Source of the DNA: Giardia intestinalis
Lineage: Eukaryota
Strand: one strand, 5' to 3'
NCBI GenBank assembly: GCA_000002435.2
Contig: CM018793.1
Length of the DNA: 64,000 nt
In this document: positions 1 to 64,000 of the stretch, piece after piece
Layout: the number at the start of each line of letters is the position of its first letter
How positions within the stretch are numbered: the first letter of the stretch is position 1
The notes under the pieces: generated by a model
What the model was told of the DNA's origin: nothing
Seen by the model: the letters and a program-made list of their open reading frames with translations, nothing else
The model's database searches: none
Made by a program: the position numbers and the translations under genes

Positions 1-2530
1 GTTCTTCTGATACGAGATAAGATAGAATTGCTGAATAATCAACCTCTACTGCAAGAAGCTGGCAAAGATAGGTGTCATAGAGGTATATTGTTTGAAATCG
101 TTTCCGAACCTCTGCACACCCGTTTGCCCACAGCTTCTCCAACTGAACTTCTTGGTCACAAAGATTAATGGCAAGGAACGCACAGTCGCAAATGTATATG
201 CCCTGATCTGCTGTAGGGAGCTGTACAAATCGCTTCGACGAGCAATCAAGCAGTGTCCCAGATCTGTGTAGGTTCAATTCCTTGAGAATAGTAATATATG
301 CCACTTTCTCCGTCGTTACTGGAATCAAGTGAGTTAATTCGGAAAAAAGTCCTGTAATGGTACAACCATCTGAAGCTTCAGTGTCCCAACTTGTGAGTTG
401 AGATAAAGTTAGACATGAGGACAAATCAGGATTATTGGTTGAATGTGTGTTCTCACAAGAATGAGTACTATGTTCTATCGATACAGTGCCAGCGTCATAG
501 GACAAGACCCGTGACTTTGCTTTAAAGATAGACTTGGGAATAAAGCGCTCTGTGGTATGACGGAGTAATTGTCTGGACTGATAGATAAGGGCATCAGATG
601 AGGAGCATGAGATCACTGGGGGATCATCGTTTGAGTTGGAGTTAGCACAGATAATGTCAAACAAAGACGACTGGACCGGATATGCGCGGTCAGAGCCGGT
701 GTTGCTATCTACTTCATCGGTACCCGTGCAGGTAGGTGTAGGAATTCGATGCACGGCTCCAGAGCGGAACAATGTCGCCATGTCAATACTCAGAAGCGTG
801 TCTGTGCCCATGAATACCGTGGTGAAGCCTCCCACTTGAGTACATGAAACTAGCGTTGTCTTGGCCACACCTGCTACAGGGTCAGGGACTACCCAAATGA
901 CTAGGTTAGACGTGAAAAATAACTGAGTAGAGCACACCGAAAAGAAAGAATGACGGTAAGTGTTTCGAACCGCAACTTTAAACGTGAGAGAGTCGAGGAG
1001 AACAGAGGAGTTTAGCTCGCTAGGTGAAAGACCATGCAAGATGTGACTAGAAATAGCAGCTGCAAACAGGCGGAAGTTAGTGGTGTCGACACGCTTCGTG
1101 ACACCAGCTTCTAGCTTGTCCTCGTCGCGCCCTGTCATCTTGAGTCCTTCCATATTCGTGTCTATCCGTGCACTTGTGTGATATATTGCTTCCGTAAATG
1201 GTGAAACAAGAGTAAGCATAGCTGTCATTGATGCCCCGCTATCTGCTGCAATGTCTGTGGGCACAGTTGAAGAAAGAAAGTACTCAAATGCAATAATTGG
1301 AAGTGCTGATGAAATGCTACCGAACGAGACAGCTATTGTGCATGGAATCAATGCACTAAATGCTTCTGCCACAATGAGGGGATAGTCTGGGAATGGTCCC
1401 ACGCAAAGGGATGTGATATGTCTTAAACTGTGTGTAGATGGGCCAGGAACTTGTGGGACAGAAAGATTACTTGGCTGGGAAGTGCTTAGACCAGAATGCC
1501 GACTAACTGCCTTGCGAAAGTCTTTATAAATGGACACCGTCAGGTTTGCTGTTCCAATGCTGGCCATTTGAGAGGCAATCCGTTGCCTCGTTATAACAAC
1601 CAAGTCCCCGGTTGTGGGAAGAAACTGCCTAAAGGCCACAGGCTCTCGCATGTGTGAAGCCAGCGTGCCTAGGTGCTTGGCCTCGTGCCAGATAATGAAT
1701 GACTTCACCTGATCAGTAAAGGATTTATTGAAGCGAATATTTATTTGCTCGATTGTCGTCCGAGATACTGTCGTGTCTGTTGGCCTGTGATAAATACAGT
1801 TAGTGAAGGGCAGAGTATATTCATCTAAAATGGCTCCTGATACATAAGATATCAAAAAGTATGAAAGTGAACTCTTCTCCATGGTAATGCTGATGTTATC
1901 AATTTGAAGGACAGAAGAGTGGTACGGAGTTGGGACATCAGAGACAAGATCTGGACTGTGCTTCTGTTCACCAGACAAAAAGTACCCTATCACGGGGTCT
2001 GGGGCATTGGACACCAAACGGTGCATCCCATACATGCCCATGATTGGCTCAACATCACAACCTGCCACAAAAGACGGCCACGAGCCACCATCTTGATAGC
2101 TTTGTGACGCAAGAGAGACTAGTATAGTGTCATGCAAGCGACGGGAGCGCTTGATTGGTTGATTGGTAAAGGGAGAGACAATAGACACAAACGTCATCAA
2201 TAAGAAGGCCCCGGAACCAGGCGAAAGAGCACAGTGATAGACGATGGCAGCCGCCGATATTTTAAAGATGGGAATAGAGCTTTGAATTGCATCGTTTGTG
2301 GAATCTGAAATGGATTGCAGGTAGATCTCTGAAAGAACAGACGAAGGCCCACTGAGTGTCTCCAGAACAACCAGCATCCTTCCATCTGGTGCCTGTCCGA
2401 CAAGGCGGCAGGAAGAGGCCGACTTGGAACGAGTTGGAGACGGCAAACACCAATTGGCGCCACCGGTCTCTATATGCTTTATGGCTTCATTGTGAACAAA
2501 TCTTTTCAATGTGCTGCGTTTCAACAGCAT
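1..2530 (-). CDS. Hypothetical protein, 5' part only. It starts at the ATG at 2530-2528 and the open frame runs off the window start, so the C-terminus lies outside.
   Basis: My own translation of the minus strand gives an uninterrupted protein-like frame of about 843 codons from the ATG at 2530 down to position 1, with the upstream in-frame stop at 2572-2570. It is absent from the ORF track because there is no stop inside the window. A second possible start is the ATG at 2377. No family recognised. Confidence 0.55.
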   Translation of the reverse strand, partial: MLLKRSTLKRFVHNEAIKHIETGGANWCLPSPTRSKSASSCRLVGQAPDGRMLVVLETLSGPSSVLSEIYLQSISDSTNDAIQSSIPIFKISAAAIVYHCALSPGSGAFLLMTFVSIVSPFTNQPIKRSRRLHDTILVSLASQSYQDGGSWPSFVAGCDVEPIMGMYGMHRLVSNAPDPVIGYFLSGEQKHSPDLVSDVPTPYHSSVLQIDNISITMEKSSLSYFLISYVSGAILDEYTLPFTNCIYHRPTDTTVSRTTIEQINIRFNKSFTDQVKSFIIWHEAKHLGTLASHMREPVAFRQFLPTTGDLVVITRQRIASQMASIGTANLTVSIYKDFRKAVSRHSGLSTSQPSNLSVPQVPGPSTHSLRHITSLCVGPFPDYPLIVAEAFSALIPCTIAVSFGSISSALPIIAFEYFLSSTVPTDIAADSGASMTAMLTLVSPFTEAIYHTSARIDTNMEGLKMTGRDEDKLEAGVTKRVDTTNFRLFAAAISSHILHGLSPSELNSSVLLDSLTFKVAVRNTYRHSFFSVCSTQLFFTSNLVIWVVPDPVAGVAKTTLVSCTQVGGFTTVFMGTDTLLSIDMATLFRSGAVHRIPTPTCTGTDEVDSNTGSDRAYPVQSSLFDIICANSNSNDDPPVISCSSSDALIYQSRQLLRHTTERFIPKSIFKAKSRVLSYDAGTVSIEHSTHSCENTHSTNNPDLSSCLTLSQLTSWDTEASDGCTITGLFSELTHLIPVTTEKVAYITILKELNLHRSGTLLDCSSKRFVQLPTADQGIYICDCAFLAINLCDQEVQLEKLWANGCAEVRKRFQTIYLYDTYLCQLLAVEVDYSAILSYLVSEE

Positions 2531-2583
2531 CGTGTGCAGCTGGACGACCCCGCGCCGTATCCGGAAGGGCTAGTTTTAAAATT
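2531..2583. promoter_or_regulatory. Short AT-rich divergent promoter/initiator region between head-to-head genes (TTTTAAAATT immediately 5' of the ATG at 2584)
   Basis: A 53-bp spacer between two divergent start codons. AT-rich initiator-like elements next to the ATG are typical of Giardia promoters. Confidence 0.35.
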
Positions 2584-4377
2584 ATGTGGCTAGTCTGGCT
2601 CGGACAGCTCATAAGTCTCAGTTATTCTTTTTGTCCCCTGCGCAATTGCATAAAGTGTCCAGTCACTGATGCTGATAAGCTTTGCGAAGTTTGTAAGCTT
2701 GGATATTATCTCGATTCCACAGATAACGTTTGCTTGCCTTGCTCCACGACCGTAACACACTGTAGCAGGTGTAGCGCTGACGGCAAAAGCTGCTATTCAT
2801 GTGCTGATGGTCGTGTACTGAAAACAGTTTCTACAGGGCAGTCGACCACACAGGAATGTTTCCTTAGTCAGGAACAGCTCTGTAGTGCAGTGTCCAACTG
2901 TGGTCTTTGCACCGTCACTGATAGCACTACTACTTGTGATGCATGTCTGCCAGGATACTTCCTGCAAAGCTCTTCAAATGCTTGTGTGAAATGCGCTGAG
3001 AATTGCGTCTATTGTTCAGCAGAGTCCACCTGCACATCTTGTAAGGATAACTATACACTTTCATCACCGCTGCCTTCTACCTGCACTGCATGCACTCTTC
3101 AGAACTGTGACCTGTGCTATGATGGTTCTATTTGTGACACTTGCTCTAGTGGATTCCACCACAACGATGCTGGAACTTGTGTGCAGAATACTAACTGTGA
3201 TGATGTTGGATGTAAGGAATGCAACGGTGGACATGCTCCGTGTACGAAGTGCTACAAAGGATATTACCTTACAGGTCAGACCTGCACTCTATGCAGCGTC
3301 GACATCTCCAACTGTATCCTCTGCGATTCTCCATCTGCAGGAGCCTCTTCCCGTGCTACTCTGTCATGCACTCGGTGCCAACAGGGTTATCACTTGAGGG
3401 ATAATGCCTGTGAGTCCTGCTCAGATATAACTAATCACTGCCAGAGCTGCCCTAGTGGAATTTGTACGTCCTGTGAGCCAGGGTACCAGTTGATGAACTA
3501 CCCGCGCTACTGCAAAGAGAAAACAACAACAGATTGCTCAAATCTCAGCAACTGCCTGGCTTGCACGTCTGATTCTCGATGCATTAGCTGTGCGCCTGGG
3601 TACTCACCAACAAATGGTGTTTGTGAGCTTTACACTGGCTGCGCCGTTGCCAACTGCGGGATCTGCAGGAGCGATCAATACACCTGTGACTTCTGCGTTC
3701 GTGGATACAGACTAGAGAATAACCAGTGTATATCGAAGTGTACAGATAGAAACTGTCATACCTGTAGCCCTGGGGCAGACGGACAGGAGGTCTGCAAACA
3801 GTGCATGCCTGGATACATCCTTGATACAGACAGTAGCGTGTGCACCTCATGCGGCGTTGAAAAGTGCGTTTCGTGTTCTGTATCAACAGAAGCAAAGAAG
3901 GCGTCAACTAGCCATGCCTATAGGAGCTTCTCTAGGTGGTTACAGCAGTTCCAATCCAAGAGAGCTGCAACCGCTCCATCTAACCGGATAGAGGATTGGG
4001 AACATAAGTTGAAAGCAATAGCACAGTATTATAGACTCACTGATATCCAATTGAATAACCTGCGGGTTGTTCTCTATGATTACTTTACAAATGGATCCAT
4101 TTCTATGCATTTATTCAACGACTCCGACCTTATTTTGAAAGAAATATCTAAGGTATATACCAGCGGCAAACAAGGAGTAACGGAGGCCAGCCTATCTAGT
4201 GCCAAGCTGTTTGTCTGCTCAAAGTGTGAAGACGGGTATACCCTAACGCACAATACCTGTGTGAAGCAAACCCTGACTGCAAGTAATATTGTGGGCATAA
4301 GTGCCGGTGTCATTTTAGCAGTCGGGATAATTGCTGGGGCAATAGTCATGACAGTAACTTCAAAGAAGCACAAGTAG
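2584..4377 (+). CDS. High-cysteine membrane protein (HCMP, VSP-like). It has a signal peptide, many CxxC/CxC repeats, a C-terminal TM helix and a short basic tail KKHK.
   Basis: The track ORF 2356..4377 starts with GTG. The first ATG at 2584 gives MWLVWLGQLISLSYSF, a plausible signal peptide. There are dozens of CxxC motifs and GYYL/GYFL motifs. The C-terminal hydrophobic stretch is IVGISAGVILAVGIIAGAIVM. It lacks the CRGKA tail of true VSPs. Confidence 0.8.
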   Translation: MWLVWLGQLISLSYSFCPLRNCIKCPVTDADKLCEVCKLGYYLDSTDNVCLPCSTTVTHCSRCSADGKSCYSCADGRVLKTVSTGQSTTQECFLSQEQLCSAVSNCGLCTVTDSTTTCDACLPGYFLQSSSNACVKCAENCVYCSAESTCTSCKDNYTLSSPLPSTCTACTLQNCDLCYDGSICDTCSSGFHHNDAGTCVQNTNCDDVGCKECNGGHAPCTKCYKGYYLTGQTCTLCSVDISNCILCDSPSAGASSRATLSCTRCQQGYHLRDNACESCSDITNHCQSCPSGICTSCEPGYQLMNYPRYCKEKTTTDCSNLSNCLACTSDSRCISCAPGYSPTNGVCELYTGCAVANCGICRSDQYTCDFCVRGYRLENNQCISKCTDRNCHTCSPGADGQEVCKQCMPGYILDTDSSVCTSCGVEKCVSCSVSTEAKKASTSHAYRSFSRWLQQFQSKRAATAPSNRIEDWEHKLKAIAQYYRLTDIQLNNLRVVLYDYFTNGSISMHLFNDSDLILKEISKVYTSGKQGVTEASLSSAKLFVCSKCEDGYTLTHNTCVKQTLTASNIVGISAGVILAVGIIAGAIVMTVTSKKHK

Positions 4378-4499
4378 GTGGATGGTTGCACTCTACTCTC
4401 TAGCCCCTGTGCGTCTGATTTTTGTGGGTATAGGGCTCATGAATATGTGAATGTATAAGTTTGTACTAAATGTTCACTGAGTAACCATGCAAAGTTCTA

Positions 4500-5135
4500 A
4501 TGCAAAACCTGACTATAAGCGATCTGAACTCCTCCTCAGTAGCAGCCAGAACGTCCATTATCACTAAGAGAAGGGACAATGATGTAGGAACTTCAGGCTC
4601 AAGGTCTCGACAGAATCCACGAAAGAGCACAAATGTGCCCCTATACAATTCCAAGTCGTACATACGGCGAACACATCCTGATGACCCCGCAGAAAATAGC
4701 ATCCTGGCTGATCTATCCTATATACCTGAGCCTCTTAGCGTCTCCGCGGGCCCAACAGTCGCGTCAAAGGGCTCCATTTTTTCATCTACCGGTGTGACGT
4801 CAATTCGCTTTGACACGGCTGCAGAGCGGTCACGGACAGACGAGGAGCTACAGGACTTGGTACAAAGGCTTCAAACCGAAGTTCGAGATCTTAAGAAAGC
4901 GCATGCAGATTGCGACAAAGAGCTTGAGGACCTCACGCAGCAGATGCAACAGATTAGAGAGGTCATGGTCAGATCAAATGAGAGCATGGTGCGTGCGTTG
5001 GACAGCTCGTGCTTTGTTGTCTTGCCATGCCGTCATTATGTAATGGTTGATAAAAAGATTTCAACGCTCACTAACTCTAAGTGTCCAAAGTGCAATATCC
5101 ACGTCACAGAATCATATTTAGTAAAGCATAAGTGA
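4500..5135 (+). CDS. Hypothetical protein with an S/T/R-rich N-terminus, a central coiled coil and a C-terminal Cys/His cluster (C-x6-CRH...CPKC-x-H) that could bind zinc
   Basis: ATG start at 4500. There are heptad-like segments LQDLVQRLQTEVRDLKKAHADCDKELEDLTQQMQQIREV. The C-terminal motif resembles a degenerate RING or zinc ribbon. No confident family. Confidence 0.35.
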   Translation: MQNLTISDLNSSSVAARTSIITKRRDNDVGTSGSRSRQNPRKSTNVPLYNSKSYIRRTHPDDPAENSILADLSYIPEPLSVSAGPTVASKGSIFSSTGVTSIRFDTAAERSRTDEELQDLVQRLQTEVRDLKKAHADCDKELEDLTQQMQQIREVMVRSNESMVRALDSSCFVVLPCRHYVMVDKKISTLTNSKCPKCNIHVTESYLVKHK

Positions 5136-5671
5136 CTGCTCTTTTTGAAGTGCTGCTAGGTATTGACACAGGATTTACTTTCTTCAAGTAAACACACGGT
5201 TTGAAGGATAGCAGATAGTAGGAAAAATAGATCACAAAGGTAAATCTAGATATACAATCAATCCATTAATCGTAGCATAATGTAACAATAAGCTTTTCAG
5301 ACAATAGGCGGAGTGACTCCTACGCTTATCAAGGGGCTGGAGAAGTGGTACATATTAACTCTCCAGTTGCGTCATGCTCGACCTACCAAGAGCTGACTGA
5401 CTAATTCATAGTCTTCCAAAGTTTCTATGCCTACTCTGTCGGCTTCTCAGGTACCAGAACAACTGCAGATGATATTGCTCTAAAGGATGCCATTTATGGG
5501 AGCTATCAGGACCAAAGGAACCTTAGGTGATGAGGCCGAGGGGCGCGTCTATATTCCTGGTGAGTGATGATGACTAGAACGTGCACAGATAATGCGTGTA
5601 TCTTCACGTTATAAGATAGTTTGTTAGCATCATCTGAATAAGAGCTTTTGAAGCAGGAACAAGCTCACATA

Positions 5672-8600
5672 TTAAGAGCCGTGGTTTTTGAGAATTGCAA
5701 TCTCATCCACGAGAGTGCGCAGCTCCCTCTCACGATTTATGATCTCCTGCTTCAGACTGTTGTACTCCTGCCGTACAAGCTCCTGTTTGTTATCGCTGCA
5801 CCATGCCTTGGGAGCCTTTCGTTGCCTATCAAGAATCGCCCTGTCAAGTTCTAAACTTTCTCTTTCTAATCTTGCTAGCTCAAGCACCAGCTCTGTGTTC
5901 TTGTCAAGAGCATATTTCAGCTGATCGCGGCCACGCTCCAGAATCGTCTCTTTGTAGAGCTGATCTTGCTTGAACTCTAATTCTTCCTGATTCAGAATTC
6001 TGGTAAGCTCTTCTGCTTGTTCGTTTATGCACGCGCTGTCTAACTTGGCTATGTCAATCAGCTGGCCGAATTTGAGCATCTGGACCGCTTCAAGCTTTTC
6101 ACTATAGATTTTGTAGTCTTTTTGTGCTTGCTTTTCCTTCTGCAGCAGCTCGTAGTGCGTGTCTTTGAGAGACTCTCCAATCTGTGCAAAGTGTCGCAGC
6201 TGCTTCTTCCTGAGATCTATTCTAGCTTTGAGGTTCTGTATTTCCTTTGCGTCAAAGAGAAGAGCGTTACTAAGATCTTCAATAATAGTATCATCCTCGC
6301 TCATGTATGCATACTGGCCCATAGTAACGAGTGCCGCCGTCTGCACGCTGTTCAGCTCCTTCTGTTTGCCAGCGCGGAACTGTGTTAGCTCTCTGTTTGC
6401 TGCATCCGTGGCAGAGACTGCTGCCTTTTCCCTTTTCTGAAGGACTAAATACTGCTGCTTCAGTTGATCTGCCTCTTGGTGGATAGCTGCCAACTGTGCG
6501 TCATAGTCTCGCTTCTTTGATCGCAAATTGAGAACGAAATTAAAGAGCTCGTTGCTAACGCCCTCCGGGGCAACTGTTTCATCTACAGGCTCATCATCAT
6601 CCTCGACCCCTCCCTCAGAAAGATTAGAAAGCTCCGACGACTCATCCGATTCGTCCATATAATCGTCTGGGTTTGTTGACCCGAGAGCCTTCTTGGTCGC
6701 TCCGCCTCCGACTAGCGTTGCCTCGAGGCCAGCTGGCTCGGCGTCTGCCTGCGGCTTGATAGGCTTGGGGGCCCTGTACTTTTTGTTATAGATTTTGATC
6801 AACTTCGTTCTGAATGGAGCATCAGTGCTAATAGAATTGTTGAATTCACGAAGAAGCTTTTGGAGGTTAGTCCCGACGGCCATCGCCTCCTCAGTCTTTT
6901 GGGAGATCTGCTTCCGGAGATGCTCCAATTGTATGGTTATTTGTCGGTGCTCATTTTTGCAGTTCTCGAGGTGTTCCATGGATTTAGCATCCCTAGTAAT
7001 ATAGAGATGATGGATTTCTGTTTGCTGGAACAGGCTTATGATGCGAATGCGCATACGAGCAAAGTCCATTTTTAGTTGAACGCTTGAGTACTGAAGCTCT
7101 CGAACAGCATTATCAAACGCAGTTGCCAAGGATAGCATCTTATTCAGGATTTGGCTTCTACAATACAGAGCAAGCGAAATCCAGTAGTGAGCTTTCTGAG
7201 CGTAGTCCTGACTAACCTGCATCTTGCTGAACACAGAGATGGCCTTGGTGGAGTCATAACTTTGCGTCCCCTGGAAGACATTCATTTGCAGGTTGTTATG
7301 CTGAGCCAGAGTCGAGGTGATATCGTATGTATCGTGTCTGTTATATAGAGATGGCGCATGCTGAGCGTTTTGTGCCGCTAACGCTGCAGTGGGGCGAACA
7401 CAAGTAGCTTCTTGAATTTGATATCCAGAATAAAGGAGTACGTCTTTGGCTAGAGGATGCTTTTTAGCTCTTGCACCATGTGGTACACTCCCAACCGGGA
7501 AGTGCTGTGCGTTAGCGTTAGTATCAGGGTCTTTTAAGTCATTGATTGCGAGGATAGAGGAAGACTTGTTGACAGAAGAGTCGAGCCCCTGAACGCCCAT
7601 GAATATGGCTGTGTTAATATAGGGTCGACACATATTAACCAGCTCGTCCTCATCCTCATTCTCTTCATCCTCGTTAACCTTGTCAGACTCACTGCTTGAC
7701 TCGTCATTTGAGTCGTTAGCGTCATTACTTAAGGGGTAGTTCAGTTTCGGAAGCGTACCATATCTAAGCCCACCCAAGGCCTCGCTGGATGATAAAACAA
7801 TTTCCTGCACGGCACTTTGGATACCAGTTGGCGGAACATCCAGAAGCTTCTGTAGTCGATCAGCTTCGTCGCTAGAAATAATCTTATTAGAGACACAAAA
7901 CTCCAGATATTGTAGCGCTAGCGGATCACTACCAGCAGGATCACTTTCGTTGAAGAACTCCCCTGGGGCGTGAGAATAACACGACTGTAGCTGAAGACAG
8001 AGAGTCGTATTGTCAATCTGGTCTAGTGGTGTGTCTGCCAGCTTGCTGGAAGCCCAGTTACGAATATATCTATCGTGCACCTCCATGCGTCGAATGTGTG
8101 CTATTTCATCAGGATGAATGGATATCATGCTCAAAAGCTTGTCAGGGTCGGCGCTAAACTCGTACTTGGCCAGTCTTGCGTCTATGTCTGCCGCTATTAG
8201 GTGGCCGGCCATGTGCTTTATTGAAGCAGTGATTCGAAGAGCCTCTTTCTTAAGCGTGTTGACGCATTCGACCACAGCCTGCTTGCAGGCAAACAGAACG
8301 GCCACACGTTCGTTAAAATCTTTTTGCGCGTCATGAAGACCCTTTATAGCTAGCAGGAACTGTAGCCAGCGACCCTCTTTATTTTCATAGACGTTCACGG
8401 GAGGCACATTCTTACCTGCTCCGGTCGCGTCTTCGTGTTGCTGCGCTAATTGTCCAACCTTGAAGACATAGTCCTCCGTAGTTTTAAGTGGGAATTGCCC
8501 GAATGTTTCGAGGCTGAAATCATATGCTTTTTCGTCCTCTGGGGAAATCTTACTGGGATCGGGCTTCTCGGCTAAAAGGGCGCGGAGCTCCTCTTTTCGC

Positions 8601-11600
8601 TTCTGCCGTGCTTCTACCCGCTGCAAAACTCGTTGCTGCTTTATTTGGGCGTCAGAAATGGTGTCCTCAAGCTCATCTTGCTTGATTGTTGCCTCACCCA
8701 ACTTATTTGAAAGGGTCTGTGCAATGATCTTGTCAATAGCTTTAATGGTCCGGGTGCCCGCCACTGAACCAAGCCTACTACCACCCGTGGTCCTCGACGA
8801 TCTTAAGGGAGCAAGAGCGCTCTTAGTCGCACTAGTGTTAGACTCTGCTAAAGACTTTTTGGTGGTGCTCAAGGAAGTGAGGGTCACTGCACCCAGCCTA
8901 CTAACTGACGTTTGGTTGAGAGACCCGCGCTGATCATTATCTATGATGGAGTGGTCACTGACATCACTAGTTTCCATAGTATCATTAGGATTCATTATGT
9001 TAGCGTCAGCCCTCATAGTAGATGTTGTAGTTAAGTTGTTTGCAACCTCTGAATCACTACGATGGTCATAAGCAATCTGGTCTAGCTCATCAAGAGATTC
9101 TATGCCCAGAGCCTCACAAAGTGCGCTTTCGAACTTCTCACTAAACGGATACAACTTGAATGTGGTAACTTGAAAGGCAGGATTTGCAAAGGCACGTACG
9201 GTGTAGGTAAACTCCGTCACAGGAAAATTGGCGAGGACGCTCTGAATCTTCGCAGTAACACCCCGAAGAATATCTCCTAGTTCGTCATATATAATTGTAT
9301 GGGCCCTGCGCTCTTCTCTGCCAACCCAATCATGAGCTAATAGTAGATCTGGTGAGATCTCATGTGGATAGAGACGTTTCTCTAAAGGTAGTGACGCATT
9401 CTCCTTGACCAAGGTGTCATAGAGGGCTCTGAGACCTTGTATTTTTAATAGAACAGCATGCTTTCCATCCTGCCCAAGCTTATTTGCCGCTGAATCCAGT
9501 TCTGACAGCCTGGCCTGCTCTAGGGTCAAAAATTTGCTCGCTCCTTCTACCTCGGTCTGCTCTTCTGCAGTGGTATAGTCATGGACAACGGCCTGCTGAT
9601 CTAAATCATCGCCCTCAAGGGGGATAGTGTCTGGCTGCTGTTTTAAGATGTCTGCCCCCTTTTCTTTGAAAACAGCCTTTGAAATTAGGGAGAAGACCTT
9701 TTCATGGAAAACAAGAGAGACAGACGGCTTGAACCCTTTAATCCCAGTGGAGTAAATATTATCTCGCACATAGCGCGTACAAAGGCCGTTATCAAAGGTC
9801 TGTATGTTATTTGCTGATAAGTATGCTGCTTGGAGTCTAGCTAAGAGAACCTTCACTTCATGAGTTCCATACACGAGTATGTTTCCAGATCTGTCTCCGA
9901 TGACGCAGACATGCCCGCCAAATCCCACGTTCATGTAGCATAGGCCGTTAGCTGGAACTGCCTGAGCACAGTACGCAGTCCACCACTCAGACTTCTGCTC
10001 TAAAAGCTGCATGGCAACGAGGGGATTTAGGTTTGACGCTTCTCCTTTTAAAACATTCTGAGTGAGCGATGCAAATTCGTCTTCAGTTCTGTATGGTTCG
10101 ATGGTCACAGAGCCACCAGCCTGGATAGTAAAGAGAGTACCAAAAACCTTTCCGGCCGGACCAGAGCGTTCGGCAGACAGCAGCTCCTTATTCAGTGCGT
10201 CCTCCATGACACAGTCCCTGAGGGGCTGAAGCATAGCAGGAAATGACATGATAGGGGTTCGCATCAACAGGCTAATAGACTTATTATTCTGAGGTTCAAA
10301 CTCCACATCATCCAGCTCTGCCTCCTTGAGAGCAGGCGCATCCATGAGGGGTCCCCGATGAGCCGCCGGGGAGATTACTTCTGGCCGTATAAAGATCTTC
10401 TTTGATGACTCTTTGCTTGACTCTTCTCTGTTGTCATCTGCTGCCGGCGTAAGCCCCGAATTCATGAGGAGGCTCCGTGACCCGATGGAATTGGCATTAA
10501 TAAGCGAGAAAAAGGATTTCTTGATGACTGCATAATCAAATAGGTATATTAAGCTGCTCCTATATGCTGCACGAGCTTCGGCAACGGCTAAGGCAGCACA
10601 GAAGAGAGCGGGGTCTCCTGCAGCGATGTTGGATGCAGTGGCGCCACTTGCCTCAGCACGGGCTCGAACGCTCGCCATCGCCGAGTCAGCCCTATTCCGG
10701 ATTTCCTCATCAATAAAAATCTTGACAAGGATGGCTAGCTTTCCAGGCGTAGCTATATCTGACACATCACTGATATGAGTCTGTCCAGCAAGGTCTTTGG
10801 ATCTAACAAGCCCTGTCCCGTTAACAAGGCTGAACTGAACAAAGTCAAATTTCTGGGGCTGATTCATGTCTTCATAAAGAGGGTCATTGGGGTTGAGCTT
10901 CTTCTTCTTTTTTCCCTCTATCTTGTTCCCATCCTCATCGTATTCTTCTTCAGACTCTGTCGACTCCTCCTCTTGTTTTTCTTCCGTTATTTCCATGGCC
11001 AGTAGGGCGTCCATTGCCGACTCCATGGCCCCACGACTAGGGAGCATCGCGCTGATTTTCCGCTGCACGACTGCCTGCTCTACTTTGGCGATCGTCCCTT
11101 CACAGGTCCCCGGTAGGGGGGTTACGGGGATTGCTATTGACAAGAAGTACGGAACAGAATTAAACATATGCATTAAATTATATGACACTGAAGATGGTTC
11201 TCCTGGTAAGTTAGGTTCTGTGCTCGGAGCTGATAAATTCATGGTGGTGGAAGATAGGCTGTCTGTCATACTAGATCCTGATTTGAGCCTGTACTGTATT
11301 AGATCATTTGCTGGCGGAAGGGTGATCGCCACAAGCCTGTCTTCTGGAGAGGTGCAGTTCAGTACGGCCATGGCCAATACATTGGGTTCTAGGTAGAAGA
11401 GATGGCCTAGCCGCTGTGAGAGTTTATCGGGCGACTCTTTAAAGATAGCGTAGTATACATCAAACTCTCCAAGTGGTAGAATGTCCTTCCCAGTCATTCC
11501 AAAGATACCATTAGAAGCCATTACTGCCAATTCAAATGCCTTCTTTTGCGACTCATCCTCCGCAGCATCACGCACGTTAAGAAGGCCCTTTGCGAGGGAT

Positions 11601-13672
11601 GACATGTGTTCCTGACCAGTTTGTGCAAGGGCGACGTCGTTTCTTAAGCCACGTCTGATCAATGAGAGGGTTGTCTGGATCAAAAACAGATGGCCGGAAG
11701 CGCTTAGCACAGCGACCACACCTTCTTGAGAGCAAGTTATATCCACAACGGCATCCGAAAAGCACTTGTACGCTGCAATTAGAAAGAGACAGTCATTAGC
11801 ATCAAGTATACCTGCCGGAACCTCCTCAGAGACAGAGTCCTTTCCGGAATAATCCTGGGCATCATAGTAAACAGAGAAGAACCTAACAGAACCATCGGAG
11901 TATCCAGCAACCAAACACACTCCGTTATGAATGAACAATACTTTAGTACCCTTTCCCGAAGCTGATCTTTTTGCCGAAACAATTCTCCGCGAAGCCAAGT
12001 CGTGCATAAATATAACGCCAGAGTCCCCGACAGTAGCCACAAGCGGAGAGCGGATGTTCAGATTATTGATGTCGTTGTTTATGCCAGATAAAAGGAGCGA
12101 GGAGCTGCTATTAACACAGGCAATGCTCCGAACAGGCCCTCCATGACTATAGCAAATACGTCTGATGCTCCGAGATGCTATATCCATAAGAGTTATCCCT
12201 CCGATTCCCGCGTCCTGCATAGCCATCGAGGTAGAATCAGAAGAAAGGACCATATTCCTTATACAAGCCCCATGGCCTATGTAAATCTCCTCTACCGGAG
12301 TGATTTCGAAGAATACCGAATCGTTGTTGTCCACAAATTGTGCTTGGAGAAGCTGATGACCTGACCAGAGTCTTATGTATCCGTCAGATCCAGCCGTGAC
12401 AACCACAGGAAGAAGTGTTAGTGGACTATCTTCATCCGAGTCAGGCTTTCGGGGGGTTGCAGACGCCCCTGCATTCAAATTTGCCTCTTGTTGCTCGCCC
12501 GCAGTTGTGAATGGGCCTTGCACCAATGAGTTATTTGCTTCTGATACTCGAGGAGACCAATTGTCGCTTAACGGTGGTACCCCTCGCTGCAGGAGTGTGT
12601 GGTAAAGCAGAGTCGGAGGGTGGGTTGTCAGTGGTTGACCAAGGACAGTGTCATCATCTCGCTTGGCAGAAACGGCCCCACGCGTAAACAATCCGTCCAG
12701 ATCGCAGCTCATATACTCTATTCTTCCCTCGTGGCACTTCTTCCCCCCAGGCCGTTGAAAGACTAACCGAACCGTGCTAGAATCCCAAAGAACAATTTCG
12801 CCTGTGCCACACCCAGAAAGGATATTCCCTGAAGGAAGCTCTATAAACGCCGTGCAGTCAGAAGAGTCCAGTATACCAAACTTGGCCAACTCGCCTTGCA
12901 ACTTAACTCCTGTAAACGTCTGAGCCATCTTCCAAAACTTCAAATGTGTGCGCCCACCCGTTATCAATCTATCAGTTGTATACTTGCAGAAGCTCACTCT
13001 GTAAACAGGGCTGGTAAACGCCGGGGCCTTGAGGAGGAGACGCCGCTGAGCCCAGTTGAGAACCGACAGCAGATAGTCTGGCCCACAGGACACCGCAGCC
13101 AAGAGAGTCGAATCATGATTGAAGGCCAGGGACTCTATTCCTAGCCTTCCTATATTGGAAAGAGTGACTTTGTGGACCAGGAAGAGCTTGTTATTCACCT
13201 CGATGGGCGGTAGAAGTGGTTCTTCATCTGCTGCATCAGTCTGGCTCTGGTCCACACTCGTACCCTTTACTGTCGTTTCAACATGCTCCAAAAGCTGAGG
13301 GTCTTCAATAGGACGGGCAGGGCCTTCGGGCCGGTCGATAGCGATGCTGAAGATAAGCACTCTAGCGCCTATGCCCTCGCTAGCCAGGCCAACTGCAAGG
13401 TGGCTGCCGTCCCCAGTTGTTGCTACACACGTAACGCCACCCATTGTGAATGAAGGGATAGTGGTCTTTGTACCTGTCGCCGAGTCGATAATATGTAGAG
13501 CACTAGCACTCGCAAAGCACAGGTGCTTGGTGCTTAGATATGCAAGATTAGAAAAGTGGTTTGAGTCGCTTCCAAAAGAATATATCTCTGTATATGAGTC
13601 TGCAGGGATGTTTTGGGAGCAGATTATGGAGTTCCCAACTCGTGTTGGGGCTATAAAGGGGCCAGTGCTCAT
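5672..13672 (-). CDS. Giant protein of about 2666 aa. It has N-terminal WD40-like beta-propeller repeats, a central acidic low-complexity patch and a long C-terminal coiled coil. It could be a flagellar/axonemal CFAP43/44-like protein.
   Basis: The track ORF 5672..13744 starts with TTG, and the first ATG is at 13672 (MSTGPF...). The N-terminal region has repeated GH/WD-like strands. The C-terminal 600 aa are E/K/L/Q-rich heptads. An EEEYDEDGNKIEGKKKKK patch is present. The family assignment is inference only. Confidence 0.7.
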   Translation of the reverse strand: MSTGPFIAPTRVGNSIICSQNIPADSYTEIYSFGSDSNHFSNLAYLSTKHLCFASASALHIIDSATGTKTTIPSFTMGGVTCVATTGDGSHLAVGLASEGIGARVLIFSIAIDRPEGPARPIEDPQLLEHVETTVKGTSVDQSQTDAADEEPLLPPIEVNNKLFLVHKVTLSNIGRLGIESLAFNHDSTLLAAVSCGPDYLLSVLNWAQRRLLLKAPAFTSPVYRVSFCKYTTDRLITGGRTHLKFWKMAQTFTGVKLQGELAKFGILDSSDCTAFIELPSGNILSGCGTGEIVLWDSSTVRLVFQRPGGKKCHEGRIEYMSCDLDGLFTRGAVSAKRDDDTVLGQPLTTHPPTLLYHTLLQRGVPPLSDNWSPRVSEANNSLVQGPFTTAGEQQEANLNAGASATPRKPDSDEDSPLTLLPVVVTAGSDGYIRLWSGHQLLQAQFVDNNDSVFFEITPVEEIYIGHGACIRNMVLSSDSTSMAMQDAGIGGITLMDIASRSIRRICYSHGGPVRSIACVNSSSSLLLSGINNDINNLNIRSPLVATVGDSGVIFMHDLASRRIVSAKRSASGKGTKVLFIHNGVCLVAGYSDGSVRFFSVYYDAQDYSGKDSVSEEVPAGILDANDCLFLIAAYKCFSDAVVDITCSQEGVVAVLSASGHLFLIQTTLSLIRRGLRNDVALAQTGQEHMSSLAKGLLNVRDAAEDESQKKAFELAVMASNGIFGMTGKDILPLGEFDVYYAIFKESPDKLSQRLGHLFYLEPNVLAMAVLNCTSPEDRLVAITLPPANDLIQYRLKSGSSMTDSLSSTTMNLSAPSTEPNLPGEPSSVSYNLMHMFNSVPYFLSIAIPVTPLPGTCEGTIAKVEQAVVQRKISAMLPSRGAMESAMDALLAMEITEEKQEEESTESEEEYDEDGNKIEGKKKKKLNPNDPLYEDMNQPQKFDFVQFSLVNGTGLVRSKDLAGQTHISDVSDIATPGKLAILVKIFIDEEIRNRADSAMASVRARAEASGATASNIAAGDPALFCAALAVAEARAAYRSSLIYLFDYAVIKKSFFSLINANSIGSRSLLMNSGLTPAADDNREESSKESSKKIFIRPEVISPAAHRGPLMDAPALKEAELDDVEFEPQNNKSISLLMRTPIMSFPAMLQPLRDCVMEDALNKELLSAERSGPAGKVFGTLFTIQAGGSVTIEPYRTEDEFASLTQNVLKGEASNLNPLVAMQLLEQKSEWWTAYCAQAVPANGLCYMNVGFGGHVCVIGDRSGNILVYGTHEVKVLLARLQAAYLSANNIQTFDNGLCTRYVRDNIYSTGIKGFKPSVSLVFHEKVFSLISKAVFKEKGADILKQQPDTIPLEGDDLDQQAVVHDYTTAEEQTEVEGASKFLTLEQARLSELDSAANKLGQDGKHAVLLKIQGLRALYDTLVKENASLPLEKRLYPHEISPDLLLAHDWVGREERRAHTIIYDELGDILRGVTAKIQSVLANFPVTEFTYTVRAFANPAFQVTTFKLYPFSEKFESALCEALGIESLDELDQIAYDHRSDSEVANNLTTTSTMRADANIMNPNDTMETSDVSDHSIIDNDQRGSLNQTSVSRLGAVTLTSLSTTKKSLAESNTSATKSALAPLRSSRTTGGSRLGSVAGTRTIKAIDKIIAQTLSNKLGEATIKQDELEDTISDAQIKQQRVLQRVEARQKRKEELRALLAEKPDPSKISPEDEKAYDFSLETFGQFPLKTTEDYVFKVGQLAQQHEDATGAGKNVPPVNVYENKEGRWLQFLLAIKGLHDAQKDFNERVAVLFACKQAVVECVNTLKKEALRITASIKHMAGHLIAADIDARLAKYEFSADPDKLLSMISIHPDEIAHIRRMEVHDRYIRNWASSKLADTPLDQIDNTTLCLQLQSCYSHAPGEFFNESDPAGSDPLALQYLEFCVSNKIISSDEADRLQKLLDVPPTGIQSAVQEIVLSSSEALGGLRYGTLPKLNYPLSNDANDSNDESSSESDKVNEDEENEDEDELVNMCRPYINTAIFMGVQGLDSSVNKSSSILAINDLKDPDTNANAQHFPVGSVPHGARAKKHPLAKDVLLYSGYQIQEATCVRPTAALAAQNAQHAPSLYNRHDTYDITSTLAQHNNLQMNVFQGTQSYDSTKAISVFSKMQVSQDYAQKAHYWISLALYCRSQILNKMLSLATAFDNAVRELQYSSVQLKMDFARMRIRIISLFQQTEIHHLYITRDAKSMEHLENCKNEHRQITIQLEHLRKQISQKTEEAMAVGTNLQKLLREFNNSISTDAPFRTKLIKIYNKKYRAPKPIKPQADAEPAGLEATLVGGGATKKALGSTNPDDYMDESDESSELSNLSEGGVEDDDEPVDETVAPEGVSNELFNFVLNLRSKKRDYDAQLAAIHQEADQLKQQYLVLQKREKAAVSATDAANRELTQFRAGKQKELNSVQTAALVTMGQYAYMSEDDTIIEDLSNALLFDAKEIQNLKARIDLRKKQLRHFAQIGESLKDTHYELLQKEKQAQKDYKIYSEKLEAVQMLKFGQLIDIAKLDSACINEQAEELTRILNQEELEFKQDQLYKETILERGRDQLKYALDKNTELVLELARLERESLELDRAILDRQRKAPKAWCSDNKQELVRQEYNSLKQEIINRERELRTLVDEIAILKNHGS

Positions 13673-13716
13673 GAGCAAATTTTCTTTTTCGGTGTGCAAA
13701 ATATGACTGTCAATGC

Positions 13717-14325
13717 CTAAAACCACACGACCCGCTGGGGCCAAAGCGTTTTCAAGAAAAGCGAAAATTCATCTACCGAGAACAAGAGCCTTTTTGCCAA
13801 CGAGACCCCAGCAAGTGCGCGAGGAAGATCGTTGCTGTTTATCGTCTCCGTCAGTTTAGCTATCAGCTCTGGGCTCGGCACGTGGTTCTGCACGGCGCCC
13901 AACAGTGCTGCGACTCTCACTGCTATGTCACGTCCCTCGCCATTGAGTGCATGTATGATAATATTGTCTAGAGATTCCCCAGTGTAAGTTGAGTTAGAAT
14001 AGGCCAACAGTTGACATACTTGGCCATCATCCAGTCCTGATATCATAGGCAATGTCATTGTGATCTCCTTTGTACTTACGTCGTGGGCAAGCCGCCTGAG
14101 AACTTCCATTGACAAGTCTGTAGAGAGTTCAGTATGCCTGGGAGACGTGGCATCTAGTAGCAACCGTGAGCTCAAGCTTATAGCGTTCTCTAATACCCTG
14201 GTGGCTACTTCGGCCTCCTCTATCAATGCTATCAGGCGATGCAGCGTTATGATGGTCGTTTCCCATGGCCTCCGCGATCGAATGATGATGATTGCAAGAG
14301 CAAGCTTCGTCGGTTCACCGTGCAT
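13717..14325 (-). CDS. Hypothetical helical protein of about 202 aa
   Basis: The track ORF 13717..14391 starts with TTG, and the first ATG is at 14325 (MHGEPTKLAL...). It sits between the giant gene start and the kinase start with spacers of about 44 and 48 bp. There is no recognisable domain, so coding status is uncertain. Confidence 0.35.
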   Translation of the reverse strand: MHGEPTKLALAIIIIRSRRPWETTIITLHRLIALIEEAEVATRVLENAISLSSRLLLDATSPRHTELSTDLSMEVLRRLAHDVSTKEITMTLPMISGLDDGQVCQLLAYSNSTYTGESLDNIIIHALNGEGRDIAVRVAALLGAVQNHVPSPELIAKLTETINSNDLPRALAGVSLAKRLLFSVDEFSLFLKTLWPQRVVWF

Positions 14326-14373
14326 AAGCCGGCAGTGAGGCAAATAAAAATCAAAATTACTGCATACCCTCCC

Positions 14374-16152
14374 ATGGCTACAACTTTTCAAACTGCCTAT
14401 GAATTGATAGACAAGATTGGGCAGGGCGGATTTGGGTCCGTCTATAAGGTACGGCGGCGCTCAGATGGGGCTATTTTTGCTTCTAAGGAAATAGATTATG
14501 CAAACTTCTCCGAGGCCAAACACAAATTAGTAACTTTTGAGACAGAGTTGTTAAGTACTCTACACCACCCAGCCATTGCTGGGCTTGTGGAGCTATATGA
14601 CGACACAGAACGAGACGTCCTCTATATCATCATGGAGCTTTTCGAGAGGGGAGATCTAAAGAACTTCATTAAGAATTTAAGGATCCAACTTCTTTGTGTG
14701 TCTGAGGCGCAGGTGTGGTTCTTTCTTGAGCAGATCCTTGCAGCACTCTGTTACATGCATGATAATCAGACGGACCCTCAGCGTCCAAAAAAGATCATAC
14801 ATAGGGATATAAAGCCAGAGAATATTGTTATCACGCAAGATGGCCGCGTTAAGCTAATTGACTTTGGTATCTGTAAGGAGCTTGTTGATTGCTCAGTCAC
14901 CCACACGCGTTGTGGAACATCTCAGTATGCTGCACCCGAGGTATTTGTTAAGAAACCGTCCTATGATGAACGGATAGATATTTGGGCTCTGGGCTGTGTT
15001 GCGTATGAGCTCGCCTCTAGCAAGTCTCTTTTCCCGGCTGACAAGGCTCCTACAGTTGCCATAAAAGAAGTACCGCCGATAAGCCTTCCAGGATTTAGCC
15101 CACTGCTTGCCGAATTTATCTCATCCATGGTGGTTATTAACCCCGAGGCGCGCCACTCGGCCAAACAGTTGTTGAAACATCTCCAGAATTTGCGTCTGGA
15201 GAAGCAAGCTCTTTCATCTAGCAAATTTGCATTATCCCTCAGTGTGTCGCCACTTTTTTATGATCCTCGTCAACGCCTAGACGCCCGTCTCAATCGCCAG
15301 GACAAGACAGAACTGCAGCTCTTTGCAATAGGCGGGCAGACAACGACTCTGAAGGACACGCTTATAACCGCAGTGTGCTGCGTAAATAATGAAGGCAAGA
15401 CTGCTCTGCACCTTGCAGCTAAAGCCAATAAGAAGTTTGTGGCCAAGACATTGATTCCGCATGAAGCAGGATTAATAGATAATGCTGGAAGCACAGCTTT
15501 TTCAATTGCGGTGAAGATGGGGCACACAGACATCGCCGAGATGTTGGCGCCCTTTGAGGCTTTCGCCTGCATTTCGAAAGGTGCAGGCCCCAACGACACC
15601 GATGAATTTGGAATGACTCCCTTGATGTGGGCAGCCATTACAAACGATGTGGGATCTGTCAGTGTATGTTTAGCCAAGGGGCTATACGTCGGACTTCAAG
15701 ATCACGATGGTATGACTGCCCTTATGCATGCCGCGCAAAATGGAAACACTGACTGCTGCAAAATGCTTCTAGAAGCAGAATCTGGCGTTGCCAATCGTCG
15801 CGGTGAAACTGCGCTCTTCTTTGCTGTTGCTGCTGATCACGTTGATATCATCGACCTACTCTTTGAAAAGGAAGCCACTATCTCAGTTAGAGCCGCAGTA
15901 AAAGGTCACAGAACCATATTGGAGGCGGCTTCGTTTGTAGGAAATATGGACGTCATCTCAAGGCTGCTTCCGCTCTGTGCCCCGTCTACCTCAGGTGACC
16001 CTATGTTTTGGAGCACTCTTGCTCAAAACGTTACGGCTACTGCTTCTCTCCAGTATAAAAAGTACGGAAGCCTAACAGACAATCTCCGCTACCTTAGTGC
16101 TATCTTAAGCCACCTCACTTGCATGGACTCTATGCACAATTCTACAGCATGA
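14374..16152 (+). CDS. NEK-family Ser/Thr protein kinase with C-terminal ankyrin repeats
   Basis: The ATG at 14374 gives MATTFQTAYELIDKIGQGGFGSVYKV (glycine loop), then ASKEI (beta3 Lys), HRDIKPENIVI, DFGICKE and APE-like motifs. The C-terminal half carries ankyrin repeats (GKTALHLAA, GMTPLMWAA, GMTALMHAAQNGN, GETALFFAV). The track ORF start 14239 is not ATG. Confidence 0.9.
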   Translation: MATTFQTAYELIDKIGQGGFGSVYKVRRRSDGAIFASKEIDYANFSEAKHKLVTFETELLSTLHHPAIAGLVELYDDTERDVLYIIMELFERGDLKNFIKNLRIQLLCVSEAQVWFFLEQILAALCYMHDNQTDPQRPKKIIHRDIKPENIVITQDGRVKLIDFGICKELVDCSVTHTRCGTSQYAAPEVFVKKPSYDERIDIWALGCVAYELASSKSLFPADKAPTVAIKEVPPISLPGFSPLLAEFISSMVVINPEARHSAKQLLKHLQNLRLEKQALSSSKFALSLSVSPLFYDPRQRLDARLNRQDKTELQLFAIGGQTTTLKDTLITAVCCVNNEGKTALHLAAKANKKFVAKTLIPHEAGLIDNAGSTAFSIAVKMGHTDIAEMLAPFEAFACISKGAGPNDTDEFGMTPLMWAAITNDVGSVSVCLAKGLYVGLQDHDGMTALMHAAQNGNTDCCKMLLEAESGVANRRGETALFFAVAADHVDIIDLLFEKEATISVRAAVKGHRTILEAASFVGNMDVISRLLPLCAPSTSGDPMFWSTLAQNVTATASLQYKKYGSLTDNLRYLSAILSHLTCMDSMHNSTA

Positions 16153-16271
16153 GTGTCTGGTTGTACCGCACTCCCTCCCCCGCATTTCTTCAACTTGTAC
16201 GCTGCCTTCCGGCCAGCAGAAACGCTTTTGTTTACTCTACGTCTGTGCCACTACACCTTTACGTATTCTAA

Positions 16272-17291
16272 TTAGATATCTTCGCGTGTTAGCGCAACAG
16301 TCCATATCCACGCTAGCTTTTCTGCCTCCAACGGGTCGTGACGGTACAGTGAAGGCATAAACCTAGCTGTCATGATTCTGCGCCACCCGCTGTGCTTACA
16401 CCTGAATGACTTGTTCCTTTTTATTTCTGCTACAACAGAGTTATATTCTGTGTCCTCAATGTCCTGCACAACGCGCAAGTTTTGATCTACGGGGTCTTCG
16501 CGTTGCTTGAATGCCTGGATCACTATGTCCGCTGGGGTTTGCGTTTTCTTGAGTTTTGCACGCGTTGTGGTATCCATTGCAATCATACCGCAGTGAGATG
16601 CACTCATCATTGACCCGAAGAACATCCCGAACATGCTCCCCATGATGCAGAGCACAACAGGAATGATTACGGTGAAGAAATCTGTGTCGCTCTTTTGTAT
16701 GCATACTATAATTGCGGTGATAGACATCACGAAGACCCAAGTACAGTATAGGCCAATGCCCGCTGTCCCGAGTATAAAATAGAAGTGGTTCCTAAACCCC
16801 ACGTCTGTTCCAACCCATGGACAATGATGATCAAGGTACATGACACAGTGGCCACATGTGTTGCAGTGAGAGGCTCCGGGTGGACGGACAATATTGCATG
16901 TCTTGCAGAGAACGGCCGGGATGTTAGCTCCTGCAATAGAATAAATAACATTTTGCTGTGCCTCTCCAGGCTTAGCAGTGGATGGGGCATCTGCTTCCGG
17001 CACCGGGACTGTGTCTGAGGGGTCCGGGGGGAAGCGTGGTACGGGGCTTCGGGGGAGGTAGCCTGGATCTACCCAAGCAGGAAGACTGAAGACCATCACA
17101 CAGAAAATGGAGAGTATGGGCCCAAGAGAGTAGGCAATGTAGGGGGTAAATGTTGAAGACACAAAGGGAGCGACATAAGCAGTGGAAAGAATTGCATAAA
17201 ATACATAGACAATACATGTGACAAAGTAGCATGCGAAGTTCGTGCCAACCATCATGGTGCCGGAACAGCACAAACGAGGCTCGCGACACAT
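16272..17291 (-). CDS. DHHC-type protein S-palmitoyltransferase (zDHHC)
   Basis: The canonical DHHC cysteine-rich domain is CKTCNIVRPPGASHCNTCGHCVMYLDHHCPWVGTDVGFRNHFYF, flanked by four TM helices. It has an ATG start. Confidence 0.88.
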   Translation of the reverse strand: MCREPRLCCSGTMMVGTNFACYFVTCIVYVFYAILSTAYVAPFVSSTFTPYIAYSLGPILSIFCVMVFSLPAWVDPGYLPRSPVPRFPPDPSDTVPVPEADAPSTAKPGEAQQNVIYSIAGANIPAVLCKTCNIVRPPGASHCNTCGHCVMYLDHHCPWVGTDVGFRNHFYFILGTAGIGLYCTWVFVMSITAIIVCIQKSDTDFFTVIIPVVLCIMGSMFGMFFGSMMSASHCGMIAMDTTTRAKLKKTQTPADIVIQAFKQREDPVDQNLRVVQDIEDTEYNSVVAEIKRNKSFRCKHSGWRRIMTARFMPSLYRHDPLEAEKLAWIWTVALTREDI

Positions 17292-17323
17292 AAAAATTTT
17301 TCTTTAAGCCCCTGGCACGGCCC

Positions 17324-20248
17324 TCAACATCCCTGCTTTGCACGTTTTTCTGACATCTTTACCACATAAATCGTCACGAGCTTCAGTTGGCTGGCGCTGA
17401 GCCTGTTGAGGTATGGAGTGAAGTCTTCCCCAACCAGGTAATACAGGTCCACCAAGCAATAAACAACTGCCTTTCTGATGTCTGGGTTTTCATTTGAAAA
17501 GGCTCGCATCAGACCAGGAAACACGCTATCGATATCTTCAAGCAGAAGTGCGTTATCTTTGTAAAAGTGGCTAGTCTTGGCAAGGAGCCGCAAACTTCCG
17601 TGCAGGACCACGTCGGCTGCAGTATTGACAATAGAGGAGTATCCCTTGAATACATTTCGCACTGGAAGGACGGTTGGTAGGAGGAGAAGGACCGCGTCGG
17701 CAGCACGTCTTACGATCAATTCAGGATCCTTGTAGATCTCTAATATGGGTAGAAGAAACACGTCTAGGATGTCTTCGAGTAGCGCCCCGTCAGAAACAAC
17801 GATCAGTCTGATTATGCCAAGTGCCTCTAGCCTTACGGCAAGAGACGAATGCTTGGTTAGGTCCAGCAGCACCAATATAGCCTGTGCATAAGACCTTCTT
17901 AGCTCAGATTGTAGCTCTGGAAAACTGTTAGTCCACTGCTTCATAAGGCTCAGAAGCACATTGTCTGGTTGAGTGCTTAACGCTAAATTGCTCAAGATCC
18001 CATTAAGACGCGTTGCTGTCTGAGTGTTCGTTACCAGCTCATCTACGTCGTCTAGGTCATCGTATGCTATGGTACTAGCTTGTTTTGCTGCAGTGTGCAC
18101 AGGACCGTTGTGCTCTGGCCGTGCCGTAGCAGACACTGTCTTTCCCCGCTCTGAAGATGCAGTAGCACTGATTGGCGTTTTGCGCGATATCCTCGAGCTT
18201 TGCTGCGAGCTTGACGCGTGTGGTAGCGCTCCAGTGGATGTGCTGGACACCTGCTCTACTGCTACATCTTGGCAACCCAAGGCGTCGGTGAAGCCACTTG
18301 GAAGTCCTCCCACAGAGCTCCAGCCTATGAACTTGTCGATAGTCTCAATCAATAAGACCTTCCAATTGAAATCTATATCCATACATTTGACATAAGCGAA
18401 ACGACTAGCTGACCGGAGCCACTCCATTAAAAAGTCATCTGATGCTAGCGGTACACGTTTAGTTTTGTGGGTTTTCCCAGAGATATAGTAATAGCTAAGA
18501 CAGGTTTCTCGTACAGATGCCTCTATTTTCGGTGCCTTGGAGCCTAGAAGCTGAGACGATTTCGACCAAAAGCTCAGCCGTAAGATCCGCATCACCAGCA
18601 AGGCACACTTAGCTGTGATCCGTGTGCGCTGTAGCGCGTCGTCTGCCAACTTGCAAAAAAGTTGAATTATATCTGCCTCGTGTCGCAACCAGAAGTCTAT
18701 CTCAGAACAGAACCCTCTTCCGGCTAGATACCCTTCTGAATGCAGGCACGCTGAAATAAATAGTAGCAAGATATACTCTATTACGTGTGCCCGTACGTGC
18801 GATGACTTATCTGCCTGCCCGTGCTTCACAAGTCTAGCAAGTGCCATTTTTGGATTGCAGTATACAATGATTGCCCGCATGGTAGCGTCAGCGGATGTCT
18901 CATAACAGGCACCCTTTTGGTTCAAGAGTCTAATAAGTGGGTCTATCAGATCTACTACAAAACGGGTGCCATACGTGCCGTACCTCTGGGCATATAACTC
19001 AAGGAAGATGCACATCTCTCGAGATAGTATGCTTCGTCGAGACATGACACACGCGACTATCTGTGCGAGGTTTTGTGAAAGAAAATCAGTGAATGTCTGT
19101 GCAAATATCTGCGTGCTGAGCGTTACACCTGCTTCTGAGTCAATAATTATCAAAGATATTAGGGCTTTCACCGTGTCCAGTTGTATGGTCCAATTTGCTT
19201 CATTCTTAAGGTTTGCAGAGAATACAGAGAAGATGGCGTTCAGCTCATCTACCATTTTTTGCTCCTCGAGCCGTAGGATGCTGTGAAACTTCTTCTGAGT
19301 AAGATCTGTGCCAGCAGACACAAGTGAATTGGGCGAAAAAAGGAGATCATAAGAATAGAGTGGCCGATAGGGATAGTACGAAGCTTGCTGTGTCGGTGGA
19401 ACAATAGAAAGAGGGTTTGATTGTCCGTCTGGATCTTGGGTTGACGGGGGCGGAAATAAGCTGATGGCTGTGTCTGTGGCCGATGGTATTGACCCTCCTG
19501 TGCCTCCAATACCAGATCTCCCAGGGATGTTGGAAGCACTGGTCTCGCGCCTCACTCCGCTTCTGTTTACGCCACTGCTGGTTGGCTTCTGTATGCCGTG
19601 GTCTCGCGACTCCTTGTCTTTATCTCCCCCCGACTGACCTGCCAGTCGTGCTAGGCTGTCTGGATACTCTTCTGTCAAATTTGCAAGTGCTACCGTCGCC
19701 TGTGACCGAACAACAGGGGAACTATCCTTCGTCAACTCTGTAAATCGAGGAACGACCTTTGCCAGTGCCTTTACGTCAGGCTTTCCAAGCTCCAGGAGAA
19801 TAGTAGACAGCAGCTGAATGGTCGTCTCTCGAACGCCCGCGTTCTTGTGTGCCAGTGCAGTCATGCAAACCCCAAGGTTGATATCGAAATCGGACACAAC
19901 CGTGCTCTTCATCAGAAAATATGCAAGACTGTATGCACACTCTTTGACGCTTGGCCGCACATGGCCAAATTTGTCTAGGGTAGAGGATAGGAGTCTCTGG
20001 CCGTAAGTCTTGGTCAAGAAGGCTGTGTTACGCGATAAGATTATCTGTACAGCCTCCAATGAGTATGTAACAACTTTGAAATTTGTATCATCGAAGTTTC
20101 CCGTTAAGGCGTCGACAAACACAGAAACATTATCTGGGGCCACTGTTTCGCCCGACTTAAGCATCCCAATAAATTTCTCTAGTGCCTTGAATCTTTCGGC
20201 CGTTGGGCCCACTGAAAGGGATTCTGCTACCTGTGGATCTAGTGGCAT
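17324..20248 (-). CDS. CLASP-like microtubule plus-end protein with HEAT/TOG domains
   Basis: The N-terminal TOG aligns with CLASP TOG1: FKVVTYSLEAVQIILSR resembles YKVVLLGMDILSALVTR, and KNAGVRETTIQLLSTIL resembles KNFRTREGICLCLIATL. A C-terminal HEAT/TOG-like region resembles the CLASP C-terminus. ATG start. Confidence 0.7.
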   Translation of the reverse strand: MPLDPQVAESLSVGPTAERFKALEKFIGMLKSGETVAPDNVSVFVDALTGNFDDTNFKVVTYSLEAVQIILSRNTAFLTKTYGQRLLSSTLDKFGHVRPSVKECAYSLAYFLMKSTVVSDFDINLGVCMTALAHKNAGVRETTIQLLSTILLELGKPDVKALAKVVPRFTELTKDSSPVVRSQATVALANLTEEYPDSLARLAGQSGGDKDKESRDHGIQKPTSSGVNRSGVRRETSASNIPGRSGIGGTGGSIPSATDTAISLFPPPSTQDPDGQSNPLSIVPPTQQASYYPYRPLYSYDLLFSPNSLVSAGTDLTQKKFHSILRLEEQKMVDELNAIFSVFSANLKNEANWTIQLDTVKALISLIIIDSEAGVTLSTQIFAQTFTDFLSQNLAQIVACVMSRRSILSREMCIFLELYAQRYGTYGTRFVVDLIDPLIRLLNQKGACYETSADATMRAIIVYCNPKMALARLVKHGQADKSSHVRAHVIEYILLLFISACLHSEGYLAGRGFCSEIDFWLRHEADIIQLFCKLADDALQRTRITAKCALLVMRILRLSFWSKSSQLLGSKAPKIEASVRETCLSYYYISGKTHKTKRVPLASDDFLMEWLRSASRFAYVKCMDIDFNWKVLLIETIDKFIGWSSVGGLPSGFTDALGCQDVAVEQVSSTSTGALPHASSSQQSSRISRKTPISATASSERGKTVSATARPEHNGPVHTAAKQASTIAYDDLDDVDELVTNTQTATRLNGILSNLALSTQPDNVLLSLMKQWTNSFPELQSELRRSYAQAILVLLDLTKHSSLAVRLEALGIIRLIVVSDGALLEDILDVFLLPILEIYKDPELIVRRAADAVLLLLPTVLPVRNVFKGYSSIVNTAADVVLHGSLRLLAKTSHFYKDNALLLEDIDSVFPGLMRAFSNENPDIRKAVVYCLVDLYYLVGEDFTPYLNRLSASQLKLVTIYVVKMSEKRAKQGC

Positions 20249-20405
20249 TAGCCCAGTTAATAAAATTTTAGAGCAAGATTTACTGCACTCACGTACTCGT
20301 CTGTCCGATGCACTCTGAAAGATGAAGAGTAAGCGATGCTGTAGGATACTGCAAGAGAGCTATAGCTGTATTTTCCTGTCTTTGGGATCTGCTGGACGTG
20401 TTAGT

Positions 20406-21356
20406 CTAAAGTTGCATAAGTTGCTCCACCTCAGAGTTCTTGAAGCGCATGTAGTCAAGCATGTCTCTGCGGCTCATTTCCTGGTTCAGAACTTGCGGCT
20501 GCCCGGCACCTTTATCTTTCTTGAAGCCGGAATCGTACTTTCGAGGGCTTGTTTCTTTCTTCCCAACGGCCTTCGGTTTGATGCAGCAGATAATAACATT
20601 GATAAAGACGAGGATGAGAATAAAGATTGGTAGAGCGAACATTTGTGAATTGGTCTGCCCTGATTGGTGCACCCCCGAGATAATGTCCTGGAACGACTCT
20701 TGCTTCACCACTGTTCCATTATACTGTCTGAAGTAGCGAAGCGCTCCAGAAATCAAATTGATGCTTACATTTTGCGCACTATTGACCTGAAAGATCCCCG
20801 CGATGACAGGGTTGGCATACATGGACACCTCTACCGCCAGGAATATCTGCTCCTGTGGGTCCAGGACGGTCCACTCCTGGCACGATGGATCCGAGAGAAC
20901 CCAGCGCCTGCAAATTCTGATCTCCGTCACTTCACATCTCGAGACGTTGTGAGTGAATATGGCGCCGGCTATCTGGGGGAACACCCCGTTGTCAGGCAAA
21001 GATGAGCACACAGAGCTAGCCATATACGCCTCTAGAAGGGATTTGAGAGCATTTCCCCTCAGATAGGTGAGTGTAAATTGGTCTGTGGGAACCTTGTTGC
21101 CTACTATGGTCTGTAAGAGCATTGGGGCTGTGACCTTTCCAGCTGGGATATCACCCGTGAAGCTCAGTGACTGGGCCAATACCACTGTCACGCCACTGGC
21201 AAGCCGTACTCCATCCAGAGTTATTTCTGCTATCTTGCTGGGCTGCACCTGAGACATGTTCATGGCCTCTTGGAAGGTAACGTAAAATTGGTTATCAATG
21301 TTGCCTATTTGGGCTGTTATGGCAACAAAACTAGCCAGCCAGAGATACACGATCAT
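20406..21356 (-). CDS. Hypothetical type I membrane protein with a signal peptide, a 250-aa ectodomain, one TM helix and a basic cytoplasmic tail
   Basis: The signal peptide is MIVYLWLASFVAITAQIG. The TM segment is ALPIFILILVFINVIICCI, followed by KPKAVGKKETSPRKY. There are several N-x-S/T sites. ATG start. Confidence 0.6.
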   Translation of the reverse strand: MIVYLWLASFVAITAQIGNIDNQFYVTFQEAMNMSQVQPSKIAEITLDGVRLASGVTVVLAQSLSFTGDIPAGKVTAPMLLQTIVGNKVPTDQFTLTYLRGNALKSLLEAYMASSVCSSLPDNGVFPQIAGAIFTHNVSRCEVTEIRICRRWVLSDPSCQEWTVLDPQEQIFLAVEVSMYANPVIAGIFQVNSAQNVSINLISGALRYFRQYNGTVVKQESFQDIISGVHQSGQTNSQMFALPIFILILVFINVIICCIKPKAVGKKETSPRKYDSGFKKDKGAGQPQVLNQEMSRRDMLDYMRFKNSEVEQLMQL

Positions 21357-21766
21357 CCCTATCTTTGGCTAGTATTTTGGCTTTGCCTCAGATTCCCACA
21401 CTAGCTCCGGAAAGAATTTTGATCGATGCAAGTATGCAATCGAAGTGAAGAGTAATGATATGCAGCTACATTAGAGGGCCATCTAGTCCATGTATTAGGG
21501 GGAATTCAGCGGCAAGAGAGAAATATTCACTCTATCTTACAAGATAGCATGTAGTAGACCTGGATTTCTGGGCGTTGTCCTGCTCACGAACAAAAATAGA
21601 GAAGACATGCATCATGTGCCACTATCACGATTGTAGGGAGCCCCACCTTTGTGAAGAAACTCTTACGTCATTCGGGGGCAAATCGGGATACTGATAGCAA
21701 GCTATGGAAGACAGGACACCCGTTGGCTAAAGCAATAGTGACCATACCTTACCGTTACCAATATTA

Positions 21767-22525
21767 CTAAGTCGGTACCTGAAACACGCGAGCTCGGTGT
21801 CCTGCTGATAGATGCTGATTCTGGCGTAGATCGGTGTTGACTCCAGTGGCGCTGCTCGCTTGGTATTTCTTGCCCCGATCCTGCGAGTTGAATATGTACT
21901 CCCCCGTGCTCATGATGCTCTCGTCATGCTTTTCAGAAGGCCGATCGAGAATGAGAGTGTTTGCTCTGTTAACTGTGTTGGCCTCCCCGACGAGGCCTCT
22001 ATACCGATTTAGCGTAATCGCTTTGGCCGACTCGGGCCGGAAACCAGATGCAATTGTCAGATATTCTGCCGATAGAGCAGATTGCCCAGTGGCTTTAGCC
22101 AGGCGTGCCAGGCCTTCAAAGCATGATCGAAGAGCCCGGATGTGCTCCTCCTCGAAGTCTGTGCATGTCGATATGATCTCGCTGGCTTGCTCTGCTGACG
22201 CTGTGCCGTGTAATTTTGTGGCAGTCTTAAATCCAGCCATGGCGCGCTTAATCACTGACTTTGAGATTTGTAAGAATGCAAGTCTCCCGGCATTCAAACT
22301 AATTGCTACCTCACTAAAGAGATCCTCAAAGTGACGGGCATTAGCTGCGCCATTCAGTGCTAAAGATCTGTAGTCCAACGGTTCTGTGGAAGCCATGCAG
22401 TGGAGTGCCCTTGCAAGCGCACCAAAACTCCTTGAAGTGTCCTGGAGACACTTCATGGTGTTCCCGAGCGCCACAACAAGCTTCTTTTCCGCAGCCAGGC
22501 GGATCGGCAGGCTCTCGGCCTTCAT
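21767..22525 (-). CDS. Hypothetical alpha-helical protein of about 252 aa, possibly a BAR-like fold
   Basis: The track ORF 21767..22555 starts with GTG, and the first ATG is at 22525 (MKAESLPIRL...). The sequence is helical and Ala/Leu-rich with no diagnostic motif. Confidence 0.5.
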   Translation of the reverse strand: MKAESLPIRLAAEKKLVVALGNTMKCLQDTSRSFGALARALHCMASTEPLDYRSLALNGAANARHFEDLFSEVAISLNAGRLAFLQISKSVIKRAMAGFKTATKLHGTASAEQASEIISTCTDFEEEHIRALRSCFEGLARLAKATGQSALSAEYLTIASGFRPESAKAITLNRYRGLVGEANTVNRANTLILDRPSEKHDESIMSTGEYIFNSQDRGKKYQASSATGVNTDLRQNQHLSAGHRARVFQVPT

Positions 22526-22568
22526 AGTTTTAAAATCACAAAGGCACTTGGACACCGTGAGCCCGGAG

Positions 22569-24338
22569 TCATGAAATGTTGTACTTGGACGAGCTTAAAA
22601 CCAAGCCCAATACGCTAATTAGTGACGTGATGACGTTATATACCCCCAATTCCTGGATAAGAGAAAACTTAAACCTCGGGCTCCTACTTGCGGAAAAGGT
22701 GAGCATAGAGCAGAAGAAAAAGCGACCGAGTGACAGAAGGTATATGCTTATAGTCTTTTGGTCCATCAATAGGTGTGTTACCAATAGAATATGTGCACCT
22801 ATGAAGAGATTACTAACATAGCGCACTATTGAGGTGCCAGAGTCATTATAAATGCTATCTATCCACAACTTTTCTATCTGAGTGAGCCACTTATAGTTAA
22901 ATTGCTTGAAAATAGGTACAAGTCCGTTCAATTTAGCCATTACTGGATAGGACACTGCAGAACATGCAATGCACAGGAACACGACGTGCCGCTTGATGAG
23001 CACCTCCTTTTTGTAAGCGCGTTCAGCGTGTGCTCTTACTATTGCAGCCGTAAACAAATCCACAATGGAGATGCTTAGCGAGTTGAATGTGTCATACAAA
23101 AAGCGGAAAAGCGTTAATTGCATTATTTTAAGTGTAGAGCGTTCGGTGGCCATTATCTGTAGTCTAGAAAATACGCACATGGTGAGCAGGGGCACTAAGA
23201 TGCTGATTCGGTCCAGGTAGACAGGTATCCACGAAACCAGAAAGTGCTTCACGATCTCTGCAAGGCCTCTCTTGTCAGTCAGAAGAACTAGGAGGCCGTA
23301 GGCAAATGGAATGCACGAGACGGCAATAGGATCCCTCTTGTGGTTTGCCCATCCCATCTCTCGTGTTCTGCAGGCGACCAAGCAGGCGGCGATGACTATG
23401 AACATGCAGCTCGATAATAGAATGCTAAGGTGGTAGCTGTACAAATGCACCCTCATAACCAGTGATTTGGATGACTCCTTACTCACCTGTGGAATGTTGT
23501 GCGGGCTAAGTAGCGAAATAAGCTCCTGGATGGTCGTTGCAGTTGACACACTGTGTGGTTTAGTTGAATACAACATTCCCTCGTGGTAGAACTCACTGGT
23601 TGGGAGCTTGACAGATTCATTGAACTCTCCTGTCCAGTAGCTGGCCTTGCGGACCATCGGCATGCTCAGGTAGAAGATAGACACCATGAACACAAGCAAC
23701 TTAGTGAACTCTCTGGCAGCAAGTGCCCCTAGCAAGATGACTGATCTCTCCTCGGCCATGAGAATGTGTTGCATGCAGGTCGATATGGTAACGATGGTTG
23801 CATTGATCCAGGTGGAGACCGTGTAGGCACGCATGCACCAGGGCGCCAAGTCCCCAAGCAAGCGAGTGATGAGGGTGTTTTGAAGTAAGGTGCACAAGAA
23901 TGCTACTGAAAGGGTCATGAAAAGACTAAGCAATATGTATGCCCATGCGTAAGCAACAAAACTCAGTGCTTTATCCTGCTGAACCAGCTGTGTTAGGGAA
24001 ACGTGTGCAACGCGTGACATCGCATAAACGGGCGCCAATATGACAATCTCTTGAAAACAGTACAGGATGCCAAAAATATTGACCATTTGTATCCCCAAAT
24101 ATTGTACAAGTATTAAGAATATTAAGAAGTTGACAATGTGGTGAAGATAGTTTAACAAGATATACAGGCCCTCATAACACTTATTACTTACGTGAGAGCC
24201 ATGAGAAATCGTGTTAAAGAGTGCCGGGCGTTTGTACTGCCTCTCTGTGTCTTTTTGGACATTGGAGGCCTTAGAGTTAACCTCGAATAAATAGTATTCA
24301 TCTGCAACCGCGACAACGTACGACAAAAGAGTATTCAT
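22569..24338 (-). CDS. Polytopic membrane protein with about 11-12 TM segments. It may be a GT22-family (PIG-B/Gpi10/Smp3-like) mannosyltransferase.
   Basis: The track ORF starts with TTG, and the first ATG is at 24338 (MNTLLSYVVAVADEYYLFEV). The ADEYY..EV motif resembles the GT22 ADE[FY]WQ.LEP.H signature. There are many hydrophobic helices. The functional call is tentative. Confidence 0.55.
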   Translation of the reverse strand: MNTLLSYVVAVADEYYLFEVNSKASNVQKDTERQYKRPALFNTISHGSHVSNKCYEGLYILLNYLHHIVNFLIFLILVQYLGIQMVNIFGILYCFQEIVILAPVYAMSRVAHVSLTQLVQQDKALSFVAYAWAYILLSLFMTLSVAFLCTLLQNTLITRLLGDLAPWCMRAYTVSTWINATIVTISTCMQHILMAEERSVILLGALAAREFTKLLVFMVSIFYLSMPMVRKASYWTGEFNESVKLPTSEFYHEGMLYSTKPHSVSTATTIQELISLLSPHNIPQVSKESSKSLVMRVHLYSYHLSILLSSCMFIVIAACLVACRTREMGWANHKRDPIAVSCIPFAYGLLVLLTDKRGLAEIVKHFLVSWIPVYLDRISILVPLLTMCVFSRLQIMATERSTLKIMQLTLFRFLYDTFNSLSISIVDLFTAAIVRAHAERAYKKEVLIKRHVVFLCIACSAVSYPVMAKLNGLVPIFKQFNYKWLTQIEKLWIDSIYNDSGTSIVRYVSNLFIGAHILLVTHLLMDQKTISIYLLSLGRFFFCSMLTFSASRSPRFKFSLIQELGVYNVITSLISVLGLVLSSSKYNIS

Positions 24339-24662
24339 TGCAACGCTCAAAATACCGCGGGAGGTTGTCTATGCAGCAAACGAAGGCAGTGACAAGTAAG
24401 TAGCAAGACCTTGCCCAAATTTTAAAGTTCTGCTAGGAAAGTATTTGTAAATAGAACAATTGTCCAATCAAATGTTTTATTGTACAAACTATTAGATGGC
24501 TTCTCAGCGGCCTAAGCAAGGGGGTCCGTGTTGGTATTACTGCCACCTCACGATGTCCCTCTTCTTCTAGTAAACCCTGAATGAGCGAGAGGTCAACAAG
24601 ATGTTGACCCGTTAATCCCTGCCTGTGACAATGAATTCACTTAAACGGCGCCCAGTGCACAT

Positions 24663-26336
24663 TCAATACTTAGGAGACCACTGGGTATCCCTCAGCTGGG
24701 CTAGCAGCTCAGTGTCAGAGGACGGAAGTATGCGACGGGACTGTCCCTGCTTTTCGGCGATACGGATAAGTCCAAGGGCGCACTGGCACGAAATCTCGCG
24801 GATTTCATCCAAATCTGGAAGAAGCTCGCCTCTGCGGAGCTTTTCTTCTGGGACCATTTGCGCTAGAGCCCCAGAAACCCCGGTAATCATCTCGTCAGTG
24901 ATCTTCTTTGCCCTACAGACATATGCCCCCAAGCCGATCCCTGGGAAGACATAGAAGTTGTTGCACTGCGCAGGCTGGATTGTGGTACCGTTCGGAAGTG
25001 TGAGGCTCGGCATAGGGCTGCCAGATGCATAGTATGCAGTGTTGTTGGTGTACTCCATGCACTCTGCAAAAGTGCACTCACACTTCTCAGTAGGGTTAGA
25101 AAGCGCAAGAACGATTGGCGGCTGGCCAGTTGGGAGGCCCTCACACATTGTCTCAAGAATCTCACGTGTGAAGGATTTCCCCACTGTCGAGAGCCCTAGA
25201 AGGCACGTGGGCTTGACTGCCTTGATGACACTCAGCAAAGTTGTGTGGCCCTTGATAGAAAGGTCGTGACGCACATACGGAAGCTTATGTCCGGGCATAG
25301 TCCCATTCACAAAGTCATCTCTATCTGCTGTCAGCAACCCCTGGGAATCTATCACGTAGAACTGCTTGCGGGCCTGTTCAAGCGTGTATCCCTCACTTAC
25401 CGAGAGAGACGCTATGTTATCTGCGACACCAATTCCGCCGGCTCCAGCACCGAACATAACATACACCTGTTCTGACGCTTTGGCTGTCCTATTCATCTTC
25501 AGAGAAATAGCACGGAGTCCTGCAGCAATGGTGGCTGCAGCAATACAGCCTGTGCCCTGAATATCGTCGTTGAACACAGGGCCAGCATCGCGGTGCTTCT
25601 TTAGCAGTGTAAAGGCAGTGTCATTAGAGAAATCTTCGAATTGGAAGATGCAGTCTGGCCACTTGGAGTGCACGGCCTCAATCGTCTCCTTGATTATCCC
25701 GTAGTACGTGTCGTCCTTGTTCCGCTTCTCTGGGATGCCGAGATAATGAGGATCTTCTCTGATCTTGTCCGTGTTACACCCAAAGTCAAAGGAAATCGGC
25801 AGTGTATGCTCCGGTGCAAATCCCCCGCCCAATGAATAGAGGGTAAGCTTCCCGACACAAATCTGGTGGCCACCCGTTCCCAAATCTCCTAACCCAAGAA
25901 TGCGTGTTCCATCGGTCGCAACGATGATGCGTGGGCTATAGGGCCATTGGTCAAAGATCTGCTTGACTTTGCCGAGATGGGTGCGGTTCAGATAGAAGCC
26001 GCGAGGATAGCCCTGCCAGAGAAGTGAGTAGTTGGAGCAGGCAGTGCCCACTGTAGGGGTGTAGACGATGGGGAGAACCTCCTTCAGATACTTCAAACAA
26101 AATCCAGAGAAAAGGGTTTCATTAACCTCCTGAAGACGGGTCAAGTAGAGCCACTTTTCGGTGGGCGTGGTGAGAACATCAAATTGTGCGCGGCATCTGC
26201 TGATTTGCTGCTCAATCGTCTCCACTCTTGCTGGAAGGCGCGCAACAATGTGGTGAGCCTCTCGCTCTGCAGCAGTGAAGGCAGTATCCTTATTGCAGTC
26301 CTTGTTGCGCAGCACAGTGGAAATAGTTATGGGCAT
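24663..26336 (-). CDS. NADP-dependent malic enzyme (malate dehydrogenase, oxaloacetate-decarboxylating)
   Basis: Malic-enzyme signatures are present: VYTPTVG, FNDDIQGTG, the GAGAGGIGVA dinucleotide-binding motif and LSNPT. It is a full-length 557 aa with an ATG start. Confidence 0.92.
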   Translation of the reverse strand: MPITISTVLRNKDCNKDTAFTAAEREAHHIVARLPARVETIEQQISRCRAQFDVLTTPTEKWLYLTRLQEVNETLFSGFCLKYLKEVLPIVYTPTVGTACSNYSLLWQGYPRGFYLNRTHLGKVKQIFDQWPYSPRIIVATDGTRILGLGDLGTGGHQICVGKLTLYSLGGGFAPEHTLPISFDFGCNTDKIREDPHYLGIPEKRNKDDTYYGIIKETIEAVHSKWPDCIFQFEDFSNDTAFTLLKKHRDAGPVFNDDIQGTGCIAAATIAAGLRAISLKMNRTAKASEQVYVMFGAGAGGIGVADNIASLSVSEGYTLEQARKQFYVIDSQGLLTADRDDFVNGTMPGHKLPYVRHDLSIKGHTTLLSVIKAVKPTCLLGLSTVGKSFTREILETMCEGLPTGQPPIVLALSNPTEKCECTFAECMEYTNNTAYYASGSPMPSLTLPNGTTIQPAQCNNFYVFPGIGLGAYVCRAKKITDEMITGVSGALAQMVPEEKLRRGELLPDLDEIREISCQCALGLIRIAEKQGQSRRILPSSDTELLAQLRDTQWSPKY

Positions 26337-26458
26337 TTTTAAAGCTAAAAATCAAGGATCTTTCAAAATCGTTTGCACTGTTACATACTGACCTGTTGAT
26401 GTTTTGAACAGAATACCCAACAAATAAATTCACATCGGTACTCCAGATGCACATAGAC

Positions 26459-27637
26459 TTATTTGACAAAGTAGAGAGAAAAGGCAACAACCAGACCCGC
26501 GAGAGAAAACGCGTTCCCTACGATGTGCACCACAATTTGGTCCGTGACGTCTACAGGCCATGTCCTGGGCCAGCTACGGAGAGCCAAAAACATCAGAAGC
26601 GATGCATACCCTTTACGAGACGTCACAAATGGGAAATTATTAGACAAAAAGTCCACGACTCGCTGGATGTTAAAAGCGTAGAGGAGGACAGAAATAAGGA
26701 TAAAGAGATAGAATAGCAGCTCAAACCAAAAGTTTGGTGAACGCCACCCGCCTCGGCCAACCAATATTATCAAAATGTAGGCAACCAGTGTGAATGTAGC
26801 GCCTAAAATCAGCAAAAATGCCACCATCTTGGAGATATCCTCTGGGTCTGTCAGTGGACCGTATTTAGAATCAATGTGGTAGGCCTTGATGCTTTTCCCC
26901 CCGGTTCTGCTACGCTCCGCGCGGTCACCCCTGCCCCTCTCGTTCTGCAGAGAGTCACGTCTCCTACGTCTGGCTCGGCTATCATAGATCTCCGAACCAG
27001 TATGGCTGCTGTAGCTATGTTCAGCACCGCTATCTGACCGTGACCTGGAGCTAGTGTTGCTGTGCTCACTCTCATCGACGCGCCGCCTTCTGTGGTCGGC
27101 CTCGCGCTCGTGAGATCGAGTATGATTTCTGTCACGACTGCGACTGCGTTCATAATCATAATCGTGGCCGTGGTCACGATGATAGCTTCGTTCACGGTCC
27201 CTGCCCCCACTTTTAGATCTATCTCTGCGTCTATCCTCATTGTGGCTGTATGCTTGGCTGTTCGCTAAGCTTCCCGAATGACTGCTATGACGAGAGCTGT
27301 GATGGCTCGAGTAAATGCTTCGCCCGTAATCGTCGTAATCTCTGTCCCTAGATTTTGATCTTGACCTAGATCTGCTGAGTGAGACAGAATCTGCGTGGTA
27401 GTCCCTGTGACGGTTGGAGCCATAACCATCGGGCATGCTATACTGCCCATGGCTATGGTGTGTACCTCTGTGGCCTGGGCTGGGCTCAAAGGAGCGATCG
27501 GCTGGGTAACGGGTGATCCCACTTGCGTGCCTCTGTCGCCCGGCTGTCTGCGATCTTCCAGGGTGCTCACTATAGAAGTCACTTGCCGTGTGCCTCCTGT
27601 CGTATGGACTCAAGGCCCACCGTCCGCTGCTTGACAT
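26459..27637 (-). CDS. Arg/Ser/Asp-rich (RS-domain-like) protein with a C-terminal membrane domain of about 4 TM helices
   Basis: The N-terminal 250 aa or so are RS/RD/RE/SR dipeptide repeats (SRSRSRSKSRDRDYDDYGRS, RSRSRDRNHTRSHEREADHRRRR). The C-terminal 140 aa hold hydrophobic helices (MVAFLLILGATFTLVAYILIILV, LLFYLFILISVLLYAF, LLMFLALRSW, FSLAGLVVAFSLYFV). ATG start. Confidence 0.7.
   Translation of the reverse strand: MSSSGRWALSPYDRRHTASDFYSEHPGRSQTAGRQRHASGITRYPADRSFEPSPGHRGTHHSHGQYSMPDGYGSNRHRDYHADSVSLSRSRSRSKSRDRDYDDYGRSIYSSHHSSRHSSHSGSLANSQAYSHNEDRRRDRSKSGGRDRERSYHRDHGHDYDYERSRSRDRNHTRSHEREADHRRRRVDESEHSNTSSRSRSDSGAEHSYSSHTGSEIYDSRARRRRRDSLQNERGRGDRAERSRTGGKSIKAYHIDSKYGPLTDPEDISKMVAFLLILGATFTLVAYILIILVGRGGWRSPNFWFELLFYLFILISVLLYAFNIQRVVDFLSNNFPFVTSRKGYASLLMFLALRSWPRTWPVDVTDQIVVHIVGNAFSLAGLVVAFSLYFVK
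26887..27550 (-). repeat. Coding low-complexity RS/RD dipeptide repeat region inside the RS/TM gene
   Basis: The repeats are visible in the translation. Antisense low-complexity shadow ORFs (26851..27240, 27062..27268, 27265..27582, 27395..27634) arise from the same repeat. Confidence 0.6.
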
Positions 27638-27743
27638 GAGGTCGGAAGTGTTTGCTATGCCCTACTAAACTTTTGGCCATTTTTATTAAAATATTAGACA
27701 TTTAGTATGTTATCCCACAAATTTTGGCAGTCCAAAATCTCCT
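27638..27743. promoter_or_regulatory. AT-rich bidirectional promoter region between the RS/TM gene and centrin
   Basis: A 106-bp divergent spacer containing TTTTTATTAAAATATTAGACATTTAG and CAAAATCTCCTATG next to the centrin ATG. Confidence 0.4.
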
Positions 27744-28229
27744 ATGGCACGCAAACCAAACGCTCGATCTACAGAGCCTGACTTGACAGAAGAGCAGAAG
27801 CACGAGATTCGGGAGGCCTTCGACCTCTTCGACTCCGATGGCTCCGGCCGAATAGACGTCAAGGAGCTCAAAGTGGCGATGAGAGCCCTTGGATTTGAAC
27901 CCAAGCGGGAGGAGTTGAAGAGAATGATCGCAGAGGTGGATACGTCTGGCTCTGGGATGATTGACCTTAACGATTTCTTCAGGATAATGACTGCCAAGAT
28001 GGCGGAGCGCGACTCGCGAGAGGAGATCCTCAAGGCTTTCAGGCTTTTTGATGAGGACGACACCGGAAAGATCTCGTTCAAAAACCTGAAAAAGGTCGCC
28101 AAGGAGCTGGGAGAGAACCTTACTGACGAGGAGATCCAGGAAATGATCGACGAGGCAGATCGCGACGGCGACGGCGAGATCAACGAGGAGGAGTTCCTCA
28201 GGATAATGCGCCGCACGTCCCTCTATTAG
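27744..28229 (+). CDS. Centrin/caltractin, an EF-hand calcium-binding protein
   Basis: There are four EF hands ([55 protein letters not shown]). The 161 aa align end-to-end with centrins. Confidence 0.93.
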
Positions 28230-28253
28230 CTGTAAATGGTTCACTTGCACAAA

Positions 28254-30572
28254 TTAGAGGGCTAACAGCTGCGAGACCTTCACCCGCTTTCCGCAGCAGT
28301 CGCACGGGCATGTCGGCTCGTCCTCCTCAGAGCGGAAGCACTCGCGGCTTGGTGGGCGCATCGCATCGAGTTTCTCCTGGAGCTTTCGCCTGTTCTTCTC
28401 TGCAATCTGCGCCTCCATGTCCTTGAGCATCTGCTCTCTCACAGCACGCTCGTGCTCTGCACGACATCGTCTCTCGTTTGCTGCGTCCTCTAAGTCTTTG
28501 AGGTATGCAGCCATGTCGTCAGCCTCCTCTTTGGCGCGCTGAAGCTTATCACGCATCCGCTTTGCCGTAGCATCACGCAGAGCTGTGTCTCTAACGTCCT
28601 CTGCTTCCCTGCGCTTACGGGCAAGGATAGCCTCGATGTCCTCCGGTGGAAGGGCCGAGCCCATGTCATAGTAGTCCGGTATGCGAGCATTAGCAAATTC
28701 GGGAAGGTTGTACTCAGCCAGCTGACGGTCCAGAAGCTCCTTCTGCAGTCTCTTCTTAGCCTCCTCAGAGGCCTTATCAAACTCTCGCCGCAGAGCCTCC
28801 TCTTCCTGAAGAGCCTTGGCATACTCGATGTCCTCAAGGCGGCTGCGCTTCTTCTCGCTTTCCTTTGCCTGCTGCTTAGCCGTGAAGTCTCTGATAAAGT
28901 CTTGCATGCTCTGCTCGGCAGCCTCGCGTCTCTTCCTCTCAAGCTCCGGATCGTTATCGAACAAAACAGGCATCGGCTGAATGCTTCCTTCAGAGAGGTT
29001 GTGGCCAGCACGGCGCCACCGCTTGTATGCATCGTAAAGCCTGTCTGCTTGATCTTTATTGTATTCGTAGTGCGATCTGTCGCGTTCGTAAGCAGCCCGC
29101 TTCCTTGCCTCCTCCTCGCGGCGCGCCTCTTCTGCTTGGCGCAAAGCCTGCTCTGTGAACTCCTTCTTTTCACGGGCAATACGCTCTGCGTTAGCCTTAC
29201 GCTTTGCCTCCATCTCCTTCTTGGCGGCACAACTAAAGCAAATCAGTCCACGGAACGGCCTTGTAACAGAAGCGGTCGATGGGGTGCCGTGGACGCGAGA
29301 ATTAATATATGCATCCCGCGCCTTGTCCAGCTCATCGTGGAGAATCCGCTCATATACCGGGCCATACTCTAAGTGTGACCGAACAGGTGGCTTGAATGTC
29401 TTACAAAAGTCACGCGTGAACTCTTCTGCCCTTGTGCGGAAAAGTTCCTCGGCAGTTACACCTAGTGGACGGGTCCCTGAGACGGAGAGAGGAGTCTTCA
29501 CCTCTGAGGCAACGAGCTGGGTTGCAGATCGCGAGAGGGGCTTCTGTGAAACCTCAGGCACAGAGTCAGACATTGCTGGTGGAAGCATGCCAGTGTTGTC
29601 AAGCGTGACCCCCAGAGCGGGTTCCTGCATCATCGTTTCTTCGTGGACGCCTTTAGAGACGGTGCTGGCCGGTCTATCGGTGGCTCCAAAACTTCGCACA
29701 GACATACCCATGTCGTTTCTATTGGACATCAGCATGAGGAGGGTGTTCTCATCAACGCGAGGAGTCCCCGGTCTTGAGCCTTGTCGTGACTGTCTTTGGG
29801 ATGGGGGCAAAGAATCAACCCGGAATGGTGTGTTAAGACTGAACGGTTTCTGCTGCTTGTTAACTGGTCTGACTGTGCTTTCGTGATTAAGAACGTTGCC
29901 AAGAGAACCCATGGACCCCGGGCGCCCGTTGGTCAGAACGTTGTTTGCCCGCGGAGTCATTGTACGGGAAAACGGTCCCTGTGCCGCGGCCTTTGCGGTT
30001 GCGTCGTATGGTCGTGTTGTTGCCATTGTCACGTCCATCGTCTCGCTGGAATCTTTCGGTTCCGGCCACGGATGGCGATAAGTCGGCTCTCTGTGAGGTA
30101 GGGATGGATGCATGTTGAACTTGTAACACCTGGTTCGGCGGTCAAAGACCAAATTCCCAAGGCCTGGGAGCTGCAGGTTCACCCGCTGTGCCCTCACGCG
30201 TATAGCGTCGCCTAGCTCCTGGAAAACAAACTGCAGAAGGGTCTTCGCATCATGGCGGGACGCTGTGGAGAAGTCCGTGTAGCACACTTGCCTTATTGCC
30301 GAAGGAACCATATGCTCGTCTGTCTCACAGCGAATGTTGTTATTTCGCACAAAGGTCTTAGTGAACCGTGCCGTTGGTTTACCTTTCGCATTGAATGAAA
30401 AGACGGCAAACGGCGGAATGTCTGTTGAGCAGTTATCGTTATAATTGTAAACAACTTGCGCACACAGGTCGCGCCAGACCTTGGTGATTTCGTCAGCTGT
30501 TGCGGTAATGAAAGGTTTCTGCAAAACCAGCGCAACCATGTCGCTATTACCATACTCCGTAACAGTCGTCAT
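28254..30572 (-). CDS. Coiled-coil protein with a globular N-terminal domain (CCDC81-like) and a long Glu/Arg/Lys-rich coiled coil, ending in a Cys cluster CPCDCCGK
   Basis: The N-terminal 150 aa are non-repetitive. The C-terminal 300 aa are an EEARREEEARKRA...RREAEDVRD coiled coil. The terminal motif is TCPCDCCGKRVKVSQLLAL. ATG start. Confidence 0.6.
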   Translation of the reverse strand: MTTVTEYGNSDMVALVLQKPFITATADEITKVWRDLCAQVVYNYNDNCSTDIPPFAVFSFNAKGKPTARFTKTFVRNNNIRCETDEHMVPSAIRQVCYTDFSTASRHDAKTLLQFVFQELGDAIRVRAQRVNLQLPGLGNLVFDRRTRCYKFNMHPSLPHREPTYRHPWPEPKDSSETMDVTMATTRPYDATAKAAAQGPFSRTMTPRANNVLTNGRPGSMGSLGNVLNHESTVRPVNKQQKPFSLNTPFRVDSLPPSQRQSRQGSRPGTPRVDENTLLMLMSNRNDMGMSVRSFGATDRPASTVSKGVHEETMMQEPALGVTLDNTGMLPPAMSDSVPEVSQKPLSRSATQLVASEVKTPLSVSGTRPLGVTAEELFRTRAEEFTRDFCKTFKPPVRSHLEYGPVYERILHDELDKARDAYINSRVHGTPSTASVTRPFRGLICFSCAAKKEMEAKRKANAERIAREKKEFTEQALRQAEEARREEEARKRAAYERDRSHYEYNKDQADRLYDAYKRWRRAGHNLSEGSIQPMPVLFDNDPELERKRREAAEQSMQDFIRDFTAKQQAKESEKKRSRLEDIEYAKALQEEEALRREFDKASEEAKKRLQKELLDRQLAEYNLPEFANARIPDYYDMGSALPPEDIEAILARKRREAEDVRDTALRDATAKRMRDKLQRAKEEADDMAAYLKDLEDAANERRCRAEHERAVREQMLKDMEAQIAEKNRRKLQEKLDAMRPPSRECFRSEEDEPTCPCDCCGKRVKVSQLLAL

Positions 30573-30776
30573 TTTTTACTTTCGGAATTCTCAATGCCGC
30601 GGAATCCTGTTATTAATTTTGAAAGAACCGGGTGAGAACGCGGCACGCGGAAGTGGGTCTGGCGGCCACCAAGAGCGGGAGTTGCGCATGGTGACGGGGT
30701 GATTTACTCGGCAGAGCCTCCCAAACAGAGTTTGGTCGAAATCGATGCAAAACCCCGGGAACCTTCTCAGAAGATC

Positions 30777-31442
30777 TTAGAAGATGCGGTGAGACGGGCC
30801 CATCGTGGACTTGATGTACACGGTCTTGATGTTCTGCCACCCCTTCTTGAGTTGCGTGGCGAGGAAGTTGAGGGTCGTCATGATATTCTGAGCTATCTCG
30901 GACGCCGGCATTTTGACGTTGCCGATGGGCCAGTTTAGTCCGACAGCTTTCTTGAACTGGACCTTGATGGTGGACTTGCACTCAAGAACCTTCAGCTCCA
31001 GGTCCTCATCGGGAGCAAGGGGCAGAGGGGTGCGGCCTGCCTTCGTGAACCCTGGGCCGGCGTAAACCGTGATCTGACGGATAAGAGACTTCGACGCAAG
31101 GAAGACGTCGTAGGACTTAGCGAACTTCTTGATCTGCTTGGCGTCCTTGTTGAACTGCTGGAGATGCTCTATCTCTACGTAGTTCAGGCCAAGCTTCTTG
31201 GCACGATCGGCATCGCGAGCATCGGCAATGACGCAGAGCTTCAGGTTCTGCTTGGCTATGTGGGGAAGGACGAGGGGAAGGTTGAAGCGTGGATCCTTCT
31301 TCGGGTCGTAGCCCTTGAGTCCGACCTGCAGCTCCACCGTTTCCAGAAACTTGCGAGGCTTCTCGTTGGTGGCGCGCTCGATGATCTCCGCGATGTGCTT
31401 GTTGAGGGCTTCGGGGTTAATTCGCTGCATCGCGAACCCCAT
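30777..31442 (-). CDS. RPL10A: 60S ribosomal protein L10a (uL1)
   Basis: The full-length alignment to eukaryotic L10a includes FLETVELQVGLKGYDPKKDPRF and SMGPSHRIF at the C-terminus. Codon usage is GC3-rich, as in highly expressed Giardia genes. Confidence 0.92.
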   Translation of the reverse strand: MGFAMQRINPEALNKHIAEIIERATNEKPRKFLETVELQVGLKGYDPKKDPRFNLPLVLPHIAKQNLKLCVIADARDADRAKKLGLNYVEIEHLQQFNKDAKQIKKFAKSYDVFLASKSLIRQITVYAGPGFTKAGRTPLPLAPDEDLELKVLECKSTIKVQFKKAVGLNWPIGNVKMPASEIAQNIMTTLNFLATQLKKGWQNIKTVYIKSTMGPSHRIF

Positions 31443-31599
31443 TCTTAATGACTCAGATTCTAAATTAATATTGAAAGATTTTTATAAATCCACCTCGCTC
31501 CGTTTGAGACTTCCACCACCCACTTCTTGCGCAAGGTACGAGTGTGCATAAATAGTAGGGATCAATCTAGTGGCCTCAAACAGTTCTCAAGCAACACAA

Positions 31600-31866
31600 A
31601 TGAGCAACCCACAAGTTTGCAGGGGATACACGGGAAGCTTCGTGGGGCACGTCTGCTCTTCGTGTGAAGGAAAATGTGTCTCCTGTGAAACCTCCGAACG
31701 TGGTGCTGCTTCCTGTCGGGTGGCTCAGATTTGTCGAGTGTGCTCCCAACGCCCCCGAAGAGCATGCGTTCTGTGTGGACTTCCCGGAACTAATCTCGCG
31801 TACTATTGCGAAAGGTGTGTCATGCTAGAAAAAGATCGTGATGGTTGTCCAGTGCGCATATCATGA
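31600..31866 (+). CDS. PHF5A/Rds3-like splicing factor SF3b subunit, a Cys-rich zinc knot protein
   Basis: The track ORF 31570 starts with GTG, and the first ATG is at 31600 (MSNPQVCRG...). The pattern C..CEGKCVSC...RICRVC...CVLCGLPG...AYYCERC...EKDRDGCP matches the PHF5A arrangement of conserved Cys residues. Confidence 0.8.
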   Translation: MSNPQVCRGYTGSFVGHVCSSCEGKCVSCETSERGAASCRVAQICRVCSQRPRRACVLCGLPGTNLAYYCERCVMLEKDRDGCPVRIS

Positions 31867-31910
31867 CAGCCTTTCTCTGCGTCTTTACACCTAGGCACGC
31901 TCATGCTCTG

Positions 31911-34163
31911 CTATATGTTAATAAATAGGGCAGACGGCATGCTTGCTTTGCAATCTGCAATCATCTTGTCTATTTGTTTGATGTAGTTATCGATAGAGAG
32001 GCCAGAGTACGTCATGTGGATCCCTGCCTCGTGCTTCGCGTCTGCGGCCAGATTCCTCAGTCCTGTGCTGGCTCTTTGGAGCTCCCTGAAGCAGCTCCAT
32101 AGCCGTGTCTTTCTGGCCTCCAACTGCTGGATGCTTGCAGTGTTGTTGTTGTACTTCTCAAGAAGCTCGCAAAAATCACTTATGAACTGCACTTTGTCTT
32201 CTATCTCATTACACAGCAGACTCTCCTTCCGCCAGAAATCAATCATTTTGTCTATTTTGCCCAGATCAGTGTCTTTGCTGGATAAAACTGCAAAAAGGTC
32301 CAGCCGCTCCATGATGGGCATCTTCAGCTGCTCCCAGACCTCCACCAGCTGTGCTGTTGTGCCGTTGTCTCCCAGTGGAAGGGCGACGCCTTCTGAAAGA
32401 AAATTAGTGTAGGACTCCAGCTCTGAGACCTTGAATGGGTTGTCTCCTGTAACGGCGAGATCCAGTTCTGATAATACCTCATCGATAAGAGGCGCTACCT
32501 GCAGCTCTCTGTGAGCCAGGGGGTGTAAGAAGAGGCGGGTTGAGGCCATCTCATATAGTGCCATGGTCGCTATCCTTGGATCGAGGTCCTTGTCAACATT
32601 TGCTTCGTGGTACTTGGAGAAGAACGATAGCAAGTGTTCATTATCTAATACACACTCCTTAGCGGCAACATAATTATCTAGCCTTTGTACGGCTGCTATC
32701 TGGTCATACTCCTCCTTGTCGAGGAATGTTGTGGGCTTTCTGGCCCGCGCTGGGATCTCCGCGCCCTCTGCTATCTGCTTACTTATCTCGGCGTCATACT
32801 GATTCATCATGCGTTGCATCTGTTGTGCCGTAAGATCATTTGATGGCTGATATCCTTTTTTATTGAGATTCACGTATGCGTCAGACGCGTGGCCCTTAGA
32901 GACCCTTTTGAGCTCCTCCTCGTTTGCTTTGTGCTCCTCAAATACTGCATGTAATTCAGTACGCCTGTTAACAATTGCCCTCTCACAATCCTCAATGTAC
33001 TTGCTAACGGCTGTGCCAAATTCAGAAGACATATAGGCTATTTCCACGTCTGTATTCTTATGCTTATATGGAGCATGTATTTCTGCCTTTAGTAAATCGA
33101 TAGCTTCTCCCAGAGAAATCGACTGTAGTGCCTTCAGCTTCCCACTCAAGAGCAGGTTATCGACCTCCTCCTCAATCTGTGGCCGTGACAGGTCCGATAT
33201 CTTGAAGTTAGCAGAGGAGAGCATGTTGTCTTTCCCATGCTTTTCTAGGAACTTGCACAGGCAATTACCATAAATGCAGTTGTCCGATGTGAAACCAGAA
33301 TTATTACTATCATCGACGCCATCATCCTGTGGCTCGCTTGACGCCAAAATCAGCCGTGCTATCTCCGTTGTTGGCCTCAGCTGCAAGAAAGAAGAAGAGC
33401 GTAAGCTGGCAATGAAGTCCTTACCAAACGACGTAGCCAACTCTGCTGGTATTCCGTTAATAATGCTATGAATGAGCTGCTTTGTTGTGGCATTCTCGTC
33501 TGTTCTGACCTGTTCAAAGTGAGTCGGACTGTACGGTCGAATAGGAAGAAAGGGCATGTAGTTAAGGGCATCATCGGGTTCCGTCTCATGGCTATTCTTG
33601 GACTCCTTCTTATCCTCATTTGGGGCCTTGATCACACGCGCCTCTCCTGTGATTATGCTCTTGCTTCTATCAATGTCCACCCGCTGATCGAGGTATGCGC
33701 CAGCTGTCCGTCCAGAGGCTACCTTCTCCTTCATCTCGTATAGCTTGTTAACGGGAACCATGCCGAGGGCCATGCTCAGACCGGCGTCCCGATAGTCTGC
33801 TTTATTGTCCACGTCGAAGAGAAGGCGACTTATGTCGTCAATGTCTCCGCCAGTTCTAGTGGAAATTATGCCAGCAGTTACCCTTTTCCTCAACTCTTCA
33901 TGTGCCAACTTCTGCATATCCTGTTCTCGCTGGGCGTTGAGCTTCACTGGATCTGGAAGAGATAACCGTGCTACCTGAGCATTATCCTCCTCAGACAAGG
34001 GAAGCACATTGGATCCCAAATGGGGCTCTTCGACCACAGACAGGTCAACGAGATCCTGCTTTAAAATGCTCGGCTGTGTAATCTTGGAGTCAGTTTTTCT
34101 AGCCTTGATAATATCTGCAGCCAGTTTCTGTGTGTATGTTTGCTCTGTGTACCCATCTGCCAT
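31911..34163 (-). CDS. Hypothetical conserved alpha-helical protein of about 750 aa
   Basis: The track ORF start at 34208 is TTG, and the first ATG is at 34163 (MADGYTEQ...). It is a long helical protein with coiled-coil segments and no diagnostic catalytic motif. Confidence 0.6.
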   Translation of the reverse strand: MADGYTEQTYTQKLAADIIKARKTDSKITQPSILKQDLVDLSVVEEPHLGSNVLPLSEEDNAQVARLSLPDPVKLNAQREQDMQKLAHEELRKRVTAGIISTRTGGDIDDISRLLFDVDNKADYRDAGLSMALGMVPVNKLYEMKEKVASGRTAGAYLDQRVDIDRSKSIITGEARVIKAPNEDKKESKNSHETEPDDALNYMPFLPIRPYSPTHFEQVRTDENATTKQLIHSIINGIPAELATSFGKDFIASLRSSSFLQLRPTTEIARLILASSEPQDDGVDDSNNSGFTSDNCIYGNCLCKFLEKHGKDNMLSSANFKISDLSRPQIEEEVDNLLLSGKLKALQSISLGEAIDLLKAEIHAPYKHKNTDVEIAYMSSEFGTAVSKYIEDCERAIVNRRTELHAVFEEHKANEEELKRVSKGHASDAYVNLNKKGYQPSNDLTAQQMQRMMNQYDAEISKQIAEGAEIPARARKPTTFLDKEEYDQIAAVQRLDNYVAAKECVLDNEHLLSFFSKYHEANVDKDLDPRIATMALYEMASTRLFLHPLAHRELQVAPLIDEVLSELDLAVTGDNPFKVSELESYTNFLSEGVALPLGDNGTTAQLVEVWEQLKMPIMERLDLFAVLSSKDTDLGKIDKMIDFWRKESLLCNEIEDKVQFISDFCELLEKYNNNTASIQQLEARKTRLWSCFRELQRASTGLRNLAADAKHEAGIHMTYSGLSIDNYIKQIDKMIADCKASMPSALFINI

Positions 34164-34208
34164 CAGTGAAGCGGGCTTTAAAATTATAGCATTTCGGAAA
34201 AGTGGCAA
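34164..34208. promoter_or_regulatory. Divergent 45-bp promoter spacer shared by the 750-aa gene and the UBC gene
   Basis: The two start codons are head-to-head, 45 bp apart. The spacer is AT-rich, with GGCTTTAAAATTATAGCATTTCGGAAAAGTGGCAAATG. Confidence 0.35.
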
Positions 34209-34742
34209 ATGAGCTCCAAGACTCAGAAATCCTCACCTACAGAATCGCAAATAATTATCAATCGAAAGCTTCTATGGGAGCAGAAGAATCCTGACCCTTA
34301 TTATAAGCTCCGTCTTACAAATAGTGGCGACCTCTACAGAATCCACTTCTCTTGCAGAGGCCCGAAGGGCACCGTGTTTGAGGGCGGTATCTATCACGGT
34401 GTGCTTGTCCTGCCACCTTCCTTTCCGTTTAAGCCACCAGACCTGATGATGATCACCCCAAGTGGGCGCTTCGAGATTAACAAGAAAATCTGCTTCTCAT
34501 ATACATCGTACCATCCCGAAACGTGGTCTCCGGCGCTGAACTTCAAGCATATCATCATCGGATTCCTCAGTCTCTTCAACGAGTATAGTGAGAGTGCCAT
34601 AGGAATGATCACTACTATGGATAGGCCCACAATCGATAGATACAAAGAGGCGAATATGAAGTTTACATGCTCAGAATGTGGCATGTGCCACTCATCTATC
34701 TTGCGGGAGCTTGAGGAGCTGGAGAAGAGCAAGGGATGCTGA
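34209..34742 (+). CDS. Ubiquitin-conjugating enzyme E2, a non-canonical UBE2J-like UBC domain
   Basis: The UBC fold motifs are HFSCRGPKGTVFEGGIYHGVLVLPPSFPFKPPDLMMITPSGRFEINKKICFSYTSYHPETWSPALNFKHII. The active-site Cys lies in the KICFS context typical of UBE2J1/J2. Confidence 0.85.
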   Translation: MSSKTQKSSPTESQIIINRKLLWEQKNPDPYYKLRLTNSGDLYRIHFSCRGPKGTVFEGGIYHGVLVLPPSFPFKPPDLMMITPSGRFEINKKICFSYTSYHPETWSPALNFKHIIIGFLSLFNEYSESAIGMITTMDRPTIDRYKEANMKFTCSECGMCHSSILRELEELEKSKGC

Positions 34743-34904
34743 CGGTTTAAGGGTTTATCTTTAGCATCCTTCAAATATATGCGACTGTCCTCTTTCTAGC
34801 GACTATGGTTCCAGAATGACCGCTTTTTGGCCTTCAAAGTGTTTGTCCCGTCTTACTCTGTTTTGTATAAGTATTGCACAGAAAGAAAAACAGGTAAATT
34901 GCTG

Positions 34905-37900
34905 ATGGATTCCAGTATTGGAAGGGTACGCGTCATCCTTCGAATCAGACCCCTCGTTAGGGCGGAGCTCATGGACGGCGGGGGTGTCAGTGTTCAGGCA
35001 CGAGGATCCTCTATATTTCTTCAAAATGACACATCATATATGTTCGATTCTGTACTAGGCCCTGAGTCCTCTCAGGAGGATGTATCTGCAGAGGTGCTGA
35101 ACGGGTTGCTTGCACCATTCATTCAGGGGTACAACTGCACCGCCTTTGCATATGGTCAAACTGGCGCGGGAAAATCCTACACCATTGGGGTGCCGAACCA
35201 GACATCCCTGAGCTATGTGGAGGCGTGTCTTGGAGAAGCCAATAAAGAAAGTCATGCTGGCGCAGATGTAAGCGACGTCGACGTGGACCCTCAAACTAAA
35301 TTTGCGTCTGTCGGCCTTATCCCTCGCTTCATCGTTCAACTCTTTGATGCCTTGGCCAGCATTCAGTCTGTGTGGAAAGTAAGAGTGTCCTTCCTGGAGG
35401 TTTATAACGAGACGCTTAGAGACCTTCTTTCCCCGGAGACAGATTCGTCTTCTTTGTGCATACGCGACTACAAAGGAAAGGTCGTCGTCCAGAACTTAAC
35501 TGAGCGAGAAGTCTCCAGCGCAAAGGATGCCGCTAGGTGCTTTGTTAACGGCGGTATCTTGCGTGTTACAGCCGTCACCGCTATGAATGAGCGGTCTTCT
35601 CGATCCCACAGCATCTTCACGGTCACCCTTGAGCGCGTTCAGGATAATAAGAAGTTTCTCTCCAAGTTTTCCTTTGTTGACCTTGCGGGCTCTGAACGAG
35701 CAAAGAAGTCTGGGGCCACAGGCCTCCAATTCAAGGAGATGGTCGGCATTAACTCCGGGCTGTTGGCTCTAGGAAACGTGATCAGCGCTTTGGCAGCCAA
35801 TCAAGACTCAAGGGAGAAGCGGCATGTACCGTACAGAGACTCTAAGCTTACTAGACTTTTGCAGGACTCCCTCGGCGGCAGCAGCACAACCATAATGATA
35901 GCAAACATAAGCCCGTTCATCGGCAATTTTGATGAGACCAATAGTACTATTCTTTACGCTGCACGTGCACGGAACATAATTAACGTCCCGGTGGCTTGCC
36001 ACGAGGAGCTCAACCTTGGCCAAGCACAGGATCAAGTGCGCCAGCTTATCAAGGAGCTTGAGAAAGAGAATCTAACGATGAAGGCAGATCTTGACCGAGT
36101 CAGAAAGCAGCGAGATGACCTGCGAGGTGAGATAGAGATCCTTGAGGCACAGCTTTTAGAACGCAATGCAAGACTAATTACAATGGCCAAGGGTGCCGCT
36201 CTCGAGCCTTCAACCCAGCAGGCTTTGGGTAGCAATCAGCTGGACAATCTAGGAAATCTGAGTGTGAATGCTGGAGTCAAAGAGATACCTGAAGTTGTGC
36301 GAGAGCTCGTGCGTAGTAACTGTATTGCCATTGAACAAGAGTTTGGCACGTTTTATGCGCCCAAAAAGATTCAGACCATTAGATTGCTGTTAGATTTATT
36401 AACAGATTACATTTGTAAGACGTACCCTGTCGATAACAGTAATTACAATGATGTATTCAAGGCACTTGTTAATCAAAATGTTATAAGTTCACTGAAAAGT
36501 GCCAATGCGCGTAGCTCAACTGGCACGGGAGGCAAAGCTGCTGGGCCGTCTTTTACAAAAAAGAAGGCATCTAGCTCAAAGCAGCTGCTAACCAATGAGC
36601 ATAACAGCGCAATGTTTTCCGATACCGTGGTTGCCACACTTATTGATGCGTTACTGCTACTTAGAAAGGCTGGGTCGGCACCGCTTAATAAGCGCAAGAA
36701 GCAGCCTCGTAAAAGCTCAAGGGCTGCGCTTAGAGAACACTCTAAACTAGATAATCAGCAGGGCAATACCGAGGCACCGTCAACCAACGGCGTGCTGTCA
36801 GAACAACTCTCGAAAGAGAGTGTAATCTTTACCAACACGTCTTCCTCTACTTCCTTGCTGAAAGTCAGCATGCTGGACAAGAGTACAAGCAGCGACGTGT
36901 CTCCAGTCAATGTGAGTGAGTTCTTGGATCGATCGCTATATGAACATAACAACAAGGGCGAAGGAGATGAAGAACAGCAAGATGTATATGACTTAGCCTA
37001 CAGGGATATAGTTGATAATACAAGGAATGTCCCGGAGGGATCTGCAGCGCTGACAGCGATTAAGGATCTGATAAAACGCCTCATATCTAAAGAAGCGTGC
37101 CCAGAAGAGATATACCACTCAACTGTCACCGCTATGATGGCACTCCAGAAGCAGCAAGAGCATATTCTTGAGCTAGAGGGTCAAATGACATACATACAGC
37201 AGAAAGTGCAGGGGAAAACTTGTGACGAGAATGTAATCGAGTTGAGAACCCGCATAAAAACCTTAGAGGAAGAGCATAGAGTTGCTCTCGAGGAACTGCG
37301 CACAAAGGAACAAGTTCAGCTGGCGATGAATCAGGTACAAGCGCGATTCCAGTCAATGATAGAACGGTATAAGAAGGAGATTATCGAAAAGACACGAGCA
37401 TGTGAGGAGGCCAACAGGCTCCTTAAGTCACAAAGGATGAACCAATCGTTCAACGAAACCCCAATCAAGCCAAAGAGGCCAGGAAGCAATCGTCTCAGTA
37501 TGGGTCAGATGCATGCACACAGACGTGTGCAGTCGAACACCGAACACGCATTTGCAATGATAGACTCCGGCTATGCACCAGCAGTTCATGCCAAGCACGC
37601 ACACCATCTGTCCTCAGTTAATATGACGGATTGTAGGCCAAAAAGCAAAAAAGATATCGGTCAGAGTCACCAGAAACTAGGCAACAGGGACACTAAGCTG
37701 GCTGAACTAGATAGAAAGCTAGAAGATCTGCAATCTCTCTATGCTTATAATGCTAAAAATGAGGAAGTACTAAGGAACAGGGTAGAGGAGCTAGAAGCGG
37801 AGAGAGATAGCCTGGCGAGCGAGAAGCTTTCTCTCCAAAAGAGATTGTCACAACTTGAGCAGGACATAAAGATGCGTGTGGTTTCTCCAGTTAGAGCATC

Positions 37901-38075
37901 TGTGGAGGGAGTGCCACAACTCCGGAGACAACTCCAGCAGCAGCCCCGTCCTCGACAATCCTCAGGTGCAAGTGGTACTCCCCAGGCAGCTAACCAGAGA
38001 GAAAGAAATCCTGATGAGCTGAAGGGGTTACAGCTGCAAGGGCTGCCGATGCTTGGAGCACGTCAGAAAAGCTAG
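34905..38075 (+). CDS. Kinesin-like motor protein with an N-terminal motor and a long coiled-coil tail
   Basis: The track ORF 34827 starts with TTG, and the first ATG is at 34905 (MDSSIGRVRVILRIRP). The P-loop is GQTGAGKSYTIG, switch I is SSRSHSIF, and switch II is VDLAGSERAKKSGATG. The kinesin family is not assigned. Confidence 0.9.
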   Translation: MDSSIGRVRVILRIRPLVRAELMDGGGVSVQARGSSIFLQNDTSYMFDSVLGPESSQEDVSAEVLNGLLAPFIQGYNCTAFAYGQTGAGKSYTIGVPNQTSLSYVEACLGEANKESHAGADVSDVDVDPQTKFASVGLIPRFIVQLFDALASIQSVWKVRVSFLEVYNETLRDLLSPETDSSSLCIRDYKGKVVVQNLTEREVSSAKDAARCFVNGGILRVTAVTAMNERSSRSHSIFTVTLERVQDNKKFLSKFSFVDLAGSERAKKSGATGLQFKEMVGINSGLLALGNVISALAANQDSREKRHVPYRDSKLTRLLQDSLGGSSTTIMIANISPFIGNFDETNSTILYAARARNIINVPVACHEELNLGQAQDQVRQLIKELEKENLTMKADLDRVRKQRDDLRGEIEILEAQLLERNARLITMAKGAALEPSTQQALGSNQLDNLGNLSVNAGVKEIPEVVRELVRSNCIAIEQEFGTFYAPKKIQTIRLLLDLLTDYICKTYPVDNSNYNDVFKALVNQNVISSLKSANARSSTGTGGKAAGPSFTKKKASSSKQLLTNEHNSAMFSDTVVATLIDALLLLRKAGSAPLNKRKKQPRKSSRAALREHSKLDNQQGNTEAPSTNGVLSEQLSKESVIFTNTSSSTSLLKVSMLDKSTSSDVSPVNVSEFLDRSLYEHNNKGEGDEEQQDVYDLAYRDIVDNTRNVPEGSAALTAIKDLIKRLISKEACPEEIYHSTVTAMMALQKQQEHILELEGQMTYIQQKVQGKTCDENVIELRTRIKTLEEEHRVALEELRTKEQVQLAMNQVQARFQSMIERYKKEIIEKTRACEEANRLLKSQRMNQSFNETPIKPKRPGSNRLSMGQMHAHRRVQSNTEHAFAMIDSGYAPAVHAKHAHHLSSVNMTDCRPKSKKDIGQSHQKLGNRDTKLAELDRKLEDLQSLYAYNAKNEEVLRNRVEELEAERDSLASEKLSLQKRLSQLEQDIKMRVVSPVRASVEGVPQLRRQLQQQPRPRQSSGASGTPQAANQRERNPDELKGLQLQGLPMLGARQKS

Positions 38076-40138
38076 GGTTGTGAATCGCCCTCATACGTCC
38101 CCGAGAATAAATATTTAACAGCCCTCTTCAGGCGCTTGAGGAACCCTTGTGGGGGGCCAGGTGAGTCTCGGGAGGAATGGAAATGCTCATTCTCATACTG
38201 AAGCCTGCTATATGCATTCAGGCTTCGGCACACTGTACTCTGAGAACGCGGGGTAATTCTTCTGCTCCCGGGAGTCTCTGGACAGTTTGGTGTGCGGGGA
38301 GAAATAGCCTCAGTTTCATCCTCTGAGTTGTCGAGGCCCATGATACTGAAGTTTTTACTAGAACGACCCGATGTTCTGGCCTTTAGCTCAGCTACCTCAA
38401 CCTGCAGGGCCGAGATGCTTCTCTTGTTGCTACTTCTTTCCTCATCGATCTTAGAGCTGATCTGGTTACATCTCTGCTCGAGGGCCTTCAGGCATGTTCT
38501 ACTGTTCTCCTTAAACTTTTCAAAGTCTCCCGATATTCCTCTGATGTTCTTTTGAACAGAGCGAAGGTTGTACCCCAGAGCAGTCACCTGAGACTCGTTT
38601 TGCTCGAGTAATTGTCTAGTGGCCTCCCACAACTCATCTTTACTGGGCTTCCCTTCTGCTTCTCCACGAGGCAGATTGAGCACCTCACCCAACATACCAA
38701 CGAGCTCCTCAATTCGGTGCTCCTGATTGGATAAAAAATCAGAGATAGTGTCTATGCGCTGTGAAAGTCGCAGGATCGTTTCTTGAATCTCGTACTGACT
38801 AGTTGTGTCATGCTGATAAATACTGTTTTTATTCTTTGTTCTAATTGCATACCCTGGACCAGTTGATCTACCAGGTGCATCAGTGACCGGCTTTGGGGCA
38901 GTTTGGAGATTGGTCACTGACATGGCCGTTGAGTGTACGCGCGACTCACTGTTGAGTGGTGGCTTTTTCAACTGAGAAGTGAGGCTAGTTTCTAAAGAAT
39001 TGTTATAGAACTCCATCAGCTCTTTTAGCTCGCTATCGAATGTGTTGCCCGCCACCTTTGTGTGTTCGAGCTCTTCAATGACCATATGACTATCCCGCAG
39101 TTCGTTGGCGACCGGCGCAGGTGTCATTGCAGGAGTTTTCAAGGAGTTGTTGATAGTACAATCGGAAGGTATCTTCCTAGTAGCAGCTATCATGGATGCG
39201 CTCCCTGACAGCCTAAAGCGCTGTTGGTGGAATCGTGTAATCTCGTCAACCACCTTTGTAAGCCCTAGTGCCCTGGCAAGCTCGAGGGGTGTCTGACCCT
39301 GTTTGTTCTGCAGGGCCTCCTCTGCTTCTATCAGAATGATAGCAGATTCTGCATGATAATTCTGGATTGCTAGTAGGAGTGCTGTGTTGTGGTTATTGTC
39401 CCGATGTCCCGACTCATAGGCTAGTAGTGCTTCAGTTGTCTGTGTACGACCAGAGTAGGCAGCATACATTAGTGCTGTGTGACCTTGGGCATCCTGCAAA
39501 CCTGCCTCTACAGAAATGAGGAGTTTCACCATCTCGACATGCCCGGCCGCGGCCGCAATCATCAACGCTGATCGCCCTGTGACGCTCCTCATGCCTGCCT
39601 CTTGTGAGACGAGCATTTTCCCGCATTGCCACTTGCCGGTCTGTGCAGCAAACATGAGGGCTGTCATCCCACTGTTATCCGTCAAGGATGCCTCCTTGTG
39701 TCGCGCCATATCGACAAGCTCAGTCCACCCTAGGCGGCTCGCTATCATCAGAGCGGTTGCACCGTCCTTTCCTTGCATTCCCGCCTCCGCCTCCAAAAGG
39801 AGCCGAAAGCAGCCGATACTCCGCCTATATACCGAGCTCATCAGAGCTGTCTGTCCACCAGCGTCCTGCATGCACCTTTCGTACGGAAGGAGAAAGGATA
39901 CGATGGCCTCTTGGTTGTTGTAGGCAGCAAACATAAGGGCTGTCTCTCCTGTGTTCACCTGCATTCGCTGCTCCTTTTCTACCAGCAGCCTTACACACTC
40001 AAGATGCCCAGCGCTGGCGGCGAACATCAGGGCAGTCTGGCCGTTTGCGTCGGCTAGCCCCACATAAAGGTGCAAAAGCGCACGCACATCGGCCTCCCTA
40101 CCCTCAAAGGCAGCGACCATCAGCTCGGTTTTACTCAT
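38072..40138 (-). CDS. Ankyrin-repeat protein of the Giardia Protein 21.1 type, with N-terminal ANK repeats and a C-terminal coiled coil
   Basis: There are about 10 ANK repeats (GQTALMFAASAGHLECVRLLV, GETALMFAAYNNQEAIVSFLL, GATALMIASRLGWTELV and others), followed by a coiled-coil tail. ATG start at 40138. Confidence 0.88.
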   Translation of the reverse strand: MSKTELMVAAFEGREADVRALLHLYVGLADANGQTALMFAASAGHLECVRLLVEKEQRMQVNTGETALMFAAYNNQEAIVSFLLPYERCMQDAGGQTALMSSVYRRSIGCFRLLLEAEAGMQGKDGATALMIASRLGWTELVDMARHKEASLTDNSGMTALMFAAQTGKWQCGKMLVSQEAGMRSVTGRSALMIAAAAGHVEMVKLLISVEAGLQDAQGHTALMYAAYSGRTQTTEALLAYESGHRDNNHNTALLLAIQNYHAESAIILIEAEEALQNKQGQTPLELARALGLTKVVDEITRFHQQRFRLSGSASMIAATRKIPSDCTINNSLKTPAMTPAPVANELRDSHMVIEELEHTKVAGNTFDSELKELMEFYNNSLETSLTSQLKKPPLNSESRVHSTAMSVTNLQTAPKPVTDAPGRSTGPGYAIRTKNKNSIYQHDTTSQYEIQETILRLSQRIDTISDFLSNQEHRIEELVGMLGEVLNLPRGEAEGKPSKDELWEATRQLLEQNESQVTALGYNLRSVQKNIRGISGDFEKFKENSRTCLKALEQRCNQISSKIDEERSSNKRSISALQVEVAELKARTSGRSSKNFSIMGLDNSEDETEAISPRTPNCPETPGSRRITPRSQSTVCRSLNAYSRLQYENEHFHSSRDSPGPPQGFLKRLKRAVKYLFSGTYEGDSQP

Positions 40139-40207
40139 ATATCCCTAGCACTGCTGCTGGCGCAGACGCAGGGTTGTTGACCTCTGGATTTCTTCTTTTT
40201 TAGAAAA
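40139..40207. promoter_or_regulatory. Divergent promoter spacer with an AT-rich initiator TTTTTAGAAAAATG at the 40208 start
   Basis: A 69-bp spacer between head-to-head ATGs. Confidence 0.35.
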
Positions 40208-41347
40208 ATGGATGACGTCCCCTCTGTCTTTCTGCAGTCCAGATTCGGCGCCGTCAGTGCACTAACGTTTGATATATTAAACGACATAGACCCAGACATG
40301 GCTATGGGGCTGTATATCGATACGGCCTGCTTTGCAAGCAGAAAGCTCGTAGCCCAGGCCGGATCGCTCAACAAATTCACGGGACAGCACAAACGGCCGA
40401 TTCTCCTAGGTCCGGACAACTGCTCTCATCCGGTCCAAATCAAATCTAAGAAGCATTTCACTCAGGTACAGTATTCAAGCAGCACCGTGTATGAGTACTT
40501 TAATGCAAAAGAGTTTGTGGGTCTCATCAATGATTTGAAGCCGACATTTTTTGTTCTTCCTAATCCCCTGCCTCTTCCTAAAAGTCTAACAGGAGCCTCG
40601 CCAAAGCCATCCGATATTATTTTACATTGCAATGCATCGACTGACTGGCTTGCTATAGCAGACACTGCAAGGAATGCTCTGATAGCAGTCACCGAGGAGA
40701 CTCTCCGCTACAATGACCCGCTGCCAAAGCCAGAGCTGTACGCGAGCTACCTAGATGTTATCAGCAAATCTAAGGGTCCCTTCTTCCTACCGTATCTATC
40801 CCAGCTTCCTGTCATTCGTGACGTCTGTAAAGCCCGTGGATACCCTACTCGCATCGTTGTAGCTTCTGGAAGCACTCTCGTCTCTCTGCTGACGGCCTTG
40901 CAGTATGAATCTGTCAGTGTCATAACTGATATAGTGTCACTGTACTCTGAACAAGGAATAGCCATCACTGTCCCCTTGGATCTCTTTACTAAACAAGTGG
41001 AGGTACAAGAGGACCGGGAGCCCCTGCGTAAGCATACCATTGGCACGGGTGTGTATCCCTCAGAGACTAAAGAGCATCGAATGCTCACCTATCTAGACTC
41101 CTCCATGTACGCAACAGACCAGGAGCCTCTAGACAAGACGTGCCCGTGTCTGGGATGTAAGCGACCGAAGGCGTACTTACGCCACCTTTATACCACACAC
41201 GAGCTGACAGGATTACTTCTAGTAGCTGCACACAACGTAACGTGGATAAAGCGATTCCTACTTCTTCGGCAGAGGTGCCTCGAGCTGCACGGACCCAGCT
41301 TGCTGAGTGAGTTAGTTCGCAGTATGCTGAGTGCTCTAGCACATTAG
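40208..41347 (+). CDS. Queuine tRNA-ribosyltransferase family protein (TGT fold), probably the non-catalytic accessory subunit QTRT2/QTRTD1
   Basis: The C-terminal TGT zinc motif is CPCLGCKRPKAYLRHLYTTHELTGLLLVAAHNV. Its overall length is about 380 aa. I could not find the catalytic Asp motif of QTRT1, hence the accessory-subunit call. Confidence 0.65.
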   Translation: MDDVPSVFLQSRFGAVSALTFDILNDIDPDMAMGLYIDTACFASRKLVAQAGSLNKFTGQHKRPILLGPDNCSHPVQIKSKKHFTQVQYSSSTVYEYFNAKEFVGLINDLKPTFFVLPNPLPLPKSLTGASPKPSDIILHCNASTDWLAIADTARNALIAVTEETLRYNDPLPKPELYASYLDVISKSKGPFFLPYLSQLPVIRDVCKARGYPTRIVVASGSTLVSLLTALQYESVSVITDIVSLYSEQGIAITVPLDLFTKQVEVQEDREPLRKHTIGTGVYPSETKEHRMLTYLDSSMYATDQEPLDKTCPCLGCKRPKAYLRHLYTTHELTGLLLVAAHNVTWIKRFLLLRQRCLELHGPSLLSELVRSMLSALAH

Positions 41348-41522
41348 GTACTCGCCGCACATGTTAGTAAAGAACCCTTGCCATGTTTGTTATCACACTG
41401 TGTGACTTCAATCCATAGTTCCCGGTGGAATCGTTGCTCTGGTATCAATTGTGACCACAGCTCCTTGGATAGTCGATGCACTTGGGTGTCGCAACCCACA
41501 ATCTTCCCGAGGAAAAAGAAAA

Positions 41523-42533
41523 ATGGGCGTTCTGGATGGAGCTCTTTTCTCGTTGATAGATCTCGTCACCACTAAGCAGACAACAATCTTTCTGCTGTCT
41601 TGTACCTTTACCCTGCTCGTTCTAAGCAGATATTCTTCCAAAAGGAACCTTAGACAAGCCATAGAAACTGTTCGCGCCGTCCGCACCATCCTGCCCCTGG
41701 ACGTTCAGTATCCGTCTGTTAAAGGGTTTAATATGCGGACTTATCGCTGGGCTGCGGTTTCATCGGCCGATGACGCCCCTGTACAATCTCTGTCTCTGCT
41801 CATTGTCACAAGCAGTGCAATGAACCCATCCTGGTATATTCTCCGTTATCTCCACGTTTCAGGGCCATTTCTACTCTTTGAGGTGGCAATACTGCCTCAA
41901 GCAAAGGGACTCTACGCCATTCTGGTCGGCCATCACGAAGGCAAGACGTTTAACAACGCATATCCGTACGCTGGAACTCGTGTATCTGACGCAAAGAGTC
42001 CTAGCATGTATCACCAAGCATACGAGTCGTGCTCTGGCCTTGCTAGAGGCCTCTATGACGCCCTTGTCTCCGCAAGTTCTGACCCTATCGACATTGCCAA
42101 GTCGGTTATCACATGTGCTCTGATGGAGGACAAAGTAATCTTCCATACTCACAATTCCGGATGTATAGACACTCTGGAGGGCATTTTGAGGGCCTTAAGG
42201 TCTGTGCTTCATTATGCAACGTCGTTCAGCCCAACGGACATACAGAGAAAACAAATTGCTAAGAAAATGCTTGCTGCAGAGCGTGAGATGGCCAACATAA
42301 ATGCCCAGAAGCGTTCAGAAGAGGCAGCAGAAAACACAAAGAAGCTTCTCAAGGAGTACAACGAGCGCCTTCGGGACCCCCACATAACCGAGTCAGAACG
42401 TAAGAAGATCAACAGGAAACTTGATAGCATTGAAGCCCAGCAGAGGGCCTCTCTGAGCAAGATGCTCTTTGGATATAGCATGCCGAAAATGAAGCCCTCC
42501 AAGAAGTCTCGCACGCAAATAATATACCAGTAA
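41523..42533 (+). CDS. Hypothetical signal-anchored membrane protein with a C-terminal coiled coil
   Basis: The track ORF 41451 starts with GTG, and the first ATG is at 41523 (MGVLDGALFSLIDLVTTKQTTIFLLSCTFTLLVL, a hydrophobic anchor). The C-terminus is the coiled coil KMLAAEREMANINAQKRSEEAAENTKKLLKEYNERL. Confidence 0.55.
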   Translation: MGVLDGALFSLIDLVTTKQTTIFLLSCTFTLLVLSRYSSKRNLRQAIETVRAVRTILPLDVQYPSVKGFNMRTYRWAAVSSADDAPVQSLSLLIVTSSAMNPSWYILRYLHVSGPFLLFEVAILPQAKGLYAILVGHHEGKTFNNAYPYAGTRVSDAKSPSMYHQAYESCSGLARGLYDALVSASSDPIDIAKSVITCALMEDKVIFHTHNSGCIDTLEGILRALRSVLHYATSFSPTDIQRKQIAKKMLAAEREMANINAQKRSEEAAENTKKLLKEYNERLRDPHITESERKKINRKLDSIEAQQRASLSKMLFGYSMPKMKPSKKSRTQIIYQ

Positions 42534-42808
42534 CGTTTGCAGCTGCACTAGGCACAGTGGTTGTTTTGCAAGGTCTTGGATCAACTGGTGGGAACTGGCG
42601 ATAACCCCCTATTTACTGAGTTCTTGCGACAGGAACTGACTATGCAAGCTTGTGGTGCCTCACTATCCCTGAACACGCACAGGCACAGGTACAGCCAAAC
42701 GCTTTTATATAGACTTCGGGTGTGAACAAGAAATGCACACTCCATATACACGAGATGGCATCGACTGTAACTAGCAAGCGATGTACTACAGTGCATACAT
42801 ACTTGCGG

Positions 42809-43504
42809 CTAAGCCGTAGAGAATATGTTGGAGTGCATAGATGGAGCAAATATCAAGAACAGGCGCCGGAACCACACGTCTTGCGACGCGTACGTCATTA
42901 GAAACAGGGATCTCAGCTGGCAGGGGGCTCTTGAGGTTATTCTCACCTGATCCATCCTAACCTTGTAGAGCCACGGCATAAGCCACGCAAGCCGAGGAGG
43001 TGTTTGCAGGAAGTAGCACTTTGCACGAATCCGGCCTGCCAGCACCGCCTTCCCTATCTGGCAATGGTTTATGTGGCCTGTGACACCTTCGCTGTCAAAG
43101 GTGTAAACGGTAATGGCATCACCCATTGCCATGTCCATTCCGTACAAGATTATTTGTAGAAGTCGTTCGCTCCACGGTGTATAGGGATCATCGAGAAGAG
43201 GCGTCCGAAGATAGTGAGTCCTGATGGCTGAGAACCTTCTTGATAAGGATGCGAGCTCGGAGGTACGGAGAGCCCCCTGCCTTGGGTCTTGTCTGCTTCC
43301 TCCTTGGAGCTCTGCAGATTCTCTCCAGCCGCCAGATGTCAAGCAGAGAATGAGCGTGGGAACCTCATGCTCCTCCATGTGCTGCAGTAGAGGCCCGAAG
43401 AAGAGCAGCTCATCATCGGGGTGCGCTGTCAGGACAATCACCCGAGTTCCGGAGTACTGCTCTAGCTGAGACACAACACTGAACAGTAAGTTAGTAAATG
43501 TCAC
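42809..43504 (-). CDS. N-acetylglucosaminyl-phosphatidylinositol de-N-acetylase (PIG-L family, GPI anchor biosynthesis step 2). The start codon is unresolved.
   Basis: It carries the PIG-L HPDDE motif (VIVLTAHPDDELLFFGPLL), the C-terminal SQDVWFRRLFLIFAPSMHSNIF resembles PIG-L SQLLWFRRLYIIFSRYM, and the GH(I)NH motif is present. The most upstream codon in frame is GTG at 43504. The first in-frame ATG, at residue 43, lies after the essential HPDDE motif. Confidence 0.7.
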   Translation of the reverse strand: MTFTNLLFSVVSQLEQYSGTRVIVLTAHPDDELLFFGPLLQHMEEHEVPTLILCLTSGGWRESAELQGGSRQDPRQGALRTSELASLSRRFSAIRTHYLRTPLLDDPYTPWSERLLQIILYGMDMAMGDAITVYTFDSEGVTGHINHCQIGKAVLAGRIRAKCYFLQTPPRLAWLMPWLYKVRMDQVRITSRAPCQLRSLFLMTYASQDVWFRRLFLIFAPSMHSNIFSTA

Positions 43505-43560
43505 GATCTTTTGTTTAAGACGCTTTACTCGACCACGTAATAGACGTCTACATTCAGAAA

Positions 43561-43875
43561 ATGTTCTGGCTGCTTATTTTTGCAGTGGCCGTGCTTGCAT
43601 ACAGACCGTCAGATAGGAAAAGGGACACGTATTCAGCTGTTCTACGCAGCCCCAAGCCATGCGGCTTGAAAGACTACGAGGGGCTTCTAACCTTCATGAA
43701 GTCTCCCGAGCGCGACCTGTACGATCTTACTATCGAGTACGGCTATACCACGCCTGTGCTGCTATTCTTAGACGTCAATGAACAGGAACTAGGCCGTGTT
43801 TACATCGACAAGAGCCACACGCCTGTGGCAATTCAGGCGTTGCTGGATGAAGCTGATATCCCGGTTCGCAGGTAA
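43561..43875 (+). CDS. Small hypothetical protein of 104 aa with an N-terminal hydrophobic signal or anchor
   Basis: ATG start, with MFWLLIFAVAVLAY at the N-terminus. It is divergent from the PIG-L gene. No family recognised. Confidence 0.45.
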   Translation: MFWLLIFAVAVLAYRPSDRKRDTYSAVLRSPKPCGLKDYEGLLTFMKSPERDLYDLTIEYGYTTPVLLFLDVNEQELGRVYIDKSHTPVAIQALLDEADIPVRR

Positions 43876-43881
43876 AGATGG

Positions 43882-44262
43882 TCAAGGGGGCTCCAAGTGA
43901 ACACAGATTTCTGTTCCAGCAGTTTCATAAACCCCGTTGCCGTAGTAGATTCCGTAGTCTTCTGCACGTTGGCCAACAAAGGGCACGGGTGTTAGGAGTT
44001 CCTTACCCGATTTCCCTGCCCTTATAGGCCATGGATTGGCCCACAGATGCCCGTATTTTTCCCGCAACTTCTGCACGTGCTCGTCGCTTTTGTAGTGACC
44101 CTGTTGCGCCTTCTTGGATCCAAAGGATACTCCACAAACAGTGCACGAGACCAATGGAATAACCTGGGAAACATGCATCTCTGCCATCTCCGGATGTAAA
44201 GGCGTCACTGATTTCGTCACTAGCAGTGACGACGCGGACGATGAGGCGCTAGGCTCTATCAT
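43882..44262 (-). CDS. U1/matrin-type C2H2 zinc-finger protein of 126 aa
   Basis: The motif is CTVCGVSFGSKKAQQGHYKSDEH, that is C-x2-C-x12-H-x5-H of the U1-like/zf-met type. ATG start at 44262. Confidence 0.55.
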   Translation of the reverse strand: MIEPSASSSASSLLVTKSVTPLHPEMAEMHVSQVIPLVSCTVCGVSFGSKKAQQGHYKSDEHVQKLREKYGHLWANPWPIRAGKSGKELLTPVPFVGQRAEDYGIYYGNGVYETAGTEICVHLEPP

Positions 44263-44278
44263 TAAAAAGTGTAGGCAA

Positions 44279-46240
44279 GTGGACGACTTTTTTCGCGCTA
44301 TTCGTGCCGGAGACTATGAAACAGTCTCCAGGCTTGTACTACAGTATGGAGCTTGCACCGATGCTAACGGACACACTCCCTTGATGTGTGCTATGGCTTC
44401 AAAGCAGGAGGACCTTCTTCCTGTGCTGATTCCGTCGTCATCGGGCATGGCAACCGAGAATGGGGAATACGCCATCACACTGGCTGCTGAACTGGAGTTT
44501 CTTCCTGGAGTTCTCGCTGTACTCCCGTACGAGCATCACTATCGCAACCGAGACGGAGATTCGGCCCTTCACATACTTGCTCGAAAAGGGATTGTCGACA
44601 TCATTCCTCAGTGTGCACAGTACTTGGAGCGAGCAAGGGATGCTACTGGACGTATTCCTATCGACGTTGCAGCAGAGCATAACAGTGTTGCATTTCTCAA
44701 GGCCTCGATAGAGAATAAGCTGGGCTTGACGGCGGACGATGTTTTGCGCACGTTCTGTGCGGCACGACATGCAGGTAGACAAGAGGCCATGGATTGTCTT
44801 CGTGAATACATTTTCGTGGAGCCTGTTGAATGCCTCTGCTATCGTTGTAGCAACGTTCTGGACTTTCCTTCTAATAGTTCCAGCAGGCTAGGGACACCAA
44901 TAGTATCGAGATACAGCTCCATATGTCGCACGCCTTTGTCGTTCAAGTCCATTCGAAGCCTGGGGTCTCTTTCTGCAGAAAGGAGGCCAAGCTTGCGCAG
45001 TCCCTGTCTTTCCCCGCGGCTATCTAATTCAGTGGAGACGACATCCATCGGCATACAGGTTTCTACCGCTTGTCAAAACTGTACTGAAAGTGCACAGATA
45101 TATGAGCAGCAGATTGCTGAGCTAAACGACAGATTGTCAGCCCTGACTGCACAACTAAACACATTTTCTCAAAGATCGCCACAGGTAAGCACGACCCTAC
45201 CTCATTGCACAGAGTCAAATTCTGGTTTTAGTGAAAGGAGACAAAAACAGAGAGACATAGTGGAAGCGGCTGCTCTATCCTTCTCGCCCCTACAAGAAGC
45301 CTCGAAGGCACAAACAAGAGAGCTAATTTCTGTGGTTACGCCAACAGTGAACAGAATCACAGATGACCCGCATCCCAGCGTCCCAAGTAGTCCCTTGCCT
45401 TCTTCCTCTCTATGTTCAAGCCAAGGGTCCAACCCAACAGTCCTCAGATTTTCGGGCTTTCGCGGGATCACCGAACTTGCTCTGTCGAAGGTGGGATCTC
45501 TCAAGAACAGCTCTCCGCATTTAGAGGACATGGGATCCCTGTATGAGGCCCCTGACATGCATACCAATATGACCGACCTTATGCGAGCAGCATGCAGCGG
45601 GAACGTAGGACTTGTGGGAAAGCTTATCGCTACCCAGTCGCGACACCAGACGGAGTCAGGCTACACGGCGCTAATGTTTGCATGCAGAATAGGAAACTTG
45701 GCAGCAGCTAAAATGCTTCTGCCCTACGAAGCAGGGATGCAGACGAAAACAGGATCAACGGCATTGATGGAGGCATGTGCAAGCGGAAGCAAGGAGCTTG
45801 CAACTCTATTGCTCATTGAGGGAGGCATCTATCGTAAGGATGGGTGGTCTGCTCTCATGAGTGCTGCTCGAGCAGGACTTCCCGACATTGTCCGCTGCCT
45901 TCTTCCAGTCGAGAGCGGTAGGGCTACTTTGGGCGGAGTAACCGCCCTTATGAAAGCCGTAGAGCAGGGACACTATTCGTGTATTTCAATGCTCATTCCA
46001 TCGGAAATTCACTTTCGAAGAAAGGATGGGCGAACGGCAATAGACATCGCCCGTGAACTGAATAATACAGGCATAATTGGCCTGTTGGAGGACTACATCA
46101 ACAACCATCCAGTCAGCCTTTCAGATCATCAGACAACAACTGAAAGGGATAGCAACCAGCTGACCAGTAGCGAGATGGAACTCCTTGCAGATATCGATGA
46201 GTATATAATCATGGGTGACGGCGCTTCCGACAAGTGTTAG
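44279..46240 (+). CDS. Ankyrin-repeat protein of the Protein 21.1 type, with an N-terminal ANK block, an S/P-rich linker and a C-terminal ANK block. The start is unresolved.
   Basis: The track ORF 44114..46240 starts with TTG. ANK repeats begin at DDFFRAIRAGDYETVSRLVLQYGACTDANGHTPLM, but the first in-frame ATG is at 44384, inside that repeat. The in-frame GTG at 44279 sits exactly where a start is expected, 17 nt from the divergent zinc-finger ATG. The C-terminal repeats include GYTALMFACRIGN, GSTALMEACASGS, GWSALMSAARAG and GVTALMKAVEQGH. Confidence 0.75.
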   Translation: MDDFFRAIRAGDYETVSRLVLQYGACTDANGHTPLMCAMASKQEDLLPVLIPSSSGMATENGEYAITLAAELEFLPGVLAVLPYEHHYRNRDGDSALHILARKGIVDIIPQCAQYLERARDATGRIPIDVAAEHNSVAFLKASIENKLGLTADDVLRTFCAARHAGRQEAMDCLREYIFVEPVECLCYRCSNVLDFPSNSSSRLGTPIVSRYSSICRTPLSFKSIRSLGSLSAERRPSLRSPCLSPRLSNSVETTSIGIQVSTACQNCTESAQIYEQQIAELNDRLSALTAQLNTFSQRSPQVSTTLPHCTESNSGFSERRQKQRDIVEAAALSFSPLQEASKAQTRELISVVTPTVNRITDDPHPSVPSSPLPSSSLCSSQGSNPTVLRFSGFRGITELALSKVGSLKNSSPHLEDMGSLYEAPDMHTNMTDLMRAACSGNVGLVGKLIATQSRHQTESGYTALMFACRIGNLAAAKMLLPYEAGMQTKTGSTALMEACASGSKELATLLLIEGGIYRKDGWSALMSAARAGLPDIVRCLLPVESGRATLGGVTALMKAVEQGHYSCISMLIPSEIHFRRKDGRTAIDIARELNNTGIIGLLEDYINNHPVSLSDHQTTTERDSNQLTSSEMELLADIDEYIIMGDGASDKC

Positions 46241-49200
46241 GTAAACAAAGGCGGAGGCCCCAACTTAGGAATGTCCTTCAGGGACGTTATGATGCTGTCT
46301 AGCGTCTCATTGGAGAGTGCACACGGCACCGGGGTGATTTCTTTTTCGAGACGCTCTTCATGCTCTCCTCTCATAACGGGGGACGATTCTTTGCTGGCAT
46401 GGTGCTTTTCGATCACCTGCTTGACATCTAAGCTCAGGCTGTCCATGAGGGCTACTAACGTGTTAGTGTCAACGCCAGACATTGCAGAACCGAACTCTAT
46501 GGGACGCGTGATGTTCTCTGAGACCCTGACGTCGGAAGAGCCTTCAATGTGGCTCACATCCTTATTCAGTGTATCAAGCTTACCGAGCTCATGGCTGCTC
46601 TTGGATATCTGAATAATCACCGGGGTCTCAGACCCTTCAGATGCGGAAGAAGCGGACAAATTATCTTTATATGACGACAGTTCTGGTGTAACGCTAGTAT
46701 TCGGAGCCTGCCTTTCTGCCAGGCTGGCCGAAATGCACTCAATAAACGTTGATCGCTTTGACGACGGACTCTTTGCAGCTGGTGGGGGTGGAGGAAGGGC
46801 ATGTTTCTTGATTGTTGCGATAGATTTGGGAATGCCTCCCGGGCCTGAAATCGATGAGGCTCGGTGAGATCTTCTATCTGATAAGTGTGCTTTCGCGTCC
46901 TCAACGGTTGCTTCTTCAACTACGGCATTTGGCGTTGCACACGGAACTGGAGTTGAGCCAACCTCAGAGGTACAGGACGAAGAATCATGCGGTTCTGCAG
47001 AGATTTCTGGGTGTGGTCCACGGTTAGAAATGACATTGGTATTAATAATATCATCCAGCTTAAAGGCATCGTCCTCGTGCTGGTCTTGGATTCCAGCCTT
47101 GACGTCATGCACACTTAAAGCGTGCGGTTGTCTGGTGAAAAATTCATCCTCTGCTGTTTCGTAGGTAGATGCGTTGGATTCTGATTTTGGGACATTCAAT
47201 AGCGTAGAGATCAGCCGACTAGGAACCTGCTGGTGCGATGTAATAAGAGAGGGGCTGTGTTTTTCTGTAATCCTCCCGAACTGGCTGCTTGTCTCACCAC
47301 TAGTCTCAGAAAACCGACTTTGATTCTCGTTCTCTTCATGCAATGCTTTTAGTATCTTGCTTGAGTGTCTATAATGATCGGGATTATCAACGCCAATGTT
47401 GCCTTTAACTTTAGTGGACACATATGTGTCAGAGAACTTCCCTGCAGTGAAAACATCATCCACAAGTGAGGATCGAACAGTAACTCCCTGCTCAGTGCCT
47501 GTTACAGTGGGTACTGCGAAGCTGTAATTGCCGTACTTCCTAAGAAAAGCCCTAACTCTCGGAATATATGCGTTGATTGACAGGTTGCTTTCTGCATTTC
47601 CGAGGATAATGTTTTCGAATTTGACGTTAACTTGTAGATATCTAAGATTATTGTCCATGACGAATCCATACCTAAGTGATTCCTGCAGCATCTCAGTGAA
47701 TGCAACTGTTTGCAACGGAGACAGGTTGATTGCCTCCATGTTAATTTCGTGATCTTGCTCTGTTACCGAGCCTGGCGATGGATGCTGTACTGGCGAGGAA
47801 CAAGAATTGAAACTGGTTAGTGACGTCTCTGCAAGCACACCGGTACCTCGTCGCGGCTGCATAAGTGTAAGCATCAGTGCCACAAGGGCAACAGAGGACA
47901 TACGGGAGACTTCTGCATTTGTTTCTGAGAAGTAGTATGCAGTAAGCTTCCCTTTGTACGGAATCGCAGAAACGGCCTGCTCCCCTTCGGTGTCTTTGGT
48001 GTACACCCCAATGTATCCGTTTTGCTCCGGAAACCGCTCGTAGTCTGTATCAAATGTCGATGTCTCTGGATTGAATAGTATTTTGGAGCCAAGGAGGCCG
48101 AAGAACATGAGGCGTAGCTCGTAAAGACTCTCAAGTACTGACTCACAGATCTTTATTGCCACTTTGCGGTGAATGATGTGGAGGATGCTGTCACTGTCAT
48201 CCTTTGTATTGTCGATAAAACGAAGCGTTCTGTCGTTGTCTTCCCGCGCTTTTAGGGTGGCTTGAATAGCTAATTCTAAGGTGTTGTTCATGTATGACGG
48301 AAACAGCTCGGCAACAAATGCAGAAGAAAACGGAATTGCTCCTGTTTCCGTAAGGTCAGGGGAGTAAAGAATCTCCGGCACACGGACGTTGTAATCGCAC
48401 CTAATCACCTCCAGGATCCAAGCCGTTATGTCTAGTAGGTCGGCGAGCTGAAGCCTGAAGTTAGGAAGGGAGATGCCAAAGTCGGCCTTGAGGGTCTGTA
48501 TTTGTGAAAACTTGGAGGAGACCATGAAAACAGTTGGGTTTTTGGTATGCGCCATCTGCACTTGTTGCATAGCGGTTTTTTCGCAAGTGTTGTGTGCGTA
48601 ACGTAAGCAGTAAGCAGCATTGATGCCAAATCCCTTGTAAGAAAGGGTATCTCTTTTCCCCATAAATACCATGCCAACTCCGTCAGAAAGCTTGTCAGCC
48701 TGCAGCATATGAGAAATAAGCTTGCATTTGATCTTATTCGAATGCAATCTAGATACCTGTGCCAGAGAGGTAGAGGTCGACAGGATACTATAAGATTGTG
48801 AGGTGCACGTCTCACTTTTGGAGTTTGCATACGTGAGGTCAGAGTCCAGAGATCTGGCGATAATCAAGGCGTACCTCAATAAGTCTGTTCCTCGCTTCTG
48901 TGTTCCGGCGAGAGAAGCGTTCTGAGATGCAATCGTGACCAGGCTACTCCCATAACAATCACACAGTTGCATCATGAGAGATGCAAAGTTTATTTCTAGT
49001 GGCACCAAACCGGTTCCAATCATCGGGTCAAAATGCTGTGCAAAGGAGCCTGTTGTTTTCAGAAGGCCTGTGTCTGTGGCCTGTGTGCCGTGCACTCTCT
49101 TTAAGTTGTCTATTTCACGCAATCGTCTGACATCGTTGGCAACATTTACGAGCAGATTGTGGGGAAGGTCCACCAGCTTAGTTGTTTGATTAGTCACATA

Positions 49201-51918
49201 GAAGTCGCAGAAGGAATGAACGGACTTGACGAGAATCTCGTGGGCTAGAAGCGAGTTTAGTTGTTGGATGGTGTCGTCAATGGTGATCCTTAATGTGCTG
49301 TCGCACTGGTCAATCTTATGGAATACCTTAGATAGAGTATTATTGTCCCCGGTAGCCAAGAGGATATAGGGATTACAAAGGATAATAAGAAGAGCGCGAC
49401 AAAAAGTCAGCTTGTCCATGGCACAGAGAGACGTAAAGTCCGTCTGCCCCCTACTCGCCGACGCCATCAGCTCTAAGTCAAGGGCTTCGGACAAATCGAT
49501 TATGTAACGAGAAATTGCGTCTGTAACAGTACTCGCGTTAAGAGGCTCATTAGACCGTATATCGTGAAGCAATAACACGACATGGGTAATCAGAAACTCC
49601 CGTGTATTGCGGCAGAGAAGAGTCACGTTTGGCGAATTGATAGACTGCAAAAGAAGCAGGACGTCTTGACGACGATACAGAGAATAGATTGTGTTGGGCG
49701 CGACGTATGTCTCATACTCTTGCATTAGTTTGTAATGACTATCTTCCGAATACTGGTCAGTAACTTCAAAAAGGCTGACTAGGCAATCGAGAAACGTGAG
49801 GTACGTGCATGCGCTTACTAAGCTTAGCTCCTTGTCAGTAGAGAACAGCTTTAGCGATGCACTGCTTGAGTACAGGGCCAGAAGGTTGGCGTTCATGCGT
49901 GAAGTGCGCTGGCTTTGGGCCAAGGAACTTGAGGCGGCAGCTTTCGTCTTGAATGATGCGGAATGCCCGAGACTCGTCACCGGATCTTCGTGTGCACACT
50001 GTGCTGCATAGAGAGCAGTGGACATAGCATTATAGCCAGAACTAAGCAAGATGATGTCGCTGGAAATTGGTCGCGGAACCGTAGAAGTGCCCTCCGACAG
50101 GGTCCCTGAAAAGCTGGGCTTGATGTCGATGAAAATATACACGTCCCGGAGAAAATCTAGTGAATTGGACATGAAACAATTGGTCAGCTTTGTTAAGATA
50201 ACCTCTTCCAATGGAGCAGCATCAGAAGAAACGTACTCTGCAACAATCTGAAGTAGTGATTGAAAGTTGGAATAGTCTAGAGTGTTTCCAACGGCAATGC
50301 AGAATATGCCAAACGTTGCTGCCGCGTAGACGGGAATGGTCGGGAAATATGTAACTGGTGTTATTATGTTCTGCACCAGGGGAATAAAGAATGTGGCCAT
50401 AAGCGTCTTGCGTCTTCCTGGCAGCCCGGAGCTGGAGGACAGCTTCATGGTCTGTGTGTTAGATGCCTCAAACTGCAGAGCATTGTACTCCAGAAGCGCT
50501 GCATCGATCAGTGTCTGCCTAAAGAACGAGGGGGAATACACTAAAAACAAGAGTATAATGCGCAAGTATGCGCCTACTATTTCATTATAATCATTCATGG
50601 GCATACTGCTGCAAGATTCCAAGCCTGCAGTCTTCGTGTCCAGATAGGAATAGAAGAACGAGGCTAAAGACCGAAACATTCGAACACTGTAAATAACGGA
50701 GAGGTAATCTACGATCGCCTGCTCTTCCTGAACCGAGAAAAGTGGTAGACGGTTTTCGAGAGGGCCATGGCTCTCCAAAATGGAGAATGGCACCCGCGTA
50801 TATGCTTCTATCCGCCTCTCTCCGCAGTGCAGGAAGAATATGCTAAGCAGCCTGACCGTTATAACATCTGGTTGGTAGATGATGGAGCTGTCGCCAGCCA
50901 TTGTACGCGAAGTGTCCGCAGATAGGTGTAGACTGAATGGAGACCGTGTGGATGCAGCAGACAAAAACGCTTTGGTGTCTCTGCCACCCAACAGGTTCGT
51001 CACAAGGTAGTCGTCCATAACTAGTCGGGTAAATATCTTGTCCTGGTGTCGAAGAAGAGCGTTGTATTGGGCCAGCGCCTTATCTACTTGTTCGCCGCTA
51101 TCGAGAATCGCCTTTGCAATGGATTGCTTGAAGGTATGGAGCCGCTCCAATAAATCACTGAGCAATCCCAAGGTTGCTAAACGTGTGCTAGCAGAGCTGG
51201 AAACAGGACACTGTGCAGGAGGAGACAAGACTCTTTCAAACAAAAAGTCAGGCACCTGCGTCGAAAGAAAGAGCAAGAACTCGTCTGTTGAAAAGCTAGT
51301 CGTTGTATAGAGAGCCAAAATCTCTAACATCTCGTTCAGTGCGTCAGGGTTACCGGTGCATGTATGCAAATACGTCGTGAGGAGAGAAGCCGATTCATAC
51401 GTCTCTCTGAATAGGCAAACAATCCCAAAGCGGACCTGAACAAAGTGCCGTAGGAACTGAACTGCGTAGTTTGTCAGCTGGGTACTGCCTGCCCGCGGCT
51501 CAGACATGGCCTTTGCAAGCTCCTCCATGCCACCGAGAGCCACAAAGCTCTTCAAAAGACATGTCTGGACCCTAACATAGGAGGTGCTTTCCCCACTGGA
51601 AATACCCTTAAGGAGCTGTGTCATGGTTCCTAGAGCGAGACATTTGAACCGAACCGTCGTCTCGTTAATGGGCTTTAAATCTATTCTGAAAAGATCCAAC
51701 AAGAGGGCGACCAGCCCAGACGAGATTAGTACATCAAGCCTATCACTTAATGGGATTGCGTTTGAGGCAGCGACAGCGTCTTGCAAAAGAGACTGACAGA
51801 TACTGCTTGAGGTATCGATGAACGCCGTCGAGCTGTACGTCCCCGAGAGGACCTCCTTTACTTGTGCGACAATGATGGGAATGGCCATCTTCCACTTAAT
51901 TATGGGATTTGGCGCCAT
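46237..51918 (-). CDS. Giant all-alpha (HEAT/ARM-like solenoid) hypothetical protein of about 1893 aa
   Basis: The track ORF start at 51960 is TTG, and the first ATG is at 51918 (MAPNPIIKWKMAIPIIV). It has no low-complexity region and is helical throughout. Family unknown. Confidence 0.7.
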   Translation of the reverse strand: MAPNPIIKWKMAIPIIVAQVKEVLSGTYSSTAFIDTSSSICQSLLQDAVAASNAIPLSDRLDVLISSGLVALLLDLFRIDLKPINETTVRFKCLALGTMTQLLKGISSGESTSYVRVQTCLLKSFVALGGMEELAKAMSEPRAGSTQLTNYAVQFLRHFVQVRFGIVCLFRETYESASLLTTYLHTCTGNPDALNEMLEILALYTTTSFSTDEFLLFLSTQVPDFLFERVLSPPAQCPVSSSASTRLATLGLLSDLLERLHTFKQSIAKAILDSGEQVDKALAQYNALLRHQDKIFTRLVMDDYLVTNLLGGRDTKAFLSAASTRSPFSLHLSADTSRTMAGDSSIIYQPDVITVRLLSIFFLHCGERRIEAYTRVPFSILESHGPLENRLPLFSVQEEQAIVDYLSVIYSVRMFRSLASFFYSYLDTKTAGLESCSSMPMNDYNEIVGAYLRIILLFLVYSPSFFRQTLIDAALLEYNALQFEASNTQTMKLSSSSGLPGRRKTLMATFFIPLVQNIITPVTYFPTIPVYAAATFGIFCIAVGNTLDYSNFQSLLQIVAEYVSSDAAPLEEVILTKLTNCFMSNSLDFLRDVYIFIDIKPSFSGTLSEGTSTVPRPISSDIILLSSGYNAMSTALYAAQCAHEDPVTSLGHSASFKTKAAASSSLAQSQRTSRMNANLLALYSSSASLKLFSTDKELSLVSACTYLTFLDCLVSLFEVTDQYSEDSHYKLMQEYETYVAPNTIYSLYRRQDVLLLLQSINSPNVTLLCRNTREFLITHVVLLLHDIRSNEPLNASTVTDAISRYIIDLSEALDLELMASASRGQTDFTSLCAMDKLTFCRALLIILCNPYILLATGDNNTLSKVFHKIDQCDSTLRITIDDTIQQLNSLLAHEILVKSVHSFCDFYVTNQTTKLVDLPHNLLVNVANDVRRLREIDNLKRVHGTQATDTGLLKTTGSFAQHFDPMIGTGLVPLEINFASLMMQLCDCYGSSLVTIASQNASLAGTQKRGTDLLRYALIIARSLDSDLTYANSKSETCTSQSYSILSTSTSLAQVSRLHSNKIKCKLISHMLQADKLSDGVGMVFMGKRDTLSYKGFGINAAYCLRYAHNTCEKTAMQQVQMAHTKNPTVFMVSSKFSQIQTLKADFGISLPNFRLQLADLLDITAWILEVIRCDYNVRVPEILYSPDLTETGAIPFSSAFVAELFPSYMNNTLELAIQATLKAREDNDRTLRFIDNTKDDSDSILHIIHRKVAIKICESVLESLYELRLMFFGLLGSKILFNPETSTFDTDYERFPEQNGYIGVYTKDTEGEQAVSAIPYKGKLTAYYFSETNAEVSRMSSVALVALMLTLMQPRRGTGVLAETSLTSFNSCSSPVQHPSPGSVTEQDHEINMEAINLSPLQTVAFTEMLQESLRYGFVMDNNLRYLQVNVKFENIILGNAESNLSINAYIPRVRAFLRKYGNYSFAVPTVTGTEQGVTVRSSLVDDVFTAGKFSDTYVSTKVKGNIGVDNPDHYRHSSKILKALHEENENQSRFSETSGETSSQFGRITEKHSPSLITSHQQVPSRLISTLLNVPKSESNASTYETAEDEFFTRQPHALSVHDVKAGIQDQHEDDAFKLDDIINTNVISNRGPHPEISAEPHDSSSCTSEVGSTPVPCATPNAVVEEATVEDAKAHLSDRRSHRASSISGPGGIPKSIATIKKHALPPPPPAAKSPSSKRSTFIECISASLAERQAPNTSVTPELSSYKDNLSASSASEGSETPVIIQISKSSHELGKLDTLNKDVSHIEGSSDVRVSENITRPIEFGSAMSGVDTNTLVALMDSLSLDVKQVIEKHHASKESSPVMRGEHEERLEKEITPVPCALSNETLDSIITSLKDIPKLGPPPLFT

Positions 51919-52454
51919 GCATGATTTTAAATGCAAATATGAACTGAAAATTGGAAGCAAGGGGCTTGGCTCGTAGGATCTTACCTTTCACACGTTTGTA
52001 TGGTAATGTTCTACTTACTTATTGACACTCCACATACAGCTGGGCTCTGCACTAACACTCTGAGTAATAAGTAAGAACGAAAATAGTGCAACAATAAGTT
52101 TATTTCAATCATGCAGTTTTGTCCAATGTAATCAATCTTGAACTACTTCAGCTTTCTCACCACTAAAGACCACTAAAGGCTAGTTGTTTCTGCTGAGGCC
52201 TTCCCCGAACGACAGTTTGTTTGTGCGTTTACAAGCAACATAAGCGCCAGCTAGAGTTTAAGGAAGCTTCCAAATTGCAGTGATCATCTTGCTAGTGCAT
52301 GAACTGATGAGTGTGAGGACGCGTTCACACACCCCGTAGAATAGGAACATGCTTATCTCTGAGGCGGAATCCCTATAGTCGACACAGCGGTCGGGACTGT
52401 AGTGCTATCTGGGATGCAAATTCTATATGGTCTAAACTTATTATACTCATAGTG

Positions 52455-54494
52455 TTAACCCAATCTATTTTCAATTAGCGCCCAGAGCGTCTTCATCTGT
52501 ACATGCACAGCCGCAGAATCTATACTGGATAGCTGAATAGAGAAAATATTATCGCCTTTGTAGTAGGGCGGAGCTGCTTCTTCTCCTTTCATATGAAAGT
52601 ACACCCCCAGAGATTTAGACAGGACATACGCCAACTTATCTTCGTTGGGCTTGTTGATGCGAACACGATTAAATTGAGAAGATTGCTTTTCCAAAACCAC
52701 GCAAAGAACGGCACCGCTCTCCCACTCCTGCTCAGTAACTTTTCCCACGTCGGATGTAAAGACCAAAGTTCGGGCTTTGTACGACAAAACGATATCGTCC
52801 GCAGCGAAGGACAACTTGTCCTTGCTGATGCTGAAATTCGTTGCCCCCGCTTCCTTGTCCTTGGCCTTCTGATGAACGTAGCTGTATTGGGGACGGCGGT
52901 AGTCCTTAACTTTCTCAAGACGGTTCAACGGTTTAAACTCTCCTCCTACGAATAGATAAAGTATGTTCCGTTCATTGACGACGCAGCTGCTGTAGGCAGA
53001 CGGTATTAAGATGTATCGTGGGCTGCTCTTTGATATTCGCTGTTGGAGGCTTTGGTTTACCTCTGCCCTTCGCTCGGAAGGTTCCACTTGAGAGTCGGGA
53101 GATCTGTGATAAAGACCTGATAGCACTTGCCTGAGCGTACTATCCGCGACAATCGGAATGTTATTTCGGATGAATGGAGCGACAAACTTTGCATAGTGAA
53201 GCGAGTTGGCAGAAATAAAGGTCACTGGCCGTTGTATTTTCGCTGCAACAACCCTGATGGTGTCGGCGGGATCCTTACGCGCGGTGATAGTGCAGTACTT
53301 ACTAAATGTACGTAGGACTTTGGACAAGTACGCTGTCGGAACAAGAGACGCGTAGAGAGAGGAGAGATACACGGTGCTACAGAACAGCGATGGCTTGTAT
53401 GTGTTCATACTTCGTGCGATGTCGTGAATAGTGTTCAGGATCCGTGACCCGCGCGCCGAAAAAAAGTCTTTACTGACAACAAATGTTGAGCGATGTATAA
53501 AGCTGGTTATCTGAGCCTTTTCAACCTCTAAAGTCTTAGGAAGAACCTTCACATTGGATGTGACTCTGGACGAAAGCACAGAAAGACGCCCAGAGTAAAT
53601 CAATTTCTGGTCTGGGCCGTCTGTTTCTGTGGTTAGTTGTGGGTTACTGGCAACTCGCTGGTCGAGCTCGCTGTACTTTTTGATTGAAGAGATTGCTTGG
53701 TCAAGAGAGAAGCCAGAGGGGCCACTGGCATGCTCTTCGGAGGTCTTTGGAGACATAGCTGTGGGAGCAGCTGACCTGTCTGCTAAAAAGGGAGTCAGAA
53801 AGTCCAAGTGTTTGGAAGCATGCTCGATCGCCGAGTCCACCTCAGTGAGAAAGCTGGCTCCGTGTGAGTAGTACGAAAGATATTCTTGGTTGTCTTTCTT
53901 ATCGTCCGCCTCCCGCGATGCAAGGAATTCGTGCAGTGCGCTGTAGTAGGAGCTGACGTCGCGCCGCCTGTCGTATTCGTGGACATCGAAAAACGCACCT
54001 TTGTTAGAGTCCTGAGTCAGTTTTATTATGAGAGGAATGCCTCCGCTTTTGAGTAGATCGGGGACTGCGCTGATGTTGACGTCAGTGATGAGACGCACGC
54101 TGGAGGGGTGGATAATGTCTGAAGAGTCTGCATCAGAATAGATGGCGGCATAGAGCCCCAGTATGCTCTTCCGGTCAAACACAGTTGTGTGGGCTTCGCT
54201 GGCGAGCGCCGCGTACTTCGGCCGGATGCGTCGAACGAAGAGGTTCTCGGCGACAACCGGCTCTCCGTTGGCAAGGATGAGCTGCTGCTGGGTTGCGACC
54301 ATGACGCAGAGGTCTGCGACCGTCATGGGAACGCCCTGGAGCGTGATCTCGTCGTGGGCGGGGAGGAGGGAGCCACCGGCGTAGACGTAGCGCTGCTGGG
54401 AGGCCTCGTCGTCGACAAGGCACCAGGCGCAGGCCGGGTCCCGGGTCTGCTGGAGGCCGGTGAGCGCCGCGCGGGCTGCAGCGAGCAGGGCCAT
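52455..54494 (-). CDS. Hypothetical protein of 679 aa, with its 5' end (about 350 nt) in the GC-rich island
   Basis: ATG start at 54494 (MALLAAARAALTGLQQ). The N-terminus is Ala-rich and the rest has ordinary composition. No family recognised. Confidence 0.6.
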   Translation of the reverse strand: MALLAAARAALTGLQQTRDPACAWCLVDDEASQQRYVYAGGSLLPAHDEITLQGVPMTVADLCVMVATQQQLILANGEPVVAENLFVRRIRPKYAALASEAHTTVFDRKSILGLYAAIYSDADSSDIIHPSSVRLITDVNISAVPDLLKSGGIPLIIKLTQDSNKGAFFDVHEYDRRRDVSSYYSALHEFLASREADDKKDNQEYLSYYSHGASFLTEVDSAIEHASKHLDFLTPFLADRSAAPTAMSPKTSEEHASGPSGFSLDQAISSIKKYSELDQRVASNPQLTTETDGPDQKLIYSGRLSVLSSRVTSNVKVLPKTLEVEKAQITSFIHRSTFVVSKDFFSARGSRILNTIHDIARSMNTYKPSLFCSTVYLSSLYASLVPTAYLSKVLRTFSKYCTITARKDPADTIRVVAAKIQRPVTFISANSLHYAKFVAPFIRNNIPIVADSTLRQVLSGLYHRSPDSQVEPSERRAEVNQSLQQRISKSSPRYILIPSAYSSCVVNERNILYLFVGGEFKPLNRLEKVKDYRRPQYSYVHQKAKDKEAGATNFSISKDKLSFAADDIVLSYKARTLVFTSDVGKVTEQEWESGAVLCVVLEKQSSQFNRVRINKPNEDKLAYVLSKSLGVYFHMKGEEAAPPYYKGDNIFSIQLSSIDSAAVHVQMKTLWALIENRLG

Positions 54495-54557
54495 TTTGCA
54501 GGGCCAAAGAGGAAGACACCCCTCCCCTGCGTGTCTGTGGGTCTGACGGCCGTTGTC

Positions 54558-54630
54558 GCCGCTTTAGCTCAGTTGGTAGAGCGTTGGACTTTTAATCCAA
54601 CGGTCGCGGGTTCGAGCCCCGTAGGCGGTG
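54558..54630 (+). tRNA. tRNA-Lys (anticodon UUU), 73 nt, no encoded CCA
   Basis: Cloverleaf read directly from the sequence. The acceptor stem is GCCGCTT/AGGCGGT with G.U pairs. The D-arm is GCTC-AGTTGGTA-GAGC. The anticodon arm is TTGGA-CTTTTAA-TCCAA, with TTT at positions 34-36. The variable loop is CGGTC. The T-arm is GCGGG-TTCGAGC-CCCGT and the discriminator is G. A-box TAGCTCAGTTGG and B-box GGTTCGAGCCC pol III elements are present. Confidence 0.85.
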
Positions 54631-54635
54631 TTTAC

Positions 54636-55100
54636 TCACGCGTACGTCGCAAGGAGCGCGGCGGCCTGGTCGGACTTGTAGCGGAACGTCGGGGGGAGGC
54701 GCCTCGCCTGGCGGTAGTAGCGCGCGAGGCGGTGGATCCTCGACTCGACCAGGATCAGGCGGAACTTCGAGTCCTTGTCGCGGCGGCTGCGCTCGAGGTG
54801 CTTGCGGATGGCGACCGCCTTCTTGATCATGCAGTAGAGGTCCTCGGGGATTTCGGGCGCAAGGCCCTTCGCTTTCAGGATGCGGACGATCTTCGACCCC
54901 GTGACGTTCTTGACCTGGCCGATCGCAAACTGGTCGCGGAGGATAAGCCCGATCCTCGAGGGGGGCGTGCCCTTCTTGGCGAGCTTGCAGATCTGCTCGC
55001 AGACGTCCTCCGGCGTGTACTTGTTCCAGGGCGCAGGAGCGCGAGTGTATGGTATGGCAGAGCGGGATATACCCTTACCCTTCGAGTGCATGCGGCCCAT
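54636..55100 (-). CDS. RPS13: 40S ribosomal protein S13 (uS15)
   Basis: [18 protein letters not shown]...[40 protein letters not shown] aligns over its full length with eukaryotic S13. Codon usage is strongly GC3-biased. The TGA stop is fused to the AGTAAAC poly(A) signal. Confidence 0.93.
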
Positions 55101-55186
55101 GGCTTTGTCACGTGCCCGCTAAAATTGCTATGCAAAGTGAATTTAAAGTCGCGGAGTTTTTTTACAGGCAGGCAGCCCGCGGCCCT
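55101..55186. promoter_or_regulatory. Divergent promoter spacer between RPS13 and MCTS1, containing AAAATTGCTATGCAAAG and TTTAAAGTC AT-rich elements
   Basis: An 86-bp head-to-head spacer between two highly GC3-biased genes. Confidence 0.3.
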
Positions 55187-55762
55187 ATGGAGCGATTTGC
55201 GCGCGAGTGGTGCACGAACCTCTCCCTCCTCAAGGCGTCCCAGGCGAAGAAGTGCGTGGCCGGCCTCAAGGAGCAATTCCCCGGCGCAGAAGCCCTCATC
55301 GACGAGCTCTTTCCGCCCAAGGGAGAGGTCTCCCTGGTCAAGTGCAAGAACTACATACAGCTCCTAGTCAGCACGCTCCCCGCTGGCAGCGCCCACAACA
55401 CAGGGACCAAGCCCGTGAAGCGGATCGTATTCTGGAACATCCGCGACGGCCCGTGGATCCCGACCCTGCGTCTCCTGCAACGATACCCGACCCTGCTCCC
55501 CGTGCTACTAACCGACGCGTCGTGCCCCAAGTTCATACTCCAGGGCGCTCAGATGATGGCCCCTGGCATCCACCAGATGGACCAGGATCTCCCTCGGGGT
55601 GCGATTGTCTCTGTGAGCATCCAGGGTGCCCCGCCGTTCTACATCGGCCGTCTCACTCAGGCCGGTAAGGAGATAATGGCCGAGGGTCGCCACGAGCAGG
55701 CCGTGGAGACTCTCAACATAATTGGCGATGGGTTCTGGGAGTACGGCGACGACTATAAGTAA
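55187..55762 (+). CDS. MCTS1/Tma20-like translation re-initiation factor with a PUA domain
   Basis: The track ORF start at 55049 is ATG, and the in-frame ATGs at 55130 and 55187 are chosen by alignment. The 55187 start (MERFAREW...) gives 191 aa, comparable to human MCTS1 at 181 aa. It aligns with human MCTS1 at EQFPG, PTLRLLQRYPTLLP, KFILQGAQMMAPGI, AEGRHEQAVETL and DGFWEY. An alternative start is 55130. Confidence 0.8.
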   Translation: MERFAREWCTNLSLLKASQAKKCVAGLKEQFPGAEALIDELFPPKGEVSLVKCKNYIQLLVSTLPAGSAHNTGTKPVKRIVFWNIRDGPWIPTLRLLQRYPTLLPVLLTDASCPKFILQGAQMMAPGIHQMDQDLPRGAIVSVSIQGAPPFYIGRLTQAGKEIMAEGRHEQAVETLNIIGDGFWEYGDDYK

Positions 55763-55850
55763 ATCGGAGTTGCCGTGCGTGCGCCGCCCGTCTGTGCGAG
55801 AGCTGCGCTGATAATAATTTTGAAACGTTTTCCTGTTTTCCGCAAAACAA

Positions 55851-56345
55851 ATGTATTCGGGTCCTTACAATAGTGCACCTGCGGGTAATCCCTACGGTGG
55901 CCCTCCGCAGATGTCCTCTGGTGGTCCCTACGGCGCAGGCGCCCCACAGGCGGGCCCCGGCCCCTATGGTTCGTCCATGCCTTCGGCCAACGCAGGCCCT
56001 TACGGTGCCCCCGCGGGGCCCTATGGAGCCCAAGCCCAGGGAGCTTCTGGCCCCTATGGCGCGTCGCAGGCTGCTCCACAGCCAGCATCGGGCCCTTATG
56101 GGTCAACTGCCCCTGGATACGGTGCGTCAGCCCAGCCTTATGGAGCCGCTGCTTCCACCGCAGGCGTCGGCCCCTACGGCGCAGGCGCTCCATCGATGGG
56201 TGGTAGCGGGGTCGGTGGTCCTGGGCCGTACGCAAACCCTGGTGGCCCTTACGGCTCATCGGGCCAGCCACCTGCAGGGCTGTACGGCTCTGGCGCCCAG
56301 CCAGGTATGATGGGAGGTCCTTACGGCGCACAAGGGCAGATGGGC
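55851..56345 (+). repeat. Coding GPYG low-complexity repeat, N-terminal arm of the FYVE protein (GC-rich)
   Basis: More than 15 copies of PYG/GPYG are visible in the translation. This region drives the local GC richness. Confidence 0.6.
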
Positions 56346-58823
56346 ATGGGTGGTCCCGCTCCAGGGTACGAGCAGACTCGGATCCCGGGAATGGACGTAG
56401 GCGGGTATAGCCAGGGTCCTGTTGGGGGCCCGCAGACCATAGAACCGATCGAAGAGGTCAAGAGAGTGCGCTTCCACATGACGAACGGCTACGAGTTTTC
56501 TCTCTCCATCGCAATTCCTCACAAGACCCTTGTCCCTCGCACAGAGTGGATTCAGGACAAGGACGTGAACAACTGCCAGGGCTGCGACACGGCATTCACA
56601 CTTCTTAACCGCCGCCACCACTGCCGTAGGTGCGGACGCATATTTTGCAATGCTTGTTGCATCAAGCCAATTGATATCCTGAGCGATACTGGAACAGACA
56701 GGCTTTGCAAACTCTGCAAGGCTGTCATGCTTGTGGTGGACGGGCCTCCCAATCCCCTTGCTTACGACGTAAAGCAGTTTCTCGAGGACCAGAGCTTATC
56801 TGTGTATCTCACGTCGCAAGACCACTTAATGGCCGCCGAATACATCCGCCTTATCCAGAACAACCTCAGGAACAACGACTCTCGCACATTTCTGATGCAA
56901 TACAGGCCGCAGCTCATCTATAGAGCAGTCGAGCTTTTGGACCAGGCTGTTCGTTCAATCGTTGATCATGCCTCTCGGGTTCACTACATCACGCTCCCGC
57001 AGTCCCAGGGCGGATATGCCATCCCGAACGGTCCCCAAATGATGAATCTCCGAGATGCATCAACCATCATTTCACACTCACTCGGCCTCTTGATCAACCT
57101 GACGAGCACATCGAACAAGCAATTTGCTAGCGCCTTGGCCTACATCCGCGAGGTAGACACAATTGGCATAATAGTCTCGGTCCTTACTCCAGAGGTGGAC
57201 CTGGTCAAGCAGGAGTTGGCGATTTGGGCTCTCCGCAACATTACCGCAGATCCAGGGTGCATTCCTCGCATCATGGAGCATCGCAACTTTGTTCCTGGAG
57301 TGGCGCGCCTCCTCGGCACCGCTGTCCGTGCAACGGGAGAGTTCATTACAAGCCTGATTGGAAACATTGCCCTTGCTGCTCCTGACTATGTTCCGCGTCT
57401 CCTGCCGTCCAACCCTATACCGAATATGGTCGATACTCATGAGATCCTCAAGTTTATCATGCATAATATAGACATCACGGCGCATGTCACACAGTGCATG
57501 GCCATGCGCCTGATGGGTCTCTTTGCCAAGAACGCGCACTCTAAGGATATCCTCATCAACTACAAGGTTCACGAGTCCATTGTGGCTGCTTTAGCTAAGC
57601 GTGCTGTTGAGTTCTTTACGACTGCGGGCAATTCCGCGGCCATGGCCCTCGACTCGGCTCTTCGCTACGTCAGATCAGAGACGATGGCAAACCCCATGAA
57701 GGACGTTAACGAGGCCTACGTCATGTCTGGCGGATTCTTCGCCTTAGGGTGCTTTGTGGAGCTTGACGAGGAGGCTGTGACAAAGGCGATCATTGACGGA
57801 ATCTTTGGTTCTCGCGAGCTGACTCTTTACCTCATGAAGTCCATCTCCCGAGAGACGGCGTACACCTGTGTTGAGAGTTCCTACTTCCTTCGTGTTCTTC
57901 TTGCAGGTAGCACTAAGGAGGTGTCTGACCGAATCATCGGAGACGAACAGTACAAGAGTGATTTCATACGCAACGTTGTCATTGTCCTCGACCGCCCCTT
58001 CATTATGGAAACAGTCACCACCAATTGCCAGTCCATGCTGTCTGCGCTGCAGAACAGCGACAATAGCTCTTTAGCTACCGAAATAAATACTCGGCTCAAG
58101 GGAGGCGCCGGTTCGCAGGGCCAGGGTGGAGTTAACATTGCGGAGGCCTTGTCTTCGAACTATGCCGGCGCAGAGATGAACGAGACAGATCTCAAGAGGC
58201 AGGCTACAGGCCCCTATGGAGTCCCCAGTGGTATGAACATTTCTGGAATCCCCAACCCATATTCAATGCCCCAGCAACAGTGCCCTGTGATCCCGCAACA
58301 AGGGTACCAGGGACAACCGTCAGCAAGCCTCTATTCTGCAGGCCAGCCTCCTGTCTCTGCTGTTGGGGGCCAAGGTTTTGGGCAGTCTGGCGGGATGTAT
58401 GGCCAGGGAGTTCCGCAGCCGGCTTCGGGGGCACCTGGGCCGTACGGCTCTTCCGTTGCCTCCAATCTGTACGGAGCTGTTTCCTCGTCTAATCCGTATG
58501 CTGCGGGTAACCCTTCTGCGGGCTCTAACATGGGACCGTATGGTGCGCCCCAACAGGGCTACTCTGGAGCCGTTTCGGCACCAGCGCCTATGTCAGGCTC
58601 TTATGGGGCTGGAGTTCCTGTCTCGACATATGGATCCACTCCAGCGCCCGCCGGGCCTGGGGCTTCTGGGCCCTATGGAGCACCACAGACTTCCAACCCC
58701 TATGGTGCCCCTGCACCCGCCTCGAATCCTTATGGCGCCGCAACGGCACCAAATCCTTATGGGGCTCCTAGTGGATCTAATCCGTATAAGACGTCTAGTT
58801 TTCACAGTGAGGAGCTGGCGTGA
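55851..58823 (+). CDS. FYVE zinc-finger protein (predicted to bind PI3P) with a central armadillo/HEAT-like region and long N- and C-terminal GPYG-repeat low-complexity arms
   Basis: The FYVE signatures are WIQDKD, RRHHCRRCGRIFCNACC and RLCKLC. The N-terminal arm of about 165 aa and the C-terminal arm of about 200 aa are [AGSP]-rich with reiterated GPYG(A/S) motifs. The central 550 aa are helical repeats. Confidence 0.85.
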   Translation: MYSGPYNSAPAGNPYGGPPQMSSGGPYGAGAPQAGPGPYGSSMPSANAGPYGAPAGPYGAQAQGASGPYGASQAAPQPASGPYGSTAPGYGASAQPYGAAASTAGVGPYGAGAPSMGGSGVGGPGPYANPGGPYGSSGQPPAGLYGSGAQPGMMGGPYGAQGQMGMGGPAPGYEQTRIPGMDVGGYSQGPVGGPQTIEPIEEVKRVRFHMTNGYEFSLSIAIPHKTLVPRTEWIQDKDVNNCQGCDTAFTLLNRRHHCRRCGRIFCNACCIKPIDILSDTGTDRLCKLCKAVMLVVDGPPNPLAYDVKQFLEDQSLSVYLTSQDHLMAAEYIRLIQNNLRNNDSRTFLMQYRPQLIYRAVELLDQAVRSIVDHASRVHYITLPQSQGGYAIPNGPQMMNLRDASTIISHSLGLLINLTSTSNKQFASALAYIREVDTIGIIVSVLTPEVDLVKQELAIWALRNITADPGCIPRIMEHRNFVPGVARLLGTAVRATGEFITSLIGNIALAAPDYVPRLLPSNPIPNMVDTHEILKFIMHNIDITAHVTQCMAMRLMGLFAKNAHSKDILINYKVHESIVAALAKRAVEFFTTAGNSAAMALDSALRYVRSETMANPMKDVNEAYVMSGGFFALGCFVELDEEAVTKAIIDGIFGSRELTLYLMKSISRETAYTCVESSYFLRVLLAGSTKEVSDRIIGDEQYKSDFIRNVVIVLDRPFIMETVTTNCQSMLSALQNSDNSSLATEINTRLKGGAGSQGQGGVNIAEALSSNYAGAEMNETDLKRQATGPYGVPSGMNISGIPNPYSMPQQQCPVIPQQGYQGQPSASLYSAGQPPVSAVGGQGFGQSGGMYGQGVPQPASGAPGPYGSSVASNLYGAVSSSNPYAAGNPSAGSNMGPYGAPQQGYSGAVSAPAPMSGSYGAGVPVSTYGSTPAPAGPGASGPYGAPQTSNPYGAPAPASNPYGAATAPNPYGAPSGSNPYKTSSFHSEELA
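58218..58805 (+). repeat. Coding GPYG/NPYG low-complexity repeat, C-terminal arm of the FYVE protein
   Basis: Reiterated GPYGA, NPYGA and SGPYG motifs in the translation. Confidence 0.6.
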
Positions 58824-58860
58824 TGCGCCCTAGTAAATCTGTTGGCATAAATATTCTAAA

Positions 58861-60459
58861 ATGGGTCGAGACTTCCATGACTATTTGGACGAGGACAAGC
58901 CCGCTGCAGAGTCTTCGATAGGCTCGGGGACCGATAAGACTCTTAACTCAACCATCATGAAGCTTACGACAGCAAATGTGAACGTCCTCTTGTGGTCCAC
59001 AGCGCTCCCCTACATATGCGGTTTTCTTCTAGAAGGGCTTGCCTTCATCGGTGACTACAATTTAGTCATCTACTACCCCGGCTTTGTGGGCCTCTTTGGA
59101 ATGGCCCTTGCATATCCTGTGGAGATATTAATGTGCAAGAACATTACACTGGGGTATGGCTTAGCAACAGCAAGCGCCATCCAGAAGGCTCTAGCAAAGA
59201 ATAAGGCGTCGCTAGCCAGCTCCTACCTTGCCCACTACATAATGCTCAGCCTCCTCTGGTCTATTCTGTGCACAATTTGCTTAACACCGTCGGCGGTCCC
59301 ATTGCTGAAATTCATGGATAATCACCAAGGAAATGAACGCGGCATGGCGTACTCTCGTATCGTCTTTTCGACACAGAACTTTGCCAACATATTTAGTAAC
59401 TCCATTAGTCAAGTCCTTGCTGTTGAAAACCGAGTAGCGCTCAACTTCTTCCGCCATCTCGGCTCTTCCTTTCTATTCATCCTCTTCGATTATATAATAT
59501 ACTTTATATCAAGCTTCTATTCCTCCAAGATTCCCGAGCTTTGCCAATCGTCTGCCATTGCATATACCTTGGCTCATACCGTCATAAGCGTGTGGATCCT
59601 CTGCGTTCTTTTTAAGAGAACCGCGTTCGATATTCCAATAAAAACCTCTCTTGATCTAAAGCTCAAGCGATTCTGGCCACTGAAGCCAAAGATCATCAAG
59701 ACCATTATAGTCGGGAGCCTTCCCCCAATCTTGTTCAACTCTACAATTCCAGCGACTATTCTAGTGTGCAATATCCTCGTTAGTCGATATTATACTTCCT
59801 TAGAGACGATTAACGCATCTAGGCTGAAATTCATTACCTACCTCCGGTATAATAATCTATTTATGTTTATCAACAACGGATTTAACCAAGCATTTATCAC
59901 CACTTGCGGCTTCAACTTGGGCCTCAGGAACTATGGCCGTGTACGCCAGCTGATAGTTGCCTCTGCGCTTTGGACCCTTGTGCTTTCTGCAATCCTAGGC
60001 ATACTGATGTTTATCTTTTACAAGAGCGTTGCCCAGCTCTTCTATCCTATTCTTGCGTATCACCAGGCAGAGCTGGAGTGGAAGGATACACAAAGACAGT
60101 ATGAGGAGACCTACGAGGCAGTGGCCCTTGCCTCCCTAGGGCCTATATGGATGGGCCTCTTCATGACTGTGAGCTCTATTGCACAGCTTGAAGACAAGTT
60201 TCTTGTGTTTGTGCTTTTGCAGACATCGCGCATTGTTGTACCGATTATCTTTGCTATATCGGCAGGCCTCTTGATCCAGGACAACGCGAAGCTATTAACG
60301 GCTCTTCCAATCGGTGACGGGATTGCTGGCATGTGCTGCCTTACATTTTTGTTCTACTACTTGCAAAAGTATAAGCACCTAAGCCTTATTGAGCAATCAC
60401 GAAAGGAGAATGAGGCATTAGAGGCACAAATAGCAAATCTGGACGCTCTGAACGACTGA
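58861..60459 (+). CDS. Polytopic transporter with about 12 TM segments, MATE/MOP-superfamily-like efflux protein
   Basis: ATG start. There are 12 hydrophobic helices in a 6+6 arrangement. Gly-rich helix motifs (VGLFGMALAYPVEI, GYGLATASAIQKALA) are reminiscent of MATE. The assignment is tentative. Confidence 0.5.
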   Translation: MGRDFHDYLDEDKPAAESSIGSGTDKTLNSTIMKLTTANVNVLLWSTALPYICGFLLEGLAFIGDYNLVIYYPGFVGLFGMALAYPVEILMCKNITLGYGLATASAIQKALAKNKASLASSYLAHYIMLSLLWSILCTICLTPSAVPLLKFMDNHQGNERGMAYSRIVFSTQNFANIFSNSISQVLAVENRVALNFFRHLGSSFLFILFDYIIYFISSFYSSKIPELCQSSAIAYTLAHTVISVWILCVLFKRTAFDIPIKTSLDLKLKRFWPLKPKIIKTIIVGSLPPILFNSTIPATILVCNILVSRYYTSLETINASRLKFITYLRYNNLFMFINNGFNQAFITTCGFNLGLRNYGRVRQLIVASALWTLVLSAILGILMFIFYKSVAQLFYPILAYHQAELEWKDTQRQYEETYEAVALASLGPIWMGLFMTVSSIAQLEDKFLVFVLLQTSRIVVPIIFAISAGLLIQDNAKLLTALPIGDGIAGMCCLTFLFYYLQKYKHLSLIEQSRKENEALEAQIANLDALND

Positions 60460-60525
60460 TACATCTGCGCTACGCCGTGCACCAGGTTCCTCCATTTTCA
60501 CTTGAGAGGAGGCATTACCAACAGT

Positions 60526-62007
60526 TTACAATAGAGGAAGAAGCTCATTCATGCCCATTTTCTCAGCTGCAGCGCGTGGAGATATTCTATCGACCTTTAT
60601 GTCCTTTTCATGCGAAGCCATGAGCCTGGCAAACTCCAAATTTCTGTTTTCTATCGCATAGAGCAAAGCAGTGAATCCAGAGAGTGACCTCATTCTCTTC
60701 TCGTCATCGAGGAGGATCCTTCCTGCTTCCACGTTGTTAGTAACGGCTGCAATCATCAGGGCTGTCATGCCGTCCAAGCGTTGCTTTCGCTTATGGCTAT
60801 CAATGTGGCGCTTCACGCCGTCTATGTCGTTGTCTTTTACTGCGTCTATGAGAGGCGTGGTACTTTTGAGGATTATATCGTTGAGATCGCCGGCCGAAAG
60901 GGGCTTTAACGCAGCATTGGACACGTCTAGGCTTACAGGATCAATCTTGACGTCCTGAATATCCAGAGGAACAGGTACTGCTTTTGCACAATTATCTTGA
61001 CTGTCTCCTACGCGGCCCTCAGCAGCATCGCCTAATTTTGAAAAGTCGTGCAAGCCAAAAAGGTTGATGGTGATCGCGTTGGCAGCAATGGATGGGCTGT
61101 CCACAATCCTGATGTGACCATATCTCCCCTCTTCGGCCCACTTCTTTGTTATGCTCTGAACCTCCGGGGACTTGATGATGTCGGATGCAGAGGGTCGATC
61201 GTCAGGGTGGTACTTTATCATGGCTGAAATGATCCTGACAAACTCAGTGCTGTATCCAGGTATTGACAGCTGCGACGACGACACTTTCCTCGCCCTCTCG
61301 AGACGATCTCTGTCTGTGGGGCCTGTGATGAGATACTTTTGCGCAGCCAATTCGTACATGGTGCACCCAAGGGACCAAATGTCGAAGGATGTGGTGTATG
61401 TTCTAGACTCAAAAGATTCTGGGGGCATGTATATGGGCGTCCCGACAATCGTCATTGCCATATGCTCCTGAGCATTCTCATAAAGGCGGCAGACGCCAAA
61501 GTCTGCAAGCTTCACCTGCATGTCATCCCCGATGAGCAGATTTGCAGGCTTGATATCGCGGTGAATGACGGCCTTCCCCGTCGCATTAAATGGAGAGTGA
61601 CAGTAACTCAGCGCCAAGAGCACTTGGATCATGATTGCCCAAAGAAGATCCTCGTCGATTTTCTTTCCATGCTTCTTATGATCTGTCAGAAATTTGAGCA
61701 TGTCGCCGTTCTTGTAATAGTCCATGATGATTGAGTAGCTGTTTTCATCCACATCATCGAACACTTCATAGTACTTCACAATATTCGGGTGGTCGAGCTT
61801 CATCGTAATATCGATTTCGTTGGTGACTAGCTCCTTTGCTTTCGAGCTGAGACAGGAGTACATGATCTTCTTACAGCAGAGAAGCTTATCCTTTTGCGCA
61901 GATGTCACGGCATACACCTTTCCATAGCTGCCTGTCCCAACAACGCGATCTATGGTGTATTTGTCGGTGACTGACCCCTTTTGAATAAACACCGGCTCCT
62001 CTGTCAT
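60526..62007 (-). CDS. NEK-family Ser/Thr protein kinase with C-terminal ankyrin repeats
   Basis: The kinase motifs are GTGSYGKVY, LCCKKI, HRDIKPANLLI, LADFG and GTPIYMPPE. The C-terminal ANK repeats are GMTALMIAAVTNNVEAGRILL and GFTALLYAIENRNLEFARLM. ATG start at 62007. Confidence 0.9.
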   Translation of the reverse strand: MTEEPVFIQKGSVTDKYTIDRVVGTGSYGKVYAVTSAQKDKLLCCKKIMYSCLSSKAKELVTNEIDITMKLDHPNIVKYYEVFDDVDENSYSIIMDYYKNGDMLKFLTDHKKHGKKIDEDLLWAIMIQVLLALSYCHSPFNATGKAVIHRDIKPANLLIGDDMQVKLADFGVCRLYENAQEHMAMTIVGTPIYMPPESFESRTYTTSFDIWSLGCTMYELAAQKYLITGPTDRDRLERARKVSSSQLSIPGYSTEFVRIISAMIKYHPDDRPSASDIIKSPEVQSITKKWAEEGRYGHIRIVDSPSIAANAITINLFGLHDFSKLGDAAEGRVGDSQDNCAKAVPVPLDIQDVKIDPVSLDVSNAALKPLSAGDLNDIILKSTTPLIDAVKDNDIDGVKRHIDSHKRKQRLDGMTALMIAAVTNNVEAGRILLDDEKRMRSLSGFTALLYAIENRNLEFARLMASHEKDIKVDRISPRAAAEKMGMNELLPLL

Positions 62008-62050
62008 AAAAGAGTTTTTTATATTTGTACTGATTGAGGCTAATATTAAT

Positions 62051-63493
62051 TTACAGGCTCCGAACAGCAGAAAGGCCCCGGTTGGAAGAAACGGGGGGCA
62101 GCTGGTCTGCCGTCAGAATACCTCTTTCTAGAAGCATCGGCGCGAGCCTCTGCAGTCTTCCCCGAATCTGCACATCTGTCCGGTTCGGCATGAGGGCACT
62201 TATGGCCTTCCAGTTCCGCGAGGGGCAGACCTTGACGGCAGCGATGAGCTGCATGTCCTCCTCAGCCGGCCAGTTTCCCTTTGTGATCTTAGGGTCGATC
62301 GTTCTCAGCCATCGCTGATTGCATTGGTCGGCAGTGCGTCGCGGAAGGTTATGTCCGTTTATGTATATGAAGTCTGCGATTTTTCGCCAGTTCTTCGCCT
62401 TAAACATACCCACGGCGATCTCGAGCAGTTGGTCTTCTTCTTTAGACCAAGTAGCTGTTTCCTTATGGCTGCGAGAGCAGGGCTGGCGCGCCACTGCCGA
62501 CAGGGACGGTGCAGAGGCTCGCGTGGCAGGAATGCAGGGCTCTTGCTTCATGGGAATTGTACTAGGTGTGTGTAGACTCTTTTGTATAGCCGACCCCGGG
62601 GGGATCCCAGAGATGCCCGATAGCTTGTGGGTTGGTCGATCGACTGTAACGGGAAGGAGGGATATGGGAACGCGATCTAGCGGTGCCTGGGATGTGGTTA
62701 TCTGGGCAGGGTAAGGCAGGCCTGCATGGGCCAAGGCGAAGATGGGAATGGGGGGCACCGGAGGAACCAGGATTGCAGAGTTGATGGCAGCCACATCAGC
62801 CTTAGAAAGTAGCTGTGCAGAATCACACGGAACCTTGATATTCTCCAACTCCGAAGCAATGGGAGAAGAATCAAAGGAGATCTGCGAGGGGAAGGCAGTA
62901 GAATCAGAAGAGGCACACGACCCCAGCCCGGGGTGTGTGGAGACAACGAACGCCGTGCTATCGAGGCTGTGATCGCTGAGCTGGATCGTCGAACTAGATG
63001 CGCCCACCTCGTACTCTGAAGAAGCATAGTCGGTCCCGTTGGGAGTAGACGTCTGAGTCTGGCTGGAGACGGCAATTGCCTCCACCATTCTCTTGGATGT
63101 GTAGCACGTGGTAAAGAGGGATCTATATATCTCTAAAAGTCGTATGTCTAGTGATGAAGCTGCAGAGGGACAGGTAAATTGCTTAGAAGGCTCACTACCC
63201 GCCTCACCAGCATTGCTGCTACTGCCAGCAGATGGCGCTGACATCGCTGATAACTGCGCGTGAAACGAGTTGGTGATTGCGTAGAGGAGCTCCTGAACGA
63301 GAAGATAAAGGGCTTTGAGGCCCTTGACTCGCCATTTGTCTGTCTCTGCGTCTATCAAAAAGGGTGTCTGCAGAAATCTATCCATTGGACACGGGAGCTC
63401 TGCTGTACCGCCTAAATTTTGCGTATTGTTGTTTGTGGCCCTAGTACTGCATCCAGCGGTAGAGACCGCCCCGTCCAGCCTGGTGTTAGACAT
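62051..63493 (-). CDS. Myb/SANT-domain DNA-binding protein with two C-terminal Myb repeats
   Basis: The first repeat is WSKEEDQLLEIAVGMFKAKNWRKIADFI...CNQRWLRTIDP. The second is WPAEEDMQLIAAVKVCPSRNWKAISALMPNRTDVQIRGRLQRL. The N-terminal 330 aa are S/T/P-rich and look like a transactivation region. Confidence 0.8.
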   Translation of the reverse strand: MSNTRLDGAVSTAGCSTRATNNNTQNLGGTAELPCPMDRFLQTPFLIDAETDKWRVKGLKALYLLVQELLYAITNSFHAQLSAMSAPSAGSSSNAGEAGSEPSKQFTCPSAASSLDIRLLEIYRSLFTTCYTSKRMVEAIAVSSQTQTSTPNGTDYASSEYEVGASSSTIQLSDHSLDSTAFVVSTHPGLGSCASSDSTAFPSQISFDSSPIASELENIKVPCDSAQLLSKADVAAINSAILVPPVPPIPIFALAHAGLPYPAQITTSQAPLDRVPISLLPVTVDRPTHKLSGISGIPPGSAIQKSLHTPSTIPMKQEPCIPATRASAPSLSAVARQPCSRSHKETATWSKEEDQLLEIAVGMFKAKNWRKIADFIYINGHNLPRRTADQCNQRWLRTIDPKITKGNWPAEEDMQLIAAVKVCPSRNWKAISALMPNRTDVQIRGRLQRLAPMLLERGILTADQLPPVSSNRGLSAVRSL

Positions 63494-63810
63494 GCTAGCA
63501 ATGTAGTTCGGTTGTGTTTTTTAATCTGAGCTGTATGCCAGCTATACACACGCCGTCAGAAGAATTTGGAAAGTCCAATTAATCCGTGTATATTGCAATA
63601 GACAGACTTCCAGATTCACATTGCACAGCACGAGGTTACCGGATACTGCGGCGAAACATAAGAGCTGGTTGATTTCAAAATGCTAGTTCCCGAATAATTC
63701 TAGAGGACGCTCCAGTAGTTCCGAAGAAGCACTGCATCCTACATCTGGTGCTATACTTCTAACAGTAGGCTCTAACAGAGTAAACAGTAAATATACTGTA
63801 TGGCCAAAAA

Positions 63811-64000
63811 ATGAATAGAAATGGCCTCCTGGACGGCACAAAGGCGGGCCTAGCCTCAATTGATAGAGACACCATCAACAAGATAATAGCACGGGAGACT
63901 CAGGGGACAGCTAAATTCCTTCGCATGCGTGAAAAGGAGCAGGCCTCCTGTGTACGCTCAGCTCTCCTCGCTCAACGAGCCAGTGCCCTGACCCCCCAAG
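63811..64000 (+). CDS. Y-family DNA polymerase N-terminus (Pol kappa/DinB-like), partial, continuing beyond the window end
   Basis: The ATG at 63811 follows an AT-rich initiator GGCCAAAAAATG. The translation MNRNGLLDGTKAGLASIDRDTINKIIARETQGTAKFL resembles the human Pol kappa N-terminus GLNDNKAGMEGLDKEKINKIIMEATKGSRFY. Only 63 codons are visible. Confidence 0.45.
   Translation, partial: MNRNGLLDGTKAGLASIDRDTINKIIARETQGTAKFLRMREKEQASCVRSALLAQRASALTPQ

Follow-up and report, generated by a model that had tools for sequence, protein, structure and literature searches.

The gene GL50803_88888 of Giardia intestinalis WB lies on the minus strand at 26459..27637 of the window, which is the whole stretch of 64,000 nucleotides from contig CM018793.1 that was analysed. 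The original placement of an open reading frame here agrees with the ORF list, and the frame is a complete CDS of 392 codons plus a stop codon (26459..26461). The product matches XP_001707578.1 (UniRef A8BE33) exactly and is annotated as hypothetical, with nothing more. No paralogues of the gene were found within the 64-kb window. As predicted, its divergently transcribed partner is centrin (27744..28229, plus strand), and the two ATG codons are separated by an AT-rich intergenic region of 106 bp (27638..27743) that is common to both genes. In the other lineages the two genes are similarly spaced, 105-109 bp apart, and the element AAAGTTT(A)G occurs there. A malic enzyme gene is located downstream of GL50803_88888.

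Uninterrupted orthologous ORFs are found in four Giardia lineages (L001-L003 and L005). They share a conserved MAS/MSS start from which the frame is open in every lineage, and every indel between them is a multiple of three. In the lineage comparison pN is 0.20-0.23 in the N-terminal region, against a saturated pS of 0.71-0.82, and 0.10-0.13 in the C-terminal region. The downstream methionines M68 and M271 are not kept across lineages, and M271 is replaced by I or T elsewhere. It had been considered that the arginine- and serine-rich (R/S-rich) region might be a repeat in the 5' UTR, but the open frame, the multiple-of-three indels, the pN far below pS and the unconserved downstream methionines show that this region is coding. 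The entire ORF is thus coding and the gene is genuine. A reading in which the R/S-rich region is untranslated, either as 5' UTR or as a spurious extension, and in which the true product is a membrane protein of ~120 amino acids starting at M271, could draw on gene calls of 118 and 122 amino acids in public collections, including several metagenome calls in the range 118-122. However, these short calls start at non-ATG codons and come from prokaryote-style callers that also call overlapping out-of-frame ORFs. This reading is extremely improbable in view of the open frame and the substitution and indel patterns, and it was rejected.

Peptides from GL50803_88888 are listed in a published encystation proteome (Faso 2013, Table S2), at a low level and in 3 of 12 samples. 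The R-rich tail yields very short peptides on tryptic digestion, which is a probable reason for the low detection by MS. The protein does not appear in the supplements that could be searched from four other proteome and interactome papers, including organelle and secretory/endocytic sets, and no mention of the gene ID was found in the main text of the literature. In sequence databases the gene is affected by an artefact in which prokaryote-style gene callers split it into a 118-amino-acid membrane fragment and spurious out-of-frame ORFs.

The claimed richness in R and S of the N-terminal ~260 amino acids was borne out, with 20% S, 19% R, 9% D and 9% H in residues 1-260 and a combined R+S content of 39%. 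The description of this region as almost pure RS/RD/RE/SR repeats was overstated. RS and SR dipeptides account for 14-15% of the residues, and for at most 26-28% in any window of 50 amino acids in all lineages. RS occurs 14 times, where shuffled sequences of the same composition give 10.0 +/- 2.6 (p = 0.085), while SR, RE and RR dipeptides occur at the shuffle expectation, and the longest RS run is SRSRSR(S/R). The R/S pattern is a compositional bias and not a repeat array, because Tandem Repeats Finder detected no tandem repeats in the DNA of the gene. Residues 1-262 are predicted to be disordered (pLDDT 31-53 in AlphaFold2 (AF2) models, in agreement with a charge-hydropathy plot), and 16 of these 262 residues are aliphatic or aromatic. 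This tail of ~30 kDa has a pI of 10.3 and contains the histidine-bearing stretches HSSRHSSHSGS and HRDHGHDYDY.

A basic disordered tail could bind the acidic tails of tubulin, which would make the protein a linker between membrane and microtubules at the disc, the axonemes or the median body. The conserved gene order of a CCDC81-like gene, centrin and GL50803_88888 loosely suggests the same. However, gene order is generally conserved between close Giardia lineages and eukaryotic neighbours are seldom functionally linked. The pairing with centrin is known from close lineages, and the contig of the most distant relative (L004, see below) does not take in the centrin side. A role as microtubule linker is very unlikely.

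GL50803_88888 is organised in three parts, a conserved head, a variable linker and a C-terminal membrane domain, in which 59%, 25% and 67% of the positions, respectively, are invariant among four lineages. All features described below are on the minus strand. Part I (residues 1-134, 27236..27637) is a disordered head rich in S, H, R and Y (pLDDT 31-35) with conserved islands, and it has remained conserved despite the saturation of synonymous sites. One island of 20 residues, FYSEHPGRSQTAGRQRHASG (residues 21-40, 27518..27577), is identical at 20 of 20 positions in the four lineages and holds a candidate RxRxxS site of basophilic-kinase type (RQRHAS). Further along the head is a short RS run, ADSVSLSRSRSR (residues 82-93, 27359..27394), which alone among the RS stretches is kept in all lineages.

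Part II (residues 135-260, 26858..27235) is a variable, arginine-rich linker of mixed charge with RD, RE and RS pairs. In every lineage its charged fraction is 0.45-0.47, its net charge per residue is +0.07 to +0.09, and it has 15-23 adjacent pairs of opposite charge. The linker is prone to in-frame indels of 3-18 nt, and one of these is an expansion of DRDR that distinguishes two of the lineages (L002 and L003). An RRRR patch (residues 183-186, 27080..27091) is invariant in the four lineages and may be an NLS-like basic patch, whereas a second poly-R stretch (residues 223-227) is not conserved. The RxRxxS site, the putative SRPK substrate and the NLS-like RRRR are all pattern matches of a kind that low-complexity sequence yields easily.

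Part III (residues 261-392, 26462..26857) consists of a juxtamembrane PLTDPEDIS motif and the membrane domain, and AF2 models it with helices. The last ~130 amino acids are hydrophobic and helical, and their hydrophobicity, insertion energies and AF2 helices fit membrane helices. Helix 1 (residues 272-294, 26756..26824) has a Kyte-Doolittle peak of 2.76 and an approximate insertion energy of -4.0. Helix 2 (residues 303-323, 26669..26731; approximate insertion energy -0.8) carries a conserved E306, which is Q in L004. It is followed in the AF2 model by a short amphipathic helix, IQRVVDFLSNN (residues 324-334, 26636..26668), of which QRVVDFLS is invariant within the G. intestinalis lineages. The short hydrophobic helix 3 (residues 341-356, 26570..26617; AF2 helix 341-354) is a candidate span that fails the insertion-energy scan in every 19-residue window, and its 13-16 residues are too few to classify. 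The signature of the family, WPRTWP[VI]D[VM]T (residues 356-365, 26543..26572), is identical in all G. intestinalis lineages and retained in L004, and it precedes helix 4 (residues 367-390, 26468..26539; approximate insertion energy +2.1), which contains an invariant G374-N375. Helices 1, 2 and 4 are all present in the AF2 models. Of the about four transmembrane helices that had been predicted, two are therefore clear spans and one is moderate, while the fourth is too short, giving a count of 3-4. Both the count and the topology are insecure because the AF2 models have low confidence (pLDDT 62 and 44 in two runs).

The strong conservation of the membrane domain, including WPRTWP, the G-N pair and the E/Q in helix 2, suggests from sequence comparison a role beyond anchoring. 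The membrane domain could be the functional core of the protein, for example as a subunit of a small oligomeric channel, a transporter or a membrane-shaping complex, with a regulatory or metal-binding tail. It is the most conserved part of the protein (67% invariant and with the lowest pN), its intrahelical polar residues and WPRTWP loop are kept in L004 at 32-34% identity, and the tail is rich in His and Asp (9% His). Even so, we regard a membrane domain as functional core as unlikely.

Relatives were found in Giardia and in one divergent, syntenic Giardia-like contig (L004), and in no other organism by sequence or fold searches. The L004 contig encodes a membrane domain of 32-34% identity, an upstream in-frame stretch with 31% R+S and, downstream, a malic enzyme. 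The architecture is thus maintained in this distant relative.

In Pfam the full-length protein had no domain hit at E<=1, and the membrane domains of four family members shared no consistent hit at E<=10. No sequence-profile or fold match to the membrane domain was found in PDB. When 5.8 billion proteins were searched by word index, neither a single sequence nor a profile brought up a relative of the membrane domain outside Giardia, and a HMMER profile run exhaustively against 1.84 billion representatives gave nothing beyond Giardia and Giardia-like sequences. In a scan of JGI metagenomes there were 333 pattern matches, none of which was confirmed by tblastn. Described families with four helices (MARVEL, COPI_assoc/TVP15, PRA1, tetraspan and others) had no significant match in Pfam, HMMER or the profile-seeded word search. 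A suspected resemblance of the FPFxTSRxGY segment to COPI_assoc/TVP15 was dropped, as Pfam gave no such match at E<=1 or E<=10.

When the N-terminus was searched separately, the Giardia orthologues were the only hits, and no RS-domain protein was found at E<=0.01 among the 5.8 billion sequences. The sole sequence match of the tail in PDB was a weak one to the RD repeat of NELF-E (E about 1e-3). This match was judged to be compositional and homology to NELF-E was rejected. Judging from these searches, GL50803_88888 is restricted to the genus Giardia and resembles no known family.

GL50803_88888 is tentatively seen as a Giardia-restricted, membrane-anchored and probably phospho-regulated tether or scaffold that binds polyanions and faces the cytosol or nucleoplasm, a reading that we hold with somewhat less than even confidence. 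The tail is placed on the cytosolic or nucleoplasmic side because there is no signal peptide and because ~260 highly basic, unfoldable residues precede helix 1. The C-terminal domain would insert into the ER-derived membrane system, and the mixed-charge linker, with its net positive charge, could bind polyanions in a multivalent manner, whether nucleic acids (RNA, DNA), acidic lipids or the acidic tails of proteins. The invariant islands may be specific sites for docking or phosphorylation. Among these, the RxRxxS site in the 20-residue island would be a phosphorylation site and the conserved SLSRSRSR run a possible substrate of the single SRPK of Giardia (GL50803_17335), which has been retained despite a near-absence of splicing (PMC3218828). 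Phosphorylation might then toggle the binding of the tail on and off. If the tail is a substrate of SRPK, this would give the retained kinase a role other than splicing.

The membrane in which such a tether would reside can be read in several ways. GL50803_88888 could be an inner nuclear membrane (INM) protein and a functional analogue of the lamin B receptor (LBR), and its R/S-rich tail would then hold chromatin or RNA at the nuclear envelope of the lamin-less Giardia. Entry could resemble that of yeast Heh1/Heh2, with an NLS and a long disordered linker passing through the pore. A basic disordered tail of ~30 kDa ahead of the membrane helices, the conserved short RS run, the invariant RRRR ~85 residues upstream of helix 1, the retained SRPK and the weak match in composition to NELF-E, a nuclear protein, at its RD repeat are all consistent with an INM location. 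However, the protein is homologous neither to LBR, LEM/HeH or SUN nor to any other family of the nuclear envelope, the RS content is well under the norms for RS domains, the poly-R stretch at 223-227 is unconserved, and basic disordered tails are equally typical of RNA- or ribosome-binding membrane proteins of the ER. An LBR-like function at the INM is rather unlikely. A more specific version, an INM protein invented in Giardia whose mixed-charge tail tethers chromatin or RNA and whose binding is switched by phosphorylation at SRSRSR and RxRxxS, is considered quite doubtful.

The tail might instead recruit mRNA or ribosomes to the cytosolic face of the ER membrane, as in p180/RRBP1 or LRRC59. 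The pI of 10.3, the Arg-rich mixed-charge disordered region and an anchor that lacks a signal peptide agree with this, and the ER would be the default destination. On the other hand, the protein has no similarity to the p180/RRBP1 or LRRC59 families and is absent from the supplements of secretory/endocytic organelle proteomes, and the conservation of islands in the N-terminus points to specific protein partners more than to generic RNA binding. Recruitment of RNA or ribosomes at the ER is decidedly unlikely. No observation made here speaks specifically for the nuclear envelope as against the ER or another membrane.

Giardia has very few known proteins of the nuclear envelope or with organelle-tethering functions, and the majority of its lineage-specific "hypothetical" proteins have not been studied. 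For GL50803_88888 there is now a verified full-length CDS, a three-part architecture, an invariant island, the WPRTWP signature and candidate regulatory sites. If it is perinuclear, the protein would be a case of convergence on an LBR-like arrangement in a eukaryote without lamins, and an INM tether with a phospho-switched tail would offer a reason for SRPK being retained in an organism with almost no introns and two lamin-less nuclei. If it is a plain membrane protein of the ER or of vesicles, GL50803_88888 is an ordinary orphan gene. It is of modest interest and a reasonable candidate for tagging, and not a discovery.

Of the suggested likeness to LBR, the architecture of GL50803_88888 itself stands, with a disordered, basic, R/S-rich N-terminus and a polytopic anchor, but no Tudor or ERG4/ERG24 domain was found in Pfam (E<=1 and E<=10). 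LBR itself combines a Tudor domain with an ERG4/ERG24 sterol C14-reductase domain of 8-10 helices and about 400 amino acids. In both proteins a basic N-terminal region with a short RS run precedes the polytopic membrane domain, and the tail of GL50803_88888 is predicted to lie on the cytosolic or nucleoplasmic side. The short RS stretch, SLSRSRSR(S), is conserved in four lineages and is a low-information feature. In contrast to LBR, the membrane domain here measures 130 amino acids, has 3-4 helices and is without relatives outside Giardia, the tail has no sequence similarity to that of LBR, and residues 1-262 contain no Pfam domain and are predicted to be disordered. The comparison with LBR is an analogy only.

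SR proteins have one or two N-terminal RRM domains, and an RS domain is defined as at least 50 amino acids with more than 40% RS/SR content. GL50803_88888 has similarly disordered R/S-rich sequence with a conserved SRSRSR run that is predicted as a possible target of the Giardia SRPK. It differs in its RS/SR content, at most 26-28% per 50 amino acids compared with the >40% that defines RS domains, in having no RRM (Pfam, E<=1) and in being membrane-anchored. By its predicted domain content GL50803_88888 is neither LBR nor an SR protein, since it has no Tudor, RRM or sterol-reductase domain.

In other eukaryotes, arginine-rich mixed-charge domains (R-MCDs) associate with RNA and with acidic partners and direct proteins to condensates (PMC9324279; bioRxiv 10.1101/771592). 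Residues 135-260, with a charged fraction of 0.46 and a slight net positive charge, resemble the R-MCDs of NELF-E (the RD repeat) and U1-70K and fall within this group, which is a compositional class and not a homologous family. The resemblance is compositional, and the R-MCD proteins known so far are soluble and nuclear, unlike the membrane-tethered GL50803_88888. To our knowledge, nuclear speckles have not been established in Giardia.

In yeast Heh1/Heh2, an NLS, a long disordered linker and a transmembrane segment are necessary and sufficient for accumulation at the INM (PMC4695851). GL50803_88888 has the same succession of basic patch, disordered linker and membrane helices. However, it has no LEM/HeH or MAN1 domain in Pfam, the linker from RRRR (183-186) to helix 1 (272) is only about 85 residues, and RRRR is a candidate NLS. 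p180/RRBP1 and LRRC59 combine a single-pass anchor with a long, highly basic, low-complexity cytosolic region. Their sequences have no similarity to GL50803_88888, and their single-pass anchor differs from the 3-4 C-terminal helices found here, but the combination of a membrane anchor with a basic low-complexity region is shared.

GL50803_88888 encodes a membrane protein that is conserved and expressed and carries a long, basic, disordered tail. The 392-aa ORF (26459..27637, minus strand) has a product identical to XP_001707578.1 (UniRef A8BE33) of G. intestinalis WB and is already in databases as an unstudied protein, with no annotation beyond 'hypothetical protein'. Its neighbours are malic enzyme (24663..26336, minus strand) and centrin (27744..28229, plus strand); with centrin it forms the divergent pair described originally, separated by a 106-bp AT-rich spacer. 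An AAAGTTT(A)G element is conserved about 25-35 nt upstream of the ATG. WB has an out-of-frame upstream ATG (AAAAATGGCC) about 41 nt 5' of the start codon (27638..27700, minus strand), and a functional uORF is improbable because the other lineages lack this ATG and have AAAAAGTGA or AAAAAGCGA there.

On the far side of centrin, a 772-aa CCDC81-like ORF (28254..30572, minus strand) gives weak, sub-threshold matches to both eukaryotic HU domains of CCDC81 (E 5e-4 and 2e-3; 20.4 and 18.4 bits, cutoff 26.1). Its long C-terminal half is rich in E, R and K and is probably a coiled coil. Because CCDC81 is associated with the centrosome and cilium in other eukaryotes, this ORF may encode a divergent basal-body protein beside centrin. 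The two adjoin in four contigs from other Giardia lineages (L001-L003 and L005), and the lineage carrying the orthologue P0012 has the same gene order: CCDC81-like, centrin, GL50803_88888 orthologue and malic enzyme.

The earliest relatives to be found, 118 aa long, spanned only the membrane domain, which raised the alternative, considered in the original prediction, that the R/S-rich region is non-coding and that the protein starts at a downstream Met. This alternative is rejected. L001, L002 and L003 each have one frame that begins at a conserved MAS..WALSPY and reaches the C-terminus uninterrupted, while stops fill the other frames, and all indels in the nucleotide alignment are 3, 6, 9, 12 or 18 nt. 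The N-terminal part has a pN of 0.20-0.23 against a saturated pS of 0.71-0.82 (pN in the membrane part is 0.10-0.13), and the internal M68 and M271 are not conserved in the other lineages, which therefore cannot make the membrane domain alone. Two gene calls cover the full length (P0010, 387 aa; P0012, 394 aa). GL50803_88888 is listed in an encystation proteome, where 3 of the 12 samples each gave three peptide identifications; this is weak but direct evidence at the protein level (Faso et al. 2013, PMC3877021, Table S2).

The short gene calls of the orthologue are artefacts. Prokaryote-style callers split the gene (L001 1860..2989; L002 1857..3022; L003 1811..2988, as read on the contigs) into a 118-aa membrane fragment with a non-ATG start and two spurious ORFs (98-122 aa) that are out of frame, and such fragments stand as separate 'proteins' in public collections (P0001, P0002, P0006 and P0007). 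Several further ORFs of 68-129 aa lie across the R/S-rich coding sequence, in other frames (26851..27240 and 27265..27582, minus strand) or on the opposite strand (27062..27268 and 27395..27634, plus strand); stops break them in other lineages, and the biased codon composition accounts for them.

Residues 1-262 contain 20% S, 19% R, 9% D, 9% H, 8% G and 6% Y. To describe this region as almost pure RS/RD/RE/SR repeats is an overstatement: there are 14 RS dipeptides against 10.0 +/- 2.6 in same-composition shuffles (p = 0.085), and SR, RE and RR counts equal the expectation from such shuffles. In every lineage RS/SR dipeptides cover 14-15% of the N-terminal residues and at most 26-28% of a 50-aa window, and the longest RS run is SRSRSR(S/R). 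The nomenclature of SR proteins sets an RS domain at >40% RS over at least 50 aa, and an RS-repeat domain in that sense is rejected. Tandem Repeats Finder found no tandem repeats in the DNA. Given the low RS content and lack of a DNA repeat, the region is low-complexity sequence rich in R, S, D and H, in which a single short RS run is conserved.

A four-lineage alignment with sub-region scoring divides the protein into three parts. Part I (residues 1-134) is S/H/R/Y-rich and 59% invariant, with a 20-residue block, FYSEHPGRSQTAGRQRHASG, identical across all four lineages and smaller conserved islands (TRYP, HAD.VSLSRSRSR, RDYDDYGR and SGSLANSQ.YSH). Part II (residues 135-260), 25% invariant and indel-prone, is an arginine-rich mixed-charge region whose charged fraction (0.45-0.47) and net charge per residue (+0.07 to +0.09) are constant across lineages; neighbouring residues of opposite charge form 15-23 pairs in it, and the RRRR at 183-186 is invariant. 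The sole match of the whole profile among solved-structure sequences was the Arg-Asp repeat of NELF-E (E about 1e-3), read as compositional. A 12-nt in-frame insertion encoding DRDR (window-equivalent about 27130..27160) separates L002 from L003, otherwise nearly identical alleles (pS 0.01-0.02, zero amino-acid substitutions) from the same sequencing project (ERR33333xx), and shows that the mixed-charge linker undergoes ongoing length polymorphism. AlphaFold2 gives residues 1-262 a pLDDT of 31-53, consistent with disorder.

Part III (residues 261-392) starts with a conserved PLTDPEDIS and is 67% invariant. AlphaFold2 models, both of low confidence (pLDDT 62 for the isolated domain, 44 at full length), place helices at 265-293, 301-321, 324-334, 341-354 and 367-390. 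Helices 1 (-4.0), 2 (-0.8) and 4 (+2.1) are supported by a rough scan of insertion energies, in which helix 341-356 is too short to pass, so that the about four transmembrane helices first proposed become a predicted 3-4 spans.

Searched exhaustively with an HMMER profile of the membrane domain, 1.84 billion representatives gave matches in Giardia only, plus P0011 (E = 1e-12) on an 873-bp metagenome contig, L004 (ERZ14208471; GC 51.5%). Upstream, the P0011 frame runs on through another R/S-rich stretch (31% R+S); after P0011 comes a malic-enzyme N-terminus whose identity, judged by eye, is roughly 60%. With a membrane domain 32-34% identical to the Giardia orthologues, P0011 is a syntenic orthologue whose Giardia-like source organism is much more divergent. 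Invariance out to P0011 is limited to a WPRTWP[VI]D[VM]T loop, a G-N pair in helix 4 and a small number of further residues. No NCBI-sourced proteins clustered with it, and neither a profile-seeded search of 5.8 billion proteins nor a JGI metagenome scan gave further relatives. The N-terminal region alone retrieved only Giardia orthologues, and Pfam gave zero matches at E<=1 and none consistent at E<=10. With no relatives outside Giardia and this Giardia-like organism, both halves are orphan sequences and, as far as can be seen, confined to the genus.

Because the protein lacks a signal peptide and its first helix comes after 260 highly charged residues, the tail would stay on the cytosolic or nucleoplasmic face. 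Arg-rich mixed-charge domains elsewhere bind polyanions in a multivalent, charge-driven manner (PMC9324279; bioRxiv 10.1101/771592), and the linker may behave likewise. The invariant islands could be specific docking or modification sites: RQRHAS matches the basophilic-kinase pattern RxRxxS and is a candidate site, and the conserved SLSRSRSR run, a type of sequence that SRPKs phosphorylate, is a candidate SRPK substrate. Giardia has one SRPK, GL50803_17335, and its retention despite very rare splicing suggests other functions (Manning et al., PMC3218828). The predicted face of the tail, the putative polyanion binding and the candidate kinase sites together tentatively favour a phospho-regulated membrane tether or scaffold, at somewhat less than an even chance; the architecture is held with much higher confidence than this mechanism. 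A nuclear-envelope location would be compatible with the NLS-disordered linker-TM logic demonstrated for yeast Heh2 (PMC4695851). An ER RNA/ribosome receptor or a cytoskeleton linker fits about as well, as does a function centred on the membrane domain, where strong conservation may warn of a role beyond that of an anchor.

The original observation is partly confirmed, with the R/S-rich tail and the membrane helices upheld and the RS-repeat wording lost. The original interpretation, which drew on the lamin B receptor (LBR), is partly supported: it holds as architecture, with a putative function by analogy. GL50803_88888 is a well-defined tagging candidate rather than a surprising finding. Identity with LBR is rejected because both the Tudor and the ERG4/ERG24 domains are missing, and identity with SR proteins because the RRM is missing and the RS content is too low; LEM/MAN1 identity is likewise rejected. 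What it has in common with these proteins is only an architectural theme, a membrane anchor bearing a basic disordered tail, and GL50803_88888 appears to be that known theme built from orphan parts.

What the first reader, a model, noticed from the sequence alone, without database searches (positions are those of the whole stretch)
42809..43560. PIG-L (GPI de-N-acetylase) homologue with no in-frame ATG upstream of its essential HPDDE motif
The conserved catalytic HPDDE motif lies at codons 27-31 of an ORF whose most upstream in-frame codon is GTG, at 43504. There is an in-frame stop 24 codons further up, and the first ATG, at codon 43, is downstream of the motif. Possible explanations are a single-base sequencing error or strain polymorphism (ATG to GTG), non-AUG initiation, a tiny 5' intron, or a pseudogene. 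Only 9 nt away an out-of-frame ATG on the same strand, at 43553-43551, is followed by GTAGAC...AAAAG, which could in principle splice into frame. That is weak, because the Giardia 5' splice-site consensus is GTATGT.
Basis: seen in the sequence. Interest (0 to 1): 0.5.

Follow-up and report, generated by a model that had tools for sequence, protein, structure and literature searches.

The report
Giardia GPI enzyme gene starting at GTG
A Giardia gene for an enzyme of GPI-anchor synthesis has lost its ATG start codon to GTG yet has been kept under strong protein-level selection, so it is almost certainly translated from GUG, and the reference gene models that start at a later ATG cut off the active site.

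Summary
The PIG-L ORF (42809-43504, minus strand) opens with GTG. Its HPDDE motif lies upstream of the first in-frame ATG (codon 43), and a TAA sits 24 codons further up.

It is not a sequencing error. The GTG is identical in the window, in 17 independent run assemblies of assemblage A (A1 and A2), and in the assemblage E genome (P15). Assemblage B, two other G. duodenalis lineages and G. muris have ATG at exactly that aligned position. The ATG became GTG before A and E split.

It is not a pseudogene. The ORF is intact in A1, A2 and E. A versus E gives dS 0.63, dN 0.087 and omega 0.14. Codons 2-42, upstream of the first ATG, carry 15 synonymous and 2 non-synonymous differences. A codon model rejects neutrality on the A branch (p=0.001).

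No intron fits. The best explanation is GUG initiation on a short-leader mRNA, inferred rather than shown. RefSeq (189 aa) and P15 (109 aa) models are truncated.

About 775 nt from the PIG-L start, an ankyrin-repeat gene shows the same pattern, with a GTG invariant in all six lineages. This hints that GUG starts are a wider, unannotated feature of Giardia.

The parts
42809..43504 (-). Full PIG-L (GlcNAc-PI de-N-acetylase) coding sequence: 231 codons plus TAG stop, read from the GTG.
   Evidence: define the ORF and its family. It is intact in A1, A2 and E.
43502..43504 (-). GTG at the ancestral start position; proposed GUG initiation codon.
   Evidence: ATG at the aligned position in B, X, Y and G. 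muris; GTG in A1, A2 and E.
43505..43516 (-). AAACAAAAGATC directly upstream of the start. It is identical in A, E and B; lineage X differs in its last two bases (AAACAAAAGACT), leaving AAACAAAAGA shared. Likely an A-rich initiator or short leader (inferred).
   Evidence: The 5'UTR length of 1-14 nt in Giardia is taken from PMC3610916.
43409..43423 (-). HPDDE motif, codons 28-32: metal ligands H28 and D31, general base D30.
   Evidence: Motif roles come from PMC4101496.
43064..43075 (-). HINH, codons 144-147. H147 is the third metal ligand, equivalent to rat PIG-L H157.
43376..43378 (-). First in-frame ATG, codon 43. This is the start of the RefSeq WB model XP_037902348.1 (189 aa).
43411..43416 (-). 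Two out-of-frame ATGs that precede the codon-43 ATG and open a 25-codon +1 ORF.
43574..43576 (-). In-frame TAA that closes the reading frame 24 codons upstream of the GTG.
43548..43553 (-). Out-of-frame ATG-TAG in the 56-nt divergent intergenic region. It is not a usable exon 1.
43561..43875 (+). Divergent neighbour gene (104 aa, GL50803_6535). It bounds the PIG-L upstream region.

Best explanation
This is the functional Giardia PIG-L gene (GlcNAc-PI de-N-acetylase, second step of GPI synthesis). Its ancestral ATG start mutated to GTG in the common ancestor of assemblages A and E.

The mRNA is proposed to start in the A-rich AAACAAAAGATC just upstream, as is usual for Giardia's very short leaders. 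The ribosome would initiate with Met-tRNAi on the GUG at 43504-43502 and make the full 231-residue enzyme, probably at a lower rate than from AUG.

Shown here: the GTG is fixed, it sits at the ancestral start position, the ORF is intact, and the codons upstream of the first ATG are under strong protein-level purifying selection in the A lineage.

Inferred: the position of the transcript 5' end, and that GUG is the initiating codon rather than the adjacent in-frame AUC (43507) or AAG (43510).
For: **The substitution is fixed.** GTG with identical flanks occurs in the window, 10 A1 run assemblies, 7 A2 assemblies, DHA2 (protein starts with V and is flagged 'partial') and WB RefSeq.

**It is at the ancestral start.** The same GTG is in assemblage E P15. 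B, X, Y and G. muris have ATG at the aligned position.

**Selection (NG86).**
- A1 vs E over the whole ORF: Sd 71.7, Nd 43.3, dS 0.63, dN 0.087, omega 0.14, binomial p=3e-18.
- Codons 2-42: Sd 15, Nd 2, omega 0.03, p=1e-7.
- Differences by codon position in codons 2-42: 3, 1 and 13.

**Selection (my own GY94/F3x4 branch model).**
- Omega of the A clade is 0.21 against a background of 0.24.
- Omega(A)=1 is rejected (2dlnL 10.8, p=0.001).
- There is no relaxation relative to background (p=0.74).
- Polarised amino-acid changes are 8 on the A branch and 12 on the E branch.
- Neighbouring genes have a similar A-E omega of 0.08-0.10.

**The N-terminus is essential.**
- 10 of 23 invariant alignment columns lie before M43 (T26-E32, F35, F36, P38).
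- Two of the three metal ligands and the general base lie before M43 (PMC4101496).
- In the model (pLDDT 85.6), beta1 is residues 22-26 and alpha1 is residues 31-45.
- The 42 PDB matches with E <= 0.001 are almost all LmbE-like deacetylases.

**The coding frame starts at or next to the GTG.** A and E differ by a 2-nt indel upstream of the conserved AAACAAAAGATC.

**A second case nearby.** The ankyrin-repeat gene has a GTG (44279) invariant in six lineages. In X and Y an in-frame stop lies one codon upstream of it. Its pre-ATG codons are under purifying selection.
Against: - There is no direct evidence of initiation at GUG. No 5'-end mapping, ribosome profiling or N-terminal peptide was available.
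- I found no published case of non-AUG initiation in Giardia. Short leaders are reported to impair the fidelity of initiation in eukaryotes (Kozak 1991, as cited in PMC5124965); my own expectation that start-codon choice is therefore strict on short-leader mRNAs rests on my knowledge, not on that paper.
- Assemblage E also has a derived in-frame ATG 10 codons upstream. E may therefore not depend on the GUG. Part of the A-E constraint could then come from E alone, although the A-branch test on its own rejects neutrality.
- Within assemblage A, A1 vs A2 gives 7 non-synonymous to 5 synonymous differences (omega 0.44). The counts are too small to interpret.
Confidence: 0.75

Rival explanations
1. 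Non-AUG initiation at a different near-cognate codon just upstream, in-frame AUC at 43507-43505 or AAG at 43510-43508. This would give a protein one or two residues longer.
For: Both codons are in frame, lie within the conserved AAACAAAAGATC, and are downstream of the A/E indel.
Against: GUG sits exactly where every other lineage has AUG. From general knowledge, AAG and AUC are weaker near-cognates than GUG in other eukaryotes. With leaders of 1-14 nt these codons may fall within or too near the 5' end.
Confidence: 0.08
2. A spliceosomal intron or trans-splicing supplies an AUG-bearing first exon.
For: Giardia introns are biased to gene 5' ends, and one was found upstream of an annotated start (PMC3610916). 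ACTAAC...CAG occurs at 43495-43479 in assemblage A.
Against: - The ATG at 43553 is followed at once by TAG, and no GT, CT, GC or AT donor follows it in frame.
- There is no match to the Giardia 3' motif CTRACACACAG near the locus; the nearest are at 7505, 48138 and 50452.
- ACTAAC is ACCAGT in E and differs in B, so it is not conserved.
- The GTATGC at 43602 is ATATGC in E and X.
- The other lineages have a plain ATG at this very position with no intron needed.
- Genome-wide junction mapping in WB, AS175, P15 and GS found only six cis-introns, none of them here.
- Ten short run-assembly contigs are collinear with the genome. Their library type is unknown to me.
Confidence: 0.05
3. A recently inactivated or decaying gene (pseudogene) in assemblage A. 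The apparent constraint would be inherited from before the start codon was lost.
For: Loss of a start codon is a classic disabling mutation. A1 vs A2 omega is 0.44. One lineage-Y assembly (L021) carries a TGG-to-TAG nonsense change, hinting that the gene may be dispensable.
Against: - The GTG predates the A/E split (dS 0.63), and the 231-codon frame is intact in A1, A2 and E.
- Omega(A)=1 is rejected.
- Codons 2-42 carry 15 synonymous and 2 non-synonymous differences.
- The A branch is not accelerated: 8 A-derived against 12 E-derived changes.
- All catalytic residues are retained.
- Three other Y assemblies are intact.
Confidence: 0.05
4. Translation starts at the first ATG (codon 43), as in the RefSeq model. 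This would give a 189-aa protein with some non-catalytic role.
For: It is the first in-frame AUG and is the current annotation.
Against: - Such a product lacks H28, D30 and D31, as well as beta1 and alpha1 of the fold.
- Two out-of-frame AUGs precede it.
- This ATG is GTG in assemblage E and is not conserved in B or Y.
- Strong protein-level constraint on codons 2-42 would be left unexplained.
Confidence: 0.03
5. A single-base sequencing error or a strain-specific SNP.
For: GTG differs from ATG by one transition.
Against: The base is identical in 17 independent assemblies, the window, WB RefSeq, DHA2 and P15.
Confidence: 0.01

Closest known systems
Eukaryotic genes whose only or main start is a near-cognate codon. 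Examples are GUG-initiated EIF4G2/NAT1/DAP5 and the non-AUG-initiated Candida albicans P2A (both titles seen in the reference list shown), and the yeast tRNA synthetase genes with non-ATG starts (PMC3245939, listed).
   Same: No in-frame AUG lies upstream of conserved coding sequence. The near-cognate codon is conserved across lineages. The N-terminal codons are under purifying selection.
   Different: Those cases rely on a scanning 43S complex and a long leader. Giardia mRNAs have leaders of 1-14 nt and are reported not to scan (PMC3610916). Here the GUG directly replaced an ancestral AUG, and initiation at it has not been shown experimentally.
Mammalian and parasite PIG-L (rat PIG-L O35790), within the LmbE-like superfamily PF02585.
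   Same: It has the HxDD+H metal motif, a PIG-L domain above the Pfam threshold, and a predicted MshB-like Rossmann fold. The C-terminal SQxxWFRxL region is shared with eukaryotic homologues.
   Different: It is short, at 231 aa. The N-terminus is a predicted helix (residues 3-17) rather than the long hydrophobic anchor seen in several homologues in alignment A2. Enzyme activity is untested.
Short-leader, leaderless-like cap-dependent translation in Giardia (Li and Wang 2004, cited in PMC3610916 and PMC5124965).
   Same: The proposed start lies within a few nucleotides of the presumed 5' end. It is preceded by an A-rich element conserved across lineages.
   Different: The described cases use AUG. 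Use of GUG in this mode has not been reported in the literature I could search.

Membership tests
PIG-L / LmbE-like deacetylase (Pfam PF02585) | Match to the PIG-L domain profile above the curated threshold. | tested here: met
   58.6 bits against a cut-off of 28.2, residues 24-155, profile positions 2-126 of 129.
PIG-L / LmbE-like deacetylase (Pfam PF02585) | HxD1D2 + H metal-binding motif with a 97-148 residue spacer (PMC4101496). | tested here: met
   H28-P-D30-D31 and H147 are invariant in alignment A2. The spacer is 116 residues.
PIG-L / LmbE-like deacetylase (Pfam PF02585) | Rossmann-like alpha/beta fold of MshB and TT1542. | tested here: met
   The model has pLDDT 85.6 and pTM 0.86. The 42 PDB matches with E <= 0.001 are almost all LmbE-like deacetylases (MshB, chitobiose deacetylase, teicoplanin deacetylase, BshB, TT1542), with TM about 0.6.
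PIG-L / LmbE-like deacetylase (Pfam PF02585) | GlcNAc-PI de-N-acetylase activity in GPI synthesis. | not testable with these tools
   Only names given by NCBI and UniRef are available, for WB and G. muris. Giardia also has a GlcNAc-PI synthesis protein, GL50803_113610.
Non-AUG-initiated eukaryotic gene | No in-frame AUG between the upstream stop and conserved, essential coding sequence. | tested here: met
Non-AUG-initiated eukaryotic gene | Protein-level purifying selection on codons upstream of the first AUG, in lineages that lack the AUG. | tested here: met
   Codons 2-42 in A vs E have Sd 15 and Nd 2, p=1e-7. Omega(A)=1 is rejected at p=0.001.
Non-AUG-initiated eukaryotic gene | A near-cognate codon conserved at the start position. 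| tested here: met
   GTG in A1, A2 and E at the position of ATG in B, X, Y and G. muris.
Non-AUG-initiated eukaryotic gene | Direct mapping of the initiation site and of the mRNA 5' end. | not testable with these tools
   No read-level RNA-seq, ribosome profiling or proteomics could be queried.
Giardia spliceosomal intron | GTATGT-type 5' site plus the CTRACACACAG-type 3' motif, with an in-frame junction to an AUG exon. | tested here: not met
Giardia spliceosomal intron | Splice signals conserved between assemblages. | tested here: not met
   ACTAAC is not conserved in E or B, and the upstream region carries indels.
Pseudogene | Relaxed constraint (omega near 1) or disabling frameshifts or stops after loss of the start codon. 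| tested here: not met

The most novel reading that the evidence does not exclude
GUG is a regular, evolutionarily stable start codon in Giardia's short-leader, non-scanning translation system. Under this reading PIG-L (GUG since the A/E ancestor) and the neighbouring ankyrin-repeat gene (GUG in all six G. duodenalis lineages examined) would be the first two members of a hidden class of non-AUG genes. ATG-only annotation would have truncated or missed the rest. Giardia initiation would then resemble bacterial or archaeal start-codon flexibility more than the strict AUG selection of other eukaryotes.
Probability: 0.35. Interest if true: 0.75.

Novelty: new member of a known kind. Interest (0 to 1): 0.55.

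Why it matters
- **Annotation.** The reference models are wrong: WB 189 aa, P15 109 aa, DHA2 'partial'. Taken at face value they would suggest assemblage A lacks a functional second enzyme of GPI-anchor synthesis, a pathway considered a drug target in parasites.
- **Biology.** A start codon that has stayed GUG over a divergence of dS about 0.6, in an organism whose mRNAs have almost no leader and whose ribosomes are reported not to scan, is a natural experiment on how start codons are chosen without scanning.
- **Scope.** The second candidate about 775 nt from the PIG-L start suggests the phenomenon can be surveyed genome-wide by the same comparative test.

Tried and rejected
- **Intron.** I enumerated every in-frame join from upstream ATGs through GT, CT, GC or AT donors to AG acceptors. 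This gave many formal solutions, as expected by chance. None came from the ATG at 43553, none had Giardia-type signals, and the only GTATGC (43602) lies antisense in the neighbour's coding sequence and is not conserved.
- **Intron 3' motif.** A scan found one exact CTAACACACAG at 50452-50462, but it lies inside a continuous 1907-codon ORF, so I take it as chance.
- **PDB sequence search.** phmmer against PDB sequences found nothing. The fold search was needed instead.
- **Literature.** Searches for non-AUG, GTG or ribosome profiling in Giardia found nothing relevant. Li and Wang 2004 is not held in the library.
- **My own error.** I first misplaced the upstream in-frame stop at 43555.
- **Expression.** The Franzen supplements gave the neighbour's gene IDs but no PIG-L expression entry.
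- **Saturation.** Comparisons with B, X and Y are saturated at synonymous sites (pS 0.6-0.75). Only the A-E and A1-A2 contrasts are quantitatively useful.
- **Transcript ends.** The Logan contigs run through neighbouring genes and give no transcript 5' end.

Full report
**What is there**

On the minus strand, an ORF of 231 codons runs from GTG at 43504-43502 to a TAG that ends at 42809.
- The frame is closed by TAA at 43576-43574, 24 codons upstream. None of the 23 intervening codons is ATG, GTG or TTG.
- HPDDE occupies codons 28-32 (43423-43409).
- The first in-frame ATG is codon 43 (43378-43376).
- Two out-of-frame ATGs inside GATGATGAG (43416-43411) precede that ATG and open a 25-codon ORF that runs past it.
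- The out-of-frame ATG at 43553 is real but is followed immediately by TAG.

**Identity of the window and the protein**

The window is Giardia duodenalis assemblage A, isolate WB or a near-identical strain.
- Its PIG-L protein equals cluster representative P0001.
- Its ankyrin-repeat protein is identical to RefSeq XP_001707561.1 on a 4.0-Mb WB chromosome.

The protein is a PIG-L/LmbE-family deacetylase.
- Pfam PF02585 scores 58.6 bits against a cut-off of 28.2.
- H28, D30, D31 and H147 are invariant, matching the HxDD+H metal motif defined for the family. In rat PIG-L these are H49, D52 and H157 as ligands, and D51 as general base (PMC4101496; alignment).
- An AlphaFold model (pLDDT 85.6) has a predicted helix at residues 3-17, beta1 at 22-26 and alpha1 at 31-45.
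- Its 42 PDB matches with E <= 0.001 are almost all LmbE-like deacetylases.
- Ten of the 23 invariant alignment columns lie before residue 43.

A product that started at M43 would therefore lack two metal ligands, the catalytic base and the first strand and helix of the fold.

**Not an error or a strain SNP**
- The GTG and its flanks are identical in ten A1 run assemblies and seven A2 assemblies.
- NCBI's DHA2 model starts with V and is flagged partial. The WB RefSeq model XP_037902348.1 is 189 aa, starting at M43.

**The ancestral state was ATG**
- Assemblage B (L001) reads AAACAAAAGATC-ATG-ACA.
- An unnamed lineage X (L002) reads AAACAAAAGACT-ATG-GCA.
- A second unnamed lineage Y (L023-L025) and G. 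muris (L003) also have ATG at the aligned start.
- I reached assemblage E (P15) through the neighbouring 104-aa gene GLP15_3154. E has the same GTG as A (L022 2446-2444), with an intact 231-codon frame.
- In E the codon-43 ATG is itself GTG, which explains why the P15 model is only 109 aa.

By parsimony, the A-to-G change happened once, before A and E diverged.

**Not a pseudogene**

Nei-Gojobori counts for A1 vs E:

| Region | Sd | Nd | dS | dN | omega | p vs neutral |
|---|---|---|---|---|---|---|
| Whole ORF | 71.7 | 43.3 | 0.63 | 0.087 | 0.14 | 3e-18 |
| Codons 2-42 | 15 | 2 | 0.76 | 0.022 | 0.03 | 1e-7 |

- Codons 2-42 could be translated only from the GTG or very near it. Their differences fall 3, 1 and 13 on the three codon positions.
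- High synonymous turnover excludes a DNA-level constraint. The pattern is that of a translated frame.

Results of a GY94/F3x4 branch model that I wrote, on the tree ((A1,A2),E),B,(X,Y):
- Omega of the A clade is 0.21 against a background of 0.24.
- Omega(A)=1 is rejected (2dlnL 10.8, p=0.001).
- Omega(A)=omega(E)=1 is rejected (p=4e-13).
- There is no relaxation (p=0.74).
- Polarised amino-acid changes are 8 on the A branch and 12 on the E branch.
- The two neighbouring genes have an A-E omega of 0.08 and 0.10 at similar dS.

**Where coding begins**

A and E differ by a 2-nt indel just upstream of the conserved AAACAAAAGATC. No common frame therefore extends further 5'. The in-frame near-cognate codons left are AAG (43510), AUC (43507) and GUG (43504).

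**No intron**
- No frame-compatible donor follows the ATG at 43553.
- No Giardia-type 3' motif lies nearby.
- The ACTAAC...CAG that caught my eye at 43495-43479 is ACCAGT in E and differs in B.
- Published junction mapping in WB, AS175, P15 and GS found six cis-introns in all, none of them here (PMC3610916).

**Mechanism proposed**

Giardia mRNAs have 1-14-nt leaders and the ribosome is reported not to scan (PMC3610916, citing Li and Wang 2004). I infer three steps:
1. Transcription starts in the conserved A-rich element.
2. GUG at the ancestral start position is decoded by initiator tRNA.
3. The full enzyme is made, probably at a reduced rate, which may be tolerable for a low-abundance ER enzyme.

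In E, a derived ATA-to-ATG change plus the 2-nt deletion created an in-frame ATG 10 codons upstream (L022 2476-2474). This may be a compensatory repair, which would suggest GUG is suboptimal. That reading is speculative.

**Comparison with what is known**

Non-AUG initiation is well established in other eukaryotes. I found no report of it in Giardia in the searchable literature. I therefore file this as a new member of a known kind, in an unusual translational setting.

**An unexpected second case**

I surveyed stop-to-stop ORFs in the window. The neighbouring ankyrin-repeat 'Protein 21.1' gene has 35 conserved codons upstream of its annotated ATG at 44384 (VDDFFRAIRAGDYETVSRLVLQYGACTDANGHTPL, a complete ANK repeat).
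- These codons are under purifying selection in all lineage pairs. For example, A1 vs Y codons 10-35 have Sd 15 and Nd 4.
- They begin at a GTG (44279-44281) that is invariant in A1, A2, E, B, X and Y.
- In X and Y an in-frame TAA lies one codon upstream of the GTG.
- Assemblage A has CAA, not AG, before the GTG, so there is no splice acceptor.
- The RefSeq and P15 models (618 and 619 aa) start inside the repeat.

This raises the prior that Giardia can use GUG and that such genes are under-annotated.

**Verdict**

Error, intron and pseudogene are rejected or unsupported. GUG initiation is the best explanation (about 0.75). Direct mapping of the start is still needed.

Noticed in passing
window 44279-46240 (+); GTG 44279-44281; first ATG 44384-44386: The ankyrin-repeat 'Protein 21.1' gene appears to start at a GTG that is invariant in six G. 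duodenalis lineages. The 35 codons upstream of the annotated ATG form a conserved ANK repeat under purifying selection. In lineages X and Y an in-frame stop lies one codon upstream of the GTG. RefSeq XP_001707561.1 (618 aa) and P15 EFO61545.1 (619 aa) start inside the repeat. The 24 nt after the GTG are invariant even at synonymous sites. This may be because they also serve as promoter of the divergent zinc-finger gene whose ATG is at 44262 on the minus strand.
   Followed up: partly
L022 2474-2476 (- strand), assemblage E P15 contig ACVC01000222.1: Assemblage E has a derived in-frame ATG 10 codons upstream of its GTG, giving MVKQDLKQKI-VTFTS. It was created by an ATA-to-ATG change plus a 2-nt deletion relative to A, B and X. 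It may be a compensatory new start, and whether it lies within the transcript is unknown. E has also lost the codon-43 ATG.
   Followed up: partly
L021 1926-1928 (run ERR3333381, lineage Y): PIG-L codon 61 in this ORF's own numbering, the invariant Trp of GGW (W60 in the window protein), is TAG instead of TGG in this one assembly. Three other assemblies of the same lineage (L023-L025) have TGG and an intact ORF. It could be a real null allele or an amplification or sequencing error.
   Followed up: partly
window 27702-28253 (-) following 28254-30575 (-): A 773-codon ORF with weak CCDC81 HU-domain hits ends at TAA 28256-28254. It is followed in the same frame by 183 further stop-free codons containing no ATG. 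This could be stop-codon readthrough, a recent nonsense mutation or chance. The extension has no Pfam hit.
   Followed up: no
window 43548-43553 (-): An ATG-TAG (a minimal one-codon ORF) in the 56-nt divergent intergenic region is conserved in A, E, B and Y; lineage X has GTG-TAG. It is probably part of the shared promoter or the leader of GL50803_6535 rather than a uORF.
   Followed up: no
window 42809-43378 (-); RefSeq XP_037902348.1 / KAE8305857.1; P15 model at L022 1751-2080: The reference gene models for PIG-L are truncated at internal ATGs: WB 189 aa and P15 109 aa. DHA2 is flagged 'partial'. All of them omit or question the catalytic N-terminus.
   Followed up: yes
window 50452-50462 (-): There is an exact match to the Giardia intron 3' motif CTAACACACAG, with a GTATGC about 150 nt upstream. 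It lies inside a continuous 1907-codon ORF, so it is most likely chance.
   Followed up: partly

Follow-up and report, generated by a model that had tools for sequence, protein, structure and literature searches.

The 3' end of RPS13 mRNA overlaps an antisense tRNA-Lys(UUU) gene by 8 bp in Giardia intestinalis assemblage A, probably as a tolerated by-product of genome streamlining

The 64-kb window, which is the whole stretch of Giardia intestinalis DNA analyzed here (64,000 nucleotides), contains an antisense tRNA-Lys(UUU) gene that occupies part of the 141 bp separating RPS13 from a Cdc73-like gene, two pol II genes on one strand. The features of the locus are as follows.
52455-54494, minus strand: Cdc73-like gene, 679 aa (Pfam CDC73_C, 1.8e-15, 57.4 bits against a cut-off of 32.8)
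54495-54557: 63-bp spacer between the Cdc73-like ATG and the tRNA 5' end, in which only AAAATG is conserved
54558-54630, plus strand: tRNA-Lys(UUU) gene, 73 nt, without an intron and without an encoded CCA (Rfam and ARAGORN)
54565-54576, plus strand: A-box-like element TAGCTCAGTTGG, tRNA positions 8-19, putative, from a sequence match
54591-54593, plus strand: anticodon TTT, in the 7-nt loop CTTTTAA (CUUUUAA)
54609-54619, plus strand: B-box-like element GGTTCGAGCCC, likewise putative, from a sequence match
54623-54630, both strands: 8-bp segment common to the mature RPS13 mRNA (minus) and the acceptor 3' strand of the tRNA with its discriminator (plus), tRNA positions 66-73
54623-54635, minus strand: RPS13 3' UTR GUAAACACCGCCU, 13 nt by the tabulated length, with the poly(A) site at about 54623
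54629-54633, plus strand: TGTTT, the sole T-rich element after the tRNA and a candidate weak pol III terminator
54636-54631, minus strand: hexamer AGTAAA, the poly(A) signal, which shares its first A with the end of the stop codon TGA
54636-55100, minus strand: RPS13/uS15 CDS (GL50803_16652), 154 aa, stop codon TGA at 54638-54636
55157-55163, plus strand: T7 run, the first run of at least four Ts downstream of the tRNA, 527 nt away

The RPS13 ORF carries the Pfam domains Ribosomal_S13_N (6e-27) and Ribosomal_S15 (5e-13), and its product is 100% identical to the G. intestinalis WB protein XP_001707558.1. The identifier GL50803_16652 was taken from Table S1 of Franzén 2013, and a full-text literature search for it found no paper. 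The start of the Cdc73-like gene lies on the same strand, 141 bp downstream of the RPS13 stop, and the CDC73_C domain is the C-terminal domain of a Paf1-complex subunit family. Recomputation gave gaps of 5 nt between the tRNA gene and the RPS13 stop (54631-54635) and 63 nt between the tRNA gene and the Cdc73-like ATG (54495-54557), exactly as in the preliminary description, whose coordinates all proved correct. The 63-bp spacer must house both the upstream region of the tRNA gene and the promoter of the Cdc73-like gene.

The Rfam tRNA model RF00005 matched 54558-54630 on the plus strand with 70.7 bits (gathering score, 29; E = 2e-13) over model positions 1 to 71 of 71, and ARAGORN called a tRNA-Lys with the anticodon TTT at 54557-54631. 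ARAGORN extends the gene by one base at either end, which is explained by possible pairing of C54557 with G54630; the 73-nt Rfam boundaries are favored by U8/A9 and the D-stem GCUC/GAGC. Two programs therefore support the 73-nt plus-strand tRNA-Lys(UUU) that had been proposed, and both find it to be the only tRNA gene in the window. About 64 other tRNA genes are present in G. intestinalis. The acceptor stem is topped by a G1-U72 wobble pair, and the discriminator G73 at 54630 is followed by TTT, not CCA. The A-box consensus is TRGCNNAGTGG and the B-box consensus is GGTTCGANTCC, and by sequence match only, the two elements of the tRNA-Lys gene together show one deviation from these textbook forms. 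The minimum-free-energy fold found the acceptor and anticodon stems and did not reproduce the T-arm (z = -2.4); the structure was judged by the covariance model in place of the thermodynamic fold. The exact tRNA-Lys sequence had no match when JGI metagenome contigs were scanned for it. Judged from its sequence, the locus is a functional nuclear tRNA-Lys(UUU) gene of G. intestinalis assemblage A.

On the minus strand, the junction between the RPS13 stop and the tRNA 3' end reads TGAGTAAAC. The stop TGA followed by GTAAAC yields AGTAAAC at 54636-54630, the final base of which is the complement of the discriminator G73. The preliminary description held that an AGTRAAY signal is fused to the stop codon and that its last base is the discriminator position. 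The fusion stands, whereas contact with the discriminator holds for the optional seventh base and not for the core: the experimentally defined Giardia signal is the hexamer AGURAA (PMC9014877), and the hexamer at 54636-54631 falls 1 nt short of the tRNA. The heptamer AGTRAAY is not enriched across the window, with 37 matches against 30.2 +/- 5.8 expected, and the motif count alone was dropped as evidence. Its position relative to stops is informative, with a match from -2 to +24 nt of the stop in 5 of 31 long ORFs, against about 0.27 expected from the window-wide density. No further AGTRAA was found on the RPS13 strand in the 640 nt examined (54001-54640). The RPS13 stop is not a dual-use stop in the sense of Bilodeau 2022 (NAG-UAA or NAG-UGA), since the codon before it is GCG and the overlap, UGA followed by GUAAA, amounts to one base. 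The neighboring PUA gene has the canonical AG-TAA form at 55758-55764.

According to the poly(A)-tag data tabulated in Franzén 2013 (Table S1), the mapped 3' UTR of RPS13 is 13 nt long in WB, AS175, and P15 and 12 nt long in GS; these lengths are supplementary-table values and were not re-derived from reads. They were converted to window positions by counting from the base after the stop, and if the stop were included in the count, the end would lie at 54626, still inside the tRNA gene. With a 13-nt UTR, the RPS13 mRNA of assemblages A and E would end near 54623, which is tRNA position 66, and since the next templated base (54622) is an A, the true cleavage could sit one base further. The published UTR length thus agrees with the earlier prediction that the RPS13 mRNA 3' end falls within, or antisense to, the tRNA gene, and places it 8 nt inside. 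What overlaps the tRNA gene is the cleavage site together with the final 8 nt of the 3' UTR. By the same tabulated length, the first A of AGUAAA and the cleavage site are 14 nt apart, within the modal AGURAA-to-cleavage distance of 13 to 15 nt reported by Bilodeau 2022, who found auxiliary elements to be absent (PMC9014877). RPS13 is represented by 618 and 522 polyadenylated nanopore reads in the data of Bilodeau 2022, and the FPKM values in Table S1 of Franzén 2013 are 1520 and 2813 in assemblage A, 735 in E, and 1328 in B. These tabulated values are within the range of the ribosomal-protein genes S15, L18a, S4, S9, and L13, bear no relation to whether the overlap is present, and are not lower in the overlapping lineages, and the 3' UTRs of ribosomal-protein genes listed there are typically 9 to 26 nt long. 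Transcriptional interference or coupling, raised as a possibility in the preliminary description, is a hypothesis only.

The junction had also been called an extreme example of genome compaction. The compaction is real, but "extreme" holds only in a relative sense, as two convergent protein-gene pairs in the window have stop-codon bases in common (CTAG at 38072-38075 and TTAG at 46237-46240) and overlapping transcripts were reported for 81% of WB tail-to-tail gene pairs (Franzén 2013, PMC3610916). Gaps between convergent ORFs in the window are 536, 119, 24, -4, 275, -4, and 66 nt, and the intergenic median in G. intestinalis is 81 bp. The RPS13/tRNA-Lys overlap, though neat, is what the known compaction of the Giardia genome leads one to expect.

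The locus was compared in seven sequences that represent five lineages of G. duodenalis (A, B, E, X1, and X2), for which the assemblage B and E proteins and the variant P0124 were reached via protein-cluster members. For runs ERR3333378-83, assignment to the dog assemblages C and D is conjectural; PRJEB32663 comprises six samples, and run numbers are not given in its paper. The order RPS13, antisense tRNA, Cdc73-like gene is kept in all sampled lineages, which is compatible with a function such as insulation and equally with simple synteny. The stop codon followed by GTAAAC is invariant in all seven sequences, with the stop itself alternating between TGA and TAA. The distance from the stop to the tRNA varies: it is 5 nt in A and E only, 21 nt in B, 19 nt in X1, and 36 nt in X2. 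The tRNA 3' trailers are TTTAC in A and E, GTCTTTCG in B, GCTTTTG in X1, and GCCTTTTTG in X2, and the longer spacers contain a T-run, which is T3 in B and T4 and T5 in X1 and X2. By the tabulated UTR length, the assemblage B RPS13 mRNA ends before reaching the tRNA. The tRNA-Lys sequence is identical at all 73 positions among A, B, E, and X1 and at 72 of 73 in X2; across the seven sequences, 72 of its 73 columns do not vary, whereas the neighboring spacer has 8 such columns in 65, and outside assemblage A the identity of the 63-bp flanking spacer is only 23 to 43 of 64. This pattern indicates purifying selection on the tRNA-Lys sequence relative to its flanks. The neighbor-joining tree built from the Cdc73-like gene pairs A with E, which are 87% identical, compared with identities of 68 to 76% to the others. 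The RPS13/antisense tRNA arrangement is absent from G. muris and a second Giardia species, and these two therefore cannot polarize the indel; its direction, a deletion in A/E versus insertions elsewhere, rests on the unrooted tree and the expected need for a T-run. The lineage comparison, an alignment-level result confining the 5-nt gap to A and E, is what is new here.

No run of at least four Ts occurs on the tRNA strand from 54631 to 55156, and a conventional oligo(T) terminator, taken as at least four Ts shortly after the tRNA 3' end, is thus lacking in assemblage A. The T7 run at 55157-55163 lies past the RPS13 ATG, in the divergent promoter region of RPS13 and the PUA gene. The TTT at 54631-54633 pairs with the AAA of the RPS13 poly(A) signal on the other strand. 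Human pol III is partially terminated by TVT3 elements and hardly at all by an isolated T3 (PMC3141230). A literature search on Giardia pol III terminators and tRNA 3' trailers found no paper describing them. In A and E, pol III probably terminates with some leakage at T72-G73-TTT, where the poly(A) signal, read on the opposite strand, provides the TTT, and tRNase Z would trim a longer read-through transcript.

The best explanation, to which we assign a probability of about 80%, is that a functional tRNA gene coexists with RPS13 cleavage 13 nt past the stop and that the overlap is a tolerated by-product of streamlining rather than a regulatory device. With cleavage at this position, the RPS13 mRNA ends in 8 nt that derive from the antisense strand of the tRNA acceptor stem. 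From established knowledge, two properties would make this tolerable: 3'-end formation in Giardia appears to need only an upstream hexamer and a fixed spacing of about 14 nt, no downstream element being known, and tRNA promoters are internal to the gene. As to origin, the comparison suggests that the sister assemblages A and E most likely lost a spacer of about 16 bp, which in the other lineages bears the T-run; with the cleavage distance unchanged after this loss, the poly(A) site would have shifted into the tRNA gene.

An alternative, which we regard as unlikely, is that pol III in A/E passes the T3 and runs about 530 nt antisense through RPS13 to the T7 run, giving a long trailer or antisense RNA that would collide head-on with RPS13 transcription or form double-stranded RNA with the RPS13 mRNA. 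The lack of any run of at least four Ts up to 55156 and the near inactivity of an isolated T3 for the human enzyme (PMC3141230) are in line with such read-through, as are the abundant antisense transcripts reported in Giardia (PMC1885649). However, the element after the tRNA is TGTTT and not an isolated T3, and TVT3 terminates partially in the human system (PMC3141230). Assemblage B likewise has TCTTT alone, so short T-runs may suffice in Giardia, and RPS13 expression is normal in the published tables.

Less probable still is a regulatory role in which the pol III complex, with TFIIIC on the B box and TFIIIB upstream, acts as a roadblock or insulator against pol II moving past RPS13. Termination would then be enforced a few bases from the poly(A) site, and the promoter of the weakly expressed Cdc73-like gene, 141 bp downstream, would be shielded. 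The geometry and the comparative data lend this idea some support: pol II, having passed the RPS13 cleavage site, would reach the B-box-like element after 3 to 4 bp, and the gene order persists in five lineages despite almost complete divergence of the spacers. The yeast TFIIIB footprint lies 10 to 40 bp upstream of the start site, which is itself about 13 bp upstream of the mature 5' end, and by analogy these distances would put TFIIIB at about 54505-54535, against the start of the Cdc73-like gene. Precedents exist in yeast, where roughly half of the tRNA genes act through TFIIIB and TFIIIC as roadblocks to pol II, with read-through seen at none (PMC5052057), and in mouse, where a pol III-occupied antisense MIR interferes with Polr3e (PMC5358760). 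Nevertheless, a block this near would stall pol II before the cleavage site emerges, and yet RPS13 mRNA is abundant and correctly polyadenylated in the published data, which also list no systematic difference in RPS13 expression between lineages with 5-nt and 21-nt gaps. Moreover, RPS13 has no adjoining tRNA in G. muris and another Giardia species, where it is nevertheless expressed, and yeast shows no pol II peak on approach from the tRNA 3' side (PMC5052057). If pol II and pol III occupancy were mutually exclusive, as a roadblock would entail, tRNA-Lys output could be coupled to ribosomal-protein transcription; tRNA-Lys(UUU) production at this single locus would then be tied to that of a ribosomal protein, and the Cdc73-like promoter would be protected.

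The most elaborate proposal concerns the 9 bp at 54630-54638 (GTTTACTCA), which in A and E would serve at once as discriminator, sole pol III T-run, poly(A) signal, and RPS13 stop, with the tRNA complex acting as terminator or insulator and pol II and pol III use being coupled; taken as a whole, it is rather improbable, marginally more so than the roadblock by itself. A pseudogene or relic with the true RPS13 3' end elsewhere, which would make the overlap biologically empty, can be set aside along with a distal poly(A) site as effectively refuted: the missing canonical terminator of at least four Ts, the G1-U72 wobble atop the acceptor stem, and the absence of a T-arm from the minimum-free-energy fold are outweighed by the covariance score of 70.7 bits with a full cloverleaf, intact A and B boxes, invariance at 72 of 73 positions between lineages whose flanks are conserved at only about 35-45%, and RPS13 3' ends mapped, in the published table, to 13 nt in three isolates with the 5-nt junction.

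Read as a tolerated by-product of streamlining, the RPS13/tRNA-Lys locus leaves the current understanding of Giardia gene expression unchanged. In the tabulated data, the RPS13 poly(A) site lies 12 to 13 nt from the stop whether spacer (B) or tRNA gene (A and E) follows, and this constant position supports an upstream hexamer and a fixed distance as the sole requirements for 3'-end formation in Giardia. The probable loss, in assemblages A and E, of the trailer carrying the T-run of an essential-looking tRNA gene makes the locus suitable for asking how many Ts Giardia pol III requires; it is also suited to asking whether head-on pol II/pol III traffic matters in so compact a genome. Such cases may escape annotation and 3'-end pipelines in which any poly(A) site that overlaps the next gene is discarded.

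Several known systems can be compared with this locus. In trypanosomatids, tRNA genes are found in the convergent strand-switch regions that mark the ends of pol II units, and the RPS13 locus likewise lies at a pol II stop. Unlike at the RPS13 locus, trypanosomatid units are polycistronic, polyadenylation is coupled to trans-splicing and proceeds without a hexamer, and the distances are hundreds of base pairs.

The closest relatives are found in Giardia itself. The AGUAAA of RPS13, 14 nt from the cleavage site, corresponds to the Giardia AGURAA signal with its mode of 13 to 15 nt (Bilodeau 2022, PMC9014877; Peattie 1989 and Que 1996 are cited there). The reuse of stop codon bases in the signal follows the same principle as the stop/signal sharing of Bilodeau 2022, although in the latter the form is (N)AG-UAA or (N)AG-UGA, with the stop supplying hexamer bases 3 to 5, whereas only the last A of UGA/UAA is common to both at RPS13. 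The word "tRNA" occurs 0 times in PMC9014877. In convergent Giardia transcripts (PMC3610916), as at RPS13/tRNA-Lys, the end of one transcript lies inside the neighboring gene, and in G. muris 9.5% of genes overlap a neighbor (Xu 2020, PMC7641422). The overlaps in these two studies are between protein-coding pol II genes, whereas the partner of RPS13 is a pol III gene with its promoter internal to the overlapped unit.

Outside Giardia, the tRNA roadblocks of yeast (Roy 2016, PMC5052057; Korde 2014, PMC4228148) are similar in that a tRNA gene stands in the path of pol II and upstream of a pol II promoter, next to a highly transcribed neighbor, as at the RPS13 locus. They differ in that yeast pol II meets TFIIIB from the tRNA 5' side and termination involves Nrd1-Nab3-Sen1 (NNS), whereas the RPS13 locus is approached from the 3' side and uses a cleavage/polyadenylation signal. 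The MIR of mouse Polr3e (Yeganeh 2017, PMC5358760) is also a head-on pol III unit within a region transcribed by pol II, but it is intronic and far from the 3' end, whereas the RPS13 locus has an 8-bp overlap at the poly(A) site. The human noncanonical terminators (Orioli 2011, PMC3141230) share the lack of a nearby run of at least four Ts and the degenerate TVT3 form, a class that includes TGTTT of A/E and TCTTT of B. Those results concern the human enzyme, in vitro and in cells, whereas the Giardia T3 is additionally constrained by the poly(A) signal on the opposite strand.

The window derives from Giardia intestinalis (duodenalis/lamblia) assemblage A and has a G+C content of 49.4%. The genes and intervals at the locus are as follows:

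52455-54494, minus strand: 679-aa ORF with a Cdc73 C-terminal domain (Pfam CDC73_C, 57 bits)
54558-54630, plus strand: tRNA-Lys(UUU)
54636-55100, minus strand: RPS13/uS15 (Pfam S13_N and S15)
55101-55186: 86-bp divergent promoter region common to RPS13 and the Pre-PUA/PUA gene
55187-55762, plus strand: Pre-PUA/PUA gene (MCT-1/Tma20-like)

The RPS13 protein is 100% identical to XP_001707558.1 of isolate WB and has exact matches in many Giardia assemblies, such as GCA_000498715.1. The tRNA gene matched the Rfam tRNA model over its full length (70.7 bits) and was called at the same locus by ARAGORN, bearing out the 73-nt plus-strand tRNA-Lys(UUU) of the preliminary description, all of whose figures are correct, including the gaps of 63 nt to the Cdc73-like ATG and 5 nt to the RPS13 stop. 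It is the sole tRNA and the sole Rfam match within the 64-kb window. ARAGORN placed its ends one base wider on each side (54557 and 54631; 75 nt), owing to a possible pair between C(-1) and the discriminator, G73; this is probably a program artefact rather than an 8-bp acceptor stem. C(-1) is conserved across lineages except in GS (L014, assemblage B), where the base is T. After G73, A/E have T and the other lineages have G.

On the minus strand, the RPS13 stop reads TGA GTAAAC. The poly(A) signal is fused to the stop as proposed, and the heptamer AGTAAAC (54636-54630) ends on the tRNA discriminator; the experimentally defined signal is the hexamer AGURAA (PMC9014877), which ends 1 nt before the tRNA. 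Stops fused with the signal occur in about 15% of Giardia genes (PMC9014877). The heptamer AGTRAAY is not enriched across the window (37 matches versus 30 expected) but clusters just past stops, lying -2 to +24 nt from the stop in 5 of 31 long ORFs versus ~0.27 expected by our own arithmetic. Near variants (TGTAAAC, TGTAAAT, GGTAAAC, TGTGAAT, and AGTAAAG) lie close to the stops of many ORFs lacking a strict match, such as 60526-62007(-), 62051-63493(-), 44384-46240(+), 34905-38075(+), and 40208-41347(+), and the first hexamer position may, from these sequences, be less strict than the consensus suggests.

Published mapping places the RPS13 mRNA end inside the tRNA gene in A and E. For this gene (GL50803_16652, "Ribosomal protein S13", CH991767:732673-733137), Table S1 of Franzén et al. 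(2013) gives 3' UTRs of 13 nt in WB and AS175 (assemblage A), 13 nt in P15 (E), and 12 nt in GS (PMC3610916), and polyadenylated nanopore reads number 618 and 522 (Bilodeau et al. 2022, PMC9014877). Converted from the published length, the stop plus 13 nt falls at 54623, tRNA position 66, so the mature mRNA and the tRNA gene share 8 bp. This site is 14 nt from the first A of AGUAAA, within the 13-15 nt mode of Bilodeau et al. (2022). No second AGTRAA was found on the RPS13 strand within 54001-54640. The mapped UTRs and this single signal thus support the inference drawn earlier from the confirmed juxtaposition. In B, the 12-nt UTR stops 9 nt short of the tRNA, and only A and E therefore have the mature-mRNA/tRNA overlap. 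Across lineages, cleavage keeps its distance of 12 to 13 nt, consistent with a measuring mechanism that is blind to the sequence downstream.

The locus was compared among assemblage A isolates (L001-L009), P15 (L018), three assemblage B genomes and one assemblage-B-like metagenome contig (L014-L017), and two further G. duodenalis lineages, X1 and X2 (L019-L022, from runs ERR3333378-83), which may be the dog assemblages C and D. All of the G. duodenalis loci keep one gene order, running from the PUA gene through RPS13 and the antisense tRNA-Lys(UUU) to the Cdc73-like gene. The stop followed by GTAAAC is invariant in 7 sequences from 5 lineages, the stop itself being TGA or TAA. The tRNA is identical at 73/73 positions in A, B, E, and X1 and at 72/73 in X2, whereas the adjoining 63-bp spacer retains 8 of 65 alignment columns, a difference that indicates strong purifying selection on the tRNA gene. 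Neither G. muris (L010) nor a further Giardia species (L011-L013) has the tRNA, and RPS13 has different neighbors in both; relative to these two, the stop-fused signal and the tRNA neighbor are specific to G. duodenalis. In G. muris (region L010 3463-3535), RPS13 follows L35Ae and precedes an unrelated 517-aa gene; its stop is unfused, and AGTAAAG lies 47 nt past it, about 12 nt ahead of the next ATG. In the other species (L011 3463-3490), the next ORF begins 22 nt past the RPS13 stop.

Gap between the RPS13 stop and the tRNA, and tRNA-sense 3' trailer, by lineage
A, E: 5 nt; TTTACTCA
B: 21 nt; GTCTTTCG...
X1: 19 nt; GCTTTTG... (T4)
X2: 36 nt; GCCTTTTTG... (T5)

In the Cdc73-like gene tree, A and E group as sisters. 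The simplest account, whose direction we infer because the tree is unrooted, is that their common ancestor lost about 16 bp, and with it the trailer and its T-run. The only T-run after the tRNA in A/E is TTT (54631-54633), the complement of AAA in AGUAAA, and the next run of at least four Ts is T7 at 55157-55163, 527 nt away and beyond the RPS13 ATG. Human pol III terminates hardly at all at an isolated T3 but partially at TVT3 elements (PMC3141230). In A/E, T72-G73-TTT forms TGTTT; assemblage B carries TCTTT. Termination at TGTTT in A/E is predicted to be leaky, with read-through transcripts open to rescue by tRNase Z.

The 679-aa protein looks, from its domain content, like a Giardia Paf1-complex Cdc73/parafibromin homolog, with a long, poorly conserved N-terminal part. 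The nucleotide identity of its gene is 87% when A is compared with E, and 68-76% in comparisons with the other lineages. In BAH15c1 (assemblage B, L016 3595-5664), it is annotated as 689 aa, with 10 additional codons and a start 35 nt from the tRNA; this start is likely an annotation artefact, since its ATG is not conserved elsewhere. The divergent promoter region carries AATTTAAA and the T7 run. Public calls for the PUA gene vary (191, 210, 237, or 238 aa); in the two longest, the gene would extend 52 nt into the 5' end of RPS13, and the conserved Pfam match begins downstream of the M at 55187. The gene ends in a canonical dual-use AG-TAA-AT signal (55758-55764).

The B box (54609-54619) begins 3-4 bp beyond the RPS13 cleavage site, and TFIIIB, if yeast distances apply to Giardia, would sit at about 54505-54535, beside the start of the Cdc73-like gene. 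Most of the 141-bp interval would thus be taken up by a pol III complex, making pol II/pol III contact plausible by geometry. That the tRNA gene acts as a functional roadblock or insulator for pol II is nevertheless unlikely. In yeast, tRNA genes strongly block pol II (PMC5052057), and mouse Polr3e is subject to interference from an antisense pol III unit (PMC5358760), but RPS13 expression in WB (FPKM 1520) is as high as that of other ribosomal protein genes (S15, 1601; L18a, 1513; S4, 1833; L13, 1718; L9, 1243), which disfavors strong interference, and its level across isolates (AS175, 2813; P15, 735; GS, 1328) bears no relation to the presence of the overlap (PMC3610916).

Tight packing is normal in G. 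intestinalis, which has a median intergenic size of 81 bp and 65 tRNA genes. Convergent ORF gaps within the window are 536, 119, 24, -4, 275, -4, and 66 nt. Two protein-gene pairs share stop-codon bases, 34905-38075(+) with 38072-40138(-) (CTAG, 38072-38075) and 44384-46240(+) with 46237-51918(-) (TTAG, 46237-46240), so the whole 3' UTR of each mRNA must be antisense to its partner's coding sequence; these pairs are packed tighter than the tRNA/RPS13 junction. Our literature search turned up no paper that mentions a Giardia mRNA whose 3' end runs into a tRNA gene, and the overlap and its A/E-specific origin appear unreported. The type of arrangement is already known, with transcripts overlapping in 81% of tail-to-tail pairs in WB (PMC3610916).

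Follow-up and report, generated by a model that had tools for sequence, protein, structure and literature searches.

What do two long, tyrosine-studded arms contribute to a protein that otherwise combines a FYVE zinc finger with an armadillo (ARM) solenoid? The question is raised by a single open reading frame of 990 aa at 55851..58823 (+) of the window, i.e., the entire 64,000-nt stretch of Giardia DNA analysed. The encoded protein is 100% identical over 990 aa to the NCBI entry 'FYVE zinc finger domain-containing protein [Giardia duodenalis]', and its length and domain layout agree with those of GlFYVE in PMC7058353. On these matches, we identify the gene as GlFYVE (GL50803_16653; UniProt A8BDZ8) of Giardia duodenalis assemblage A/Giardia lamblia WB. 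The locus is a rediscovery of a published gene, and the statement of a preliminary description of this DNA that no characterised counterpart was known is incorrect. The same 990-aa protein is found, identical, on 68 contigs, and the gene order around the GlFYVE orthologue is the same in assemblage B. FYVE lipid binding, localisation to the interface of peripheral vacuoles and plasma membrane (PV-PM), the clathrin/dynamin interactome and truncation phenotypes have been published (PMC4954726, PMC7058353, PMC6115752), as has the layout 'disordered region + FYVE + ARM repeats' (PMC7058353). Because this work is published, the lipid overlay and PV localisation proposed as checks have already been carried out. 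Absent from the GlFYVE publications are the C-terminal arm, the PYG motif with its spacing and conservation, and the wider Fornicata family; residues 301-990 are labelled 'ARM repeats' there (constructs in PMC7058353). The protein is thus not new, and the arms are the concrete, testable element that this analysis adds: both are predicted to be disordered, are conserved, evolve under selection and are confined to the Giardia lineage. The overall architecture described before (two arms, FYVE finger and ARM core) is correct and comprises the following features:

55851..56429, + strand: N-terminal disordered arm, aa 1-193 (composition, motif counts, pLDDT, Tyr spacing, dN/dS)
56430..56543, + strand: conserved pre-FYVE element, aa 194-231 (EPIEEVKRVRFHMTNGYEFSLSIAIPHKTLVPR), common to the Fornicata homologues
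56544..56723, + strand: FYVE zinc finger, aa 232-291 (Pfam PF01363, PDB matches, landmark residues)
56757..58106, + strand: predicted armadillo-repeat solenoid, aa ~303-752, with ~26 helices in roughly 8-9 repeats
58107..58208, + strand: linker with conserved short peptide, aa 753-786 (GGVNIAEALSSNYAGAEMNETDLK) (ortholog alignment, model)
58209..58796, + strand: C-terminal disordered arm, aa 787-982 (composition, motif counts, pLDDT, Tyr spacing, dN/dS)
58797..58823, + strand: conserved C-terminal tail SFHSEELA and stop codon (ortholog alignment)

Every landmark by which the FYVE finger had been recognised (WxxD, RRHHCRxCG, RxC) is present. Pfam PF01363 scores 64.9 bits (E=7.4e-18) over aa 232-291, where the curated cut-off is 27.8 bits, and PDB sequence matches of the finger are the FYVE domains of EEA1, ZFYVE16 and RUFY1 at E ~1e-11 (EEA1 FYVE 1joc, E=3e-11). 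Eight zinc-coordinating cysteines form four CxxC pairs (C242/C245, C258/C261, C266/C269 and C286/C289). The PI3P-binding signature is complete (W233-x-x-D236, R254-R-H-H-C258-R259-x-C261-G262 and R284-L-C286, where Leu replaces the Val of the canonical RVC), and L251-L252 form the hydrophobic turret. All of these landmarks (8 Cys, WxxD, RRHHCR, R-L-C) are invariant in five orthologues, and the proposed check on the zinc ligands thereby came out in favour of the FYVE assignment. FYVE is the sole significant domain in the Pfam search of GlFYVE; VHS and UIM gave no match. The adjoining pre-FYVE element is near-invariant across the five orthologues and recognisable in the Dysnectes, Spironucleus, Hexamita and Aduncisulcus proteins; its fold is uncertain, as model 1 predicts a beta-hairpin and model 2 a helix, each with low confidence. 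For the finger, Sinha 2011 reported a PI3P-preferring lipid overlay and targeting to yeast endosomes, according to the summary given in PMC6115752; this conflicts with PMC7058353, where PIP binding of GlFYVE was not measurable.

The AlphaFold2 model of aa 195-765 (pLDDT 80.8, pTM 0.79) predicts three-helix repeats that form a right-handed superhelix, i.e., an armadillo solenoid, in agreement with the ARM-like core noticed before. Pfam Arm (PF00514) finds no match in GlFYVE at E<=1; it matches 6 of the 15 members of the FYVE-ARM family (best 1.1e-7), and the family profile reaches importin-alpha at E=0.006. Identity to the ARM proteins importin-alpha, Vac8 and beta-catenin is only 8-18%, and GlFYVE has neither the IBB domain of importin-alpha nor the acylation motif of Vac8. 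The core carries a conserved H3-type Asn ladder (N416, W459xxxN463, N505, N561), in which N416 and N463, candidate groove positions, are invariant in the alignment of 15 Fornicata sequences. In the linker that follows, the five orthologues share A766, S769, N770, Y771, G773 and A774 without exception, and model 1 places a short helix at 763-768.

The N arm (aa 1-193) is composed of 28% G, 17% P, 16% A, 10% S and 9% Y and contains 18 Tyr, 9 exact GPYG, 10 [GN]PYG and 11 PYG. The C arm, counted over aa 787-990, has 18% G, 17% P, 15% S, 13% A and 8% Y, with 17 Tyr, 4 GPYG, 3 NPYG, 7 PYG and 6 NPY. With 3 charged residues each, both arms are classed as uncharged with zero net charge. The arm motif is [GN]-P-Y-G-[AS]: Pro precedes Tyr in 22/35 cases, and YG[AS] occurs 21 times and YGAP five times across both arms. 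The description of the arms as reiterated GPYG stands for the N arm, and the C arm is better described by [GN]PYG or xYG. The proposed likeness to the [G/S]Y[G/S] domains of FUS is imprecise, as strict [GS]Y[GS] surrounds just 4 of the 35 Tyr, and that to FG-type cohesive domains fails on the Phe content, as the N arm has 0 Phe and the C arm just 2. 'Prion-like' is also too loose a label: Q+N amount to 8.8% (N arm) and 12.3% (C arm) and Pro to ~17%, and because they are Q/N-poor and Pro-rich, the arms are not classically prion-like.

When each arm's own composition was shuffled (n=2000), PYG occurred on average 0.89 (N) and 0.50 (C) times with maxima of 5 and 4; the observed 11 and 7 copies are therefore far above chance. 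Tyr residues follow each other at ~11 residues (mean 10.8, minimum 4-5) with coefficients of variation of 0.32 (N arm) and 0.30 (C arm) vs 0.88 for random placement, and 0 of 5000 trials were as even. Both arms lack secondary structure in model 1 (pLDDT <35). Uniform aromatic spacing, an uncharged flexible spacer and a conserved pattern together correspond to a sticker-spacer sequence, which denotes a functional class and not a family of homologues. A regex scan of the whole protein found no clathrin box, DLL/DLF, W-box, DP[FW], NPF or FxDxF, and no PTAP (P[ST]AP), YPxL or PPxY; it returned 7 NPY, which is not known as a ligand. Across orthologues, the C-terminal tail follows the pattern [FY]-x-x-[EQ]-[EDQ]-L-[ADE]. 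17% Pro and the lack of Arg, with which the Tyr-Arg contacts that drive condensation in the FUS family are lost, speak against a cohesive character of the arms.

The arm tyrosines are conserved. Between assemblages A and B, 35/35 arm Tyr are kept at 82-83% identity of the arms (P ~0.001), and a relative with 64% identity retains 30/35 (P ~3e-5); 13-17 of the 17 Tyr positions of the C arm are conserved in orthologues, and Tyr density is 8-9% in the arms of every orthologue. The dN/dS vs assemblage B is 0.10 for the N arm, 0.076 for the C arm and 0.018 for the ARM core. The arms evolve ~5x faster than the core and, with dN/dS ~0.1, are under purifying selection. Both arms are found in 5/5 Giardia-lineage orthologues, and the proposed check in syntenic orthologues located them there in independent assemblies. 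A 37%-identical metagenomic relative has 19 + 21 PYG after extension of its truncated gene call and two further copies in an insert inside the ARM core. Around the Tyr sites of the most divergent orthologue, P(-1) occurs at 19/20 + 22/25 and G(+1) at 20/20 + 23/25, and A(+2)/P(+3) dominate.

The FYVE-ARM core is a Fornicata-wide family. Homologues were detected in Spironucleus salmonicida (KAH0577869/EST43996), Hexamita inflata (CAL6100858 and CAL5975490), Dysnectes brevis and Aduncisulcus paluster (GKT19073) with profile E-values of 1e-31 to 1e-12; the searches found none outside Fornicata. These proteins share with GlFYVE the pre-FYVE element, the FYVE finger and the ARM solenoid with its LxNL/WxxxN ladder. 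Outside the Giardia lineage, however, they comprise 470-860 aa, and none contains the PYG motif; Aduncisulcus alone has a Tyr-containing tail, built on another repeat, QGYSQPPPS. The arms are thus best described as added in the Giardia lineage to a FYVE-ARM protein of earlier origin within Fornicata, whose core may be used for dating the origin of the static coat.

Giardia endocytosis is an evolutionary oddity, with static clathrin arrays that do not bud, no coated vesicles and no uncoating factors, and GlFYVE is among the few reciprocal, high-stringency partners of clathrin and dynamin. It sits at the PV-PM interface with clathrin and shows reciprocal co-IP with clathrin heavy chain and dynamin-related protein (PMC4954726, PMC7058353, PMC6115752), and the suggested role as a scaffold at peripheral vacuoles was therefore right; it is also present in ARF1 interactomes. 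Two constructs, 1-300 and 301-990, have been published (PMC7058353). Fragment 301-990 (ARM + C arm, without FYVE) suffices for PV targeting and overlaps clathrin, while fragment 1-300 (N arm + FYVE) no longer associates with PVs and gives rise to ectopic bodies that draw clathrin away; the authors consider that these bodies may be aggregates or resemble vesicles, and do not interpret them as condensates (PMC7058353). That GlFYVE is phosphoinositide-anchored, as was supposed, is doubtful in light of both fragments and of one of two studies finding no measurable PIP binding. In our reading of PMC7058353, each published half has one PYG arm and each associates with clathrin, which makes the arms a candidate explanation for the truncation phenotypes.

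GlFYVE is known as an adaptor of the static clathrin/dynamin assemblies where the plasma membrane meets the peripheral vacuoles (PVs/PECs). We favour, at about even confidence, an account in which its arms act as multivalent tyrosine tethers. The ARM solenoid would be the docking module, with an extended peptide of some PV or clathrin-assembly partner probably bound in its importin-alpha-like Asn/Trp groove. The FYVE finger would provide an auxiliary, avidity-type PI3P contact and not the main anchor. The PYG arms would supply tyrosine 'stickers' whose numerous weak interactions, among the arms and/or with components of the clathrin assembly, cross-link the long-lived coat and hold it on the membrane. 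Their role would resemble that of the disordered arms of AP180/epsin, the prion-like domains of yeast endocytic proteins and the IDR of FREE1. Multivalent self-assembly of GlFYVE is plausible, and the ectopic clathrin-containing 1-300 bodies are compatible with it. A further-reaching version, which we regard as speculative and unlikely, is that the PYG arms, as an invention of the Giardia lineage, converted a FYVE-ARM adaptor of ancestral Fornicata type into a cross-linker that forms gels or condensates, so that a cohesive, resilin-like tyrosine network, not a canonical adaptor-motif code, would make the clathrin assemblies static and long-lived at the PV-PM interface, convergent with FREE1 and yeast endocytic condensates.

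Several other explanations of the arms have to be weighed. One is that they are low-complexity sequence without function that drifts under GC-rich codon usage, or else an artefact of assembly or expansion; this would fit the N-arm DNA, at 0.66 the most GC-rich stretch of the region, the GC-rich codons of Gly, Pro and Ala, and the fast evolution of the arms relative to the core. It is essentially refuted by the constant density and conserved positions of Tyr, an amino acid with TAY codons, by dN/dS ~0.1, by the identical protein on 68 contigs and by arms at syntenic loci of independent assemblies. No DNA-level tandem repeat was found in the arms, and they are therefore not a recent expansion or assembly artefact; in the assemblage B cluster, the 878-aa variants result from a start called at Met116 instead and not from a loss of repeats. 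That the arms are classical prion-like domains, Q/N-rich and amyloid-prone as in FUS or yeast prions, is very improbable: they are Tyr-rich, uncharged, Gly/Ser-containing and of low complexity, and FREE1, also an IDR + FYVE protein, has a prion-like domain interchangeable with FUS LC, but the low Q+N, the high Pro, the four [GS]Y[GS] sites and the lack of predicted beta structure argue against it. Entropic or elastic arms are more conceivable though still improbable; as springs of the resilin/elastin kind or as steric 'bristles', they would determine reach, exclude volume or curve the narrow PM-PV invaginations, with Tyr, Pro and Gly retained only for tuning compaction and solubility. Resilin-like polypeptides are disordered and elastic with Tyr-dependent UCST/LCST phase behaviour, and their Gly/Pro/Ser/Ala/Tyr repeats, which bear little or no charge, contain a YGAP core and recur every 11-15 residues, resemble the arms in composition, in YG[AS] and YGAP content and in Tyr spacing. 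The Drosophila Rec1 resilin unit is GGRPSDSYGAPGGGN and the uncharged mosquito (Anopheles An16) unit is GAPAQTPSSQY(GAP), an 11-residue repeat; Tyr-anchored 11-mers of GlFYVE match 3-5/11 residues of the An16 unit, mostly in the YGAP core. Full predicted disorder and high Pro/Gly, which disfavours amyloid, also agree with elastic arms. Yet a pure spacer requires neither position-conserved Tyr nor a dN/dS of 0.1, the clathrin-positive 1-300 bodies indicate adhesion and not repulsion, and the likeness to resilins, which unlike GlFYVE are extracellular cuticle proteins with dityrosine cross-links, is a convergent low-complexity resemblance only.

A tentative alternative, which we consider somewhat unlikely, treats the arms as arrays of a short linear motif, ~[GN]-P-Y-G-[AS]-P, each copy of which is read stoichiometrically by a folded domain without homotypic cohesion or phase separation, in the manner of the clathrin-box, DLL or DPW motifs on the arms of AP180/epsin; candidate readers are the N-terminal propeller of clathrin heavy chain, dynamin-related protein and the protein's own ARM groove. 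Conservation around Tyr is position-specific well past composition, PYG persists at 37% core identity including the copies in the ARM-core insert, and one arm and clathrin association coincide in each published half. The near-invariant P-Y-G core varies less than one would expect of a sequence made purely of stickers and spacers (the IDRs of FREE1 are not conserved), which favours a specific motif reader, and the importin-alpha-like WxxxN/Asn ladder is of a type that typically binds extended peptides. However, known endocytic motifs are absent from GlFYVE in the regex scan, so a reader domain would need to be new, and the Asn ladder is conserved also in Fornicata homologues without PYG arms, implying an ancestral ligand of the groove other than PYG. 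Even spacing of aromatics and a net charge of zero are likewise hallmarks of sticker-spacer domains.

For multivalent tyrosine tethers, the nearest counterparts extend long disordered arms from a head that binds lipid or is folded, as do AP180/CALM, epsin, yeast Sla1/Ent1/Yap180x, Ede1/Eps15 and plant AtEH1; in yeast and plant endocytic proteins, such disordered regions condense at endocytic sites. The arms of AP180/epsin carry many weak motifs that bind clathrin-coat components (clathrin box, DLL, DPW). Motifs of this type, NPF included, are missing in GlFYVE, and the heads are ANTH, ENTH or EH, not FYVE-ARM. Plant FREE1/FYVE1 likewise places a disordered Tyr-containing region beside a PI3P-type FYVE finger at the endosomal membrane; its IDR-driven condensation is essential, and the condensate wets or bends membrane. 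Homology to GlFYVE is nevertheless confined to the FYVE finger, and FREE1 has a coiled coil where GlFYVE has ARM. It has a single N-terminal IDR and a land-plant distribution, compared with two conserved arms in GlFYVE, and it uses PTAP for VPS23 with ESCRT-I as partner, whereas GlFYVE has no P[ST]AP and associates with clathrin and dynamin. Hrs/Vps27 (ESCRT-0) is a FYVE protein with a Pro/Gln-rich C-terminal region that recruits flat, non-budding clathrin to endosomes. A functional link between GlFYVE and Vps27 is suggested in PMC6115752; of the domain set that defines Hrs/Vps27 (VHS + FYVE + UIM + clathrin box), GlFYVE shares FYVE alone and has an ARM solenoid instead of VHS.

The open reading frame at 55851-58823 (+) is single and uninterrupted, and its 990-aa product is GlFYVE (GL50803_16653 / A8BDZ8). 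From end to end it shows 100% identity with the NCBI entry 'FYVE zinc finger domain-containing protein [Giardia duodenalis]', the cluster of which is found on 68 contigs. The preliminary description was aware of no characterised counterpart. GlFYVE is in fact published, with localisation, partners and lipid-binding tests reported (PMC4954726, PMC6115752, PMC7058353), and several of the checks proposed in that description have already been performed in the published work. Since gene and architecture are in print as well, the finding is already known. What appears to be undescribed is that there is a second arm, that the arms carry a regularly spaced PYG motif and evolve under selection, that they were gained within the Giardia lineage, and that FYVE-ARM proteins form a Fornicata family; these points amount to a useful, testable footnote, not to a discovery.

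Zumthor et al. (2016; PMC4954726) placed Gl16653 in the core interactome of the clathrin heavy chain and proposed that it serves, through lipid binding, as a link for the static clathrin assemblies found at the interface of peripheral vacuoles (PV) and plasma membrane (PM). According to PMC6115752, the isolated FYVE domain showed a preference for PI3P in overlays and targeted endosomes in yeast in the work of Sinha et al. (2011). Cernikova et al. (2020; PMC7058353) located GlFYVE-HA at the PV-PM interface by STED and recovered it with clathrin heavy chain (GlCHC) and dynamin-related protein (GlDRP) in reciprocal high-stringency co-IP; in vitro PIP binding of GlFYVE could not be measured. GlFYVE is also present in ARF1-family interactomes (2025 preprint). 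In the literature the name itself is confined to the 2020 paper and the preprint of that paper, and a literature search that paired Giardia with low complexity, clathrin and phase separation returned nothing relevant.

The FYVE finger is canonical, as had been claimed. It is the one significant Pfam domain (PF01363, aa 232-291, E=7.4e-18, 64.9 bits against a cut-off of 27.8), and sequence comparison with solved structures gave other FYVE fingers as the best matches, those of EEA1, ZFYVE16 and RUFY1 (E ~1e-11). All landmarks were found: W233-x-x-D236, R254-R-H-H-C-R259-x-C-G262, R284-L-C286, the four CxxC pairs (C242/245, C258/261, C266/269, C286/289) and a hydrophobic turret formed by L251-L252. 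Full-length AlphaFold2 modelling from five sequences was poor overall (pLDDT 48.6), with a badly modelled FYVE finger and both arms without secondary structure at pLDDT <35. We therefore use in its place a model of aa 195-765 only, based on a 15-sequence alignment that includes remote homologues from an exhaustive HMMER search with the core profile. This core model (pLDDT 80.8, pTM 0.79) contains ~26 helices beyond the FYVE finger, and Foldseek against the PDB returned designed armadillo proteins, importin-alpha, Vac8 and ARMC8 at probability 1.0, in agreement with the ARM-like core described from sequence. The GlFYVE sequence itself does not reach the Pfam Arm threshold; 6 of the 15 family members match Arm, and the family profile matches importin-alpha (E=0.006), its centre 'ELAIWALRNIT' resembling importin-alpha's 'EAAWALTNIA'. 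Asn416, Asn463, Asn505 and Asn561 form a putative H3-type ladder, with N416 and N463 invariant in 15/15 sequences, and from these features we infer that the solenoid has a predicted peptide-binding groove.

The core is flanked by an N arm (aa 1-193: Gly 28%, Pro 17%, Ala 16%, Ser 10%, Tyr 9%) and a C arm (aa 787-990: Gly 18%, Pro 17%, Ser 15%, Ala 13%, Tyr 8%), each with 3 charged residues. Together they contain 13 GPYG (9 + 4), 17 [GN]PYG and 18 PYG motifs, compared with means of 0.89 and 0.50 PYG per arm (N and C; maximum 5 and 4) in 2000 composition-preserving shuffles. The reiterated GPYG motif proposed earlier was thus confirmed in both arms, but the C arm owes as much to NPYG and xYG as to GPYG. 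Arm tyrosines lie in a position-specific pattern, a-[GN]-P-Y-G-[AS]-[PGS]-a-q, at a mean spacing of 10.8 residues and a CV of 0.30-0.32 versus 0.88 for chance; none of 5000 random placements was as even. Tandem Repeats Finder detected no DNA tandem repeat in the gene, which indicates old motifs that are degenerate in their coding DNA and argues against recent expansion. Outside the GlFYVE frame, a search of all six frames across the 64-kb window gave just 6 scattered PYG tripeptides; no second PYG-arm gene lies nearby.

Taken strictly, the initial comparison with FUS-like domains did not hold, as there are only 4 [GS]Y[GS] triplets, Q+N is 9-12%, Pro is 17% and Arg is essentially absent; nor did that with FG-type domains, Phe being almost absent. 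Scans of the arms for clathrin box, DLL, W-box, DP[FW], NPF and FxDxF, and for PTAP, YPxL, PPxY and PY-NLS, were negative. The 7 NPY motifs could also be read as 'NPF-like' in the EH-domain sense, a reading that was set aside. The arms fit the general grammar of an aromatic sticker in a flexible uncharged spacer. Resilin-like polypeptides, including the uncharged mosquito An16 repeat, share with them a YGAP core and a period of ~11 residues, and An16 exhibits Tyr-dependent UCST behaviour; the likeness is convergence, not homology.

Both arms are present in 5/5 Giardia-lineage orthologues. Between assemblages A and B, identity is 82-83% in the arms and 93% in the core, 35/35 arm tyrosines are conserved (P ~0.001), and Nei-Gojobori dN/dS is 0.10 for the N arm, 0.076 for the C arm and 0.018 for ARM. 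A 64%-identical relative retains 30/35 arm tyrosines (P ~3e-5). The most divergent orthologue (4519-8358 on contig Ga0136175_10007431 of JGI metagenome 3300010163; core identity 37%, contig GC 63%) was called short at its N-terminus; extended to the upstream 'MYSAQQASPYG...', it comprises 1279 aa, and its N and C arms hold 19 and 21 PYG, respectively, with 2 more in an insert inside the ARM core. It also carries a Lys/Glu/Pro/Ala-rich acidic insert of ~180 aa ahead of the C arm. Several members of the assemblage B cluster are 878 aa long versus 992-993 aa and start at the internal N-arm Met116. These are alternative starts, a gene-calling difference and not a shorter arm, and assembly artefact or repeat-number polymorphism was discarded. 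Because the arms are conserved, their tyrosines kept and evenly spaced, dN/dS low and the pattern position-specific, the sequence comparisons lead us to exclude artefact and neutral drift.

The distribution of the family derives solely from the exhaustive HMMER search, in which a five-sequence core profile was compared with 1.84 billion representative proteins and gave only 18 matches. The named matches, Spironucleus salmonicida, Hexamita inflata, Dysnectes brevis and Aduncisulcus paluster, are all Fornicata. Each combines FYVE finger and ARM solenoid with a conserved pre-FYVE element, and PYG is absent from all of them. From this distribution, the FYVE-ARM core is judged to be a Fornicata family that acquired its PYG arms within the Giardia lineage. 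The free-living Aduncisulcus (GKT19073) has a C-terminal Tyr/Pro/Gln/Ser-rich stretch of ~260 aa with the repeat QGYSQPPPS, unlike PYG. Since this tail is independent and its repeat different, Tyr-containing low-complexity tails may have been added to the FYVE-ARM adaptor more than once.

Published fragments bear on how the protein is anchored. PMC7058353 divides it into 'disordered region + FYVE (1-300)' and 'ARM repeats (301-990)': fragment 301-990 is retained at PVs and overlaps clathrin, fragment 1-300 is lost from PVs and makes extra clathrin-containing bodies, and all constructs lower dextran uptake. The phosphoinositide-anchored scaffold suggested at first is doubtful, as ARM plus C arm reaches PVs without FYVE and N arm plus FYVE does not suffice; on this evidence the finger can contribute at most an auxiliary anchor. 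Each half bears one PYG arm and each associates with clathrin, the N-terminal half moving it into ectopic bodies. In the best reading, to which we give an even chance, the ARM solenoid would dock GlFYVE, and the two arms would act as multivalent, weakly adhesive tethers that cross-link a static clathrin/dynamin coat via arm-arm and/or arm-coat-component contacts. Precedents for such arms are FREE1, which combines an IDR with FYVE and for which condensation on endosomes is essential, the yeast endocytic prion-like domains, Ede1 and plant AtEH1.

The main rival treats [GN]PYG[AS]P as a specific motif read by a folded domain. The P-Y-G core is conserved unusually tightly, which favours this reading, and we regard it as possible, with appreciably less confidence than cross-linking by adhesive arms. 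That the arms serve as an entropic or elastic spacer is doubtful, an adhesive phenotype weighing against it, and arms that are prion-like in the classical sense or the product of drift or artefact are unlikely.

Three short conserved elements lie outside the named domains:
56430-56543 (+), pre-FYVE element of ~35 aa (aa 194-231), conserved, immediately before the FYVE finger
58137-58208 (+), conserved peptide 'NIAEALSSNYAGAEMNETDLK' (aa 763-786), between ARM solenoid and C arm
58797-58820 (+), extreme C-terminus SFHSEELA (aa 983-990), pattern [FY]xx[EQ][EDQ]L[ADE]

The pre-FYVE element, EPIEEVKRVRFHMTNGYEFSLSIAIPHKTLVPR in Giardia, follows the consensus F-x4-G-x-D-x-SLSI-x2-P-x3-LV in all Fornicata FYVE-ARM proteins, has no match in Pfam and is folded differently in the two AlphaFold models (hairpin versus helix). 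The other two are short conserved peptides amid otherwise disordered sequence and are candidate docking motifs.

The locus reads Cdc73, uS15, Pre-PUA/PUA, FYVE, MatE-like transporter and NEK/ankyrin kinase:
52455-54494 (-), Cdc73/parafibromin homologue
54636-55100 (-), uS15/RPS13, divergent from the Pre-PUA/PUA ORF
55049-55762 (+), Pre-PUA/PUA (MCT-1-like) ORF, 237 aa as listed
55753-56331 (-), overlapping ORF, by-product of the GC-rich low-complexity stretch
55873-56310 (+), overlapping ORF, by-product of the same stretch (GC 0.60-0.66)
58861-60459 (+), 532-aa multi-pass membrane protein, weak MatE match (E=4e-9)
60526-62007 (-), protein kinase with C-terminal ankyrin repeats

Gene order is unchanged on the assemblage B contig with the 88%-identical orthologue, and the arms are retained in syntenic orthologues. 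In a 50%-identical relative, the gene just upstream is again the PUA gene. The first 52 nt of the Pre-PUA/PUA ORF overlap the 5' end of uS15/RPS13. Because of this overlap, and because orthologues at two other Giardia-lineage loci are called as 191 aa, the true start probably lies at Met47 (nt 55187), so that ~87 nt of intergenic DNA separate the two genes. The MatE-like gene begins 37 nt past the GlFYVE stop codon and is the same neighbour in assemblage B. A kinase with C-terminal ankyrin repeats is typical of Giardia NEK kinases, which are recurrent in published PV/clathrin interactomes.
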